Numbered from the stretch's first letter, positions 1 to 64,000 are shown. The stretch is 64,000 nt of DNA from Azolla caroliniana (GCA_043228905.1 JBHGNT010000018.1:14198001-14262000), one strand, 5' to 3'. A program made the numbers and translations. Notes: generated by a model from the letters alone, not told the origin.

Positions 1-2268
1 AAAAGTACACAATACCTGGATAAGTATATGAGTAAAAGATGATTGGTTCTCTTGATATATATACACGTGGTTTGGGTCGTCAATGCTGACATGCTGATGC
101 GACCAAGGTTTGATATCGGTATGGAAGTGTGGGGTAGATTATTAATAGGCTAATACTGTATTTGTGTTTATAATGGTGAGATATCCTATTGTATTGTGAA
201 TCCAAACACATACTGTTTGTGGGATTTTTGCATTTACTACATATGGCTGGTCAGGTCTAGGGGATAAAGGCATCTTGCAGGCTACATGGCGCTTCTAGTG
301 GACAAAATTGGGAAAATATTGTGATCATTTGCGTTGACTGACCAATATCTGTATGTAAAAACTGTACCATCCAAATATGTCCGTGGTTGTATCTACTATG
401 ATTTTGGCAAATGTGTTGCTCATGAAGTCCGTCTGTGTCTACGTGTCCTGGATCAATTTGCCAGTCATTGATTGGATGTTCATAAAGAACGTGAAAAAGA
501 AGCAACTGAAGACTTATAACATTAATTCTGAAGTTTGCATCTTCAGTCAAGACGTTTCAATCCAGATTGTTTCAACTTGCTTACCCAAAAGACTTCTTGA
601 TGGATTTTTCAGCGCTTTAGAGTATTTGGGATATAACTGCCTTATCCCACTGTGCGAGGATGAAGTACAGAAACTAGAATAGGCTGGAAAAGATACATTT
701 TTTTAGTGATTATGTACAAAGTCTCTATCTGAATAAATTCATCAAGCAATTTTGGTAATCAATAGAAAGAGGTATTCTATTGTCAACTCTGTGTGTTGTG
801 AGGCCAAGTATATACTGTAGTTGTTTTTTTTGTCCATTGAGTATGGCTTGCCAGGTGTAGTGGATAAAATGCATCTGCTATGCTACAAGTTCCAGCTTCA
901 GAAAAATGCATCTCTTGAATGTTTGTGTAACTTCAAAATTTGTTTTTTCTGAAAATGAGTTTAGTTCTGTAAAGATTGATGTTTGTTTAGATACCAATTC
1001 GACTAGTTTTGTAGAACATTTTTCATACAACATACATTTTTCCAACCTCCTACATGACTATTTTTATACTTTGCATAGATCTTTAGGAAGTATTTGTATT
1101 AATGGTATGGAATCATTCTGTATGTCCCATGGTCATAGAGCCCATAGAAAAAGTAATGTAAAATGATGTATTGCAATGTGCTTTCCCAAATTCCTATCAG
1201 CCAATTGTATTGAAGATTTTTTATATTTAACAGTTGCCTATAGTGCAATACAAACGAAAAGGTTATTAGATAAAGCATCTTTGTACTATGCCTTTCAGTC
1301 ACCTAGAAACCCATTGATCATGGTACAAAAGTTTACATATGATGTTGGTCGATTTATAATAAGATACACATGGTTACATTATGCTTTTGACAGAATAAAA
1401 ACACATTATCACAGCTTCACATGTTTACAGATACAATGCCATATACTTGTTTTCTCCTAATAAAATCTCTCTAAACTTTCCAGTACTTAATGGTAAACCA
1501 TTGCTAAATTCTTTGAAGTTTATGTTGGTAAAAACTATCTCACAAGCGCAACTTTAGAGTAGATTTGTACAATGTGACACTGTTTTTATTTCTTTCATCA
1601 AACTTGAGCCATCTTCATTAAAATCTACACAACTCATTGTCATTCATGACATGAGCCATCTTCATCTGCTTTTGAAATTTCAAATACAGCCCTCTTTTCC
1701 TATTAAATGTAATATGTGGAATTGAGTGGGGTGATCAAGTTTTGTTGCAGACATGTTTACAAAAAAATCATGCTCATAAGACGCTAGCTTCACTCAACAA
1801 TGCTAGATTCATAACATTGAAATAATCATTTTTGTTAAAAAAAAACCATTCACGATTTAAGCCAAAATTGTTCTCATCATCACGTACAAGATGCATTATC
1901 TTCATCAAATATGAACTCAGGTTCCATCCATTTTCCTACTGCACTTCAGTTTGTTTGAACCACAAATTTTGCAATCATTACTCCATTTTCCTACTGCACT
2001 TTACTTTGCTTGAAACACAAATTTTTGCGATCATGTCAGTGTCTGGTTGTCTACTCTTTAAAATGATCCCTCATACTCCAAAGATTCCTAGAGATCATTT
2101 CAATAGATGATCATTTTACAGGATTTCTTATAGTGCCCTATATGTATATGTAAGTTGATGCTGCCAATTTCATTGCAAAATATACTTATTCACAGAAATA
2201 TTGCTGAGCATATATTTTGGTATTTATAATCATATAATCAACATACAAACAAATCTTACAAATCAGGC

Positions 2269-5200
2269 TCAATATTTTGAGAATATTTCTCGTGTTGTGT
2301 TCTCAAGATCGACCAGAAAAGATCCCTGTACAAAGGAGTCCATGGCTCTCAGCAAACTGAAATACAGCTCACCTCCATCCTATAAATCCAGTGAATTACA
2401 ACCAATTAGTGAGGAACCAGGCATTTAAACGTTACATCAGAGAATTAGGATGGAGAACCTGAGGTTTCTTGTAAACCAGATCTGTGGGAGTGAAAGGTAC
2501 CATATAACCTGGCAAATCTGTCCTCAAGGTCACCTGCAAGAAAAAAAAATTGGTATGAACTTACCTAAGTGGTAATTTATTAGACTACCAACACAAGGCC
2601 TTGGTTCAAGGCCTGACTTTCACACCTCTTTATTAGACCATATGTTTTTCCTAGTTTATTAGATGGCCCTGCGGAATGTTAGGGGCAGAATGCATAACCT
2701 TCTGGTCTCCATCAGACAACCTTACCAACTGAGCTACAACCAGCATATAGTTCATTTCATCAGCTACGACATACATGATACAAGCACAATGTTCTATATA
2801 TTCTCTCATTTTTTTCAAGGGTATAGTTCCTAGAAGCAATTATATAAAGGCCAGTATTTCGGGGGGATTGATTAATTTAAACCACATTTGTCAAGAAGTA
2901 CATCAGATGTGTAACATCCTTCAAACATCAAGGACATTGTTTACTGAGGCCACCTGTCAAACGTGTGCTCTTGGCCACACCATTGTCTGCATCATGGTGC
3001 ATATGGAAGACTTGCTACGACGCAGTGAACAACTTCGTAATATACATATATTACTCTTTCTTCTAGATGCTGGGGTCTACAGTTTCTGCCTCTGAAGTTC
3101 ATATCTTCAGTTTTTCACATATAATACACAACGTTGTGCAGCCTACAGGTTTTATATCTGCTTCACAGTAATAAGCATTTGCAGTAATGTTTTCTTTATT
3201 ACTCTCAAAGCACAAATACTTGGGTTCGTCCAATAAGCACAAACCAAATCTGGTGTTAGGGTGTTTTGATGTGATCCCAAGATTTGTTCTGGACATTACT
3301 GCAAATAGCAAGGTTGTAATGTCATTTCTAGACTCCATAGTATGAGCATTCATGTTATTCATAACATATGAAAGCTGAACCTCAAATTTGCTATTTCTTC
3401 AGATGAGGATTTTGGTAGTTTGTAGCAGTGGTGACAAGTGATATTTAGCTAGCAGCTCTACTTGGGCATTCTTATCCTGACTGTGTTCATTCCCCTCTAT
3501 GGTTGTGGTAAAGTAGACTATCTTTATTAGCACATGATCCGTAAATCCTGTTCTGTCTATGTTAATGTAGTAAACATCCTTTATCTACGATAGTATAGTG
3601 TTGCTTATATCCTTTTAGCATTGCATGGACTTACAACTATATACCGATTTATCTAAAACTATTATCAAAGCTGCAAATTTAGGTTCATTCAGCTTACCAA
3701 GCGTTTCCCGAGAAATACTCCACCATTATCTGCCAACAATCCCTGCATTCAATTCAAATGGGGTTCAATACACCAAACTTCAATTATTGCCATATTGCAT
3801 TGATGCAATTGTTCCTTACGGGTACAAAATGCATATTCAACAATCCCCTAATGATTTTCTTCCTCATCCTCACTCCAAAGTAATGACTACAAACACAGAT
3901 ATGTTTGGTAGTTCTTCATGGAGAAACTGCTAAAGACATCAGAATAGACACACCAAAAATCAACATTTCACCTCACATACCCCCTTTAACAATGCAAATT
4001 AGGCCAGAAGCATCAGGGATTTACAACAAGAATCAGAGGGAGACCATATTAAAGTGTTAGTAAAATTTCTCGCTTTGCAGGGCATGGCATGTCCTTGGAC
4101 TATGATCGTCAACTCCAACTCCCGCTTGTTATCACCATTGAAAACATTTGTTTTCCTTGAGTCACTTAGCCATGTACCAAAGATGTTACTTTCAGTTCAT
4201 AACCAACTCTCATTTTTCAACGTGTTTCAAACATTATGCCAAAATGTAGATGTGCCAACAACTGAGTTAAAATTGAACGAAGAAAACAATGGAACAAAGG
4301 TCAAGATATGTGAAGATTGTAAACTCTAATGGCAATTCCAATGGGGAAAATCCAAAATTTTCGTATAGATAGAGATTAGGCTTAAACTGCAATTTTGGCA
4401 CAGTATATCTACAATTGACTATTACCTCAAGAGCTCTCTTTCCTTTCACCTTACTTCTTTCCTCAACTAGCTTCTCCAACGATCCTGGTAAATAAACAAA
4501 AAACAGAAACAGAATGGAAATATGGTTATGTAATACACCGTAAATCCTTCAATGTGGCAAAATATTTTCCTACTAGTAGTGTCTGGTGTACAAAATCCAC
4601 ATTCAGAACAGATAGGTACCATAGTGCTTGATGAGCTTAACAGCAGTTTTCTCTCCAATGCCAGATACACCTGTGGATATCAATGTAAGCAAATGCAACA
4701 TGAAGGGAACTTAAGAGTTTATGATATTCATGTTCTTTACACAGTACAAATATACTGCTCAATGGCATGATACCTCTCCACAATGGCTTCTTGGACATAT
4801 CACTTACAGACTCTCTTAAGTTCTTTGCATTAGCTTTGTCTTTGATGAAAAGGACACTTCTAATTAAATATCTAATATTTGGCATTTGTCCACGTGAATT
4901 CAATAGTGGCCACTGGCAACAAACAAAACATATCATTTAAATTTGATGTGCTTACTGCACCTGGAATATTATCGATCCGATCTCCCATTAAAGCGAGTAT
5001 GTCCACAAATTGTGATGGTTGCAAACCTCCAAATCTTTCTTGGAAGTCTTCAAGACCAAAAGATACAATTCTACAAACAGAGGATGTTCACGAATCATTC
5101 TGAAAAGCATCTCAACAGACCACAACAAGAAAAACAAGAGCTAAACAAAATAGAAGGAAACAAGCCATTCCAAACATGCAGAAGATATACACTAAACAAA

Positions 5201-8200
5201 GTCATAAACACAAACAGTAAGTTAAATTTGCAGCTGACATATACTCCATAATGACAATAACATCATCATCGCACAAAACGTCTATATAAGTTTCCTCTCA
5301 GTTATTCATTGTGTAAACTCTAAGAATTAGAAGCAAACACACTACTAAAATAAATAAATTGAATGAACCTGACTCACCCTGATCCACGAGGGACAAACCG
5401 ATAAAGGCGCAAAGAGGAAGAAAGAAGTTGAAAGAAATCTTTATCTGTTGATAGCACACGAACCTGCAGGAAATCATGAGTAAAACCTCATATTCAGAAA
5501 AACCAATAGATTGGGCAGGAGAAAGGTTCTACTCTGCATTCCAGATGATAAAAGAAGTTCACTAGATGGATGAGGACATACACATTGGAAATTCAAATTG
5601 AATGGTTAATAGATTCTCATAGACTATAGAATAATGGGGCTGAAACCATTAACCCTCTAATATTGCTACAATTATTTAACCTATCACACTGTTAACAATA
5701 ATTATTGTAAGCAAATGAAAAGAAGTAGAAATAGATGCTCATAATCAAGTTATCACAGATATTCCAAACCACCAATAGATGCTCATGTTAAAGAATACAG
5801 CTATTATAGAAGCAAATATTTGTTAAAGACGTTTTATTTTTTCTTGTGTTCACTAAAGAGGTCAAACAACTTATTGATATGTGCATATACATCACTAGAA
5901 CTTGAGCACCATGGTTATTGAGCATCAAACAATGAGGAGAAATCAGAGCACAAGATATATCATTCAGGCAAATTAAACTCACTTTCTTCATCACAAATGA
6001 TTACCATTTGAGGTTCAAATGATCCTACAATATAATAAGTGGCTATAGGTGTTATAACATCAGACTTACATGTTTCACAAATTACAAACTCATTAGTCCA
6101 GTAAAGTGTCAAGATTCCTGCAGCAATGAAGCAGTTATGTAAACTTTAACACCAGAAAGAACACAGGCACACAATTTTGCTTCTATAGGAAATTTAAGAT
6201 TTCATACAAGAAGAGGTGAAGCTGCATTTTGAGAGCACAAGTATCAATGCGTTTTAACAGACACGTTAAAAACCTTAAGAAAAACGCAGCTTCTGTATCT
6301 ATGTGGCCAGTTCTTCTAGCCTTCATACGATGAACCTTCATTTGCGTCTCCAATTACGCCTTCACCATGACGCTTGTCCAGCCAGCATGGCTGGTCATGT
6401 TGACAATGTATGTAAATACAGTGCTATCAGAATAATTCAGATAGGGGAGGACAATATAGAGTAGTTTGAGCTTGAAGTTTATATAGCAAATAAGTGTGAG
6501 TACTGTTACAAGATAAGGTTTTACAGATTAAGCTCCATAAAGGCTTGATGCACACTTGGTTGTTTTTATAGCATTCAAGCTCCAAATCACAAGGTAAATT
6601 TTATGAAAATATTTCAACCCAAATTAAAAGTCGATCAAATTAAATATAGTACAAAAACGCACCAAGAATGGAGCGCACTAAATTCAACACAATAGAACAG
6701 AAGTAAAAATACAGTTGGAAATAAAACTAGATCATTTCTACTGAACCAACAGAAGCTTAAATCTTAGTCAATTAGCAATTAAGGTCATCTACCTCTTAAA
6801 AAGTTTAGGTGGGACGCAATGCTTACAATTTTATGAATGAACTTTTATCTACATATACAAACCAGAACTTATTGCTTATTCGTACACATAGACAACTCTA
6901 TTTGAACAAACCTTTATTCCATCCTTGACCGCACTCATTGCCAATGTTCCTATGACATCATCAGCCTCCACGCCGGGCACCTAAACAAACAATGTATGAG
7001 CCTCTACACATCTTCTTGCACCTCATTCGTTTCAGACATCACATTACCTGGATTGTTTTCAAGCCCATTGCAATAAGTGCTGGTTTCAGATACTGAAGAG
7101 CCTGAATCACTGTGTCAGGTGTAGGGCTTCGGTTCAACTTGTAGCTAGAATACAAAGTATGGCGAAATGTCAAGCCTGTCAATAGGATGGAAGAAGAGCA
7201 TATGAATATATATTTCAGAATATTACCATTTGAAGTATATAAGTCAATAAGTATGTAAGCTTGCAGCCATACTACATAGCAATAAATAAAATCAGTCTAG
7301 TGCACATTACAAATATGGATAAACAAGTAGCATAAAAATGGTGGTCATGGAAAATTGTTTATTTTGTCAGTGAGTTTCAATAATATAGATTACTATTTGA
7401 TATATACAATGACTACCATTGGCAATTTGGAATAGGTTTTTCTTTATAATATGCAATGTTTCCTTTTGGAAGGATCATTTATAGGATTACAGATCATGCA
7501 TACAATGTTAATTCAATTAACAGCATTCTCCTCAGAATTCTGCAGTTTCGGACACTGACTCTTTCAAATACCTTCATGATCAAACACAACCTGGGAACAA
7601 AATATATACAAAAAAAAATACACACACAAGGATAAATCAATATAGATAAAAGTAGCAAGAATGATCAGTAAGAAGGAATGGGAGGGCATATACCGCTACA
7701 TGTGATGGTATGAGTTCGAAGATTTTCAATACCTGTTTTTGTCACAACAACGAAGAAATATGAGCCCTCATCCTGACACAAGACAAAGAAAATACAACAA
7801 AAAATTGCAAGCTGTTTTCAAAAAGGGTGAAAGAGCTTCCTTTAATACAAATGGGACATACCACTCTATACGACATATCCAAAAAGTTCTAGACCTTCTA
7901 ATTCTCGACTCAGAGTCATAGCATAACAGGATACCACTCTCATTAAAGACATAAATCCTGTGCCGATGTTATTATCGTCTGTACTGCAGAAGGTAATGTG
8001 TGTTCCCTATTGAAATGATAGGAGCCTATGTCACACCTAATATCCCTTGATGCCCTGAAACTAGATGTTCATCCATGTTGGATCGACCTATGCTAGAGAT
8101 CTATTGAAGACAAAAATTACAATCTATCTAACTTGAGAATCTCCCATGTACCGATAACAAGATTCTTTAGTCACGTTTTATGTTTACTTACTTATTTGCT

Positions 8201-11200
8201 TATTTACATTTATTTCTGTTTGTTCTCAAAGATGAGACAACATATTAAGATGCAGTCTCTTGTTTGGTCTTACAGGCCATTTTGGTTTCTTAAAAAGACA
8301 TTAATATATCTTTCTTTTTTCCCTAACAGGCATTTACACCAACACTTCACTTTGCATCCATACCCTTGTGATAATTAAATGACAATTATATGCTGCCCAT
8401 ATTAAACCATTTATTCCTCAATACATGTAATGCATCACAAGAAAAAATACACCTGCCTTCTACAATCATTCACCCTACTTATGGATCATGAGGCAACTTC
8501 TAACAGCAGTCATTCTAGAATGTTGTCTAACATCGCATTTTCATCGTACCTATGATGCATTCTCAAATGAAATGAAGTGAAAAATAAAATAGAAACTCAA
8601 AATTTCCCTTCTTTTCTTTACATTACGTTTGTCCACATATTTTTATAGGCAACAATAGGTATTTTGTAGGGTATAATCGAATTCAGCTAAACAAAATTTC
8701 CAATATTTTGTTGTATTTTGAAATAAGATATCTGACAGAAAACTAACCGTGGAAAGAGCAGTAAAGACTGTCAGCACCCAATCGCCCTCACCAAATGAGT
8801 CATCAAAAGTTTCGTATTGCAGTTTGGCTTCATATAAACAACAAATATACATATCATTCAAGAAGACCAGAAAACATATTTCCAGAAGATGATCTAGAAT
8901 CTCAATTCCACAATGAATTGTATTGAGATTTACAAACAATAACATTTCAAGTTAGAACATACTCATGAGTTTGTAATAGGCCCGATAGACAACAGCCTTT
9001 CCATCAATAAGGATAAGTTTTTTTTCTCGCAGTGAAATAGATTTTTGAGTGGATTGTTGGATGGGAAATGCAACAAGAGGTTGATCATCAGGTAAAGCTA
9101 AAATGACCTTCTGTAAGAAAAAAAGTCAAGCATCAGAGAAACTCTAAAAAGTCAAACTAGATAATTACATCCCTAGATAACAATTCAATGCAAGTGGATA
9201 GCCATCCAGATGAATGATGATTCTTGGCTATTAAGCTCTATGTCAATCTTGAGATCTAGAACTTTAAAGAATGTTGGATTTTGAAAAGGACCAACTTTCT
9301 GAAAAAAGTACATATTGGAAACAGCATAAACTAGAGTGTAGAATGCATGAGGGACAGCCTTTGTGAAGAGACTGAACATTTCAGTTGCATTCTTAAAAAT
9401 GCCTACAATACATCTAGCAATGTTATCATATGCGATGATTGTACTATATTTTGTATTATTGGTTCAAATCCAAATGAATCCATAACTTTGTAACATAATC
9501 TCTTTGACTCATAATTTTGTAACGTGCTCCCTTTGGAGAGCATCAGATGCTTTTGCACCATCCACTAGCAATACAATTCATGAGAAATTGTCTAATATGA
9601 AATGCAAAATTTTAGGAACCATTTTGACATGGCATGCATCATTGTCATTTGCCACCTAACGATGTTATCCATGTTGTCTTCTAGGAATATCAGCATATTA
9701 ATGAATGTGCAATCCAGATGACATATTAAGGTCTCTGATATGAATATGAGGACATTAACGTGACTCCAAGTATAGTCGATAGTAGGTCAATATCGATGCA
9801 TCACATTAGTCCCCTGTTAAATATGAGAGGTGGCATGTATATGAAATGGGCCTTGCACATTTAAACTATGAAATGTAAGATGACAATTGATGAAAGGCAT
9901 TCCCAATTAGCATTTTGGGAACTCAGCAAAAAGATGAAGTTCCAACTTCTCTATTCAGTCAATAAATGCAAGACAAAGAGAACCTTATAAAGGATCTTTG
10001 TTATCATTCATGGAATAATTCTTAGAACTCTAATAAAAAGGATGTATTCAAGAACACGTGATCAAGTTGTAGCTAGAGGGGTATGAATGCTAAAATGGTA
10101 GCCAAGAACTTATATATCTCATGTTTAAAGGCATGCTCATCCGTCTCCCTAACTCAAAAACTAAGAATAATGTTACTAATCATGTAAGATGCTACAGCAT
10201 GGCATTTGTTAGCATTCGACGTTAGATGGAATAAGATATTAACACTTAGTGTTAACATCCAGACATATATCCATATATGAAAATATCAGATGAAAGGTAG
10301 TTACAATCTGCAGATTGTAAGGAACACATGTAGGATCTCACGATGTTAAGATTTACTGGAATGACATGCTAAAGAAAAATGAGAAGGCACATCTGTTCAG
10401 TAATATACATTGGTATGTCACAACTGGAGGGAGAAAATACAGAGATCGCTCCTTTTTACATGAGGAGAAAGTTCCTCTTTATAAAGGCCAAGATATGGCC
10501 GTTGGGCTAACTAGCTGTTGGAAATAACTAGCCGTTGGGCTAGCCGTTATAACTTTTAAACATTCTCAACACTCCCCCTCAAGATGGGCGAAAAATATCC
10601 ACTAAGCCCATCTTGTCACACAATCTAGTAAGACTTACTGGCCCAAGTTCCTTTGTAAGACAATCTGCTACTTGATGTTCAGTAGAAACATGACTCAATT
10701 TTAATATTCCATTATCAAGCTTTTCCTTGATAAAGAATCTGTCGATTTCGATGTGCTTGGTCCTATCGTGCTGTACCGGATTGTTGGCAATGTTGATTGC
10801 TGACTTATTGTCACACCACAACATCTGATTTTCTTAATTCACCTTTAGTTCTACTAGGAGAGTTCTCAGCCATAACATCTCTGCAACTCCTATAGCAATA
10901 GCTTTATACTCTGCTTCCGCTGTTGACCTTGCTACTACTGAATGTTTCTTACTCTTCCAAGAGACCAGATTGCCTCCAACAAACATGCAGTATCCTGATG
11001 TGGATTTCCTATCATCAGCACAACTAGCCCTATCAGAATCACAATAGCCCTCAATGTTAAAATGACCATGTTTTCTAAAGATTAATCCCTTCCCCGGGGC
11101 ACCTTTGAGATATCTCAGAATATGGTACACTGCATCCATATGATCTTTCCTCGGATCATGCATGTAGCGACTTACCACATTTACTGCAAATGAAATATCT

Positions 11201-14200
11201 GAACGGGTGTGAGTCAAATAAATCAGCCGAGCTACCAATCTTTGATACCTTTCATGATTAACTTTCTCTCCTGCAAATTCAGTTAGCTTGATCTTTTGGT
11301 CGATTGGAGAAGCTACGGGCCTACAACCCAACATTCCAGTTTTTGTGAGAAGATCTAATACATATTTTCACTGACATAGAACAACTCCTTCTGCTCCACA
11401 AGCTACCTCAATTCCAAGAAAGTATCGTAACAATCCTAGATCCTTCACCTCAAACTCTTTACCCAATTGCACCTTCAATTGGGCAATTTCCCCTTCATCG
11501 TTACCCGTGATAATTATATCATCCACATACACAGCAAGTAATGTAGTATGCTCCTTGTGTTGTCGAAAAAACACTGTATGGTCTACATTTGTTTGTTGGT
11601 ATCCCATACCCACCATAGCCCTTCTTAACCTGTCGAACCAAGCTCGAGGAGATTGCTTCAGTCCATAAAGCGACTTCCTTAGTCTGCAAACCTTACCTAT
11701 TGTTTGAATTGTATGAAAACCTGGGGGGACATCCATGTACACTTCCTCCATCAACTCTCCATGAAGGAATGCATTTTTTACATCTAATTGATGTAATTTC
11801 CAATCCTTATTCACTGCTAAGGAAATAAGTGTTTTAACAGTGCTCATCTTCGCCACAGGTGCAAAAGTCTCATCGTAGTCAATGCCATATGTCTGACTAT
11901 ATCCTTTAGCCACCAATCGTGCCTTGTATAGATCTATTTTTTCCTCTGGGGTCTGTTTTATTGTAAACACCCATTTGCACCCAACCGCCTTCTTTCCTAG
12001 TGGTAGTGACACAATCTCCCAAGTTTTGTTCTTCTCAAGAGCTCCGAGTTCTTCTTGCATGGCTGCTTTCCATTTGGATCTTCTTTAGCAACCTGCCAAC
12101 ACTTGGGTAAAGTGACAGAGTCTAATGATGCAGTGAATCCTCTATGTGTAGTTGATATGTTAGAATAAGAGATAAACTGAGCAATATCATGAGGAAAACC
12201 ATAACGATCAAGAGGGACTCCTGCATTATTGCGAGAGGTCCTCCTAATCTCTATAGGAGGAGAGGAAATCATATCACCTGTGATTTATGGGTTTGGGAGT
12301 TCTGTAAGTATTTCAGAAGTCGAGGCAGGTCGGGACATGGAACTTGATGGCACATGTGGCACTGAAGATGTGTTCATATTTCCTTCTTTCTACCTCTTCT
12401 TCCTTGTATAAACCTTTAGCTCCCCCTCAACTTGAGTCCCAACACATATAGGCTCCTCGTCTTCATTTCCTTCTTCTTCCGTACTACATACGTTCACTTG
12501 TTTCTCAGTTGATGTAGGGATCAATAAAGGAATTGATCCTATTTTTAGCAACCTCCCACCATTATCTCCTTCCCTCATATTTTCAGTCTCAATTAAGTCA
12601 TCAAAGGGTGAAGTTATCCCTTGTTTATAATATGGCTCTGACTCTCTGAAATGCACATCCATCCTCACAAATAATCTCTTCTCTACTGAACTCCAACAAA
12701 CATAGCCCTTTTGTGTGGCAGAGTATCCCACAAATACACATTTTATAGCTGTAGGATCAAGTTTTCCTACAGATGGTCTACTGTCCTTTACAAAACACAC
12801 ACATCCAAACACCTTCAAAGGAAGGATTCCAGAGTTATTGCCTTGCAACAACTCACATGGAGACGTCCACTCCAATACTCTAGAGGGCATTCTATTGATC
12901 AATGTGGCAACCGTCAAAACTGCCTGTCCCCACAACTGCTTTGGGACATTCATAGAAATCATCATGCTTCTCGTTACCTCTAGAAGATGTCTTTTCTTCC
13001 TCTCTACTACTCCATTTTGTTCTGGTGTACATGGGCAAGTACTTTGATGTTGTATTCCTTGATCTGAGAGGTATGCCCTAAATGTCATGTTAGCATACTC
13101 TGTTCCATTATCATACCTCAACACTTTTACTAGTGCACCATATTGAGTTTTAACTGCTCTATGAAAATCTTTAAAACAAGCAAATACTTCATTCTTTTTC
13201 CTCATCAAAGATAACCAAGTCACACGAGAGAAGTAGTCAATGAAAGAGACAAAATATCGATATCCATTAATAGAACTTGTGGAACATGGTCTCCAAACAT
13301 CGGAGTGTATTACATCAAATGCATGGGAACTCCTATGACCTGAACTAGCATATGAGCTTTTAGTAAGCTTACCAAATTCACATGCATCACAAACAAGTTT
13401 TGTTTTATCAACCTTTTCAAAAAGGTGTGGATACACCCGACTCAAAACGCCATAAGAGGTATGTCCCATACGTTGGTGGTAAAGTATCAACAACTCCTCA
13501 TAACTCATTTTAGATCCCCTTACATCTGTTCCCTCTACCATAGATGTTAATGTTGAATCCAGCCCTTCACGATCCAAATACCATAGTCCACTATGCCATG
13601 TGCCAATCCCAAGTCTCCGACCTGTCCCTTTCTCCTGGAATATCACCTTGGGAATATCAAAAGAAACAACACAGTTTAGAAGGTGTATGATAGAACTAAT
13701 GGATAATAAGTTTACTGGGAAAAGGAGCATGCAACACATTAGACAATGTCACAGAGTCGGTACAATTTACTGTACCTATACCCACTATAGGTTGTGTTGT
13801 ACCATCAGCAATTTGAATGCTTTCTGGCATTGATAAGTCAGTATACAAGGAGAATTCACTAGTATTACATGTTACATGCCTAGATGCACCAAAATCAATT
13901 ATCCATTCTGGAGTAGAGGCAAGAGTATTTGTGTTGCTAGTACTTGTGGCTAAATAAGCATAGGTGGCAATGTTACCTCTTGACATGAATGAAGTATCAT
14001 CTGCGGCTCTTTGCTTCCTCCTAAGTATTTCTAAGAGTGCTTGATCCTCTTCGGTGAACACCACCTTAGTTCCTTCCTCTTCTTTTGTTACCATCAAGTT
14101 TGCTTGGTGACCTCCTCTTGCACCTCTAGTTTGTCCACATCCTCCATATTCTCTCTCCTTCAATGGTTTAGGGCAAGCATTCTCTAAATGACCAGCTTCA

Positions 14201-17200
14201 CCACAATTGTAGCATTTTCAATTTTCACTTCCGCTTGAATTTGACACCATTAGTGTTGATCGTACCCTTGGAAGTCCGGTAGTATTAGAGAGCAGCTTCA
14301 TTCTACTCTCCTCTTGTATCATAGTCGCAATTGCCTCATCAAGTGTGGGAATTTCAGCCTTGGGGCAAGCATTCTTTAAATGACCAGCTTCACCACAATT
14401 GAGCATTTTCAATTTTCACTTCCGCTTGAATTTGACACCATTAGAGCTGATCGTACCCCTAGAAGTCCGGTAGTGTCAGAGAGCAGCTTCATTCTACTCT
14501 CCTCTTGTATCATAGTTGCAATTGCCTCATCAACTGTGGGAATTTCAGCCTTGGCTAGAAGAACTGCCCTTCTTTGATCAAACAACGGGTTGAGATATTT
14601 CAAAAATTGCATGGTTCTTCTTTGAGCAGAAATTTCCTTGCTCTTACATTGAGGATCATTGCACACTGTCACAAGCGAGAAATGATCGTATTTTGCCCAT
14701 AGACGCTCCAGCTCTATGATCGTATTCTCCCTGCCAAACAGCATCTATCGCTTGCTCGATTTGAAATACTCTCATGCTGTTTCCCCTCCCAGCATACGTC
14801 TTTTGCAATTTCTCCCATATCTCCTTCACACTTAAAATTCCATCAACTATTGTGGTGATTGATAGAATCATGGAGTTGAGAAACCACATGTACAAAGACA
14901 TGTGGGTAGGTCTCCATGTTTTCCATTCATTGCTCGTTATGACAAGAGGTTCTTTCTCTTCTCTCGTTAGGTAGCCGTCAAGGCTTCTCCCTGCCAAGGC
15001 ACCTATAATCCGACGCGACCAGCTCAAGTATGTGGCTGGTTCATCGAGGTTGAACTCAACTGGGAGGAGTTCAAGTCGGGGTGGTGGTTGTGTTCCTGTC
15101 ACACCTCTAGATGCTACAATCTCAGCCTGCTTCATGTATTTCACCAATGTTTTCACCTCATCCTCATTCAATTTTGAGAACACCTCATCCATCTTCTCAA
15201 CTTGACCTATCTTTGCTCTCCTCTTTTGACTTCTTTTCTCAAGTCACCTCTCAATCACATAGCAATGTCATCCCACATGGAAAAAAATCCCCCTTTCCTC
15301 TCTTGGATGCTAGGACAGTGCTGCTCCAATCGCTGTCATACCAGCAGAAGGGTGGATCTAGGGTTTTGCAGAGGGGCGGATCTATGCTCTGATACCATAA
15401 AGAAAAATGAGAAGGCACATCTGTTCAGTAATATACATTGGTATGTCACAACTGGAGGGAGAAAATACAGGGATCACTCCTTTTTACATGAGGAGAAAGT
15501 TCCTCTTTATAAAGGCCAAGATATGGCGGTTGGGCTAACTAGCTGTTGGAAATAACTAGCCATTGGGCTAGCCGTTATAACTTTTAAACATTCCCAACAC
15601 ATGCAAAAGAGTTTGCTTTGGTAATATTGCTGTGACTCTCAAAGTCATCCGTATAGGCTATATGGAATCAAATATGACAAATAGTCCAGCAAACGATTCT
15701 CGCTAGGAAGAATGCCTATATTGTGGAAATTGGTGAAAACCTAACAAAGCAATGCCACATGGAGATAGATGGCCCATGGGCTATAAACGAATTTTCTGTG
15801 AGAAGAAGTAATGACAGTATTTGAGGAGCAAACATCAGCTAACTCTATGACAGCTGCCAAGGTAAGATGGGGGATTCAAGTGTTAGGGTCCTGTTCTAAC
15901 ATTCTCTCCAGTTCTACGTTTATCATCTCTTGGAGGTATCCCTCTCCTATCTAGTTTTTCAGTACCCTATTTGTGCTGGCACAGAATTTAAACCGACCCA
16001 TTAGTTTGGGTAGCACTCATTAAAAACTTCAATTCTATTCACTATTTTTTAAAAGTAATCAAATTGATTTCACAAGTATAGTAGGGAAAAGCAACATGCC
16101 CATGATTCATACACAAAAATCCTCACTTTTGTCAATCTGGATTTTTTAAGAGTTCTGTTGAAATATTTAATTAGTTTATGCTTCGGCACCAACTCAATCA
16201 GGTGTATTAGTTGATTCAACTATCAATATGACATGGAATACCAATAGAAACCCAGAATGTTTCCCTCCTAAATTTGGCATTCCTAGAAGACAGATATGCA
16301 CGCACACCTCCGAAACAAAAGCATCTGCCAATTGTGCCGTCAAGGAGTGGAATCGGAAGAACCTTAGATTTGCCATTGTACTATTCTTTATATAAATAGA
16401 GGGAGAAACTATTGCCTCTTTAACCAAAAATTTGGCACACTATGCAAGGTTATCGAATATGAGGACCAACAACGCTTGGGACTGTTCTTGCTAGAGCTCA
16501 AGAGACACAGGGAGAAGTTGTGGAATGATAACAATACACCACACAAGCTCATCAACAAAAAACTATCACAACTTTCTTTAGCCCCAACAATCCTACACAT
16601 GCTACAAGTCAATCAAAGGCTATACATGTGGGGTCCTAACCAAGACACTACAAAGGGGTTATATGTAATAGATCAGGCAATTGCAATTTGTCATGCTCAT
16701 AGACCTGGCCCTATGAGCCACAATCTCCCCACCCTTGATATGAATAGACAAAGGCCACTAACTCCCACTATCATAAGTGTTTCCCTCACTTTGGCAATTT
16801 CTCCATTCTAGATTGGCCCATGTTGGAGATGTTTCAAAGACAAATGATTGTAAAGAATCTAGCTCTAGTAGAGTTTAGTATTCAAAAGCGTAGTGTGTGT
16901 GAGAGAGAGAGAGAGTGAATGTATAAGCAAGAGAAGGAATTACAGAGAATAACCAGAAAAATAAGAAAACACACAATAGGGGAATGACAGCTTATGCACT
17001 TAAGAGGAGCTATATTAATTATCTAAAGATCATCAACGAAACTAAATGGCCAAAGGGGGTTTTATATAAGTCCTCAAGGGACTGCCCTATTAAATGTGTT
17101 GGTGGAATCTAACCAAGATATCCACTTGAGTACGATTTTGTCATAAGAATATCTAATATTCTTTGACCACACTAACACTCGACAACTACACAGATTACAA

Positions 17201-20200
17201 TAAAGTGTGCTCACACACTTTTTCACACATCGTCCTTTTCTTCATAAGCACATGTTCACACAAGTTGAGCTTGATTCTCAACACGCCCCCTCAAGGTCAA
17301 TTGTGTGTCCTCTTAAGCTTGGTTGTCTTGGTGTAGTTGATGACCCGATTGCAGTTGGTTGGACAACTAGACCGTGGTTTTCCCATTGTTCCTATGTACT
17401 CGTTCTTGATCTAGCAATGTCGATCTTGCCAATCCAAAATTTCGAACTTGTCAAGGGTGCCTATAGGGTCGGGTTTATCTCTAACTTCAAAAATTCCAGG
17501 CTTTGGAAAGTCTTCCTCTAACTTGCCGGGTCAAGTCGGGTTAGATGTGCCGGTCTTACTTTGTCAATGCCGATCACACTCTTCCTCTTGTATGGTGCTG
17601 ATTCTCCATGGTTTCCTTTGTCTTTGTACTTGTACTCTCCCCCAAGCTCATCATATTGAGTGCTCTAAGGCCTAGATCCACTGAGAATTGTTGTAGCTTG
17701 TCGAGACCTAGTGCCTTAGTGAAAATATCAGCCACTTGCATGTTGGTGCCAATGTATTGGAGGTCAATGTCACCGGCCAGTATGCGCTCACGGATGTAAT
17801 GATAGTGCACCTCTATGTGCTTAGTCCGGGCATGAAACACCGGATTCTTTGCAAGCTGGATGCTGCTAAGATTATCGCAGTGGATCAATATTGTCTCGTT
17901 CACCAATTCGTTGAAGTCTTTCAGCAGTCTTTTAAGCCATACAACTTCGCAAGCAGCTATAGTTGCAGCCCTATACTCCGCCTCAGTGCTCGATAGAGCG
18001 ACTGTTGGTTGTTTCTTGATGCTCCAAGAGATTGCTCCACTACCGAGTGAAAACATAAATCCTGAAGTGGATCTCCTATCAGATGCATTGCCTGCCCAAT
18101 CAGCATCCATGAAGCCTTCGAGTTGAAGTGGTGCTCACCGGTCTCCACCACGCCAAGTCTCTTGGGTTCCCTCAAATTCATGAACCATTCTTGATGACTT
18201 GTCATGTGATTTGAGGCACCTGAGTCCACGAACCATACATCATCAGATTGGGAAACACTTCTTATCATGCTATTCGCTCGGTGTCGCATAACAAACATCG
18301 GCCCTTTGTTTTCTAGGTCAGCCATCACAGCATAGTTTGTTTGCTGCCAGGGTGAGGCAGCTGAGTCATTCTTCTTCTTCCGACACTCGGCTTCAAAGTG
18401 GCCAGGCTTTCCACAATACCAGCACTCAGTTTGCTGGTTCTGCCTGGTTGATGCAGGCTGCTGGAAGCTCCCCTTTTTGCCGGAATTCCCTCGGCTGTTT
18501 CGACCTTCTTGCTGCCTGGAATTAAACTGTTGTGGACGTCATCCACCTCTTCCTCGGCTATTCCTCCCCCGATTTCCACGACCATGATCGTGACCTCGAC
18601 CGAGATCATCATGTGCATATAGCATCTGCCCATCAGATGTTGTGCTTTTCGACCGTGTATGGTTCTCCTCAACCATTAGCATGGATTGCAAGTCGAAAAA
18701 GCTTGGGGGCTTCTCTCTTGTTGTTATGGCAGTTCGAAATGAGCCATACTTTTGTGCACGGCCGCCATCTCGTCATCATCAACTGCGACATTGATGGAGC
18801 CAAGGGAATCGCATAAGTCTTTGATCCAAAGGGTATAATCCGCCACGGACATATCCCCCTGCTGAATATTGTTCAACTCCTGCCGGAGTTGAAGTTTTCT
18901 GGCTGTGGTTGAAGCCGCAAAAATCTTCTTCAAGTTTTTCCACGCTTCTGTTGGGGCTTTCGCATCACGAATATAGCTTAACATGTGATCTTGCACACAT
19001 GTTGCCAAACAATACATCACCCTACTGGCCCCTTGTTGCTATGTGGGGTAGTTGGGATTTATAATATCGGGGGCTGTTTCTTGAGCTCCCTCAATATAAC
19101 TCCAATACCCTTGCCCCACTAGGTATTGTTGCATCTTATATTCCCAAGATGCGTAGTTGTGCCTATCCAACTTCTCTATTGGAAGTGCGCTACCCATCTG
19201 TGCATTCATTTTCTGATTTAGCTTGATTCGTATGATCTTGTTAACGTGAGCCTCTTGCTATGCAACACTACAACGATGATAGTAGATTTTAAACAACGTC
19301 TCTAGCTGCTCACACAATTTCAATGGTAGAGCTCAGTGAAGGATCTCTAACCCTCACGCTCTGATACCATGTAAAGAATCTAGCTCTAGTGGAGTTTAGT
19401 ATTCAAAAGCGTAGTGTGTGTGTGAGAGAGAGAGTGAATGTATAAGCAAGAAAGAAAGAAAGAAAGAAAGATATATTAACATCTTTTAAGAGGCCAAAAT
19501 GGCCTATAAGACCAAATAAGAGATTACATCTTAAGTGTTGTCTCGTCTTTGAGAACAAATCAAAATAAAATAAATATTACACAATAAATAACATGAAAAG
19601 AAGAGAAGGAATTACAAAGAATAATCAGAAAAATAAGAAAACACACAATAGGGGAATGACAGCTTATGCACTTAAGAGAGCTATATTAATTATCTAAAGA
19701 TCATCGACTAAACTAAATGGCCAAAGGGGGTTTTATATACAAGTCCTCAAGGGACTGCCCTATTAAATGTGTTGGTGGAATCTAACCAAGATATCCACTT
19801 GAGTACGATTTTGTCATAAGAATATCTAATATTCTTTGACCACACTAGCACTCGACAACTACACGGATTACAATTAAGTGTGCTCACACACTTTTTCACA
19901 CATCATCCTTTTCTTCATAAGCACATGTTCACACAAGTTGAGCTTGATTCTCAACAATGATAATCTATCTTAATTGAAAATCTTGCATGTATGAATAACA
20001 AGATTCTTTATGTTGGAGGGTGGCAGATTCAAACCTGCACTCTCTTTCATCTTTATTATCTCTGTACTACATTCTCTCTCTTCCCAAATTCTTCTCTCTA
20101 AAATCTGCAACTCTTTAAATGCCTTCTCTCTCTAGAATCTGTGACGCTTTAAATGCTCAAGAATATGTATACTCATGAAGTTCAGCATCGGAGAGATGAG

Positions 20201-23200
20201 AATCACGAACGGTGGCTTGAAGCCACTTGGGAAGTAGTGGAAGCTGGTTTGTAGAGGGAGGGGAAACAAGTGGAATTGAGGGAGAGGATTGAATTGTTGG
20301 CGAAGTTAGAGATTGAGTAGGAGGAGATGGGGGACTTGAAGATGAGACATCTTCGTCTAAAATAGGAGATTCCGGAGGAGCTGGGATTTCAACCATGAAC
20401 TCAGGTGAAATCCTAGAATCATCAGGCTGAGACTCCACAAAATGAGCATCCCTAGAGATGACTAAGGACTTTGACTCTAAATCCCATAACCTGTATGCTT
20501 TAGATTGTGTGTTGTACACAAGAAATTTGCATTTCTTGGTTTTGGACTCAAATTTAGTCCTTTTATGATCTAAAATGTGAACATAAGCATCACAACCAAA
20601 GACTTTAAAATGAGATACTAAGCGCTTTACACCTTAAATGCTTCTGGAGGCATCATTCCAGCAACTGCTTTTGTTGGGCAGCAATTGATGAGATTGTTGT
20701 GTTGACAGCTTCAGCTCAAAACAAGCGAGGAAGATCAGATTGAGATAGCATCGTACGAGCCATCTCTTGGACTGTCCGGTTCTTCCTTTCCACAACTCCA
20801 TTTTGTTGAGGAATATTGGGTGTAGAAAATTGGCGAGCAATGCCTCGTTGAGAGCAGAAATTGTGGAAAGCTTGGGAGATAAACTCTCCACCATTGTCCA
20901 ACCTGATCTTTCAAACTTTCTTCGATGTCTCGTTCTCCACGAGAGCTACCCATTCTTGAAATTTTGTGAAGGGTTGAGATTTTTCTACGAGAAAATAAAT
21001 CCAAACCTTGTAGGAGAAATCATCAATGATGAGCATGAAGTAGCGTGCACCACCAAGAGTAGTGGTTTTCATGGGACCACAAAGATCCATGTGCACTAAC
21101 TCCAAGATAGATGTTGCACAGTGAGTGGTTTCATGAGGGAAAGGCTCTCAATGTTGCTTGCCATGAAGACAAGCAACACATGGGGTATTGGGAGTTTTGA
21201 AAATAGGAAGATCCTCAACTAGTTGGGAAGAAGAGAGCTTTTGAAGAGAATCATAGTTGAGATGACCAAACCTAGCATGCCACAACGTGGGATCTTCTTG
21301 TGCCACCAACACATGAGAGCCTTGAAGAAGATGAAGAAGATGAGATTTGGACTTCTCCAAGGGGCTATGGGAACTTTTCATGCGGTATAAACCCCCTTCT
21401 TGCATGCCACTAGCTACAATTTGTAGGTTGTTGGTGTCAATGACTTCCAAAACTGAGCTATCAAAGTAGACTCCATAACCTTGCTTAGTGATTTGGTAAA
21501 CTGAAAGTAGGTTGGCAGAGATGCGAGGCACATGTAGCAAATCTTGAAGAATAACAGGTTCTTCATTTGAAGAATTGTTAAGAAACACATTACCCACACA
21601 TGAAGCCTCAATGCTTGAGGCATCTCCTATGGAGATTTGGGAGGAGCTAGGTTTCACATCATGCAAAATGGATTTGTCATAGGTCATGTGTGAAGTAGCA
21701 CCACTATCTACTAACCACTCATCAATGGTTGAGGTAGTTGGTCCAGCCAAATGTGAAGTATGTTCCTCAATGCCAAGGAAAACCGTTTCTTTGGCTGAGT
21801 GGGCTGAGTGGGCCGAGTTGGATTTCAATGTAGGTTGATTTTCGGTAGAAGAAGAGTTCTTAGAGTTGTCCCTTTTCTTTTTCCGATAATCCGGCTGAAT
21901 GTGACCTTTGTAGCCACAATAATGACAAGTGAGCTCCTTGTAGGTTGGGTTGTTTGGTGGTCTTGGATTGGGTTTGTTGTAGGAGTTACCATTTTGCTTC
22001 CACTTGCCTTTACTTGTCGCATGTAGAAGTGTCTCATTGGAAGTTTGAGCACTTTTCTTCCTTGTTGCCCTATCTTGTAGCATACCAAGAAATGTATTCA
22101 TATCAGGTGTGTTGGGAAGAAGAGAAATTGTGTCAGAAAATGCTGAGAATGACTCAGGCAACTAAATCATTAGACGATGCACAAACTCAACTTCAGTTGA
22201 CTTGCTTCCCAAAGAAACTAGTTCCTTTTGGAGAGTAACAAATTGTGTTATTTGATCCATGATGTTGGGAGTGTCATGAATCTTGAGATTTGCTAGTTGG
22301 CTCTCAATAGCTATCATTTGAGCATGATTAGCTCGATGATACCTCTTTTTGATGGTTGTCCATAGTTCATTGGCTGTCTCTTCATCTCTATCTTGAAATT
22401 GACGAGCGATGCTCGGTTTAATATTAAACATGAGGAAAGCATGAGCATAAGAATCCTTATCTAGCCAAGCTTCAATCTCAGCGTTAGATGAGCCAGCAAC
22501 TGATTTGGTTGAAGAGGATGAATTTATTGGTGGTTTCTTGTCACTACCATTGACTACATTCCATAAACGATGGCATTGTAGCAAGGTCTTTATTTGTAGC
22601 TCCCAATCCAAGTAATTGTTCCCATCCAAGATGGACTCTTTGGGGAGTTGGGGAATAGTTGATGAAACAATGGTGGCATGTGAGGCCATAGATATCCTCC
22701 TCTTGAGCTACAACTAGACAATTTACAATAATTGTAAGTAGATGCTCAAGGTCTTTCTACTTCTCCCTAGATGCTAGGAGAGGCTCAGATGAGGGGAAAA
22801 GAAAAAAAAGAACCTCCTCTGTAGGTTGGGAGGGTGGCTGCTAAGCGAACCTCCTCTATAGGGTTAGGAGGGAGGGATAAAAGAAAATAGGTTTGTGTGC
22901 TCTTTGGCAAAAAAAATCAGGCTGAGGATATGGAGACCTCACTGCTCTGATACCATGTGAGAAAAGCTGTTAATAGCAGCAGCAGAAGAGTTAGAACAAA
23001 ATAGACACAGCCAAGCTGTGAGAAGGCTATTAGACAACAGTAGAAAAGATGGTTGCAAAGAGTAGAGACACAACCAAAGAGTTGTGCTTGTTTGTAAGTA
23101 GCAGCAGAAAATAATGTTATTACAAAAGAGGCTGGTATAAGCCTATTTATACAAAATTGGGAATGGTTGTTTGGTAGTTAAGAGACTCTTGTACTACCAA

Positions 23201-24701
23201 AAAGGTACAATAAACTAGGAATAAAAAGGGAATATCTTGGAAAAAGTCGAAGAGACAAAAGGCATTTAAAAGCATTGCAAATTCTAGAGAGAGAAGGCAT
23301 TTAAAGAGTTGCAGATTCTAGAGAGAGAAGAATTTGGGAAGAGAGAGAATGTAGTACAGAGATAATAAAGATGAAAGAGAGTGCAGGTCTGGAGCTGCCA
23401 CCCTCCAATATATGAATCCCCATTCATAGCCCTTCTTGAAATAATAGCAAGAACTCCTCACAAGAAGTGGGGGATTCTGCACTTAATGTTCAAGAGAAAT
23501 GTGTGCATACATCTCTCTACTCACTCTTTCTCAACTTCACCAACTTGGCACCAGCCATCTGAGCTTGAAGGTGCTTTATATGTGTCATAAACACCTCCAC
23601 TTTCTCTTCTTCCACCATCAGCTCAGGGCCTAGCACCAAGTTTTGGATTCTAGTCTCATTCCACGCAGCATACACATTTGGCAAAATTCTCTAGACATAC
23701 ACTACCTTTGACATTTGTTGAATGAACATCAGTACCAAATTTTCTATGCTTATAATGATTGCATACCTGGCGTTCCCATTTCACCTTCTCCATGCCCTCA
23801 CATCCATTGTGGTTTGGAGGGATCAGGACCATTGAATCTACATCCACCACTGAATGTAGATCCATTCCAAGCATGATGTCTAGAAGCTTATTGAAATCCA
23901 AACATGATGGTCATATTGAGCTTCCAGAATATGTCTCTCGTTTTTGGAGGTTGCCCTCCGAAACCACTAGCAATAATGATCTCTATTTGCCAATGAATTC
24001 CCTCACACTATCACTTATTAGTGTCATTTGCGGCACTTGACCGGCATCAACTTGAAAGTTGAAGTAAATATATTAAACCTTTGGTTTGAGTTGCATGACG
24101 TTGCAAAAGAAGGACATCGGACCATTTGCTTGAGCAGCATTAACTTAAAATGAAGGCATTTATCTTTTGTTTTCTGAAGCATTAACTTGGAAATAAAGAC
24201 ATTGAAAGACACACAACACGCAATCATGTCCTCCTGGATCCTTTCTTGAACGTTGAGAAATATCATTTGCGAATTGTTCAAGAGAAATGCTGTTTTCCAG
24301 ATTCCTCATGAGAACTATCTCTTTTTTTCAAGGGAAAGATCTTTTTTTTCAGACTGTTTGAGAGAGAGAGAGAGAGAGAGAGATCATTTTTCGGATTCTT
24401 AAAGACAAAGTAACTTTTCGGAATCATGGAGAGAAGAAGAAGAAGAAGGTTTGGGAGACTCCCCGAGAAAGAGGAATATAAGAAAATAGAGAGGGAGAGA
24501 TGGATGGAGGGCAGATCTTACCTTGGAGGAGTCGGGGAGGAGGAGTTGTTGTTTCCGATGTGGGGAGAGGTGAAGGAAGCGTTTGGCGAGATGAGGCGGC
24601 GAAGAAGAAGAAGAAGAGGGAGGGGAAGGAGAAGCAGAAGGAGAGAAGGGGTGGTGATGCGTGAGGAGGTGTGCAGCCCGCCATATCCAGCCGGCGGCCA
24701 T
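2269..24701 (-). CDS. OEX1: Organellar 5'-3' exonuclease / flap endonuclease (Pol I 5'-nuclease family, OEX1-like), 14 exons, 399 aa
   Basis: Exons read by hand, all GT-AG and phase-consistent: 24522-24701, 8963-9110, 8748-8827, 7694-7732, 7572-7590, 7048-7175, 6912-6980, 5378-5463, 4961-5070, 4620-4670, 4426-4484, 3698-3742, 2459-2533, 2269-2379 (1200 nt including TGA). Motifs: LILIDGKAVVYRAYYK, VVFDHEG, FRHTLYSSYK, PGVEADDVIGTL, STDKDFFQL, H3TH GDRIDNIPGVSGIGEKTAVKLI, LRTDLP. Exon 1 is a Ser/Pro/His-rich transit-peptide-like segment; its link across the 15.4-kb intron is inferred from phase and donor AAG|GTAAG. The symbol rests on recalled similarity to Arabidopsis OEX1. Confidence 0.88.
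8160..8320 (+). mobile_element. Truncated LINE 3' end (same family as 19451-19603 and 57640-58794) in OEX1 intron 3
   Basis: TTTGTTCTCAAAGATGAGACAAC...GGCCATTTTGG...TTAATATATCTTTCTTT closely matches the reverse complement of 19451-19600 and shares the terminus at 58741-58794. The 5' boundary is uncertain. Confidence 0.7.
10579..15192 (-). pseudogene. Copia gag-pol (gag, protease, integrase, RT, RNase H), frameshifted
   Basis: ORF pieces in Copia order: gag (LDEPATYLSWSRR), protease (WIIDFGASRHVT), integrase (HSDVW...PEQNGVVERK), RT (SLYGLKQSPRAW, YVDDIII), RNase H (CDNKSAI...HDRTKHIEID). Confidence 0.93.
14171..14552. repeat. ~190-bp tandem duplication inside Copia gag
   Basis: GGCAAGCATTCT.TAAATGACCAGCTTCACCAC...GGGAATTTCAGCCTTGG occurs twice; the ORF track shows EAIATMIQEESRMKLL twice. 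Confidence 0.9.
16849..19956 (-). mobile_element. Internally deleted (non-autonomous) Copia element
   Basis: LTRs at 16849-17283 and 19370-19956 (TG..CA), TSD ATGAT, PBS TGGTATCAGAGC (19358-19369), PPT GGGGGCG. Gag starts near 19209, and the protease motif WFVDSGASNHMT is joined directly (~18144) to RNase H (DADWAG...STSG); integrase and RT are missing. Confidence 0.93.
19451..19603 (-). mobile_element. LINE 3'-end fragment with (CTTT)n tail inserted in the Copia 5' LTR
   Basis: About 153 bp present in one LTR only. On the minus strand it ends GGCCATTTTGGCC...TTAATATATC(TTTC)n, like 58741-58794. Confidence 0.8.
20011..23410 (-). mobile_element. 3'-truncated Copia (5' LTR, gag-protease-integrase) bounded on the left by an inverted LTR fragment
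   Basis: 5' LTR 22956-23410, PBS 22944-22955. Gag 22162-22689 and 21148-22161 (CHYCGYKGH knuckle, WLVDSGATSHM, WHARFGHLN), integrase pieces ~20157-21105. Segment 20011-20156 (+) is a ~90% inverted copy of 23262-23410. No RT or RNase H and no TSD. Confidence 0.88.
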
Positions 24702-24922
24702 GAGCTCTGCCTCTTGCCTCTGCTGCAAGCAAGCAGAGAGAGAGAGAGAGAGAGAGAGTGGGGGTTCAAATTTTCAAATTCTGAAGCTCTCTCCTGCATC
24801 AGGCACATGGAGAGATGTTCATTGTTGCTAATGCACCAAATTATGGTGAAGAAAACAAAGACTTTCAATAGTCTTTGACATATATACATATATGTAGATA
24901 GATAGATAGATATATATGTATG

Positions 24923-27900
24923 CATAGATTGAAGCATGCGTGATATGCGTGGTATTCGACATCCGCAATATTCGTAGTATTCGAGAATATAAAATTGCTC
25001 CAAGAATATTATAAAACCATTCGTTTATGGAAAATAAATTTATATAATAAAAATTATTCAATTCACTCAAAAAAAAAAGGAAAAATCACCAATTTATAGA
25101 AAAATGGAAGGTCTTCAAAATCACACTAACATAAGAAAGAAAAGTTTTAATTAAAGCGATTATGAGCCGTTATATTGTAATTTCTAAATTCTAGGTTCTA
25201 ACTTCTAACTTCTAAGTAATGCTTCGAAATGCTTAAGACTCTATGCACTATCACATTCATCATCCGTATCTTCAAGCTCATCCATAATGTCCTTATGAGC
25301 TTCATTTTCATCAATAGCTTGATTTTGCATTCTCAAAAGTCTCTCATCATCTTCTTCTTTGTTGATCATATCTAATGTTGCTTCAATTATGCATAATCCC
25401 CTTTCCTTTATTCTTCTTATGAGACAATGATTTGCATGTATGTAAACCAATTTCTCAACATGAGCATGAGTCAATCTATTTCTTTTTTTTGTATGTATAG
25501 ATGAGAATGTACTCCAATTTCTTTCACAAGAAGATGCACATGAACCTTGAGAAAGCACACGAATTGCAAGCCTTTTTAAGTTTGGAGTGCTTGCTCCAAA
25601 TGTTTCCCACCACTTAATTGCATCATGCATTCTAGTTGGATCATTTGCCATAGGAACTTGAAATGAACTCTTTTGTTGAGTTTTATAAGCATAGAATTCA
25701 TCTAATAAAACACCACATAAAGGTATATCACCATTAGTATACCGCATAATAGTTTCCATCCAACTTGTATTCAGCTTCTCATCAATATCTTGAATTTTTT
25801 CTCTCCAAATTGGATGTAAAATAAAACCAGTTGCATGCAATGGTGAATGTAGCATTGTCCATCTTTGCATACATATTTCCCGAATTTCATCAAGCAATAA
25901 ACGATCTACATCTTCAATGTGGTTTATTTCTTCTATCATACGATGAGTACATTCATAAATTAAACCCATGGTTGCACCTTCTCTATCCGCCAATCTAAGA
26001 ACTTTTAGGATAGGCTTGCATATCTTTACGATCTTCTTTATATTTGCCCAAAAAGAAACATCAAGTATAATTGAAACTATTTCTTCTCCTAGTTGTGTTT
26101 TTGATCCTTTCCATTGACACCATTGTTCACTAACCACCATTCTTCGTAATCCACCTTTGACTCTGTCATCCAATAAGTTTGACAACATGATAAAACTATA
26201 GGCAAATCTAGTAGTGGAAGGCTTTAACAATTCTTTCTCACTAAACTTACGAAACATTGCCAAAGAATATTGTTTTCGTGTAATAAACACGATTACCTTT
26301 GTAGCTAATTTCAAAACATCATGAACCCAAGCACATTTTCCAATATCTTCAAACAACAAATCGATGCAATGACATGTGCATCTGGTAAAAAAGATCATGG
26401 GCCACTCTTTCTCTATCATCCTCCCAGCTACTACACAATTAGTTGCATTGTCCATACAAACTTGCACAACATTTGATGGGCCAATATCAAGAATAACATC
26501 CTTTAAAATCTTAAAGATATACTCTCCCGATTTATATTCTCCACTAGTGTCAACTGATTTCAGAAACACAGTGCCATACGCAGAAGTAGCCATCACATTA
26601 ATTATTGGTCTATTCTTGGTATCTGACCAACCATCGCTCACAACAGTGCATCCAATAGTTTTCCATTTTTCTCTAATTTGCATAATCTCATTTTCAACAT
26701 ATTTCACCTCTTCATTCAAGTGCTTTTTGCGCAATTGATAAGGAGATGGTGGCTCATAAGACGGCCCAGCAAGTGCCGCAGCTTTTATTAATTCACGAAA
26801 ATATGTACTTCCCACTTTTACATCCGGTATATCCTCTACAAAAAAAAACCTCCTGATAGCTTCATCAACATTTTTATCAAGTTGCTTTTGCCATAACATC
26901 TTCAAAGGTACATTGTCTACTTTCATCTTTTTACTTGATGCATTACCAAACGATGATGAAGGCATTTCATTGATAGACGTTGATTCCACATTCGCATCAA
27001 CATTTGTGCTACAATTTTCAGCATTACATTCCATTGATGACTCATCATTCATGTCAACATTTGCACAACCAAATACCATTTTTTGTACTTCGGCTTTTAT
27101 AACAGCATCAATTTGACGGCATTTGTCAACACCTAAACCTTTCAAGCCCAATAAGTGAGCTCTGATTCGAAAGGGGCCACCAACAAATACATGGTGACAA
27201 TGATTGCATTGAACAACAGGCATACCCTTATCATGTTTTCTCAAAATGGCCACATGATTCCATTCGAAGCTCTTTTGTTTCACCATTGTGTAAATTAACC
27301 TTCAGCCTTTGTTGTTCCCTGGACCCTAACCTATGAGAATAACTAAAAGAATTAGGCGACAGTGAACTATTCCATAATGCAATGTTCTTTCATTGCACTC
27401 TGATTTGGTTTTTTTTGCACTTTGGAACATGCACAAGCAAAGGAGACTCTTCATTCCTTTGGTTGCATTGTTTATTAGAGCAACTTCTTCATAGTACATA
27501 TGCACATGGATTTTTTCATTTCTATATTTTGTTGCATAATGCAGAATAAACAAAATCTGACTACAAGGAACGAATTATGATTTATGAAATGAAATTCTAG
27601 AACAAATTCGAGAACAAAAAATTCGATGAAAACCAAATTCGAGAACAAAAAATTCTCTCTATTCTCTCTCGTGAGAGAACAAAACTACACAAAAGAGCAT
27701 ATATTTCTTGCAGGAAAATCAGAGGAGAAGCAAGAGCATACCTGAATCTGTTGTTTCTGTAGACTGCGAAGAAGAAGAGATTGCGCGCAGGAAGATGCAG
27801 AGGAGGATTGGAGCTTCAATGGGAACAGGCGAGAGAGAAAGGCAAGAAAACAGAAAGTCTCTGTTCGCTACTCGTCGACTGAATTTTTTCCAAAAAAAAA

Positions 27901-28014
27901 TTAGGGGAAAAAAAGGGGGAAAAAAAAGTTAACGAATATTAGAAGAAATATTCGTATACGCATTTGTTGGGATTCGTGGGGGAGGCCCCACGAATGCGAA
28001 TATTTCAATCTATG
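24923..28014 (-). mobile_element. Apparently autonomous hAT DNA transposon
   Basis: Perfect 11-bp TIR CATAGATTGAA / TTCAATCTATG, 8-bp TSD TATGTATG (24915-24922 / 28015-28022), subterminal ATTCG/CGAAT motifs. Confidence 0.95.
25241..27286 (-). CDS. hAT transposase (BED finger, DUF659-type, C-terminal dimerisation domain), 681 aa
   Basis: Uninterrupted ORF with CNHC...RAHL BED-like finger, SDGWS and MDNA acidic motifs, CTCH, TRF, and WWETFG...CERNWS...KKRNRL. Confidence 0.95.
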   Translation of the reverse strand: MVKQKSFEWNHVAILRKHDKGMPVVQCNHCHHVFVGGPFRIRAHLLGLKGLGVDKCRQIDAVIKAEVQKMVFGCANVDMNDESSMECNAENCSTNVDANVESTSINEMPSSSFGNASSKKMKVDNVPLKMLWQKQLDKNVDEAIRRFFFVEDIPDVKVGSTYFRELIKAAALAGPSYEPPSPYQLRKKHLNEEVKYVENEIMQIREKWKTIGCTVVSDGWSDTKNRPIINVMATSAYGTVFLKSVDTSGEYKSGEYIFKILKDVILDIGPSNVVQVCMDNATNCVVAGRMIEKEWPMIFFTRCTCHCIDLLFEDIGKCAWVHDVLKLATKVIVFITRKQYSLAMFRKFSEKELLKPSTTRFAYSFIMLSNLLDDRVKGGLRRMVVSEQWCQWKGSKTQLGEEIVSIILDVSFWANIKKIVKICKPILKVLRLADREGATMGLIYECTHRMIEEINHIEDVDRLLLDEIREICMQRWTMLHSPLHATGFILHPIWREKIQDIDEKLNTSWMETIMRYTNGDIPLCGVLLDEFYAYKTQQKSSFQVPMANDPTRMHDAIKWWETFGASTPNLKRLAIRVLSQGSCASSCERNWSTFSSIHTKKRNRLTHAHVEKLVYIHANHCLIRRIKERGLCIIEATLDMINKEEDDERLLRMQNQAIDENEAHKDIMDELEDTDDECDSA

Positions 28015-28215
28015 TATGTATGTATGTACGACGTGTCTAAATACCTCCAAAATTTGAAGAGGGCAAGTGAGGGAATCGCAGAGAGGGACGATGCAAGTCG
28101 CTTAATCAAGGGCAGGTGCGACCTGCACCGTCTGATGTGGAAAAAAAACGCTCGAAGAAATCGTCACTTCTTGGGGAGCCCGACTAGGAGCCTCGCTTAC
28201 TAATCAAGAGCTTGA

Positions 28216-28325
28216 CTAGGAGCCCCACTGTCTGAGACCCTCTATCACTAGGAGCCCCACTGTCTGAGACCCTCTATCACTAGGAGCCCCACTGTCTGAG
28301 ACCCTCTATCACTAGGAGCCCCACT
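28216..28325. repeat. 32-bp tandem repeat x3 (ACTAGGAGCCCCACTGTCTGAGACCCTCTATC), MULE subterminal
   Basis: Three direct copies visible, flanked by further GGAGCCC motifs. Confidence 0.9.
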
Positions 28326-29533
28326 CATTAATCAAGAGTCGGGCTAGGAGCCCCGCTCATTATTAATGAGCACTAACTATAAAAACCTTGAATCACTCAT
28401 TTTGAATCTATTTTGAAAAGAGAGTTTTTTAGGGTATTTGGAGGGAAGAATCAGAGTGGAGCACCACTTTCCACCAGCGAGCACTTCCCAACCACCTACA
28501 TTCGATCCACAAAACGAAGGCAATAATAGGTATGTATTTTCATGGTTATTTTTATTTTTTACATCATTTAGGGTTTCTTTTCATTTACATTTGATCATAT
28601 GGTTCCATATTCTAACATGGTGAGGGACTTAGTTGTTCCATTTTTCAAATGTATCATATAAATGCATTGTTATAATTTCACCATCAATATGAAGAAATGT
28701 TGAATTAGAAATAACTTTTTTGTATTTTCTTTCAACCCATTTTCATTGGTTTCCACCATACGAAACAAAGCTCAAATCAACACAAAATATGTTTGCTCAA
28801 GCATTGATTATCCCACATACTTAGTTACAACACAAGGTACGATTATCTTGAGCAGTTATGTATTCACGTTTACATACGTAGGAATGCAATTATTTTGAGC
28901 ACACGGATGTGGATACACATCATAGGTTTGTTATTTTCCAATTGGATGATGACAATGATAATATTATGTATGAGAGACTAGTTAAGCATTGTAAGCATAG
29001 ATATAATCACCATGAGCTCGTGACTAACTGCTACCAAATATTAAAGAGGGCAAGTGAGGGAATCGCGAAGAGGGACGGTGCATGTCGCACCGTTGTTGGC
29101 GCGTTCGATCTCCACCGTCCAAGATGGATAAAAAGCTGACAACGTCTGTCACAAGGAGCCCGACTCTGTGAAAAGGAGCCTGACTCTGCGAAAGGGAGCC
29201 TGACTCTGTCAAAAGGAGCCCCGTTGTCATACAACCTCTACAAGAGGGAGCCCGACTCTGTCAGAAGGAGCCCCGCTGTCAGACCACATCATTAAGAAGG
29301 AGCCCGACTCTGTCAAAAGGAGCCTGACTCTATAACAACAAACATCAAAAACTCCACAAAATTGTAAGTGTACAACAAATATTTGCCATGAAACTGATCA
29401 TAAAATTTCTCAAAAAAAACTAAAGATTCAAATAACAACTCTTACATAAAATATTAAAATGTCAAATGTTGACAACCCTAAAATGAAATATGAATATACA
29501 CATTACATATTAAGATTATGGCTCATGTCGGGA

Positions 29534-32500
29534 TTATTGCAAGATGCAACCACAATTTTTACAGCATGTAACATTTGAGTCCCTTGAAGTCAAGGTCAAG
29601 CCATCACAACGCAAACACCGAACCTTCTCATGGTCAACCAATGGCAATCTCCTCCTAGCCCGACTAGCACCTCTTTGTAGTTTTCCGGAGTGGGATTTGG
29701 AAGTGTTTGGGGAGCTGCCAATAAGTTCTTGTGAGATGTCTATTGTTGCACTTCTTTTGGCACCGATTTGTTGGTTGCGACTTATTGATCTACCATCTTC
29801 TTCATTGGTTGATTTTGGTGCACCAACGCGATACACCTTCTCAGTCACATCTTCCAATGTTTGTATACCTTCGACAATAGTTGCACGGTCAAAGGTTCCT
29901 AACCCTTGCTCGAGACATTGAAGTGCTTTCACGACCGTTTGTATTTTGGACTTGAATGATTCAATCTCGGATATTGTGGGGTTTGTCTCCTCTACTTGCT
30001 CTACCTCTGCCTCCACTTCTATTTCTGTATTATGGTCCATTAGCATTTGGGTCACGTGATCTATAAAAGGCAATGAGCCACATAAATGTGGCATATGCCT
30101 CTCAATAATCATTCGGATACCTAGTAAATGCTTACATTTACTCACAATGTCTTGGCAATCACAATATGAGCATTGGAGTGAGACATTATACCATAGAGTG
30201 GGAGTCGTCATGCTCAAGATTCTAAACCAATATCGGGCCTCGTCGACAATTTCAATTGTGGAAGTATTGTCGACATACCTTTCCAATATTCTCTCCGCTT
30301 CTTTAAGTCGGGACCTTTGATCCCTACAATTCGTACGGGGTGCAAACCGACCACTCTCACATATTTCTTGTCGTTGCTTGTACCACTCTATTACCGTTCC
30401 TCCTATGCAAGTGCCAGTTTCACTGTCCCCGATTAAGACATGCAGAAGGTCGGTATTTAATCGGTTTATTCTTCCCCTCAAGGCAGTATACTTGATAAAC
30501 TACCAATGTCTTTCCACAATATTGGTAGTGTCAACGTGTCCATAGTTGAACATTCTACCAAACTTGGGCCAGAGTTTTCTCCACACACATGTCAAACCAC
30601 ACCATCCTCCTTCTATATATTGCCAAACACCGGGCTTGTCCGCATATTCTAACTTTAACTCCTCACACATTGCATTGAATGATGATTCGGTAATGCATTG
30701 CATCAGTTGGCACATTCGTTGATAAAGATGGATTCTCTCATTTGCACTTACTTTTGGCAACAAGTTGTCCACCCATGACTTTTTGGCGTGAAACTGACAC
30801 AACGAAAGTCGACAATGTGTTTGGGACCGTTGCCCATTTACAACAATCCAAGATTGACGGTCTGTTGCAACTGTCATGATATGGCAAGACTCGAACCCAT
30901 GACCTTAGGTTATATGGGTCGAGCTCTTGACCATTAGATCATCTATTGTAATACGTAAGATATTATTTTCATTTACATTTTATTATAGGAAATTAGTGTA
31001 TATTCCAGATTTCTCTAGAACATTCTAGAAGCTTCAGGATTACTCTTGAAAACACTATAAAAGAGGGCACTAGGCATTATGTTGAACCAAATTGGTTCAA
31101 CACTAGTCTTAAGCCTTTTAGCCATCATTGTATATTCTCTTCATATAATACATATCTTTCTTATCATCACTCTCTCTCTCTCTCTCCGTCTCGCTCACTT
31201 CTTCCTTCTCTCGAAGAAGTTCTACACCTCTCATAGTACTAATCCTTCGTTTAGTACTAATTCCTTCTCTGTCTCAGTACTGTTCCTGACAGTTACACCT
31301 CTCATAGTACTAATCCTTCATTTAGTACTAATTCCTTCTCTGTCTCAGTACTGTTCCTGACAGTTTGAACCAAATTGCCTACCTTCTGTCTCTCTCATTT
31401 CCTACTAATCTTTTATTCCTCTTTTCTTTCAACCCATGGCCACTGTTAGCGCTGAAGAATATCAATCTGTTTTCTCGGAATTTCAATGCTTGAAGGAGAA
31501 GTTCCATGCTTTGGAACAAGAAAACCAACGGTTGTTGGGGGATCTTCAGCAAATCTCCTTAGAAAAGCAGCAAACGCAATAACAGCATGGGGAACTTGTG
31601 TTATGCGTGCAACAACTTGAAGCAACCATCGTAGTGATGCAACAACAAGGGCCCGGAACACAAGGGATTCATAAAGAACCCAAGATTGGCCTTCCCATGA
31701 AGTTCGATGGAACGCGATCGCAGTTTAGAGGGTTCCTTAACCAGGTACGATTAGTTATTCAAATGCATCCTTCCCGATATCCCACCGATGCATCACGAGT
31801 GGGTTTAGTAGGCACTTTGTTAAGTGGCTCAGCGTTGTCATGGTTCGCTCCACTATTAGAAAAGGAATATCCGTTACTCAACAATTTTGAAGAGTTTCTA
31901 GGTGAGTTTAAAGCATGTTTCGGAGATACTGACAGCATCAGGACCGCAATCAACAAAATTCGGCGATTACGCCAAGGTGATCGTCCAGCCTCTGCATACG
32001 CTGCAGATTTTCGCCTACTCACCGCCAATATCCCTTGGGATGATCAAGCGTTGATGGAGCAATTCCGTTATGGTTTATGCAACGACGTCAAGGATTTACT
32101 CTTGACCTTCCCCGAAGAGCCAAAGTCCTTAACAGAAGCAATCAGTCGCGCGGTGAGATGTGACAACTGCCTCTTTGAGCGACGTTCGGAACGACAGCTA
32201 CAGATGCCGAGGGCAAGATCAGAGCCCACCTACCCCTCAGTGGTAGCAAGACCTTTTCCGAGGGAGTCATATAATGCGCCTCCAGCGAATACTCCGACTT
32301 CGATGGAGATTGACACTACACGTCGTCGAGGGCCATTATCCGAAGAAGAAAAGCAGCGACGCTGTACAAATCGACTATGTCTTTACTGCGGTGGACCAGG
32401 ACATATCGCAATAAATTGCCCCCATAGGCCAAGAAGACAGGTAAACCAAATAGTCACTAGTTCTAATTGTATTAAACCCGAGCCTATTTCAGTAGGGATA

Positions 32501-35500
32501 TCTGATAGTCCTAATAGTACTAATAGCCCAGATCTAGCAAACAAATTTGATGTCCTTAGTCAGTTAGAAGAAGAGTTAAATGACTAAGTCCAGCCAAAAT
32601 AGGAGCCGTTTGGTTGGACAACCCTAGATCTGTGCAACCCATTAGTGGTTCCATTCCCTCTAAGCAAGTTAGTGATGTGTTCGTAGCCCAAGTAATAATT
32701 AGTACTAAAAGTACCCCTCCATTACATGTCCTAGCACTCCTAGATTACGGAGCTAACTCTTGCTTTATGGATAAGAAATTTGCTCAAGCTCATAAGATAT
32801 CCCTAAGAAAACTCAAGTGTCCAGCCTCTGTAGTAGTCATTGATGGACGTCCCATTGCTTCCGGAAATATCATAGAAGAGTCAGAGCCCATTAATATTGT
32901 CCTAGATAACTTAGCATGTGTAGTATCATTTAATATTATTAGTATCCCAGAACATCCTATAGTTTTAGGATTATCGTGGTTCGAGTTACATAACCCAGAC
33001 ATAGATTGTAGAACAAGAGAAATCCGGTGTCGACAAACCCAAGGGTCAACTCAGAAGATGGCAACCATTTCGCTACGTCAGTTGCAAAAAGAAGGGCGCA
33101 AGGAGGAAATGTTCCTCTTTGCAATATCAGTAAACCCCTCCAACACCACTAAAGAAGAATCCACCGTTCACCTTCCCGAGAAGTATAGTCATTACGCCGA
33201 TGTGTTCAATAAAGTACAAGCCAACACACTTCCTCATCATCGACCGTACGATTGCCCCATCGATTTACAACCGGGAAAAGAGCCGCCATGGGGACCGATC
33301 TACAATTTGTCACCAACCGAGCTGGAAGTCCTTCGGGCCTATATAGAGGAGAATTTGGAAAATGGTTTCATTCGACATTCGAAATCTCCAGCCAGCGCGC
33401 CCATTTTCTTTGTCAAGAAAAAAGATGGATCACTTCGTCTCGTTGTAGATTACCGTGGCTTGAATAAGGTTACAATTAGGAATAGGTATGCTCTTCCCCT
33501 TATCTCAAATCTTTTAGAACGGATCAATGGTGCCAAGTTCTTCACGAAGATCGACTTACGGGGAGCATATAACCTCGTACGGATCCGACCAGGAGACGAA
33601 TGGAAGACCGCGTTTCGCACCAGATATGGGCACTTCGAGTATACGGTCATGCCGTTCGGCCTCACTAATGCGCCAGCAGTCTTCCAACACATGGCTAATG
33701 ATATATTCCGAGATCTATTGGATGATTGTTTGATCATCTATTTGGATGATCTACTGGTTTATTCAAAGACCCAAGAAGAACATGATTCTCATGTACTATT
33801 AGTACTAAAACGACTTCGAGAACATGGTCTGTATGCAAAGCTGGAAAAATGTAGTTTCGGGTGCAACCAAGTGGAATTTCTCGGCTACATCATTTCGTCA
33901 GAAGGCATCTCCATGGACCCAGCTAAGGTCAAAACGGTGGTAGAATGGCAGACTCCGCGTTCGGTGCGGGATGTGCAATGCTTCCTAGGCTTTGCCAATT
34001 TTTACCAGAAGTTCATACAAGATTACTCAAAGATCGTTCTACCTCTCACACAACTTACCAGGAAGGGACAACCGTTCATCTGGTCTGAAGAAACAAACAT
34101 GGCTTTCGAGAGTCTTAAAAAGGCATTTACATCGGCTCCAATTCTAGCTCATGTCGATCCGGAAAAACCATTCATTATCGAAGCTGACGCATCGGATTTT
34201 GCATTGGGGAGCATTCTGTCACGACAGGGGAATGATGAGAAGCTACATCATGTGGCTTTTCACTCACGCAAGTTTGACGCCGCCAAAATCAACTACGAAA
34301 TTCATGATAAGGAGCTATTGGCAATAGTGGATTCTTTTATGCAATGGAGGCATTTTCTGGAGGGATCCTCTCATCCAGTCACCGTATTTAGTGACCACAA
34401 GAATCTTGCCTACTTTCAGGATGCTCGTGTGTTGAATCGACGTCAAGCTTGGTGGGCCCACTTCCTCACACATTTCGACTTCAAAATTACATATCGTCCG
34501 GGGAGGCACCAAGGGAAGGCAGATGCATTATCACGACGTTCGTATCTAGCACCCCGTCCCGGCGAGCCAGCTTTCGATAACCAAAAACAAGTTATCTTGG
34601 GACCGGCACGACTACAAACAACACAGATCTTTGACATGCCTATGGATTCCCGCGTTATCGATACCATACGTGAAGACTTGAAGACAGATGCGTTCGCCCA
34701 AGCTATACTAGCACAAATTGATCCCTCTCGAGCGTCGTGTTCACAGTTGCAACCACCAGGTACGGACTATCGGCAATTCAAATACCATGATGGATTACTC
34801 TTCTTTAAAGAACTTTTGTATGTTCCTAATGGTTCTTGCCGCCTTCGAGTAGTACAAAATTGTCATGACACATATACAACTGGGCATTTTGGTAGTACTA
34901 AAACATTACATTTAGTACAACGATCATTCTGGTGGCCCTGTATGTGACAATTTGTCAAGGATTTTGTTCGGACTTGTGATACATGTTGCAGAGCGAAAAT
35001 GCCAAGGCATCATCCATATGGTTTATTAGAACCATTACCAATTCCAAGCAAGCCGTGGCAATCCATTGCTCTAGACTTCATCACAGATCTTCCAGTCTCT
35101 AAGGGCTTCAATGCGATTCTAACGGTGGTCGATCGATATACGAAGATGGCTCATTTCTTGCCATGTACCAAGGAGATCTCCAGTAAAGACACTGCCGAAA
35201 TTGTCATGCGTGAAGTATGTCGGCATCATGGACTTCCCGATAGTATCATCAGCAACCGTGGACCCCAGTTCGTGTCAAAATTCTGGAAGCACCTTTTTAA
35301 CATGCTTAAGGTCACTTGTAACCTCTCCTCCGGCTACCACCCACAAACCGACAGCCAAGCTGAACGAACAAATCAAACGCTGGAGCAGTATCTGCGGTGC
35401 TTTCTCAGCTATCATCAGGATGATTGGGCAGATATTCTCCACTTCGCCGAATTTGCCTATAACAACTCTATCCACGCATCCACTAAAGTTACGCCATTTT

Positions 35501-36453
35501 ATGCTTATACGGGATGTCACCCCCGGTGGAGTGTACTTGAAACCCTAGAGGTGTCCACAAATCCATGCGCGGAGGATCGTTTGGAGCGGTTACGCAAGAT
35601 ACAAGCGGATTTATCTACTCATCTCCAACAAGCTCAACAAACACACAAGGTCTACGCGGATCTTCATCGACTTCCATCCAGTTTTAATATTGGAGATCGG
35701 GTGTGGCTGCTACGACGACACATCAAGACTACTCGCCCATGTGAGAAGTTGGATTATCGGCGATTAGGTCCTTTCCGTATTATTGGACAGATTAATGATG
35801 TCGCTTTTCGTCTCGATCTACCTCCTCAACTTCGGATACATCCAGTGTTTCATAGTTCTCTCCTCGAACCCTACCACGAGAGCACCATCCCAGGACGTCT
35901 TATCCAACCTCCACCCCCGATCGACCTTGAAGATGGGCCGGAGTACGAGGTTGCCGCCATCCTTGATTCCAAGATTGTTCGCAACAAGCTCTACTATCTA
36001 GTCGATTGGCTAGGCTATAGTCCCAGCGAACGTACTTGGGAACCGATCGAGAATGTGACCAATGCTCGTGCTCTTCTTGAAGACTTCCATCGTCAATATC
36101 CACACAAACCGGTTCCTCAATCCAAGACGACTCGTGACACTCGTCGTTTTAAAGGGGGGATAGTGTCATGATATGGCAAGACTCGAACCCATGACCTTAG
36201 GTTATATGGGTCGAGCTCTTGACCATTAGATCATTTATTGTAATACGTAGGATATTATTTTCATTTACATTTTATTATAGGAAATTATTGTATATTCCAG
36301 ATTTCTCTGGAACATTCTAGAAGCTTCAGGATTACTCCTGAAAACACTATAAAAGAGGGCACTAGGCATTATGTTGAACCAAATTGGTTCAACGCCAGTC
36401 TTAAGCCTTTTAGCCATCATTGTATATTCTCTTCATATAATACATATCTTTCT

Positions 36454-36489
<36 letters not shown>

Positions 36490-38220
36490 CTCGCTCACTT
36501 CTTCCTTCTCTCGAAGAAGTTCTACACCTCTCATAGTACTAATCCTTCGTTTAGTACTAATTCCTTCTCTGTCTCAGTACTGTTCCTGACAGTTACACCT
36601 CTCATAGTACTAATCCTTCGTTTAGTACTAATTCCTTCTCTGTCTCAGTACTGTTCCTGACAGCAACCACATTAGTTATGGCATTATATGATGTCCAACA
36701 TTTATCGATCATTATCGCATTTGGCCTCACCATGGGCATCCTTGCGAATATGACTCTCAAACAAGTTTCTAATGCCACTTGCTCATGGTTTGACCCCTTA
36801 TCAGAACTACAAAGCATGTACCATAATGGGATACCAATTCCCATGGTGTTGGGGGCAACTGCTGCAGATAATGGTAGCCCGAATTGGTTTGTTTTAAATG
36901 TCAAGTCGATTGCCCAAGAGTTGTTTAGGGTCAACCGCTCACACATTTCCAACATCCATTGATCTTGAAGTATCAAGATAAATGGTTATATGGGGGGAGA
37001 TCCTGCTTCACCAGTCAAGTAGGGTTGAACATGAGCCACTTTCCCAAGATCTCGGAGTGCATAGGCATCTTGCATCATCAAAGCCCAATCAACCTTAGTC
37101 ATGGCACTCCCAATTTTTAACCTATTTGCCATGTTATGGACCTCCTTTGGTATCATAAAGAACTGATAGGTAACAAGCTCTAATGGACTAGCCTTGGACT
37201 TATGATATGCTTCCTTACGCATGCTCATTCGTGCCACATGCCTTGCACACCCAACATCAAATAGGTCATCTTTGCAACAACTTATGACATTGGGGTGTAC
37301 TGGCAAATGGTACAAATCCGACCTACTACATGGTACATGACCACTATGAGGTCCATATATTGAAATGGTAAGTGTCTCAATGTCAACATCGTCATTGATT
37401 CTAACGTCCACATGGAATGTGCACCCACATCGGGGTGTGCACCTGCGTCATCGAGTGGAATTAGACGCAAGTCGAGATGTCCCAGCACAATGGCAACTAT
37501 ACCTAGTCACACGCATACCCTTCTTGACTCCTTTCCTTAAACGTGTGTGGTACTTGGTTTGCAAATCCATGAGCGCATCATCTAATTGGTGGGTTTCTAC
37601 CTTGATCACTTCTATGGGTAGGGTTTGTTATATTTGGCCATGCTTGATCCCAAACCTTCTATCGAGTCGAACTTCGATACCGTTTGGCAACCACAACTTG
37701 TAATGAGTGCTTTCACGTACTCCGGTGGGATGCCATAATCACGTACATCAGTCACATAAACTAGCTTTAACTCTTTAAGAGTCTTTGAAAATGTGTGATG
37801 GGATGTGTCACCATGTGACGCTGATACTACTTCCCTCCATTTCTCGACGTATAAGACTTGAAGATTAGGTGATGCTTTAAGGTAAATTGCACTCTCATTC
37901 CTGAGTATGAGACGACTCTTCATGCGCCTCCATGCATGAAGTGAAAGAGGTGCTCCCCTCGCGACATCACGTAATGCTTCCAATGTTACCTTAACTTGTC
38001 CCAATAAATCTTTAATCATCAAATTATACGTACCTCTTGAAAATGCAAAATACATGGGGGAACAATACATGAAGGGATCGACCGCCTCATCCTCACGATC
38101 GGAATTTGATGACTCAAAAGGATCCTCCAATTTGTCCTCGGATGCATTGGATGACCATGACGTATCCTCCAATTCATCTTCCGACATGGCGAAGACACCA
38201 TGATGCATTGTGCTCTCCAT
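29534..38220 (-). pseudogene. MULE transposase with SWIM finger, split by a Gypsy insertion (30872-36662) and frameshifted
   Basis: In order: CGCTFHV...HSGH (WRKY/FAR1-like finger), AIDLTFKTNQFGLPL and PNAIMIDK (acidic motifs), LCQFH (CxxH), TTNIVERHW (E), CDCQD...CKHL (SWIM), and a terminal CLRC...CKNC. The sequence rejoins across TSD GCAAC. Confidence 0.9.
30872..36662 (+). mobile_element. Ty3/Gypsy chromovirus (Tcn1-like) copy 1
   Basis: LTRs 30872-31362 and 36164-36662 (about 9 substitutions), TSD GCAAC, PPT AAAGGGGGGATAG. Gag 31436-32587 with a CAA>TAA stop at ~31580; pol 32614-36171 with a CGA>TGA stop at ~34945; chromodomain present. Confidence 0.96.
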
Positions 38221-38665
38221 AGCAAATACAATATGATCAAGAATGCCAGTGATTGAGGTGAATGAAATCAAATGAATTCAAATAATTCACATGAATGGAG
38301 TAGATTAACGATTGAGAATGAGAGTGAATGAAATAAAATGGCCTACAATATGATCAAATGAAATCAAATACAATATGATCAAGAATGCCAGTGATTGAGG
38401 TGAATGAAGTGAATGAAATCAAATGAATTCAAGTGAATGAATTCAAATAATTCACATGAATGGAGTAGATTAACGATCGAGAATGAGAGTGAATGATATG
38501 AGTGCGAGTGATTAATAGACTATTAAGGAAGGGAATGGGTTAATTGGGAATGATGGGAAGACTCTTAGTGCATGCTACTGAATTTGGTGAATTAATTTAC
38601 TATAGTCGTTAATATGACTGTTGAGACGCCATCATTACACGTAGTTGGGCACTTCCCTATTACTG

Positions 38666-38890
38666 TGTCGGGCTCCACATTATCAGTCGGGCTCCCTTTT
38701 TACCAGAGTCGGGCTCCCTTTTGAATGAGTGGGGCTCCCTTTTTTAATGAACATGAATGAGTCGGGCTCCACATTAATCAGTCGGGCTCCCTTTTTACCA
38801 GAGTCGGGCTCCCTTTTTAATGAGTGGGGCTCCCTTTTTTAATGAACATGAATGAGTCGAGCTCCACACTAATCAGTCAGGCTCCCTTTT
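38666..38890. repeat. Array of ~10 AGTCGGGCTCC motifs (higher-order repeat of ~90 bp) upstream of the MULE transposase
   Basis: Directly visible; the same motif occurs at the MULE termini. Confidence 0.85.
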
Positions 38891-39570
38891 GAATAAGATT
38901 CACATTGAGTCTTGTTATGTCTTTGAAGAAGATTGACATCGAGTCTTGTTATGTCTTTGAATAAGATTGACATTGAGTCTTGTTATGTCTTTTGTATTGT
39001 TTACAACAAGGACCGAAGCACTCTTTCTATATACTTACTCTTTCTACAACAACATTCTTTGATTACAACACTCTTTCTATATACTTACTCTTTCTTGGCC
39101 TTTCTCAAAAACCATTGCCGTGACTACTTGTCAATAAGCTATTAGTTTTATTCTTTTGACACCCAAAACATACAACCAAAATGAGATTCATAATGAGATT
39201 CAAATATTGATTTGATATTACAAAATGATTTTCAGATAGAGTCCACATTGAGTGATTTACAACCAAAATGAGATTCAAATATTGATTTGATATTACAAAA
39301 ATGAGAATGTACATCAAATTGAGTCATATACAACCAAAATGAGATTCAAATAATAAGACTCACAACAAGAATGTACATCAACAAAGACATATACAACCAA
39401 AATGAGATTCACACAATAAGACTCAAAACCAGAATGTACATCAAATTGAGTCATATACAACCAAAATGAGATTCAAATATTTACCAGATATTACAAAAAA
39501 GTTGACAATCCGCATGAGATAGTAAATCGAGATCATATGTTTGATGTTACAAAGTACAACATGCTAGTGA

Positions 39571-41400
39571 TTAAAATAACCCTATGCACAGAGTCCTTCG
39601 TGTCCATTTTGCCATGATTTTCCGAAGGAGCTGCACATCTTCGAATCCAAACCATTGCTCCTTACCCTACACCACAAGATGCCATCAACCTAAGCCCAAA
39701 TTCAATTCTCATAAATACTTACAAATTGATCGGACTCAAATCCTTGAATGAACTCCTCGACCAACATTCGAATGGTTTGCATCACGTAATACCCACAATC
39801 CGTCCCATTAGGTTGGGTTGGGATATGCAATACCTGGAACCGCTCGTTGTTGATGATGCAATGGTCGTGTGTGGCGCTAGAGATATGTCGTACAGCCAAA
39901 TCACCCAATGTCTTCATGCCTGCAGTCGGATGATTATTTAGTGGATCGCAAAAAATAATATGGTTCCTCACCTTGGCATCGAGACCTATAGGAGTCTGTC
40001 GCATCTTCAACCAAAGCACCCAATGCCCTGAGTGCAATATCGGAATGAAGACATATTCCCATTCAGGAACCCGAGTGAGTATGTCTTCACCCTTATCACT
40101 TTGGCCTTCTAGTTGTACCCATAGTGGATCCACAATATGAAACCGCTTGTTGATCTCAGGGGGCAACGAGTACTCCATCCATAAGTGGAAGAGGGTCATC
40201 ATCCATGTGGATGCCATCTCCCCTACAGTGCACAACGAACATAGTTCTACCTCCGTAAAAAAGACCGCTAGATCTAATTGTCGAGAAGCCACCTGAAACC
40301 TGTTTATTAGGCTAGATTAGTAACTACAAAAAAAACATGAAGTTAACTATTGATCTCATGCCCCCACCATAACGGCATACTTAGTGAACTTATTTCTTGT
40401 TGTGTTATCCCATGTTTTTGTGATTGTCCCAGGACCAATAAAGACAATCCCAATGTCCGCACCCTCATCTGTGTCAGATGATGTAATGACCGACAATTTA
40501 CTAGGGTCCACAGTTTTCTTGCGGATTTGGATTTTAGGCCTCCTTGGTTGTTGGGTTGTCGATTCTGACAGTTGGTCTTGACCACCATCGATCTCGACAT
40601 GTGTCTCATCTTCTGGCATGGGAATTCCATGATTCTTACACTAAAATTCATACATAAGATTCACACATAATCATTCACACACTAGATTTAGACTCACATA
40701 AGATGCACACATAATCATAAACCTTACTTACATAAGCTTCAGACACAGCCGCAATCTTCAACTTCAATTGGGCATCCTATCCTCCTTTCCCTCGTCATAC
40801 CTGGCCATCTGTTGGCTGACGAATTGGGCAATGAAATCGGCCTCCTTGGATGTTTGAAGTGCGTTCAGAGTGGCTTTGAAGATCTTAATCGCTCTTGTCC
40901 TCAACTTCCTCATGTGTGATTGGTGTAACCTGTTGTACTTTAGCTTCGGATCCAAAAAACGCTTTATTGATCGTTGTCTTTCGTAGTGGCTGATGAATGA
41001 CGTGGCTGTACTCCTCATGGAGGTCGATTGCTCTTCTTCTTCTATCTTTAGCCCCCGAGGCAGTACTACACGGATGCCATGTGCCTTCTGTAAGTGAGCC
41101 TCCATGTCAACTTTTTTGCGAAACCATCGTACCTCTTTTCTACATGAATCTCCAACGATACATGTGCGACATTTGATACCTGTCGAGTCTCTTCCCGCCT
41201 TGAAGAGGGACATGGGGTCCACTACAACAATGGTGTGACATTTGCATTAGAAAAACCCAATATATACTTACTTCAATAATGATTATAAGAATGTACATCA
41301 ACTCACCATTTACATTGATATCTTCAACACTTGGCCCCACGTCATGTATGGGGTTCGTATCCATGTTCGAGTCTTCAATAATGATGTTTTCAGCATCCAT
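39571..41400 (-). pseudogene. MULE accessory gene: C2H2-like finger plus ULP1/C48-family cysteine protease, spliced
   Basis: Exons about 41307-41400, 40732-41221, 40381-40640, 39723-40299 and ~39571-39666 with GT-AG borders. Protease motifs VFIPILHSGHWVL, IFCDPL and PTQPNGTDCGYYV (H/D/Q/C). CRTC...CRKEVRWFRKKVDMEAHLQKAH finger. Two frameshifts inferred (~40785, ~39650). Confidence 0.8.
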
Positions 41401-42390
41401 ATTGTTGGATTTGGGGCACCTAGCACCCTTTCTTACAAAAACCCTAAACCATCATTCAAGTTAGCACACAAACATCACTATTTATACACAATATAAAGTT
41501 GAGAAATGATTCATGCCATACCTCCCTTCATAGGGTATTGTTTCACCCCAATCTGCATCAAAGTCTATGAAGGTCTTGGACCGACTAGCCATCTGTACAA
41601 AACACATGCCAAAACATTACCATATGTTTGTCTTTAAATTCAAGAATACTTGAGTCTATCCTATTGTTTCTACACAATACATTAGTGTTAAGGATTTTGG
41701 AATGGACAAAAATTGTCAATGATTTCAAAAAATAGATCAATCTTAACAAATTCTAACATATCAATGTCAATAATTTAAAATTCATGAATGCTACTTGCAG
41801 TTTTTATTTTAGTTTTTGTAATATATATACATAGAGGGCACATTCTAAATTAAGGGAGATAGCCATAATAATGATACGTATTTAAATCATAGTCATAGTT
41901 CATGAGTCCATGACAAATAGTTGGTCTTCATGGAGAATCCTAATTTCATTCAGCAAGAATTTATCATTTATCATTTAGAATACATTAATGGACACAACGT
42001 TTTACTTCCAACTTAAAACATACTTACGTAGACTTACATAGCACACAACTTTTTTTAGTAAGGCATTCATTACATTATTATTATTTGGGGTCAAGCCATC
42101 GCAAAGAATGTATACAAGATTTGAGATTTGACCTTTAAATGTGGGCATAAAAAAGCTCAATAATGCACGAATCACATGGGCAAATTCAAGCATTCAAATA
42201 ATGACATTCAAACCTAATATGGATGATGATTGCTTGAATACACATAGACAAGTATTATTTTTATTCCATGTCTACTCAAAACCATGGTTGATTGCTTGAA
42301 GACACAATAGAAGGAATAAAATCATATTAGGTTCAAGCAATCATCCATATTAGGTTGATGGTTTTTATGACATGGAATAAAACATAAACC

Positions 42391-42530
42391 TAATAGAAGG
42401 AATATGATACCTAATAAAAACCTAAACCTAATAGAAGGAATATGATACCTAATAAAACCCTAAACCTAATAGAAGGAATATGATACCTAATAAAACCCTA
42501 AACCTAATAGAAGGAATATGATACCTACCT
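42391..42530. repeat. 38-bp tandem repeat x3.5 (TAATAGAAGGAATATGATACCTAATAAAACCCTAAACC)
   Basis: Copies start at 42391, 42429, 42467 and 42505. Confidence 0.9.
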
Positions 42531-44950
42531 CTAGATTGCAGGTGCTCGCGGACAACCGATGTTGTGCCTCACGGAAGATGTCTGCAACAGGTGCTGCCAG
42601 ACAGTAGGTGGTGCGGCGCGCTCAAAAACCCTAAACCCTCAACCTCACGCTTCTTGTTTGAAAACAGGAAAAAAATGACAGAAAAAGGCTTTTTATACTT
42701 CCCTCAAACTAATGAGAAGGGCTCCCTTTCACAAAGTGGAGCCCTTCTTTAATGAGACGGGCTCCTTTTTTTGTGAGACGGGCTCCCTCTTTAATTGGTG
42801 CGCTTTTTTGCGCCTTTTCAACAAGGGCTCCCTTTCACAAAGTGGAGCCCTTCTTTAATGAGATGGGCTCCTTTTCCTGTGAGACGGGCTCCCTCTTTAA
42901 TTGGCGTGCTTTTTCGCGCCTTTTCCACAACCACATTGGACGGTGCAGATCGCACGCGCCCTCATTTAGCGACCTGCACCGTCCCTCTCCGTGATTCCCT
43001 CACTTGCCCTCTTTAATATTTGGTAGTAGTTAGACACCACGTCACCATGAGGACATGCCATTATAGCCAATGAATACCATGTATGTATGTGTGCCTGCAT
43101 ATTCTAAATGTTTGAATTCTTCCACATGATCCTTCGAAATATGGAAATCATGTTTGAATATGGAACCATTTGTTTCTCATATGCCATATTCTAAATGTTT
43201 GAAGTTCACTCTACATCGATATCTTATTAAGAGGACTAGGTTCTCAAATATGGTTCTAGACATACAATAGGCTTTGTAATCAAAGTAGGATTTGAAAATT
43301 GATATATTTCAAACATTTTAATATGTAATGTATTTGAATCACCATGAATAACATGTTTGTGTGGTGTCTCTGATTTCATGGGCTTCTTTCGTATCCCTTT
43401 TTCTTCTTGCTTCTCATATGCCATATTCGAAATGCTATTGGAGACACCTTGCATGTTCCACATTTCTCCATTGAATATTTCATATGTTATTATATATGGA
43501 CTTGTTTCCTCCCAATTATTTAGCTATATCAATAAAAGTTGTTGCATGCATCTGACGATTTCTTAGTGTGCTTGGATTGTGAAATTTGAACTTGAATGCA
43601 ATGGACATATTGGTGGTTATTGAAAATGTCATGTGGTTTGTACATATGGCTAGTCGGTCCAAGACCTTCATAGACTTTGATGTGGATTGGGGTGAAACAA
43701 TACCCTATGAAGGGAGGTATGGCATGAATCATTTCTCAACTATATATTGTGTATAAATAGTGATGTTTGTGTGCTAACTTGAATGATGGTTTAGGGTTTT
43801 TGTAAGAAAGGATGCTAGGTGCCCCAAATCCAACGGTATGGATAGTGAAAACATCATTACTGAGAAGCCTATGAATGACTCGAACATGGATACGAACCTT
43901 CGGAAAATCATGGATACGAACATGGATTAAGCCTTCTATTTTTGAAGCTTTTAGATTCATACCTATATAAATTGTGTATGCAATGCTTTAGTAAAAGCTT
44001 GTTTCTTGGTTGGGGATCTTCTTGGTTGCATACGCCCTAGTAAGTCCATAATGAAGAAGATATACTATGTGAACATTACACTAAGGTACACAAAGTAATC
44101 TACAATAATGTTATATGGGGAGTTGAAGATTATGCTCGAAATCCTCAAAAATCAATAAAAGGTATATATCACTTGGAAGCTTAATTGATTTCAACATTCC
44201 AATTTTTCCATCGAGGAGCCCGACTCATATCAAAAGAGGGAGCCCGACTAATTAATGAGGAGCCCGATTCATTGATATGCAGGTGCCCAACTACGTGAAA
44301 TGATGGTGTTGCAACGGTCATACTAACGATCACACTAAATTGATTCACCAAAGTCACTAGCATGCACTAAGAGGTGAACTCATTCACTAAGAGTTGAAAT
44401 CATTCACTTCATTCACAATCTATTAATCACTCGCACTGATTTCATTCACCATAGTGATGAATCAAACCATAGAAATCATTCATGAACAATTGGCATTCTC
44501 GATCATTCACTAAGAGCTGAAATCATTCTCGAAGTGTTGACATTATTCTCGAACTAAATCATTGAAGAAACTAAAATCATCTACTTCAGTCATGTGCATT
44601 ATCGATCACATGGAATTCATTTGAACTTCAATCATTGGCATTCATTTGAATTCATTCACTTTATTCATTGGCATAATCGCTCACATTCACTTCATTCACC
44701 TCAATCATTGACATTCTCGATCACATTGTATTCGCTCACTTCAATCACTGTAGTAATCAACCACAACCATCTATGGAGAGCACAATGCATCATGGTGTCT
44801 TTGCCATGTCGGAAGATGAATTGGAGGATACATCATGGTCGTCCAGTGCATCGTTTGTATTTGAGGTCTCGGGGTTTTGTATCCATGTTTATCCTTTTGC
44901 TGGAAGTTAAAAGCTATATAACATTTCAGGTTCATTTCTAACATGGTGGT

Positions 44951-45291
44951 TGTTACGGGCATGACCATTTAATATCCCGTGGTGAGAATTTACCGTAGTA
45001 TTCTATACACGTGGATAAGTGTGAGGGTTAAACGAGAGTGTAAAGAAGGGGAGGATTACTTTTAATCCTCGGGATTGAGACAACCCATTAGGTCAAGTGT
45101 GAACTTGCCTGGGGGCCTTGGGTATCGCTATAAATAAGAGGCCTAACTACCCTCATTTGATGATCTTTATTGACTACATCGAGACTCTGCTCTTGTGGTG
45201 GGTCATGGATAAGTGTGAGGGTTAAACGAGAGTGTAAAGAATACTACGGTAAATTCTCACCACGGGATATTAAATGGTCATGCCCGTAACA
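44951..45291. mobile_element. 341-bp TG..CA insertion with perfect 54-bp terminal inverted repeats and 5-bp TSD
   Basis: IR 44951-45004 / 45238-45291, TSD GTGGT (44946-44950 / 45292-45296), 36-bp internal direct repeat 45012-45047 / 45206-45241, TATAAATA at ~45128. Confidence 0.9.
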
Positions 45292-47302
45292 GTGGTGGTA
45301 ATAGTGTTGGCAACTATTGGTGGAGTCATATCTTCTTATGTTGGCTCATGATCCATAGGTAGAGTATTCCATGGTATAAAGTCAAATAATAAAGAAAAAG
45401 CACCCAAATTATGAGAGTTAACTTTACTTGGAACATGAGTGAGTTGCATATTAAAGTGACAATCAAACATAGCCCAAATGGTAAGAGCTAACTTTACTTG
45501 AACAAAAGTGTTAAGGGCTCGATGCGGATTAGAAGGATCATAGGGTAAAAGATCTACAATTGCAAAAGATGAGAATTCATCATGTTGTAACTTGTAGATG
45601 TGAAACTATCATATAATAATTGTGGAAGCTAAGTGGCCATCTAGGGAGAAGTAATAGTGCTTGCCATTCTATTTTTATTTGGCAAATGAGTTCTTGAAAG
45701 CTGGGCACAAAGGTACGGTCAACAACATATGGTTAAGTGTTTGATGATGACAATTTTACACCTTTTAGACTATTATGGCACCATGAACACATTTAGTAAT
45801 TAAGGTGTTGAATTCAATACCACTATTACGACCTCTTAAATGTAAATGAAGTGTAAAGTGACTACATACCCTTAACCAAATGTCGAAACCCTAAAAAAGA
45901 AAGAATTCAAAGAAGATAAGGATTTGAACCATAGACCTAACATATCTTAGACAAAACTATAACCACTACCCTATTCACTTTTGTTTTATATGTCAATTGT
46001 TTTATTTTTTTGAGAGTCGGGCTCCTACCCAAAGTTGGTCGGGCTCCTCGTGGCAGAGGCTGTCAGACAATGGGGCTCCTTGTGACAGAGTCGAGCTCTT
46101 GGTGATAGTCGCTGTCATCTTTTTATCCACATTGGACGGTGATCACACGTGCCATCAACGGTGCGACCTGTACCGTCCGGTGATTCCCTCACTTGCCCTC
46201 TTTAATTTTTGGTAGTAGTTAGTCATGAGCATGTATGTATGTACATATGTATATGTATAGCTCGTGTCTATTTGCTACCAAATATTAAATAAGGCAAACG
46301 AGGGAATCGCGGGCACATATGGTGCAGGTCGCTCAGTTGAGGGCCCGTGAGTTCTGCACCCTCCAATGTGGATAAATAGCTCACAACGTCTGTCACCAGG
46401 AGCCCAACTCTCTCACAACCTCTATCACCAGGAGCACGATTGTCTGACATCCTTTGTCGTCGGGAACCTGACTGACTCAGGGTACGAGCTCGACTCAGAA
46501 ACAGACATCAAAAACTCCCAAAAAAATCCAAGTGTAAAACAAAAATTTGCCATGAAAATGTTACATAAAAATTATTCACAAAACCACTACTCTTCCAATT
46601 GCACAAAACTTAAAACTTAAAACTCAAAAACCACACAAACTTTTTTTCCATAAAAAAATATCCTGCATTGGTATTAAACTTAAAGTGGCCAAATGCAATA
46701 TACAGAATAGTCCACTATTACAAAGAATATTGCAACATATTTAACTAGAAAACTATTGAACGCTCATGTTGTCATAACTAGACTCGAACCCATAACCTTT
46801 TGTTACACGGGTCGAGACTTTACCATTAGGTTATGAATTGTAATTTGAAGGATATTATTTTCATTTAGGTTTTATTGGGAAATTGATGTATATTCCAGAT
46901 TTCTCTGGAACATTCTAGAAACTTCAGGAGTATTCCTGAAGACACTATAAAAGGAGGCGCAAGGCATTAGTTCGAACCAAATCGGTTCAACGCCAGTCTT
47001 AAGCCTTCTAACTACTGTTGTATATCTTCCTTCATATAATACATATATCTTTCGCATCATCTCTCTCTCTCTCTCTCTCTCACTCACTCATTCCTTCTCT
47101 CAAAGTTCGACACCTCTCATAGTACTAATCCTTCTCTGTCTTAGTACTATTCCCCAACAATAGTACTAATCCTTCTTTTAGTACTAATTCCTTCTCTGCC
47201 TTAATAGAGTTCCTGATAGTTTGAACCGATTTTTGGGTGCCTGTCTGGTCTTTTCTCTCCCTCCTTTCCTACTAGTCTCTTATTTCCCTTTTCCTTCATC
47301 CC

Positions 47303-48472
47303 ATGGCCACCGTTAGCGCTGAAGAGTATCAATCCGTTTTCTCGGAATTTCAATGCTTGAAAGAGAAGTTTCATGCTTTGGAACAAGAAAATCAACGCTT
47401 GTTGGGGGATCTTCAGCAAATTTCCTTAGAAAAGCAGCAAACGCAACAACAACATGGGGAACTTGCGTTACGCGTGCAACAACTCGAAGCAACCATCGTA
47501 GCAATGCAACAACAAGGGCACGGAGCACAAGGGATTCATAAAGAACCCAAGATTGGCCTTCCCACGAAGTTCGATGGAACGCGATCGCAGTTTAGAGGGT
47601 TTCTTAACCAGGTACGGTTAGTTATTCAAATGCATCTGTCCCGATATCCCACCGATGCATCACGAGTGGGTTTAGTAGGCACGTTGTTAAATGGCTCAGC
47701 ATTAGCATGGTTCGCTCCGCTACTAGAAAAGGAATCTCCAGTACTAAATAATTTTGAAGAATTCATAAGTGAGTTTAAAGCATGTTTTGGAGATACTGAC
47801 AGCATAAGGACTGCAATCAACAAAATCCGGCGATTACGCCAAGGTGACCGTCCAGCCTCCGCATATGCTGCAGATTTCCGCCTACTCGCCGCCGATATCC
47901 CCTGGGATGATCAAGCATTGATGGAGCAGTTCCGCTATGGTCTACGCAACGATGTCAAGGATTTACTCTTGACTTTCCCTGAAGAGCCAAAATCATTAAC
48001 AGAAGCAATCAGTCGAGCGGTCAGATGTGACAACCGCCTCTTCGAGCGACGTTCGGAACGACAATTTCAGATGCCGAGGGCAAGATCCGAGCCTACCTAT
48101 GCCTCAGTGGTAGCAAAACCTTTTCAAAGGGAGTCCCATAATGCGCCTCCAGTAAGTACTCCAACTCCAATGGAAATTGACACTACACGTCGTCGTGGGC
48201 CGCTATCGGAGGAGGAAAAGCAACGACGCCGAACAAACCGATTATGCCTTTATTGCGGTGGACCAGGGCATATCGCGATAAACTGTCCCCATAGACCAAG
48301 AAGGCAGGTAAACCAAGTCGTTGTTAGTTCTGACTATACTAAACCCGAGTCTATTTCAGTAGGAATCTCTGATAGTCCTCATAGTCATAATAGTCCTAAT
48401 AGTACTAATAGTCCGAATCTCGCAAACAAATTTGATGTCCTTAGCCAATTAGAAGAAGAGTTAAACGACTAA
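47303..48472 (+). CDS. gag: Gag (Tf1/sushi/PEG10-like capsid, CCHC knuckle), 389 aa
   Basis: Intact ORF with PTKFDGTRSQFRGFL, LRQG, PMEID and CLYCGGPGHIAINC. Confidence 0.93.
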   Translation: MATVSAEEYQSVFSEFQCLKEKFHALEQENQRLLGDLQQISLEKQQTQQQHGELALRVQQLEATIVAMQQQGHGAQGIHKEPKIGLPTKFDGTRSQFRGFLNQVRLVIQMHLSRYPTDASRVGLVGTLLNGSALAWFAPLLEKESPVLNNFEEFISEFKACFGDTDSIRTAINKIRRLRQGDRPASAYAADFRLLAADIPWDDQALMEQFRYGLRNDVKDLLLTFPEEPKSLTEAISRAVRCDNRLFERRSERQFQMPRARSEPTYASVVAKPFQRESHNAPPVSTPTPMEIDTTRRRGPLSEEEKQRRRTNRLCLYCGGPGHIAINCPHRPRRQVNQVVVSSDYTKPESISVGISDSPHSHNSPNSTNSPNLANKFDVLSQLEEELND

Positions 48473-48498
48473 GTCCAGCCAAAATAGGAGCCGTTTGG

Positions 48499-51400
48499 TT
48501 GGACAGCCCTAGATCTGTGCAGCCCATTAGTGGTTCCATTCCCTCTAAGCAAGTTAGTGATGTGTTCGTAGCCCAAGTAGCAGTTAGTACTAAAAGTACC
48601 CCTCCAGTACATACCTTAGCCCTTCTAGATTCCGGAGCTAATTCTTGCTTCATGGATAGGAATTTTGCCCGAGCTCATCAGATATCTCTCAGAAAGCTCC
48701 CATGTCCAGCCTCAGTAGTAGTCATTGATGGTCGTCCCATTGCTTCTGGTAATATCATAGAAGAGTCGGAACCCGTTAATATTGTCCTAGATAACTTAAC
48801 ATGTGTAGTATCATTTAATATTATTAGTATTCCAGAACATCCCATAGTTTTAGGATTACCATGGTTCGAGTTACATAACCCAGACATAGATTGGAGGACA
48901 AGGGAAATCCGGTTGCGACAAACCCAAGGATCTACCCAGAAGGTTGCAACCATTTCGCTACGTCAGTTGCGTGAGGAAGGGCGCAAGGAGGAAATGTTTC
49001 TCTTCGCAATATCAGTACAACCCTCCAGCACCACCAAAGAGGAGTCCACCGTTCAACTTCCCGAGAAGTATCGTCAGTATGCTGATGTGTTCGATAAAGT
49101 ACAAGCCAACACACTTCCTCATCATCGGCCGTACGATTGCGCCATCGACTTACAACCGGGAAAAGAGCCGCCATGGGGGCCGATCTACAATTTGTCACCA
49201 ACCGAGCTAGAAGTCCTTCGAGCCTATATAGAGGAGAATTTGGAGAACGGTTTCATTCGGCATTCGAAATCTCCAGCCGGCGCACCCATTTTCTTCGTCA
49301 AGAAAAAAGATGGCTCGCTTCGACTCGTTGTAGATTACCGTGGCTTGAATAAGGTCACAGTAAGAAATAGGTATGCTCTTCCCCTTATCTCAAGTCTTTT
49401 AGAACGGATCAACGGTGCCAGGTTCTTCACGAAGATCGACTTACGAGGAGCCTATAACCTCGTACGGATCCGACCAGGAGATGAATGGAAGACCGCGTTT
49501 CGCACCAGATATGGGCACTTCGAGTATACGGTCATGCCGTTCGGACTCACTAATGCGCCGGCAGTCTTCCAGCACATGGCGAATGATATATTTCGAGATC
49601 TCTTGGATGATTTTTTGATCATCTATTTGGATGATCTACTGGTTTATTCAAAGACCCAAGAAGAACATGATTCTCATGTACTATTAGTACTAAAACGACT
49701 TCGAGAACATGGTCTGTATGCAAAGTTAGAGAAATGTAGTTTCGGGTGCAACCAAGTGGAATTTCTCGGCTATGTCATCTCCTCAGAAGGCATATCTATG
49801 GACCCAGCCAAGGTCAAAACGGTGATAGAATGGCACACTCCGCATTCGGTGCGGGATGTGCAATGCTTCCTAGGCTTTGCAAATTTTTACCGGAAGTTCA
49901 TACAAAATTACTCAAAAATTGTGCTGCCTCTCACACAGCTCACCAGGAAGGGACAATCATTCATTTGGTCTAAAGAGACGGACATGGCTTTCGAGAGTCT
50001 TAAGAAGGCGTTTACATCAGCTCCAATTTTAGGTCATGTGGATCCGGAAAAACCATTCATTATCGAAGCTGATGCATCGGATTTCGCATTGGGGAGCATT
50101 CTGTCACAACAGGGTAACGACGAGAAGCTACATCCTGTGGCTTTCCACTCCCGTAAGTTTGACGCCGCCGAAATCAACTACGAAATTCATGATAAAGAGC
50201 TATTAGCAATAGTTGATTCTTTTATGCAATGGAGGCATTTCCTGGAGGGATCTCCTCATCAGGTCACTGTATTCAGTGACCACAAGAACCTTGCCTACTT
50301 TCAAGATGCTCGTGTACTGAATCGACGTCAAGCTCGGTGGGCCCACTTCCTCACACGCTTCGACTTCAAAATTACATATCGTCCGGGGAAGCACCAAGGG
50401 AAGGCAGATGCATTATCACGGCGTTCGTATCTAACACCACGTCCCGGTGAGCCAGCTTTCGATAACCAGAAGCAAGTAATCTTGGGTCCAGCACGACTGC
50501 AAGCAGCACAGGTCTTTGACATACCCGTGGATTCCGACATTACCAATACTATACGTGAGGACTTGAAGACTGACGCTTTCGCCCAAGCTATACTAGCACA
50601 AATTGACCCCTCTCGAGCGTCATGTTCACAATCACAATCACCAGGTACGGATTATCGGCAATTCAAATACTGTGATGGATTACTCTTCTTTAAAGAACTT
50701 TTGTATGTTCCTAATGGTTCTTGCCGCCTTCGAGTAGTACAAAATTGCCATGACACATATACAGCAGGACATTTTGGTAGTACTAAAACATTAGATTTAG
50801 TACAACGATCATTCTGGTGGCCCCGTATGCGACAATTTGTCGAAGATTTTGTTCGGACTTGCGATACATGCTGCAGAGCGAAAATGCCAAGACATCATCC
50901 ATATGGTTTATTAGAACCATTACCAATTCCAAGCAAGCCATGGCAATCCATTGCTCTTGACTTCATTACAGATCTTCCAGTCTCTAAGGTATTCAGTGCG
51001 ATTCTCACAGTGGTGGATCGATATACGAAGATGGCTCATTTCTTACCATGTACTAAAGAAATATCTAGTGAAGACACCGCCGAAATTGTCATGCGGGAAG
51101 TATGTCGGCATCATGGACTCCCTGATAATATCATCAGCGATCGTGGACCCCAGTTTGTGTCAAAATTCTGGAAGCACCTTTTTAAAATGCTGAAGGTCAC
51201 TTGTAACCTCTCCTCCGGCTACCACCCACAAACCGACGGTCAAGCCGAACGAACAAATCAAACACTGGAGCAGTATCTGCGGTGCTTTCTCAACTATCAT
51301 CAGAATGACTGGGCAGATATTCTTCAGTTCGCCGAATTTGCCTATAACGCTATCCACGCATCGACTAAAGTCACGCCATTCTACGCTTATACGGGATATC

Positions 51401-52053
51401 ATCCCCGGTGGTGTGTCCTTGAAACCCCAGAAGTGTCCACAAATCCTTGCGCGGAGGATCGTTTGGAGCGGTTACGCAAGATACAAGCGGATTTATCTAC
51501 TCAACTCCAGCAAGCTCAACAATCACACAAGGACTACGCAGATCGTCATCGACTTCCATCCAGTTTTAACATTGGAGATCGGGTGTGGCTGCTACGACGA
51601 CACATCAAGACTACTCGCCCATGTGAGAAGTTGGATTATCGGCGATTAGGTCCTTTCCGTATTATCGGGAAGATTAATGATGTCGCTTTTCGTCTCGAGC
51701 TACCTCCGCAACTTCGGATACATCCGGTGTTTCATAGTTCTCTCCTCGAACCCTATCACGAGAGCACTATCCCAGGACGTACTATACAACCACCACCTCC
51801 TATCGAGCTCGAAGATGGACCTGAGTATGAGGTCGCTGCCATCCTCGATTCCAAGATTGTTCGCAACAAGCTCTACTATCTAGTCGATTGGCTAGGATAT
51901 AGTCCCAGCGAGCGTACTTGGGAACCGATCGAGAATGTGACCAATGCTCGTGTTCTTCTCGAAGACTTCCATCGACGATATCCCGAGAAACCGGGTCCTC
52001 AATCCAAAACGACTCGTGGAACTCGTCGTTTTAAAGGGGGGATAGTGTCATAA
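48499..52053 (+). CDS. pol: Pol (protease, RT, RNase H, integrase, chromodomain), probably expressed by -1 frameshift
   Basis: Intact 1184-aa ORF with LLDSGA, YLDD, DASDF, HPQTDGQAER, GPF and EYEVAAILDS...WLGY...TWEP. No ATG at the ORF start. Confidence 0.95.
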   Translation: MDSPRSVQPISGSIPSKQVSDVFVAQVAVSTKSTPPVHTLALLDSGANSCFMDRNFARAHQISLRKLPCPASVVVIDGRPIASGNIIEESEPVNIVLDNLTCVVSFNIISIPEHPIVLGLPWFELHNPDIDWRTREIRLRQTQGSTQKVATISLRQLREEGRKEEMFLFAISVQPSSTTKEESTVQLPEKYRQYADVFDKVQANTLPHHRPYDCAIDLQPGKEPPWGPIYNLSPTELEVLRAYIEENLENGFIRHSKSPAGAPIFFVKKKDGSLRLVVDYRGLNKVTVRNRYALPLISSLLERINGARFFTKIDLRGAYNLVRIRPGDEWKTAFRTRYGHFEYTVMPFGLTNAPAVFQHMANDIFRDLLDDFLIIYLDDLLVYSKTQEEHDSHVLLVLKRLREHGLYAKLEKCSFGCNQVEFLGYVISSEGISMDPAKVKTVIEWHTPHSVRDVQCFLGFANFYRKFIQNYSKIVLPLTQLTRKGQSFIWSKETDMAFESLKKAFTSAPILGHVDPEKPFIIEADASDFALGSILSQQGNDEKLHPVAFHSRKFDAAEINYEIHDKELLAIVDSFMQWRHFLEGSPHQVTVFSDHKNLAYFQDARVLNRRQARWAHFLTRFDFKITYRPGKHQGKADALSRRSYLTPRPGEPAFDNQKQVILGPARLQAAQVFDIPVDSDITNTIREDLKTDAFAQAILAQIDPSRASCSQSQSPGTDYRQFKYCDGLLFFKELLYVPNGSCRLRVVQNCHDTYTAGHFGSTKTLDLVQRSFWWPRMRQFVEDFVRTCDTCCRAKMPRHHPYGLLEPLPIPSKPWQSIALDFITDLPVSKVFSAILTVVDRYTKMAHFLPCTKEISSEDTAEIVMREVCRHHGLPDNIISDRGPQFVSKFWKHLFKMLKVTCNLSSGYHPQTDGQAERTNQTLEQYLRCFLNYHQNDWADILQFAEFAYNAIHASTKVTPFYAYTGYHPRWCVLETPEVSTNPCAEDRLERLRKIQADLSTQLQQAQQSHKDYADRHRLPSSFNIGDRVWLLRRHIKTTRPCEKLDYRRLGPFRIIGKINDVAFRLELPPQLRIHPVFHSSLLEPYHESTIPGRTIQPPPPIELEDGPEYEVAAILDSKIVRNKLYYLVDWLGYSPSERTWEPIENVTNARVLLEDFHRRYPEKPGPQSKTTRGTRRFKGGIVS

Positions 52054-52331
52054 CTAGACTCGAACCCATAACCTTTTGTTACACGGGTCGAGACTTTACC
52101 ATTAGGTTATGAATTGTAATTTGAAGGATATTATTTTCATTTAGGTTTTATTGGGAAATTGATGTATATTCCAAATTTCTCTGGAACATTCTAGAAACTT
52201 CAGGAGTATTCCTGAAGACACTATAAAAGGAGGCGCAAGGCATTAGTTCGAACCAAATCGGTTCAACGCCAGTCTTAAGCCTTCTAACTACTGTTGTATA
52301 TCTTCCTTCATATAATACATATATCTTTCGC

Positions 52332-52409
<78 letters not shown>

Positions 52410-54427
52410 ACTCATTCCTTCTCTCAAAGTTCGACACCTCTCATAGTACTAATCCTTCTCTGTCTTAGTACTATTCCCCAACAATAGTACTAATCCTTCT
52501 TTTAGTACTAATTCCTTCTCTGCCTTAATAGAGTTCCTAACACATGTAGCTTCAACAATCCAGCGACATTTAGCATGCCATTGCAAGCTTGAAATCCAAA
52601 GAAACTATTATCGCATCCGGAGACACTCCCTCAAGTTGCGAACAAACTTTGATAAGGGCCACAAAAATATGTGTTGTACCATATATTGCTCAACATTCCT
52701 TCTATTTTGATGCAGTTGATAGCATCATATGGCATTCTACATCTCACATAACCCCTGGTAAGGACAATGGATGACTGCTCATTTTGATTAGCCAACTTCT
52801 CTAAAGCCCGCCTCAGCCTTGCTTCCAAGGTTCACAAAAACTGGTTACATCTCTCTAACATGCATACAAAAATCACACAAACTTATGTCACCAAGCTTCA
52901 AATAACAAATCCACGTGAAGTTCAAATAACACTTACACAAAAGTTTAAAACTTCAAATGTCGACAATGTCCAATATCCAAGTAAAAAAACCTAAAATGAA
53001 ATTTGAATACGATACCAGCAATAAGATTATGACTCATGTGGGCTCATGTGGGGATGAAGGCAAAATGCGACCACAATTTTTACAACATGTAACATTGGAG
53101 TCCCTTGAAGTCAACATCAAGCCATTGCAATGCAAACAACGAACCTTCTCATGGTCACATATTGGCAATTGCCTCCTAGCCCGACTTGCACCTCTTTGTA
53201 ATTTTCTGGTGTGGGATTTGGAAGTTCTTGCGATATGTCTATTGTTGATCCTCTTTTGGCACTGATTTGTTGGTTGCAACTTATTGATCCGCCGTCTTCT
53301 TCATTGGTTGATTTCGGTGAACCTACACAATACACCTTCTGAGTCAGGACTCAGATCTTCCAATGTTTGTATACAATCCAAAATAGTTGCACGGCCGAAG
53401 GATCTTAACCCTTGCTTAAGACATTGAATAGATTCCTCGACCCTTCGTATTTTGAACTTCCACACTCCATCTTTGATGTTGTAGGGTTTGTTTCCTCGAT
53501 TCATTCTACCTCTGTCTCCACTTCTATTTCTTTGGTATGGTCCATTCACATTTGGGTTGTGTGATCTATAATAGGCAAAGAGCCACATAGATGTGGCATG
53601 TGCTTCTCAATAATCATTCGTATACCAAGTAAATGCTTACATTTACTCGCAAGGTCTTGGCAATCATAATATGAGCATTGGAGTGAGACATTATAGAGTG
53701 GGAGATTTCATGCTCAAGATTCTAAACCAATATCGGGCCTCGTCCACAATATGCACCGTGGAAGTATCTGTGACATACCTTTACAATATCCTCTCGACTT
53801 CTTTAAGTCGAGACCTTTGATCCCAACTATTTGCACGGGGTGCAAATTGACCACTCTCACATGTTTCTTGTCATTGTTGGTACCATTCTATGATCATTCC
53901 TCTGATGCAAGTGCTAGTTTCATTGTCCCCAATTAAGATGTGAACAAGATCGGTAATTGATTGGTTTATTCTTCCTCTCAAGGCAGTATACTTGATAAAT
54001 AGCTAATGTCTTTCCACAATATTGGTAGTGTCAACATGTCCGTAGTCAAACATTTTACCAAACTTGGGCCAATGTTTCCTCCACACACATGTCAAACCAC
54101 ACCATCCTCCTATATATTGCCAAACATCGATCGTGTCTACATATTCTACTTTTAACTCCTCACACATTGCATTGAATGTGAATTCCATTATGCATTGCAC
54201 GAGTTGGCACATCCGTTAATAAAGATGGATGGTGTTACGAGAAACGAGATCTCAGCCACAACCGAGTTCAAATGCGGAATGGGAATTAGCAAATACAGAG
54301 AGAAAACCAAAATAAATGTGCATAAGATATTAACATGGAAAACCCCTGAATGGGAAAAAAAACCACAGGTGTCCATAGACACCGAACAAATCACTATGAG
54401 AGGAGATATACAATAAGATGAACTCAC

Positions 54428-57400
54428 TATCATGATATGGCAAGATTTGAACCCATAACCTTATGTTACATGGGTCGAGACCTTGCCATTAGACTATATA
54501 TTATAATACAAAGAATATTATTTTCATTTATTATTTCACTATAGAAAATTGATGTATATTTCAAGATTTCTCTGGAACATTCTAGAAACTTCAGTACTCC
54601 TGAAAACACTATAAAAGGAGGCACAAGACATTATTTTGAACTAAATTGGTTCAAGGTCAGTCTTAAGCCTCATAGCTATTCTTGTACTTACTCTTCATAT
54701 AATATAATATATCTTTTGCTATCATCATTCTCTCTCATTCTCTCTCAATCCTTCTCTCGTGAGTTCTACACCCTTTTCTCTCTCTTAGTACTAGATCGCA
54801 TCATTTAGTACTAATTCCCTCTCTGTCTTAGTATTGTTCCCGAGTTTGAACCGATTTTCCCTCATCCTCTTACTCCTCCTTCCTTTCATGCTAATCCTCT
54901 TATCCTCCCTAATAAAATGGCAACTGTTAGCGCTAAGGAATACCAATCTATTTTCTCGGAGCTTCAATGCTTAAAAGAGAAGTTTGTAGCACTAGAACAA
55001 GAAAATCACCGTCTGTTCGGGGATCTTCAACAAATAGCTTTATAAAAACAACAACACGCGGAGCTGACGTTACGTGTACAACAACTTGAAGCGACTATTG
55101 TATCACTACAACAACAAGGATCAAGCGCTCAAGGGACTCACAAAGAACCCAAGATCGAACTTCCTATGAAATTTGATGGGACCCGATCACAATTTAGAGG
55201 TTTTCTTAATCAGATACGCTTAGTGATTCAAATGCATCCTTCTCGATATCCCACCAATGCATCACGAGAGGGACTAGTAGGCACGCTACTTAGTGGCACG
55301 TCTTTGGCATGGTTCGCCCCCCTATTAGAAAAAAACTCTCCCTTGTTAAATAATTTCGATGAGTTTATTAGCGAGTTTAAAGCCTGTTTAGGAGATACCA
55401 ATAGTGTTAGGATGACAATCAACAAAATCCGAAGATTGCACCAAGGTGAGCGGCCGGCCTTGGCTTATGCTGCGGATTTCCGTCTTCTCGCCACTGATAT
55501 TCCCTAGGATGACCAGGCATTAATGGAGCAATTTTGTTTTGGCCTACGTAATGGTGTCAAGGATTTACACTTAACTTTCCCCGAAGAGCCAAAGTCATTG
55601 ACAGAAGCAATCAGTCGCGCGGTGCGATGCGATAACCGCCTTTTCGAACGACGTTCGGAACGTCAGTTCCAGATGCCAAGGACAATATCAGAGCCCACCT
55701 ACGCCTCAGTTGTAGCAAAATCTTTTCCAAGGGAGTCATATAATGTGTCTCCAGCAAATACTCCAACTCCGATGGAAATCAACACTACACGTCGTCGCGG
55801 ACCATTATAGAAAGAGGAAAACCAATGACGCCGAGCAAATCGACTATGTCTCTATTGCGGTGGACCAGGACATATTGTGATGAACTATCCCCATAGGCCA
55901 AGAAGACAAGTAAACCAAATAGTCGCTAGTTCTAATTGTACTAAACCTGAGTCTATTTCAGTAGGAATATTTGATAGTTCTAATAGTATTAATAGCCGAA
56001 GCCTTTCAAAAAAATTTGAAATCCTTAGTCAACTAGAAGAAGAGTTAAATGATTAAGTCCAGCTAAAATAGGAGCCATTTGGTTGGAGAGCCCTAGATCT
56101 GTGTAGGCCATTAGTGGTTCCATTTCCTCTAAGCAAGTTAGCAATGTGTTCTTAGCTCAAGTAATGGTTAGTACTAAAAGTATTCCTCTAGTACATGTCT
56201 TAGCACTCTTAGATTCCAGAGCCAACTCTTGCTTTATGGATAGGAATTTTGCCCAAGCTCATCAGATATCCCTAAGAAAACTTTCTTGCCCAGCATTTGT
56301 AGTAGTTATTGATGGTTGTCCCATGCTTTCGGAAAATCGTAGAAGAGTCGGAGCCGATTCAGGTTGTCCTAGATAACTTGGTGTGTGTGGTATCATTTAA
56401 TATAATTAGTAGTCTAGACCATCCAATTGTCTTGGGGTTACCATGGTTCGAATTACATAACCCAGACATAGATTGGAGAACAAGAGAAATCCAGGGATCT
56501 ACTCATAGGATTGCAACCATTTCGCTACGTCAATTGCGTGAGGATGGACACAAGGAAGCAATGTTTGTCTTCGTAGTATCAGTAAAACCTTCCAACACCA
56601 CTAAAGAGGAATCCACAGTTCAACTTCCAGAGAATTATCGTCATTATGCCGATGTGTTGGATAAGGTACAAGCCAATACGCTTCCTCACCACCGACCGTA
56701 TGATTGCCCTATTGATTTACAATCGGGAAAAGAGCCACCATGGGGCCCAATCTACAACTTGTCACCAACCGAGTTAGAAGTCCTTCGAGCCTACATAGAG
56801 GAGAATTTGGCGAACGGTTTTATTCGACATTCGAAATCTCCAACCGGCGCACCCATTTTCTTTGTCAAGAAAAAGGATGGATCACTTCGTCTCGTCGTAG
56901 ATTACTATGGCTTGAATAAGGTCACCATCAGGAATAGGTATGCACTCCACCTTATGTCAAGTCTTTTAGAACGGATCAATGGTGCAAGGTTCTTCACAAA
57001 GATCTACTTACGAGGAGCATATAACCTCGTACGGATCCGACTAGGAGATGATGGAAGACCGCGTTTCGCACAAGATATGGGCACTTTGAGTATACGGTCA
57101 TGCCATTCGGTCTCACTAATGCACCAATAATCTTCTAACACATGGAAAATGATATATTCCGAGATCTCTTGGATGTTTGTTTGATCATCTATTTGGATGA
57201 TCTATTGGTTTATTCGAAGACCCAAAAAGAGCATGATTCTCATGTACTGTTAGTACTAAAACGGCTTCGAGAACATGGTCTTTATGCAAAACTAGAAAAA
57301 TGTAGTTTCGAGTGCAACCAGGTGGAATTTCTAGGCTATGTCATCTCCTCGGAAGGCATCTCTATGGATTCAATGAAGGTCAAAACTGTGATAGAGTGGC

Positions 57401-58893
57401 AGACTCCACGTTCGTTGAAAGATGTGCAATGCTTTTTAGGCTTTGCCAATTTTTACCGCAAGTTTATATAGGATTACTCAAAGCTTATTCTGCCTCGCAC
57501 ACAACTTACCAAGAAGGGGCAATCGTTTGTTTGTTCTAAAGAAGCGGACATGGCTTTTGAGAGTCTTAAGAAGGCATTCAGATAAACTCCTATTCTAGCT
57601 CATGTTGATCTAGCAAAACCTTTGATCATTGAGGCAGACTACATGCGTCTAGAGACACTAGCTCTTGGTATAGCATTGTGGTGAGTTGGTTACTTGCAAA
57701 CGGCATAGACATTAATAACCTACCTCCCCTTAAGTACAACCATGGGATTGATCAAACTCTAATATCTCATGAAGATCGTAATAATGTGATACGCCAAGAA
57801 ATATGGCAAATTTACACTCAATATAAATGGATCACCCCACGAGAGCCACTCCCATCTAAAATGTTGTACTATAAGGAACACTTCTTGCACTTCTCTAAGT
57901 TAGGTTTTATTACAGGACCAAGATATCTAGATACATTCTTATCAAATGCACTAAGGGTGGCCATTGGACAACTTAGGATATCATCTCACCAAAGTGAGAT
58001 TGAGAATGGTCGGGCTAATAGAGTCCCTAGAGAGGAAAGGCTATGTAGGTTATGCCACAAAGAGATAGAGGATGAGTATCACTTCACATGCAAGTGCCCA
58101 ACTTATGCTGAGATACGGGTGGAATACCAAGAAATATTAGGACCCTCTCCCACCCTCTCCCAACTATTAGATACCCTGGTTGTAAAGAGACTAGGTAGGT
58201 ATATCTTAGAGCTAAAACAACATAGGGAGAATAATTTACAAAGTGTTAACCATAACCCTTTTACTATTCATCAACTTGTAACTAGTGTAATTTTTCAGGA
58301 ACAAGGGGAAATGATGAATGTGGATACACTTACGCCGCTCGGCCTCTCTCGTGAGGAAGCCGAAATGCAAAGAACAACCAAATGCCCTCGGATGTTGGGC
58401 TTCAAAACAAGTCGACACAGAGTAGAAAAGATTAAGAAGATAAGGGAATGTGAGCTACGTCGACTAGAAGCTATGGTTGGGGTACCTTTTACATTGGGAC
58501 CACATGCCACATCCACATCGAAACCCTTTGATCTCCTGCTTCTCTTCGAGAGACTTGGATGGAAATGAAATTAGCCCTAGTATAATATCATTTTCATTGT
58601 AGAACATATTTTTTATATAGAACATGTTTGTTATTTTACTAGAACTATCTAGCTTAAAACTCTATTTTTATCTTATTTTTATTTTTATTTTTTACTTTCG
58701 ATGAATGGGTAAATATCCCATTTTTTGTTGTAAACCATTTGTCTCATGGGCCAATTTTGGCCTTAGAAGACGTTAATATATCTTTCTTTCTTTCTCTCCT
58801 TCTCTCGTGAGTTCTACACCCTTTTCTCTCTCTTAATACTAGATCACATCTTTTAGTACTAATTCCCTCTCTGTCTTAGTACTGTTCTTGACA
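54428..58893 (+). mobile_element. Ty3/Gypsy chromovirus copy 3, degenerate, with its 3' part replaced by a LINE
   Basis: 5' LTR 54428-~54843, 3' LTR remnant ~58797-58893, TSD CTCAC/CTCAT. Gag-pol 54917-57639 carries many stops. Confidence 0.9.
57640..58794 (+). mobile_element. 5'-truncated non-LTR retrotransposon (RTE-X-like ORF2 C-terminus) with (CTTT)n tail
   Basis: ORF 57678-58568 contains LRISSHQSEIENGR...PREERLCRLC...EDEYHFTCKCPTY, a LINE C-terminal CCHC region. It is followed by an AT-rich 3' UTR and a tandem tail. The clade name is inferred from recalled motifs. Confidence 0.8.
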
Positions 58894-59117
58894 CTCATAG
58901 GCACCGACTTGAGTTCGCATGCTTCGCCAATGGGAGGTTACAACAGAGATAAACTTGTTCGTTCATTGTGTCTGTTCAACTATGGAAGCAACAACCTCGC
59001 ACACACCGTACACTGTTACATAGACAACTCTACAACCAGATGAACAAGACAACTCAACTAACTATCATAAAGTTTGCCCTAGTTATCTTTATACTCAGAT
59101 AACTTTGGGGTTATTTA

Positions 59118-59674
59118 TAACAATGGGCCCGGTTTCGGCTTAAACCGAACCAAACCATTAAACCATGGTTTAAAGGTTTATAAGTTCCAAAATAATAAAA
59201 TGGTTTGGTTTGGTTTTAATTAATAATAAACGGTCCGGCTTTAGTTTGATTTGGTTTTGAAACTAGGGTTTATAGGTTTTTGGGCTATCTTTTTTTATCC
59301 ATTAAATGTTTATGTAATTTAATGGTTTAATTAATGTTTTTCATTGGTTTAATTCACTTAACTTAATTTTTTATTTAATCTAATAACTCAATTAATTTTA
59401 TTTATTTATTTAAACATAAATGCTTATTTAATTTTGTGTATTTTTATTTAATTAAAATTTTAATTAGCTTGGCTTAAATGTGGTTAGGTTTAAACTTTTT
59501 ATTAAATGGTTCGGTTTGGTTTTAACTTTTCCCTAAACGGTTTTGGTTTAAATGGTTTAGTTTACCTTTTTTTAAAATGGTTTGGTTTAAATGTTCGAAT
59601 GTTCATAAACGGTTTGGTTTGGTTTCAAGGCACCGAAACCGAACCGAACCGAAACCGAACCGGGCCTATTGCTA
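59118..59674. mobile_element. hAT-type MITE
   Basis: Imperfect TIR TAACAATGGGCCCGGTT / AACCGGGCCTATTGCTA, 8-bp TSD GTTATTTA (59110-59117 / 59675-59682), AACCG/CGGTT subterminal motifs, AT-rich core. Confidence 0.9.
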
Positions 59675-61343
59675 GTTATTTACACAACTGGCCTAGATAG
59701 GCTCGATACAAAACCTATTTACATATTTGCCCTTTTCGGATACTTATCCGAACTCCATCCGGCTCCCGACCAGGTGTGGTAATCTCCTCTATCCGGGGTT
59801 TGGCTCATCCGGAGGGACCTAATTCTCAACAAACTCCCCCTTCACTTTGGATGGGGTTTCACCAGTTCGACCCGACTTTGACATGCTCCTAGCCTTTTTG
59901 CCAACAACGCCTTTGTCAGCACGTTAGATCCATTCTATGATGTGTGGATCTTTGTCATAGCAAACTCCCCTTCTTCTACCCGCTCTCGGAGCCAATGATA
60001 TCTCCTTTGAATATGTTGGGTCCTTGTGTGGTAGGTTGCATTTTTCGCTAGGTGGATGACACTTTGGTTGTTGCATTAGATTCAAAATTCACCTTGTCAA
60101 ATTCCAAGCTCTCTAACAAATTCCTTCATCCATATCATTTCCTTTCCGGCTTCGACAACTACCATGTACTCGGCTTCTGTGGTCGACAATACCACGGCCT
60201 TCTGCAATCTTGACTGCCACGAGACGACTACCCTAGCACAAGTGATCACATACCCGGATGTGGACTGACTGACATCTACATCAACCAACATGTTTGAATC
60301 GGTAAAACCTTTTAACACGAGGTTACCTGAGCCGAATCGGAGACACATGCTCATGGTGCCTCTCAGGTACCGAAGTATCCACTTAACTGTTGTTAAGTGC
60401 TCTCTTCTAGGGTTGCTTATGTATCAAATGACAACTCTGACAAAATATCCAACGTACGGCCTGGTACATACCATAGTGTATATCAGGCTTCCGACTGATG
60501 AGGCATATGGTACCTTCATCATCTCAACTTTCTCTATTTTTGTCTTCGGACATTATGTCAATGACAACTTGCTATTTGTTGGGAGTGTCAAGCCGACCAG
60601 TTTCACACTTTCCATGCCGAATCTTTGGAGCACCTTTGTCACGTATTTTTCCTGTGACAGTTGTAACATCTTCTTTGTCTGATCCCGGACTATGTGCTTT
60701 CCCAAGATTTGTTTTGCCTGATCCATGTCTTTCATTGAGAACAAACTGCTCAAGGTCTTCTTCAGCATTCGAATATTCACCTGGTCCCATCCGACAATCA
60801 ACATGGCGTCCACATATAACAGGAGAATAAGACAATCTCCTCCGTCGAACTTCTTCACAAACACACAATGGTCAGACTGTGTTTTGTGGTACCCTTGATC
60901 AGGCATGAAGGATTTGAACTTCCGGTACCATTGTTGGGGAACATACTTTAGTCCATAAAGGCTCTTCCTCAACTGACACACTAGATTCTCCTTTCCTTTC
61001 TTGGCAAATCCTTCTGGTTGTTGCATGTAAATTTATTCCTCTAGATCCCCATGGAGAAATGTCATCTTGACGTCCATCGTTCGACTTCTAGATCCATGAT
61101 GGCTGCTATGCTCAACACTGTTTGGATGGATGTCACCTTCACTACTAGCGCAAATATTTCATCGAAATCTACACCCTTCTTCTGTTGAAAGCCTTTTACG
61201 ACAATTCGGGCTTTTTATCTGGGTGGATTCTCCCAGCTTCAGCTTGTACACCCACTTGTTTTAGAGTGCTCTCTTCCCTTTTCGCAACTCCGTCAAATCG
61301 TACGTGTGGTTCTCATGCAAAGAATCCATTTCGTCCTGCATGG

Positions 61344-63142
61344 TGTTGGCATAAAAGGCCGACTCCTTCCAAATTGTATCTGTTTGAGTGTGAACTCGTT
61401 AATAAGTTAGGGCTTAGTATATAAGAGAATACCTAACATTGTAATGAGCGATGATGAGCAGAGTATCGTATCTCTAAGAAAGAACGAAGTAATAAGAAGC
61501 TTTCCATTAAAGCTCCATCCGTGTAAGTATCCATGCCTATTCTATTTTCTGTATGTGTTGTTTGCTATTAAGTACCGACTGCAAATCCATACACGTTTCC
61601 GCACATAGCAATCGTACTCACAACTAGTATCAAAGCCGAATCTTTGTTGTTCGGAGGCAATAGACAACAGAAGAAGCTGAAAGAAAAGACTAGGTCAGAA
61701 ATCTCAAGTTCACAAACAGAATATGGCTTCAACATCCAGAACAGGAGTTGAAATTAGAAAATTCGACGGCGAAAACTTTGCCTTGTGGAAGGAGATGATG
61801 TAGGATGTGCTGATCATTCGAAGATAGGTCGAAGCCATTCGGCATGGCGAAAAACTTGCTTCAATGACAGCCGAGGTCCGGAGTCGCGCATCCGGAGACC
61901 ATACCCAGAATCGGTAGGCAGTACGTCTCGATGATCACTTCCGTCCCGATTAGATAGTCCTTGTCGGCCTTGGCTACCGAAACGATACCCCATAGCTCGC
62001 GTTTAGCTTGGGCGTATCCTCGCTGACGCTCACTCAATACCTTCGCCCCGAACCGGATCGGGAACCGTACACCATCCTTGTCCTCCTGACTGATCACCCA
62101 CCCGATCCTGGTCGGGCTCATGTCCACCGTCACGTAGATGGGGACTTCCTTGCCGTAAACCACTTTCCGGAGAGCCGGTGCCACGGCGAGCGCCTCCTTC
62201 AGTCTCTGGACCGCCTTTGTGTGCTCCGTCTTCCTCTCGAACCTACGCCCTTTCTTCAATAGCCCTTTGAGCGGTTCCGCGACATGTGCGTAGTGCGGAA
62301 TCCAGATGTAGAACGCGCACACACCCAAAAATCAGCGGACCTCGGTAACTGACTCGCAATCGTCCTTCATCACGGAGATGGCTTCTACCTATGCCGGGGA
62401 CGGTTTCCAACCATAGGGCCCGCACAGGTGTCCGACTACCAAGATCTCTATCTGCCCGAACGCTGATTTCTCTCTAGAGAAGGTGAGCCGCGCGCTCTCG
62501 AGCCTCTGCAGCACCTTCTTGCAGTCGTTGATGTGGTTCACAACGAACCTCCGGCATCCGTCCGGCTCGACCGTATCGTCCACGTCCTCCACCGGACACC
62601 CCTTTATCGGTACATCGTCGAGGAACGACATAGTGATGTCCGGGATGCAGTCCCTTAACACCTTGTTCATCGCATTCACCATGTGCGCCACCGAATTTGT
62701 TCCTCCTTGCAGTAGGGTACAGATCCGCACCAAGCCGAGAGGAGTCCACATTGTCGTGATGTCCCTGCTCTCTACGGCTCTTTGGAACTGGTCGTACCCT
62801 GAGTATAATGCACCGACCGAATAGATTGACCTCTCGGCGAAGGCCTCCGCGAACTCGTCTATGGTCGGCCCGATTCCTGAGTTATGGATGGACACCTTGT
62901 TGCGTTGAGATCAACGGACGAAATCACATGCTCCACCATCCGAATGCATCTGGCCGAAAACGTCTATTTCAGCATGGCGAAAGAGACGACATCGTTCTCA
63001 TTGTGGGAGAAGCTACAAGCTGTCTATGAGAAGAAGTCGTCATCTTCGAAACTGATCTTGATCAAACAATTGTTCAACATGAAGATGAAAGAGACTGATC
63101 CGGCAACCTCCCACATCAACACCTTCAGCCGGGTGTTGTCAG
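61344..63142 (+). mobile_element. Copia 5' LTR plus interrupted gag
   Basis: LTR 61344-61622, decayed PBS TAGTATCAAAGCC. Gag 61723-61875 (IRKFDGENFALWK) resumes at ~62905-63142 (STIRMHL...LWEKLQAVYEKKS). Confidence 0.85.
61876..62904 (-). pseudogene. LTR-less Gypsy RT-RNase H fragment of a non-chromoviral, fungal-like type
   Basis: GC-rich. Motifs DEFAEAFA...YSGYDQ...TPLGLVR...QGGTNSVAH...FLDDVPIKG and VTVDMSP...RFGAKVL...AKREL. Confidence 0.85.
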
Positions 63143-64000
63143 TGTTGGGGACAAGGCCGTTAATGCGGAAGTGCAAGCAACATTCGTGATGAAGAAGAAC
63201 CTGTGTATGCATCAACAAGATAGACACAGAGGGAGAGAGAGAGAGAGAGGCACAAAGGAAACGTTATATTCCAATAGCAACAGTTACAAATGACAACCAA
63301 CCTTCACTAAAGGTTACAAAGTCACTTTATATAGTGACTGTCCTAGGGCAACTGCCCTTTATGCTATTTACAAAAATAGCCCGAACTTGGGTTGTCCAAA
63401 GGGACAGTGTGAATATGGCCATTATACACTCGTATTCGACACTCCCCCGTAATGGGCGTATGCACGGGTTATCTAAATAATTACAGGTATATATACAAGG
63501 TTTATCGGATAGATCGGTTTTGTCAGAGTCGGCAAGATCCAAAGACAGAGGATCGAACTGGTCGGTCGGAAGAGCTGAAGCCGATCCTCAGAGAACTGAT
63601 GTCGGTGGTCCGAAACCATCCTGTGCTATGTGTCCGACTTTAATCGTACTGATTTTTCGTTACGCCCATCTGGTGCCGAAGGGACCGGAAACGATCCGCC
63701 AAAAGACACTTGGTCATTCCATATGCGACATTATCGGTTGTGGATATCTTCTCGAGACCGATTTTCCCTGAAATGACGCAGTCCCAAACGAAGTGATATC
63801 GAACATCGATATGCTTAGAGGCGTTGTGGTGAACCGGATTTTTTGACAAAGCAACAACACCCTGACTGTCGCTGTAGACAATTGGAGCCGAGTCGGAGTC
63901 GACTTGTCGAAACGTGTGCGCCAGTCGACCGAGCCATAAAGCTTCTTTTGCCGCGTCAGACGCAACTACATATTCCGCTTCGGTCGTTGAGGTGGCTGTG
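63143..64000 (-). mobile_element. Copia 3' LTR plus RNase H end (runs off the window)
   Basis: LTR 63143-63441 (TG..CA), PPT ACGGGGGAG, and KNPVHHNASKHIDVRYHFV. Confidence 0.88.

Follow-up and report, generated by a model that had tools for sequence, protein, structure and literature searches.

The window analysed here, a stretch of 64,000 nucleotides from Azolla caroliniana, carries at 29016-43041 a Mutator element with two genes, TIRs and a 9-bp TSD. The element belongs to an abundant MULE family of plants and is dead, both of its genes being broken at this locus. Judged by its substitution pattern, the second gene (gene 2) is maintained by selection, with a finger-protease fusion conserved in the intact members. 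Tentatively, we regard the family as a two-gene system whose helper protein, encoded by gene 2, may read arrays of short motifs within the element, remove a ubiquitin-like tag and keep its own subfamily active. The candidate two-gene Mutator system of the initial annotation is confirmed in so far as both the transposase and the second gene are present.

Structure of the element and its neighbours

As initially annotated, the element is bordered on both sides by identical copies of TCACCATGA; its TIR arms share 86% identity across 103 bp, and after removal of the element together with one TSD copy the flanks align unbroken with two further copies in the genome (90% over 1851 nt and 95% over 1478 nt). 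Possession of TIRs and of a TSD within 8-11 bp places it in the Mutator/MULE superfamily, and other copies of the family have TSDs of 9 or 10 bp. Three family members occur in the window, in agreement with the previous count, namely the focal one, the older member enclosing it, which is bordered by ATGTATGTA inside a (TATG)n tract, and a truncated one; of these, the focal member only retains a protease exon (Table 1).

The transposase gene is split by a 5.8-kb LTR retrotransposon, absent from the initial annotation, whose LTRs match at 483 of 492 nt, and its 5′ part additionally contains a frameshift near 37625 and stops at 37450 and 36988. In intact family copies the transposase is a single open frame of 988 aa. 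Its attribution to MULE-type DDE enzymes is borne out by the Pfam MULE match of the focal copy (PF10551, E 7e-8, above cut-off) and by the presence of D, D and E motifs, while the SWIM part of the proposed "SWIM-MULE" assignment is visible as a motif only, since Pfam SWIM gave no match in transposases of this family.

Table 1. Features of the focal element and of neighbouring insertions (positions in the window)
Feature	Position	Strand	Remarks
Older family member, internally deleted	28029..46230	+	focal element nested inside
Left TSD	29007..29015		TCACCATGA
TIR, transposase (3′) end	29016..29125	+	
3′ subterminal array (GGAGCCYGACT)	29155..29329	+	points inward
Transposase, 3′ part	29516..30871	-	DDE end, SWIM-like motif, C-terminal Cys motif; stops 30502, 29536
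Ty3/Gypsy-type LTR retrotransposon	30872..36663	+	5-bp TSD GCAAC; foreign to the system
Transposase, 5′ part	36664..38220	-	acidic start, H2C2-like, FAR1/WRKY-like, helical, DDE start
Internal array, upstream of transposase gene	38666..38885	-	
Gene 2 exon 6 (C-terminal helix of protease domain)	39571..39666	-	exon 5-6 joint in 5 RNA reads
Gene 2 exon 5	39723..40299	-	C48/ULP-type protease; His-Asp-Cys + Gln retained, MAST replaces WLND
Gene 2 exon 4 (linker)	40381..40640	-	
Gene 2 exon 3	40732..41221	-	C-x5-C-x15-H-x4-H finger + basic helical domain
Gene 2 exon 2	41307..41443	-	
Gene 2 exon 1 (start codon)	41522..41592	-	
5′ subterminal array, upstream of gene 2	42725..42892	-	mostly GGAGCCCGTCT / GGAGCCCTTCT variants
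TIR, gene 2 (5′) end	42931..43041	-	
Right TSD	43042..43050		TCACCATGA
Third family member, truncated	46260..54230	-	3′ end, own LTR insertion, 3′ transposase part

Gene 2: integrity, expression and selection

Gene 2 has six exons, not five as was supposed, and the frameshift reported earlier is indeed found in exon 3, where one nucleotide is missing near 40773. Of 41 copies in which the gene was modelled, 12 keep it intact and 29 have it broken; the intact product comprises 530-540 residues with an atypical finger, basic helices, a linker and a C48 cysteine protease. Sense RNA reads and a GT-AG joint support splicing of family members, which are expressed at a very low level, with 100-117 reads on 8.4 kb in 12.6 million. 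These are raw reads deposited under the same species label, and since they are mostly less than 99% alike, they derive from other copies or from a related strain; in subfamily B the exon 5-6 joint is absent from the reads, so this splice site is a prediction.

Between sub-lineages A1 and A2, dN/dS equals 0.12 for the finger (CI 0.03-0.29), 0.26 for the helical domain and 0.32 for the protease, with a value of about 1 for the N-terminus of the protein, and between B1 and B2 it ranges within 0.18-0.45 (synonymous sites of gene 2 are saturated between A and B). Neutral evolution is thus not seen; purifying selection acts on all three domains. That gene 2 is neutral cargo, a host ULP fragment captured as in Pack-MULEs, appears very improbable: the prevalence of broken copies and low expression would suit such an origin, but it is largely refuted because dN/dS lies well below 1 (0.1-0.45), and it is further opposed by conservation of the fusion in distant ferns and by an intron layout and lid motif differing from those of host ULP1 genes. 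A Pack-MULE identity was rejected on the same dN/dS range, the intact transposase present in the same elements and the dissimilarity of host ULP1, and the family is multicopy rather than a one-off captured host fragment.

The protease domain

The ULP1-type protease with retained H/D/C residues, recognized previously, is substantiated by a Peptidase_C48 match above cut-off (PF02902, E 1.4e-10) and by conservation of His (60/62 aligned copies), Asp (57/62), Cys (61/64) and the oxyanion Gln (57/63), which assigns it to the C48 peptidases of ULP/SENP fold; the best solved match is yeast Ulp1 (1euv, E 6.5e-9). Ulp1/SENP SUMO proteases share with it the His-Asp-Cys triad, the oxyanion Gln and the Trp following the catalytic His, but possess a WLND lid in place of which gene 2 has MAST (M, A, S and T in 63, 61, 63 and 61 of 65 copies, respectively). 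Equivalents of Ulp1 W448/N450/D451 are M/S/T in a register set by sequence alignment only; the Adiantum relatives have KAST or ASS, and host ULP1 genes of this genome keep WLNDD. No longer relatives of the protease exon were detected at E<=0.001 among 288 candidates, which is weak evidence given that the profile search did find relatives.

SUMO has a role in TE silencing in plants, and gene 2 had been suggested to encode a deSUMOylase. The SUMO-contacting WLND lid is replaced, however, and therefore SUMO specificity of this putatively active protease is not to be assumed and its proposed substrate becomes doubtful. D451 is reported as required for SUMO binding by Ulp1 (PMC3216068), and SUMO was considered an improbable substrate of KIU proteases (PMC6117577).

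The finger and helical domain

The finger was described earlier as C2H2-like (CRTC...HLQKAH). A Cys/His pattern does exist, with putative zinc ligands conserved in the aligned copies as C-x5-C-x15-H-x4-H, but the first Cys of CRTC is retained in just 36 of 60 copies and the classical spacing C-x2-4-C-x12-H-x3-5-H is not matched. Neither zf-C2H2 nor any other Pfam zinc-finger family scored above cut-off for the finger, and a PDB sequence search with the finger exon as query gave nothing significant. In the structure model of exon 3 (pLDDT 87) a hairpin and a short helix are followed by a helix bearing both His. Foldseek returned no matches at E<=0.001 for either of the two models, VIA-align gave no clear fold match (best Z 7.1, on generic helices), VANC21 is absent among the fold matches listed for the models, and the Atlas leads for the domain (zf-BED) all score under 0.9. 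The helices behind the finger contain 12-13 Lys/Arg per 45 residues, which counts in favour of the proposed helper.

Positions -1 and +3 of the finger helix are K and D in 56 of 61 and 57 of 61 copies, remaining constant across subfamilies whose motifs differ, and divergence of the finger does not exceed that of the protease, its predicted base-contact positions being nearly invariant. With these residues constant across motifs and the FAR1-like domain of the transposase diverging with the motif, the role of motif reader previously ascribed to the finger looks doubtful.

Motif arrays and their possible readers

Allowing at most one mismatch, GGAGCCCGACT occurs in the window 30 times against 0.34 expected, and all 30 matches lie inside family members. 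The motifs of the three subfamilies, A, B and C, are GGAGCCCGACT, GGTYRCCCAAC and ACCTAACC, and three separate arrays change motif together between the subfamilies. Internal arrays match the class of adjacent genes in 36 of 36 cases; gene 2, transposase and motif class are concordant in 42/42 loci, with no A/B/C chimera among these 42 loci, each of which allowed both genes to be assigned to a class. The arrays at the two ends face inward; the internal one precedes the transposase gene and is situated some 4 kb from either end. Motif spacings cluster at multiples of 10.5 bp in subfamily A (R 0.85; 54 intervals, 2 elements) and are unphased in B (R 0.24). Such behaviour, the unphased spacing of B apart, supports the arrays as probable cognate sites of an element-encoded protein, in line with the "cognate motif arrays" of the initial annotation, and the concordance suits the finger and the transposase alike as reader.

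In fact, the FAR1/WRKY-like domain of the transposase is equally concordant with motif class, which counts against the helper as reader, and it forms an island of divergence (58% identity A-B, 43-49% A-C; dN 0.35 vs 0.05 for DDE) in an otherwise conserved enzyme whose helical and DDE domains, like the TIR cores, are 85-90% alike between subfamilies. It is conceivable, though doubtful, that the arrays are sites of this domain serving transpososome assembly and self-activation, and that gene 2 is a helper protease engaged via protein contacts, stripping, for example, ubiquitin-like tags from the transposase or from recruited repair or chromatin proteins. The complete concordance of internal arrays and inward orientation of the terminal ones fit this arrangement, for which Muta1 and AtMu1 are precedents: subterminal repeats are known to be used by MULE transposases (PMC5499845), the AtMu1 transposase alone is reported to demethylate and activate its cognate ends (bioRxiv 10.64898/2026.08.24.746577), and Ulp1 and OTU domains are described as often fused to transposases (PMC2836005). 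Nevertheless, the H2C2-like and C-terminal parts have diverged as well (dN 0.25), therefore the FAR1-like domain is not uniquely fast, and cutting would not require an internal array located 4 kb away from both ends. Sister lineage E, the single lineage serving as gene 2-less comparison, possesses related TIRs and an intact transposase of 1046 aa with the FAR1-like domain, yet contains none of the three motifs in 8/8 loci; in the single complete element of this lineage, GC-rich 8-mers reach 4 copies at most. Joint absence of gene 2 and arrays supports the helper as reader.

Improbably, neither element protein reads the arrays, which would then be amplified host transcription-factor sites driving both promoters. 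Arrays do reside upstream of both genes, and the subfamily C motif contains ACCTAAC, an AC element bound by plant MYB factors, another point for host factors; but the third array lies downstream of both genes, and the motif switches in all three arrays together with the element proteins.

Insertion preference

Runs of (TATG)n/(CATA)n of at least 10 nt were found within 40 nt of 63 of 105 family termini vs 0.97% of 3000 windows drawn at random from these loci. One might suppose that gene 2 is a target-site selector steering insertion into a (TATG)n safe haven, its protease clearing modified target proteins, and the preference is indeed common to subfamilies A, B and C, like the constant residues of the finger helix. 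We consider this quite unlikely: in one case a (TATG)n run also lies close to the 5′ end of the E element, which has no gene 2, and for MuTAnT and SaTar, which target microsatellites, only a transposase is reported (PMC4486113, PMC5907723). MuTAnT, TAFT, Micron and SaTar resemble the fern family in that insertions occur in simple repeats and are piled side by side (PMC4486113; PMC5907723), though (TA)n is the repeat described for MuTAnT, TAFT and Micron, and here, in distinction from all four, the autonomous two-gene element itself targets the microsatellite.

Relatives and known systems

The nearest named relatives come from Adiantum, whose proteins P0058, P0080 and P0089 have the same finger-helix-C48 order; gene 2-type proteins and transposases are both present in this fern in several copies, at returned locus tags that are not adjacent, and a metagenome scan for gene 2-transposase linkage found no locus. 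The VANC domains DUF1985/DUF287 gave no Pfam match for exons 2, 3 and 5 or the full-length relatives P0058 and P0089, which supports the suggested independence from VANC, as far as domain profiles can tell. According to PMC13547354, VANC is confined to dicots and derives from MAIN.

The closest parallels are VANDAL elements. Like them, the fern element has a separate intron-containing accessory gene evolving faster than the transposase (PMC13317346, PMC5735166, PMC10398659) and family-specific, non-coding tandem arrays of short motifs also upstream of the transposase gene, VANC21 sites being found upstream of VANA21 (PMC5735166). The initial annotation was wrong in naming the Ulp1-bearing VANDAL gene VANB: it is the VANC-type gene KIU (KAONASHI), consisting, according to PMC13317346, of VANC plus a Ulp1 domain, C-terminal as in the fern accessory protein, and thus a DNA-targeting-plus-Ulp1 fusion in MULEs was already described. 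The fern element differs by clear TIRs, absent or degenerate in VANDALs, by two genes compared with the three described there, and by an N-terminal module of finger and helices in place of that of VANC/KIU; motif binding and demethylation are established for VANC and putative in the fern family.

ULP1-carrying MULEs are reported from melon, rice, grapevine, maize, hydra and lancelet, and Ginger1 transposons similarly have a C48 protease aboard a cut-and-paste DNA transposon; finger-helix modules or subfamily-specific arrays go unmentioned in the relevant parts of these sources (PMC2836005, PMC13317346). Ginger1 has its protease and transposase fused together, whereas the fern protease is encoded by a separate gene. 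Since ULP1-carrying MULEs and KIU are already known, the fern family represents an independent variant. Muta1 and AtMu1 likewise have short repeated motifs oriented inward inside both ends (PMC5499845; bioRxiv 10.64898/2026.08.24.746577), but they are described with no accessory gene and with sites in the TIRs, none being at an internal promoter as in the fern element. A search by title and opening of the abstract, covering mainly open-access papers, returned no published report of this fern system.

Discussion

In the mechanism that we tentatively favour, the helper protein would bind the subfamily-specific arrays, both the terminal ones and the one ahead of the transposase, and there free repressive chromatin proteins of a ubiquitin-like tag, which need not be SUMO; tag removal at the arrays would keep the element's own subfamily active. 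The anti-silencing module suggested by the initial annotation retains its C48 protease, selection, multicopy family, independence from VANC and array behaviour, and is weakened in respect of the finger as reader and SUMO as substrate. A bolder version, which we hold to be rather unlikely, is that fern Mutators evolved independently a sequence-programmed anti-silencing enzyme, in which a new zinc-finger-plus-helix domain delivers a C48 protease with a remodelled, non-canonical substrate site to the subfamily-specific arrays, the module being swapped between subfamilies by recombination, in convergence with eudicot KIU/VANC.

This family bears on the reason for which so many DNA transposons have Ulp1-type proteases, the function of the KIU Ulp1 domain being stated as unknown in a review (PMC13317346). 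Its two-gene system is compact, and it comes with young intact copies, three subfamilies that differ in motif, and a gene 2-less sister lineage. If the convergent enzyme is real, the role of the transposon-borne protease becomes testable, and should gene 2 prove to encode the reader, plants other than flowering ones would have acquired sequence-specific anti-silencing on their own, by way of a new DNA-binding domain.

Structure and Surroundings of the Element

The focal element is a single DNA transposon of the Mutator type, bordered on both flanks by TCACCATGA and ending in inverted repeats (TIRs) 86% alike over 103 bp; once it was removed in silico, the rejoined flanks gave a continuous alignment with each of two further copies in the genome. 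A family member of greater age, itself deleted, encloses it, and a truncated third one follows, so that the initial annotation of a TIR/TSD element with three family members in the window holds. Gene 2, encoding a putative finger, a helical part and a C48 protease, was modelled with six AG/GT-bounded exons instead of the five first counted; a single base missing from exon 3 gives the frameshift that had been noticed. The neighboring transposase, one 988-aa frame in intact copies, matches the Pfam MULE model and is interrupted here by a 5.8-kb LTR retrotransposon (LTRs 98% identical), carrying besides one frameshift and four stops. At its N-terminus there is some likeness to the H2C2 zinc-binding domain of integrases, with a weak Pfam hint (E 0.034) only in a Selaginella relative. 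Two of the three related Ty3/Gypsy-type LTR elements are inserted in members of the focal family, and the resemblance of a Ser/Pro-rich frame to a transit-peptide first exon implies that the transposon pile may adjoin a gene start.

Features of the window and of related loci fetched from the same genome (L-numbers)
Feature	Position	Description
Ser/Pro-rich frame	24399-24773	resembles first exon of host gene with transit peptide
hAT transposase	25241-27301	single 686-aa open frame (DUF659, Dimer_Tnp_hAT)
Enclosing family member	28029-46230	older, deleted
Focal element	29016-43041	gene 2, then transposase in transcription order; both minus strand
LTR element	30872-36663	
H2C2-like transposase N-terminus	~37640-37890; L016:6073-6327	
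MITE-like insertion	44951-45291	341 bp, 60-bp inverted ends; within enclosing member
Third family member	begins at 46260	truncated
LTR element	46770-52542	long open frames
LTR element	54430-57640	
Complete lineage E element	G000:C4, ~11994800-12001600	L081 with L101
Subfamily D finger exons	G000:C5:22881932-22901899	L057 and L064; at least four in tandem

Family Size, Selection, and Expression

The 523-Mb genome contains at least 153 matches to the protease exon and at least 150 to the finger exon (150 of 407 and 150 of 328 candidates scored, respectively), and 123 stretches were picked non-randomly from these lists. Gene 2 is intact (six exons in frame, no stop) in 12 of 41 modelled copies, one having an altered acceptor; these represent subfamilies A (540 aa) and B (529 aa), C and D being more decayed. 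Between sub-lineages A1 and A2, dN/dS amounts to 0.12 in the finger, 0.26 in the helical part, 0.32 in the protease, 0.6 in the linker and ~1 in the N-terminus, and between B1 and B2 to 0.18-0.45; that gene 2 is neutral cargo is very improbable. PolyA reads of the same species label are sparse on gene 2 and sense-oriented, five of them supporting the exon 5-exon 6 joint at predicted GT-AG sites; they derive either from copies other than the focal one or from a related strain. Identical transposase deletions in L018, L019, L020, and L037, with gene 2 intact in L019 and L037, suggest a non-autonomous lineage spread with the helper gene. The tandem finger exons of divergent subfamily D, each with an enlarged repetitive exon 2, are possibly a local amplification.

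Domains of the Gene 2 Protein and Relatives in Other Plants

The protease has a C48 domain scoring above the Pfam cut-off, yeast Ulp1 as the nearest solved chain, and His, Asp, Cys, and Gln retained in roughly 90% of copies or above, in line with the initial assignment to ULP1-type proteases with preserved H/D/C residues. The WLND motif of Ulp1 holds the tunnel Trp448 (PMC9603560) and Asp451, required for SUMO binding (PMC3216068). Its place is taken by MAST in 61-63 of 65 copies, and Adiantum relatives have KAST or ASS there, while two host ULP1 genes of the same genome retain WLNDD and have an intron layout unlike gene 2. Being old and conserved, the replacement points to a changed substrate site rather than to decay; specificity for SUMO, implied by the designation "deSUMOylase", cannot be assumed.

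The finger ligands C-x5-C-x15-H-x4-H are conserved from the Azolla genome to Adiantum. In the originally proposed C2H2-like pattern CRTC...HLQKAH, the first Cys of CRTC is kept in only 36 of 60 copies and the other ligands in 56-60 of 60-61, and the expected zf-C2H2 match did not appear, no zinc-finger family exceeding the cut-off in the Pfam search of gene 2. The exon 3 domain is predicted (mean pLDDT 87) to form a hairpin, two helices, and a long-helix bundle, for which fold searches gave no clear match; the helices following the finger are basic, and zinc and DNA binding by this module are plausible.

A profile search with exon 3 revealed 79 proteins among 1.84 billion, the named ones belonging to Adiantum ferns, where the finger-helix-C48 order recurs in several near-identical copies; members of the transposase clade occur also in Adiantum (45-50%) and Selaginella (36%). 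Judging by these named relatives, the family likely has a fern host. Distant relatives (P0045, P0049, P0054, P0055, P0057, P0058, and P0070 of the profile search) possess directly after the finger a basic GRP motif, which we take to be AT-hook-like and which is altered in the Azolla family.

Insertion Sites

(TATG)n or (CATA)n of at least 10 nt lies within 40 nt of 63 of 105 termini (both ends of one element counted separately) versus 0.97% of 3000 windows drawn at random from these loci, the focal copy being an exception. The preference is strong for termini in L001-L080 and at 28029, 46230, and 46260 of the window, and elements frequently stand end to end within one microsatellite tract. Targeting of microsatellites is described for other MULEs (PMC4486113, PMC5907723). 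Participation of gene 2 in target-site selection is unlikely.

Motif Arrays and Their Candidate Readers

The window contains 30 instances of GGAGCCCGACT where 0.34 would be expected, all of them within family members; they form three arrays, one inside each element end and one upstream of the gene for the transposase. Three equivalent arrays consist of GGTYRCCCAAC in subfamily B and of ACCTAACC in subfamily C, the TIR cores remaining alike across A, B, and C despite the motif change. Transposase DNA-binding domains were classable in 65 loci and gene 2 in 42 of them, with the two classes concordant in 42/42; the internal array, wherever present in these 42, matched both genes (36/36). Since arrays and both genes change class together, the arrays follow an element-encoded protein, gene 2 or the transposase; their serving as host-factor sites seems improbable.

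Only slightly less likely than the reading favoured below is that the transposase binds the arrays and gene 2 acts as a helper at the protein level: similarity in the FAR1/WRKY-like domain falls to 58% (A-B) and 43-49% (A-C), against 85-90% for most of the helical and DDE domains of that enzyme, the putative finger helix residues scarcely vary between copies, and transposases use subterminal repeats and activate cognate ends (PMC5499845; bioRxiv 2026.08.24.746577). In favour of gene 2, it is the most diverged part of the element (42-60%), and one array lies at a promoter, distant from the ends. Moreover, sister lineage E, whose TIRs are related and whose intact transposase retains the FAR1-like domain, is devoid of gene 2 and of the A/B/C motifs in 8/8 loci, modest support since E is a single lineage. 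E is rare (~10 matches at ≥67%); its one complete copy has a 1046-aa intact transposase, ~150-bp TIRs, and a TSD, with no gene 2 and no GC-rich array, while L082 and L083 contain inverted, nested E copies. We tentatively favour gene 2 as the reader, whose product would be an array-targeted protease relieving repression.

Between A1 and A2, dS is ~0.22 for gene 2 versus ~0.02 for the transposase, and the change is abrupt, falling in the spacer; over the pairs L001 against L016 (spacer near L001 4600) and L024 against L068, the two halves give ~0.22 versus 0.02-0.06. From this difference in age of the two halves, we infer that the helper module was exchanged by recombination.

Relation to Known Systems

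The layout resembles that of VANDAL elements, whereas clear TIRs and the lack of VANC domains place the family outside that group. That MULEs can carry ULP1 domains is well established (PMC2836005, PMC6117577), and the KIU (KAONASHI) genes join motif-targeting VANC to Ulp1 (PMC13317346); the concept is therefore not new, and "VANB", as the Ulp1-bearing VANDAL gene was initially called, is a misnomer. The system is real, and within the literature searched its unrelated N-terminal module, the remodelled lid of its protease, its division by motif into three subfamilies, and its fern setting appear novel.
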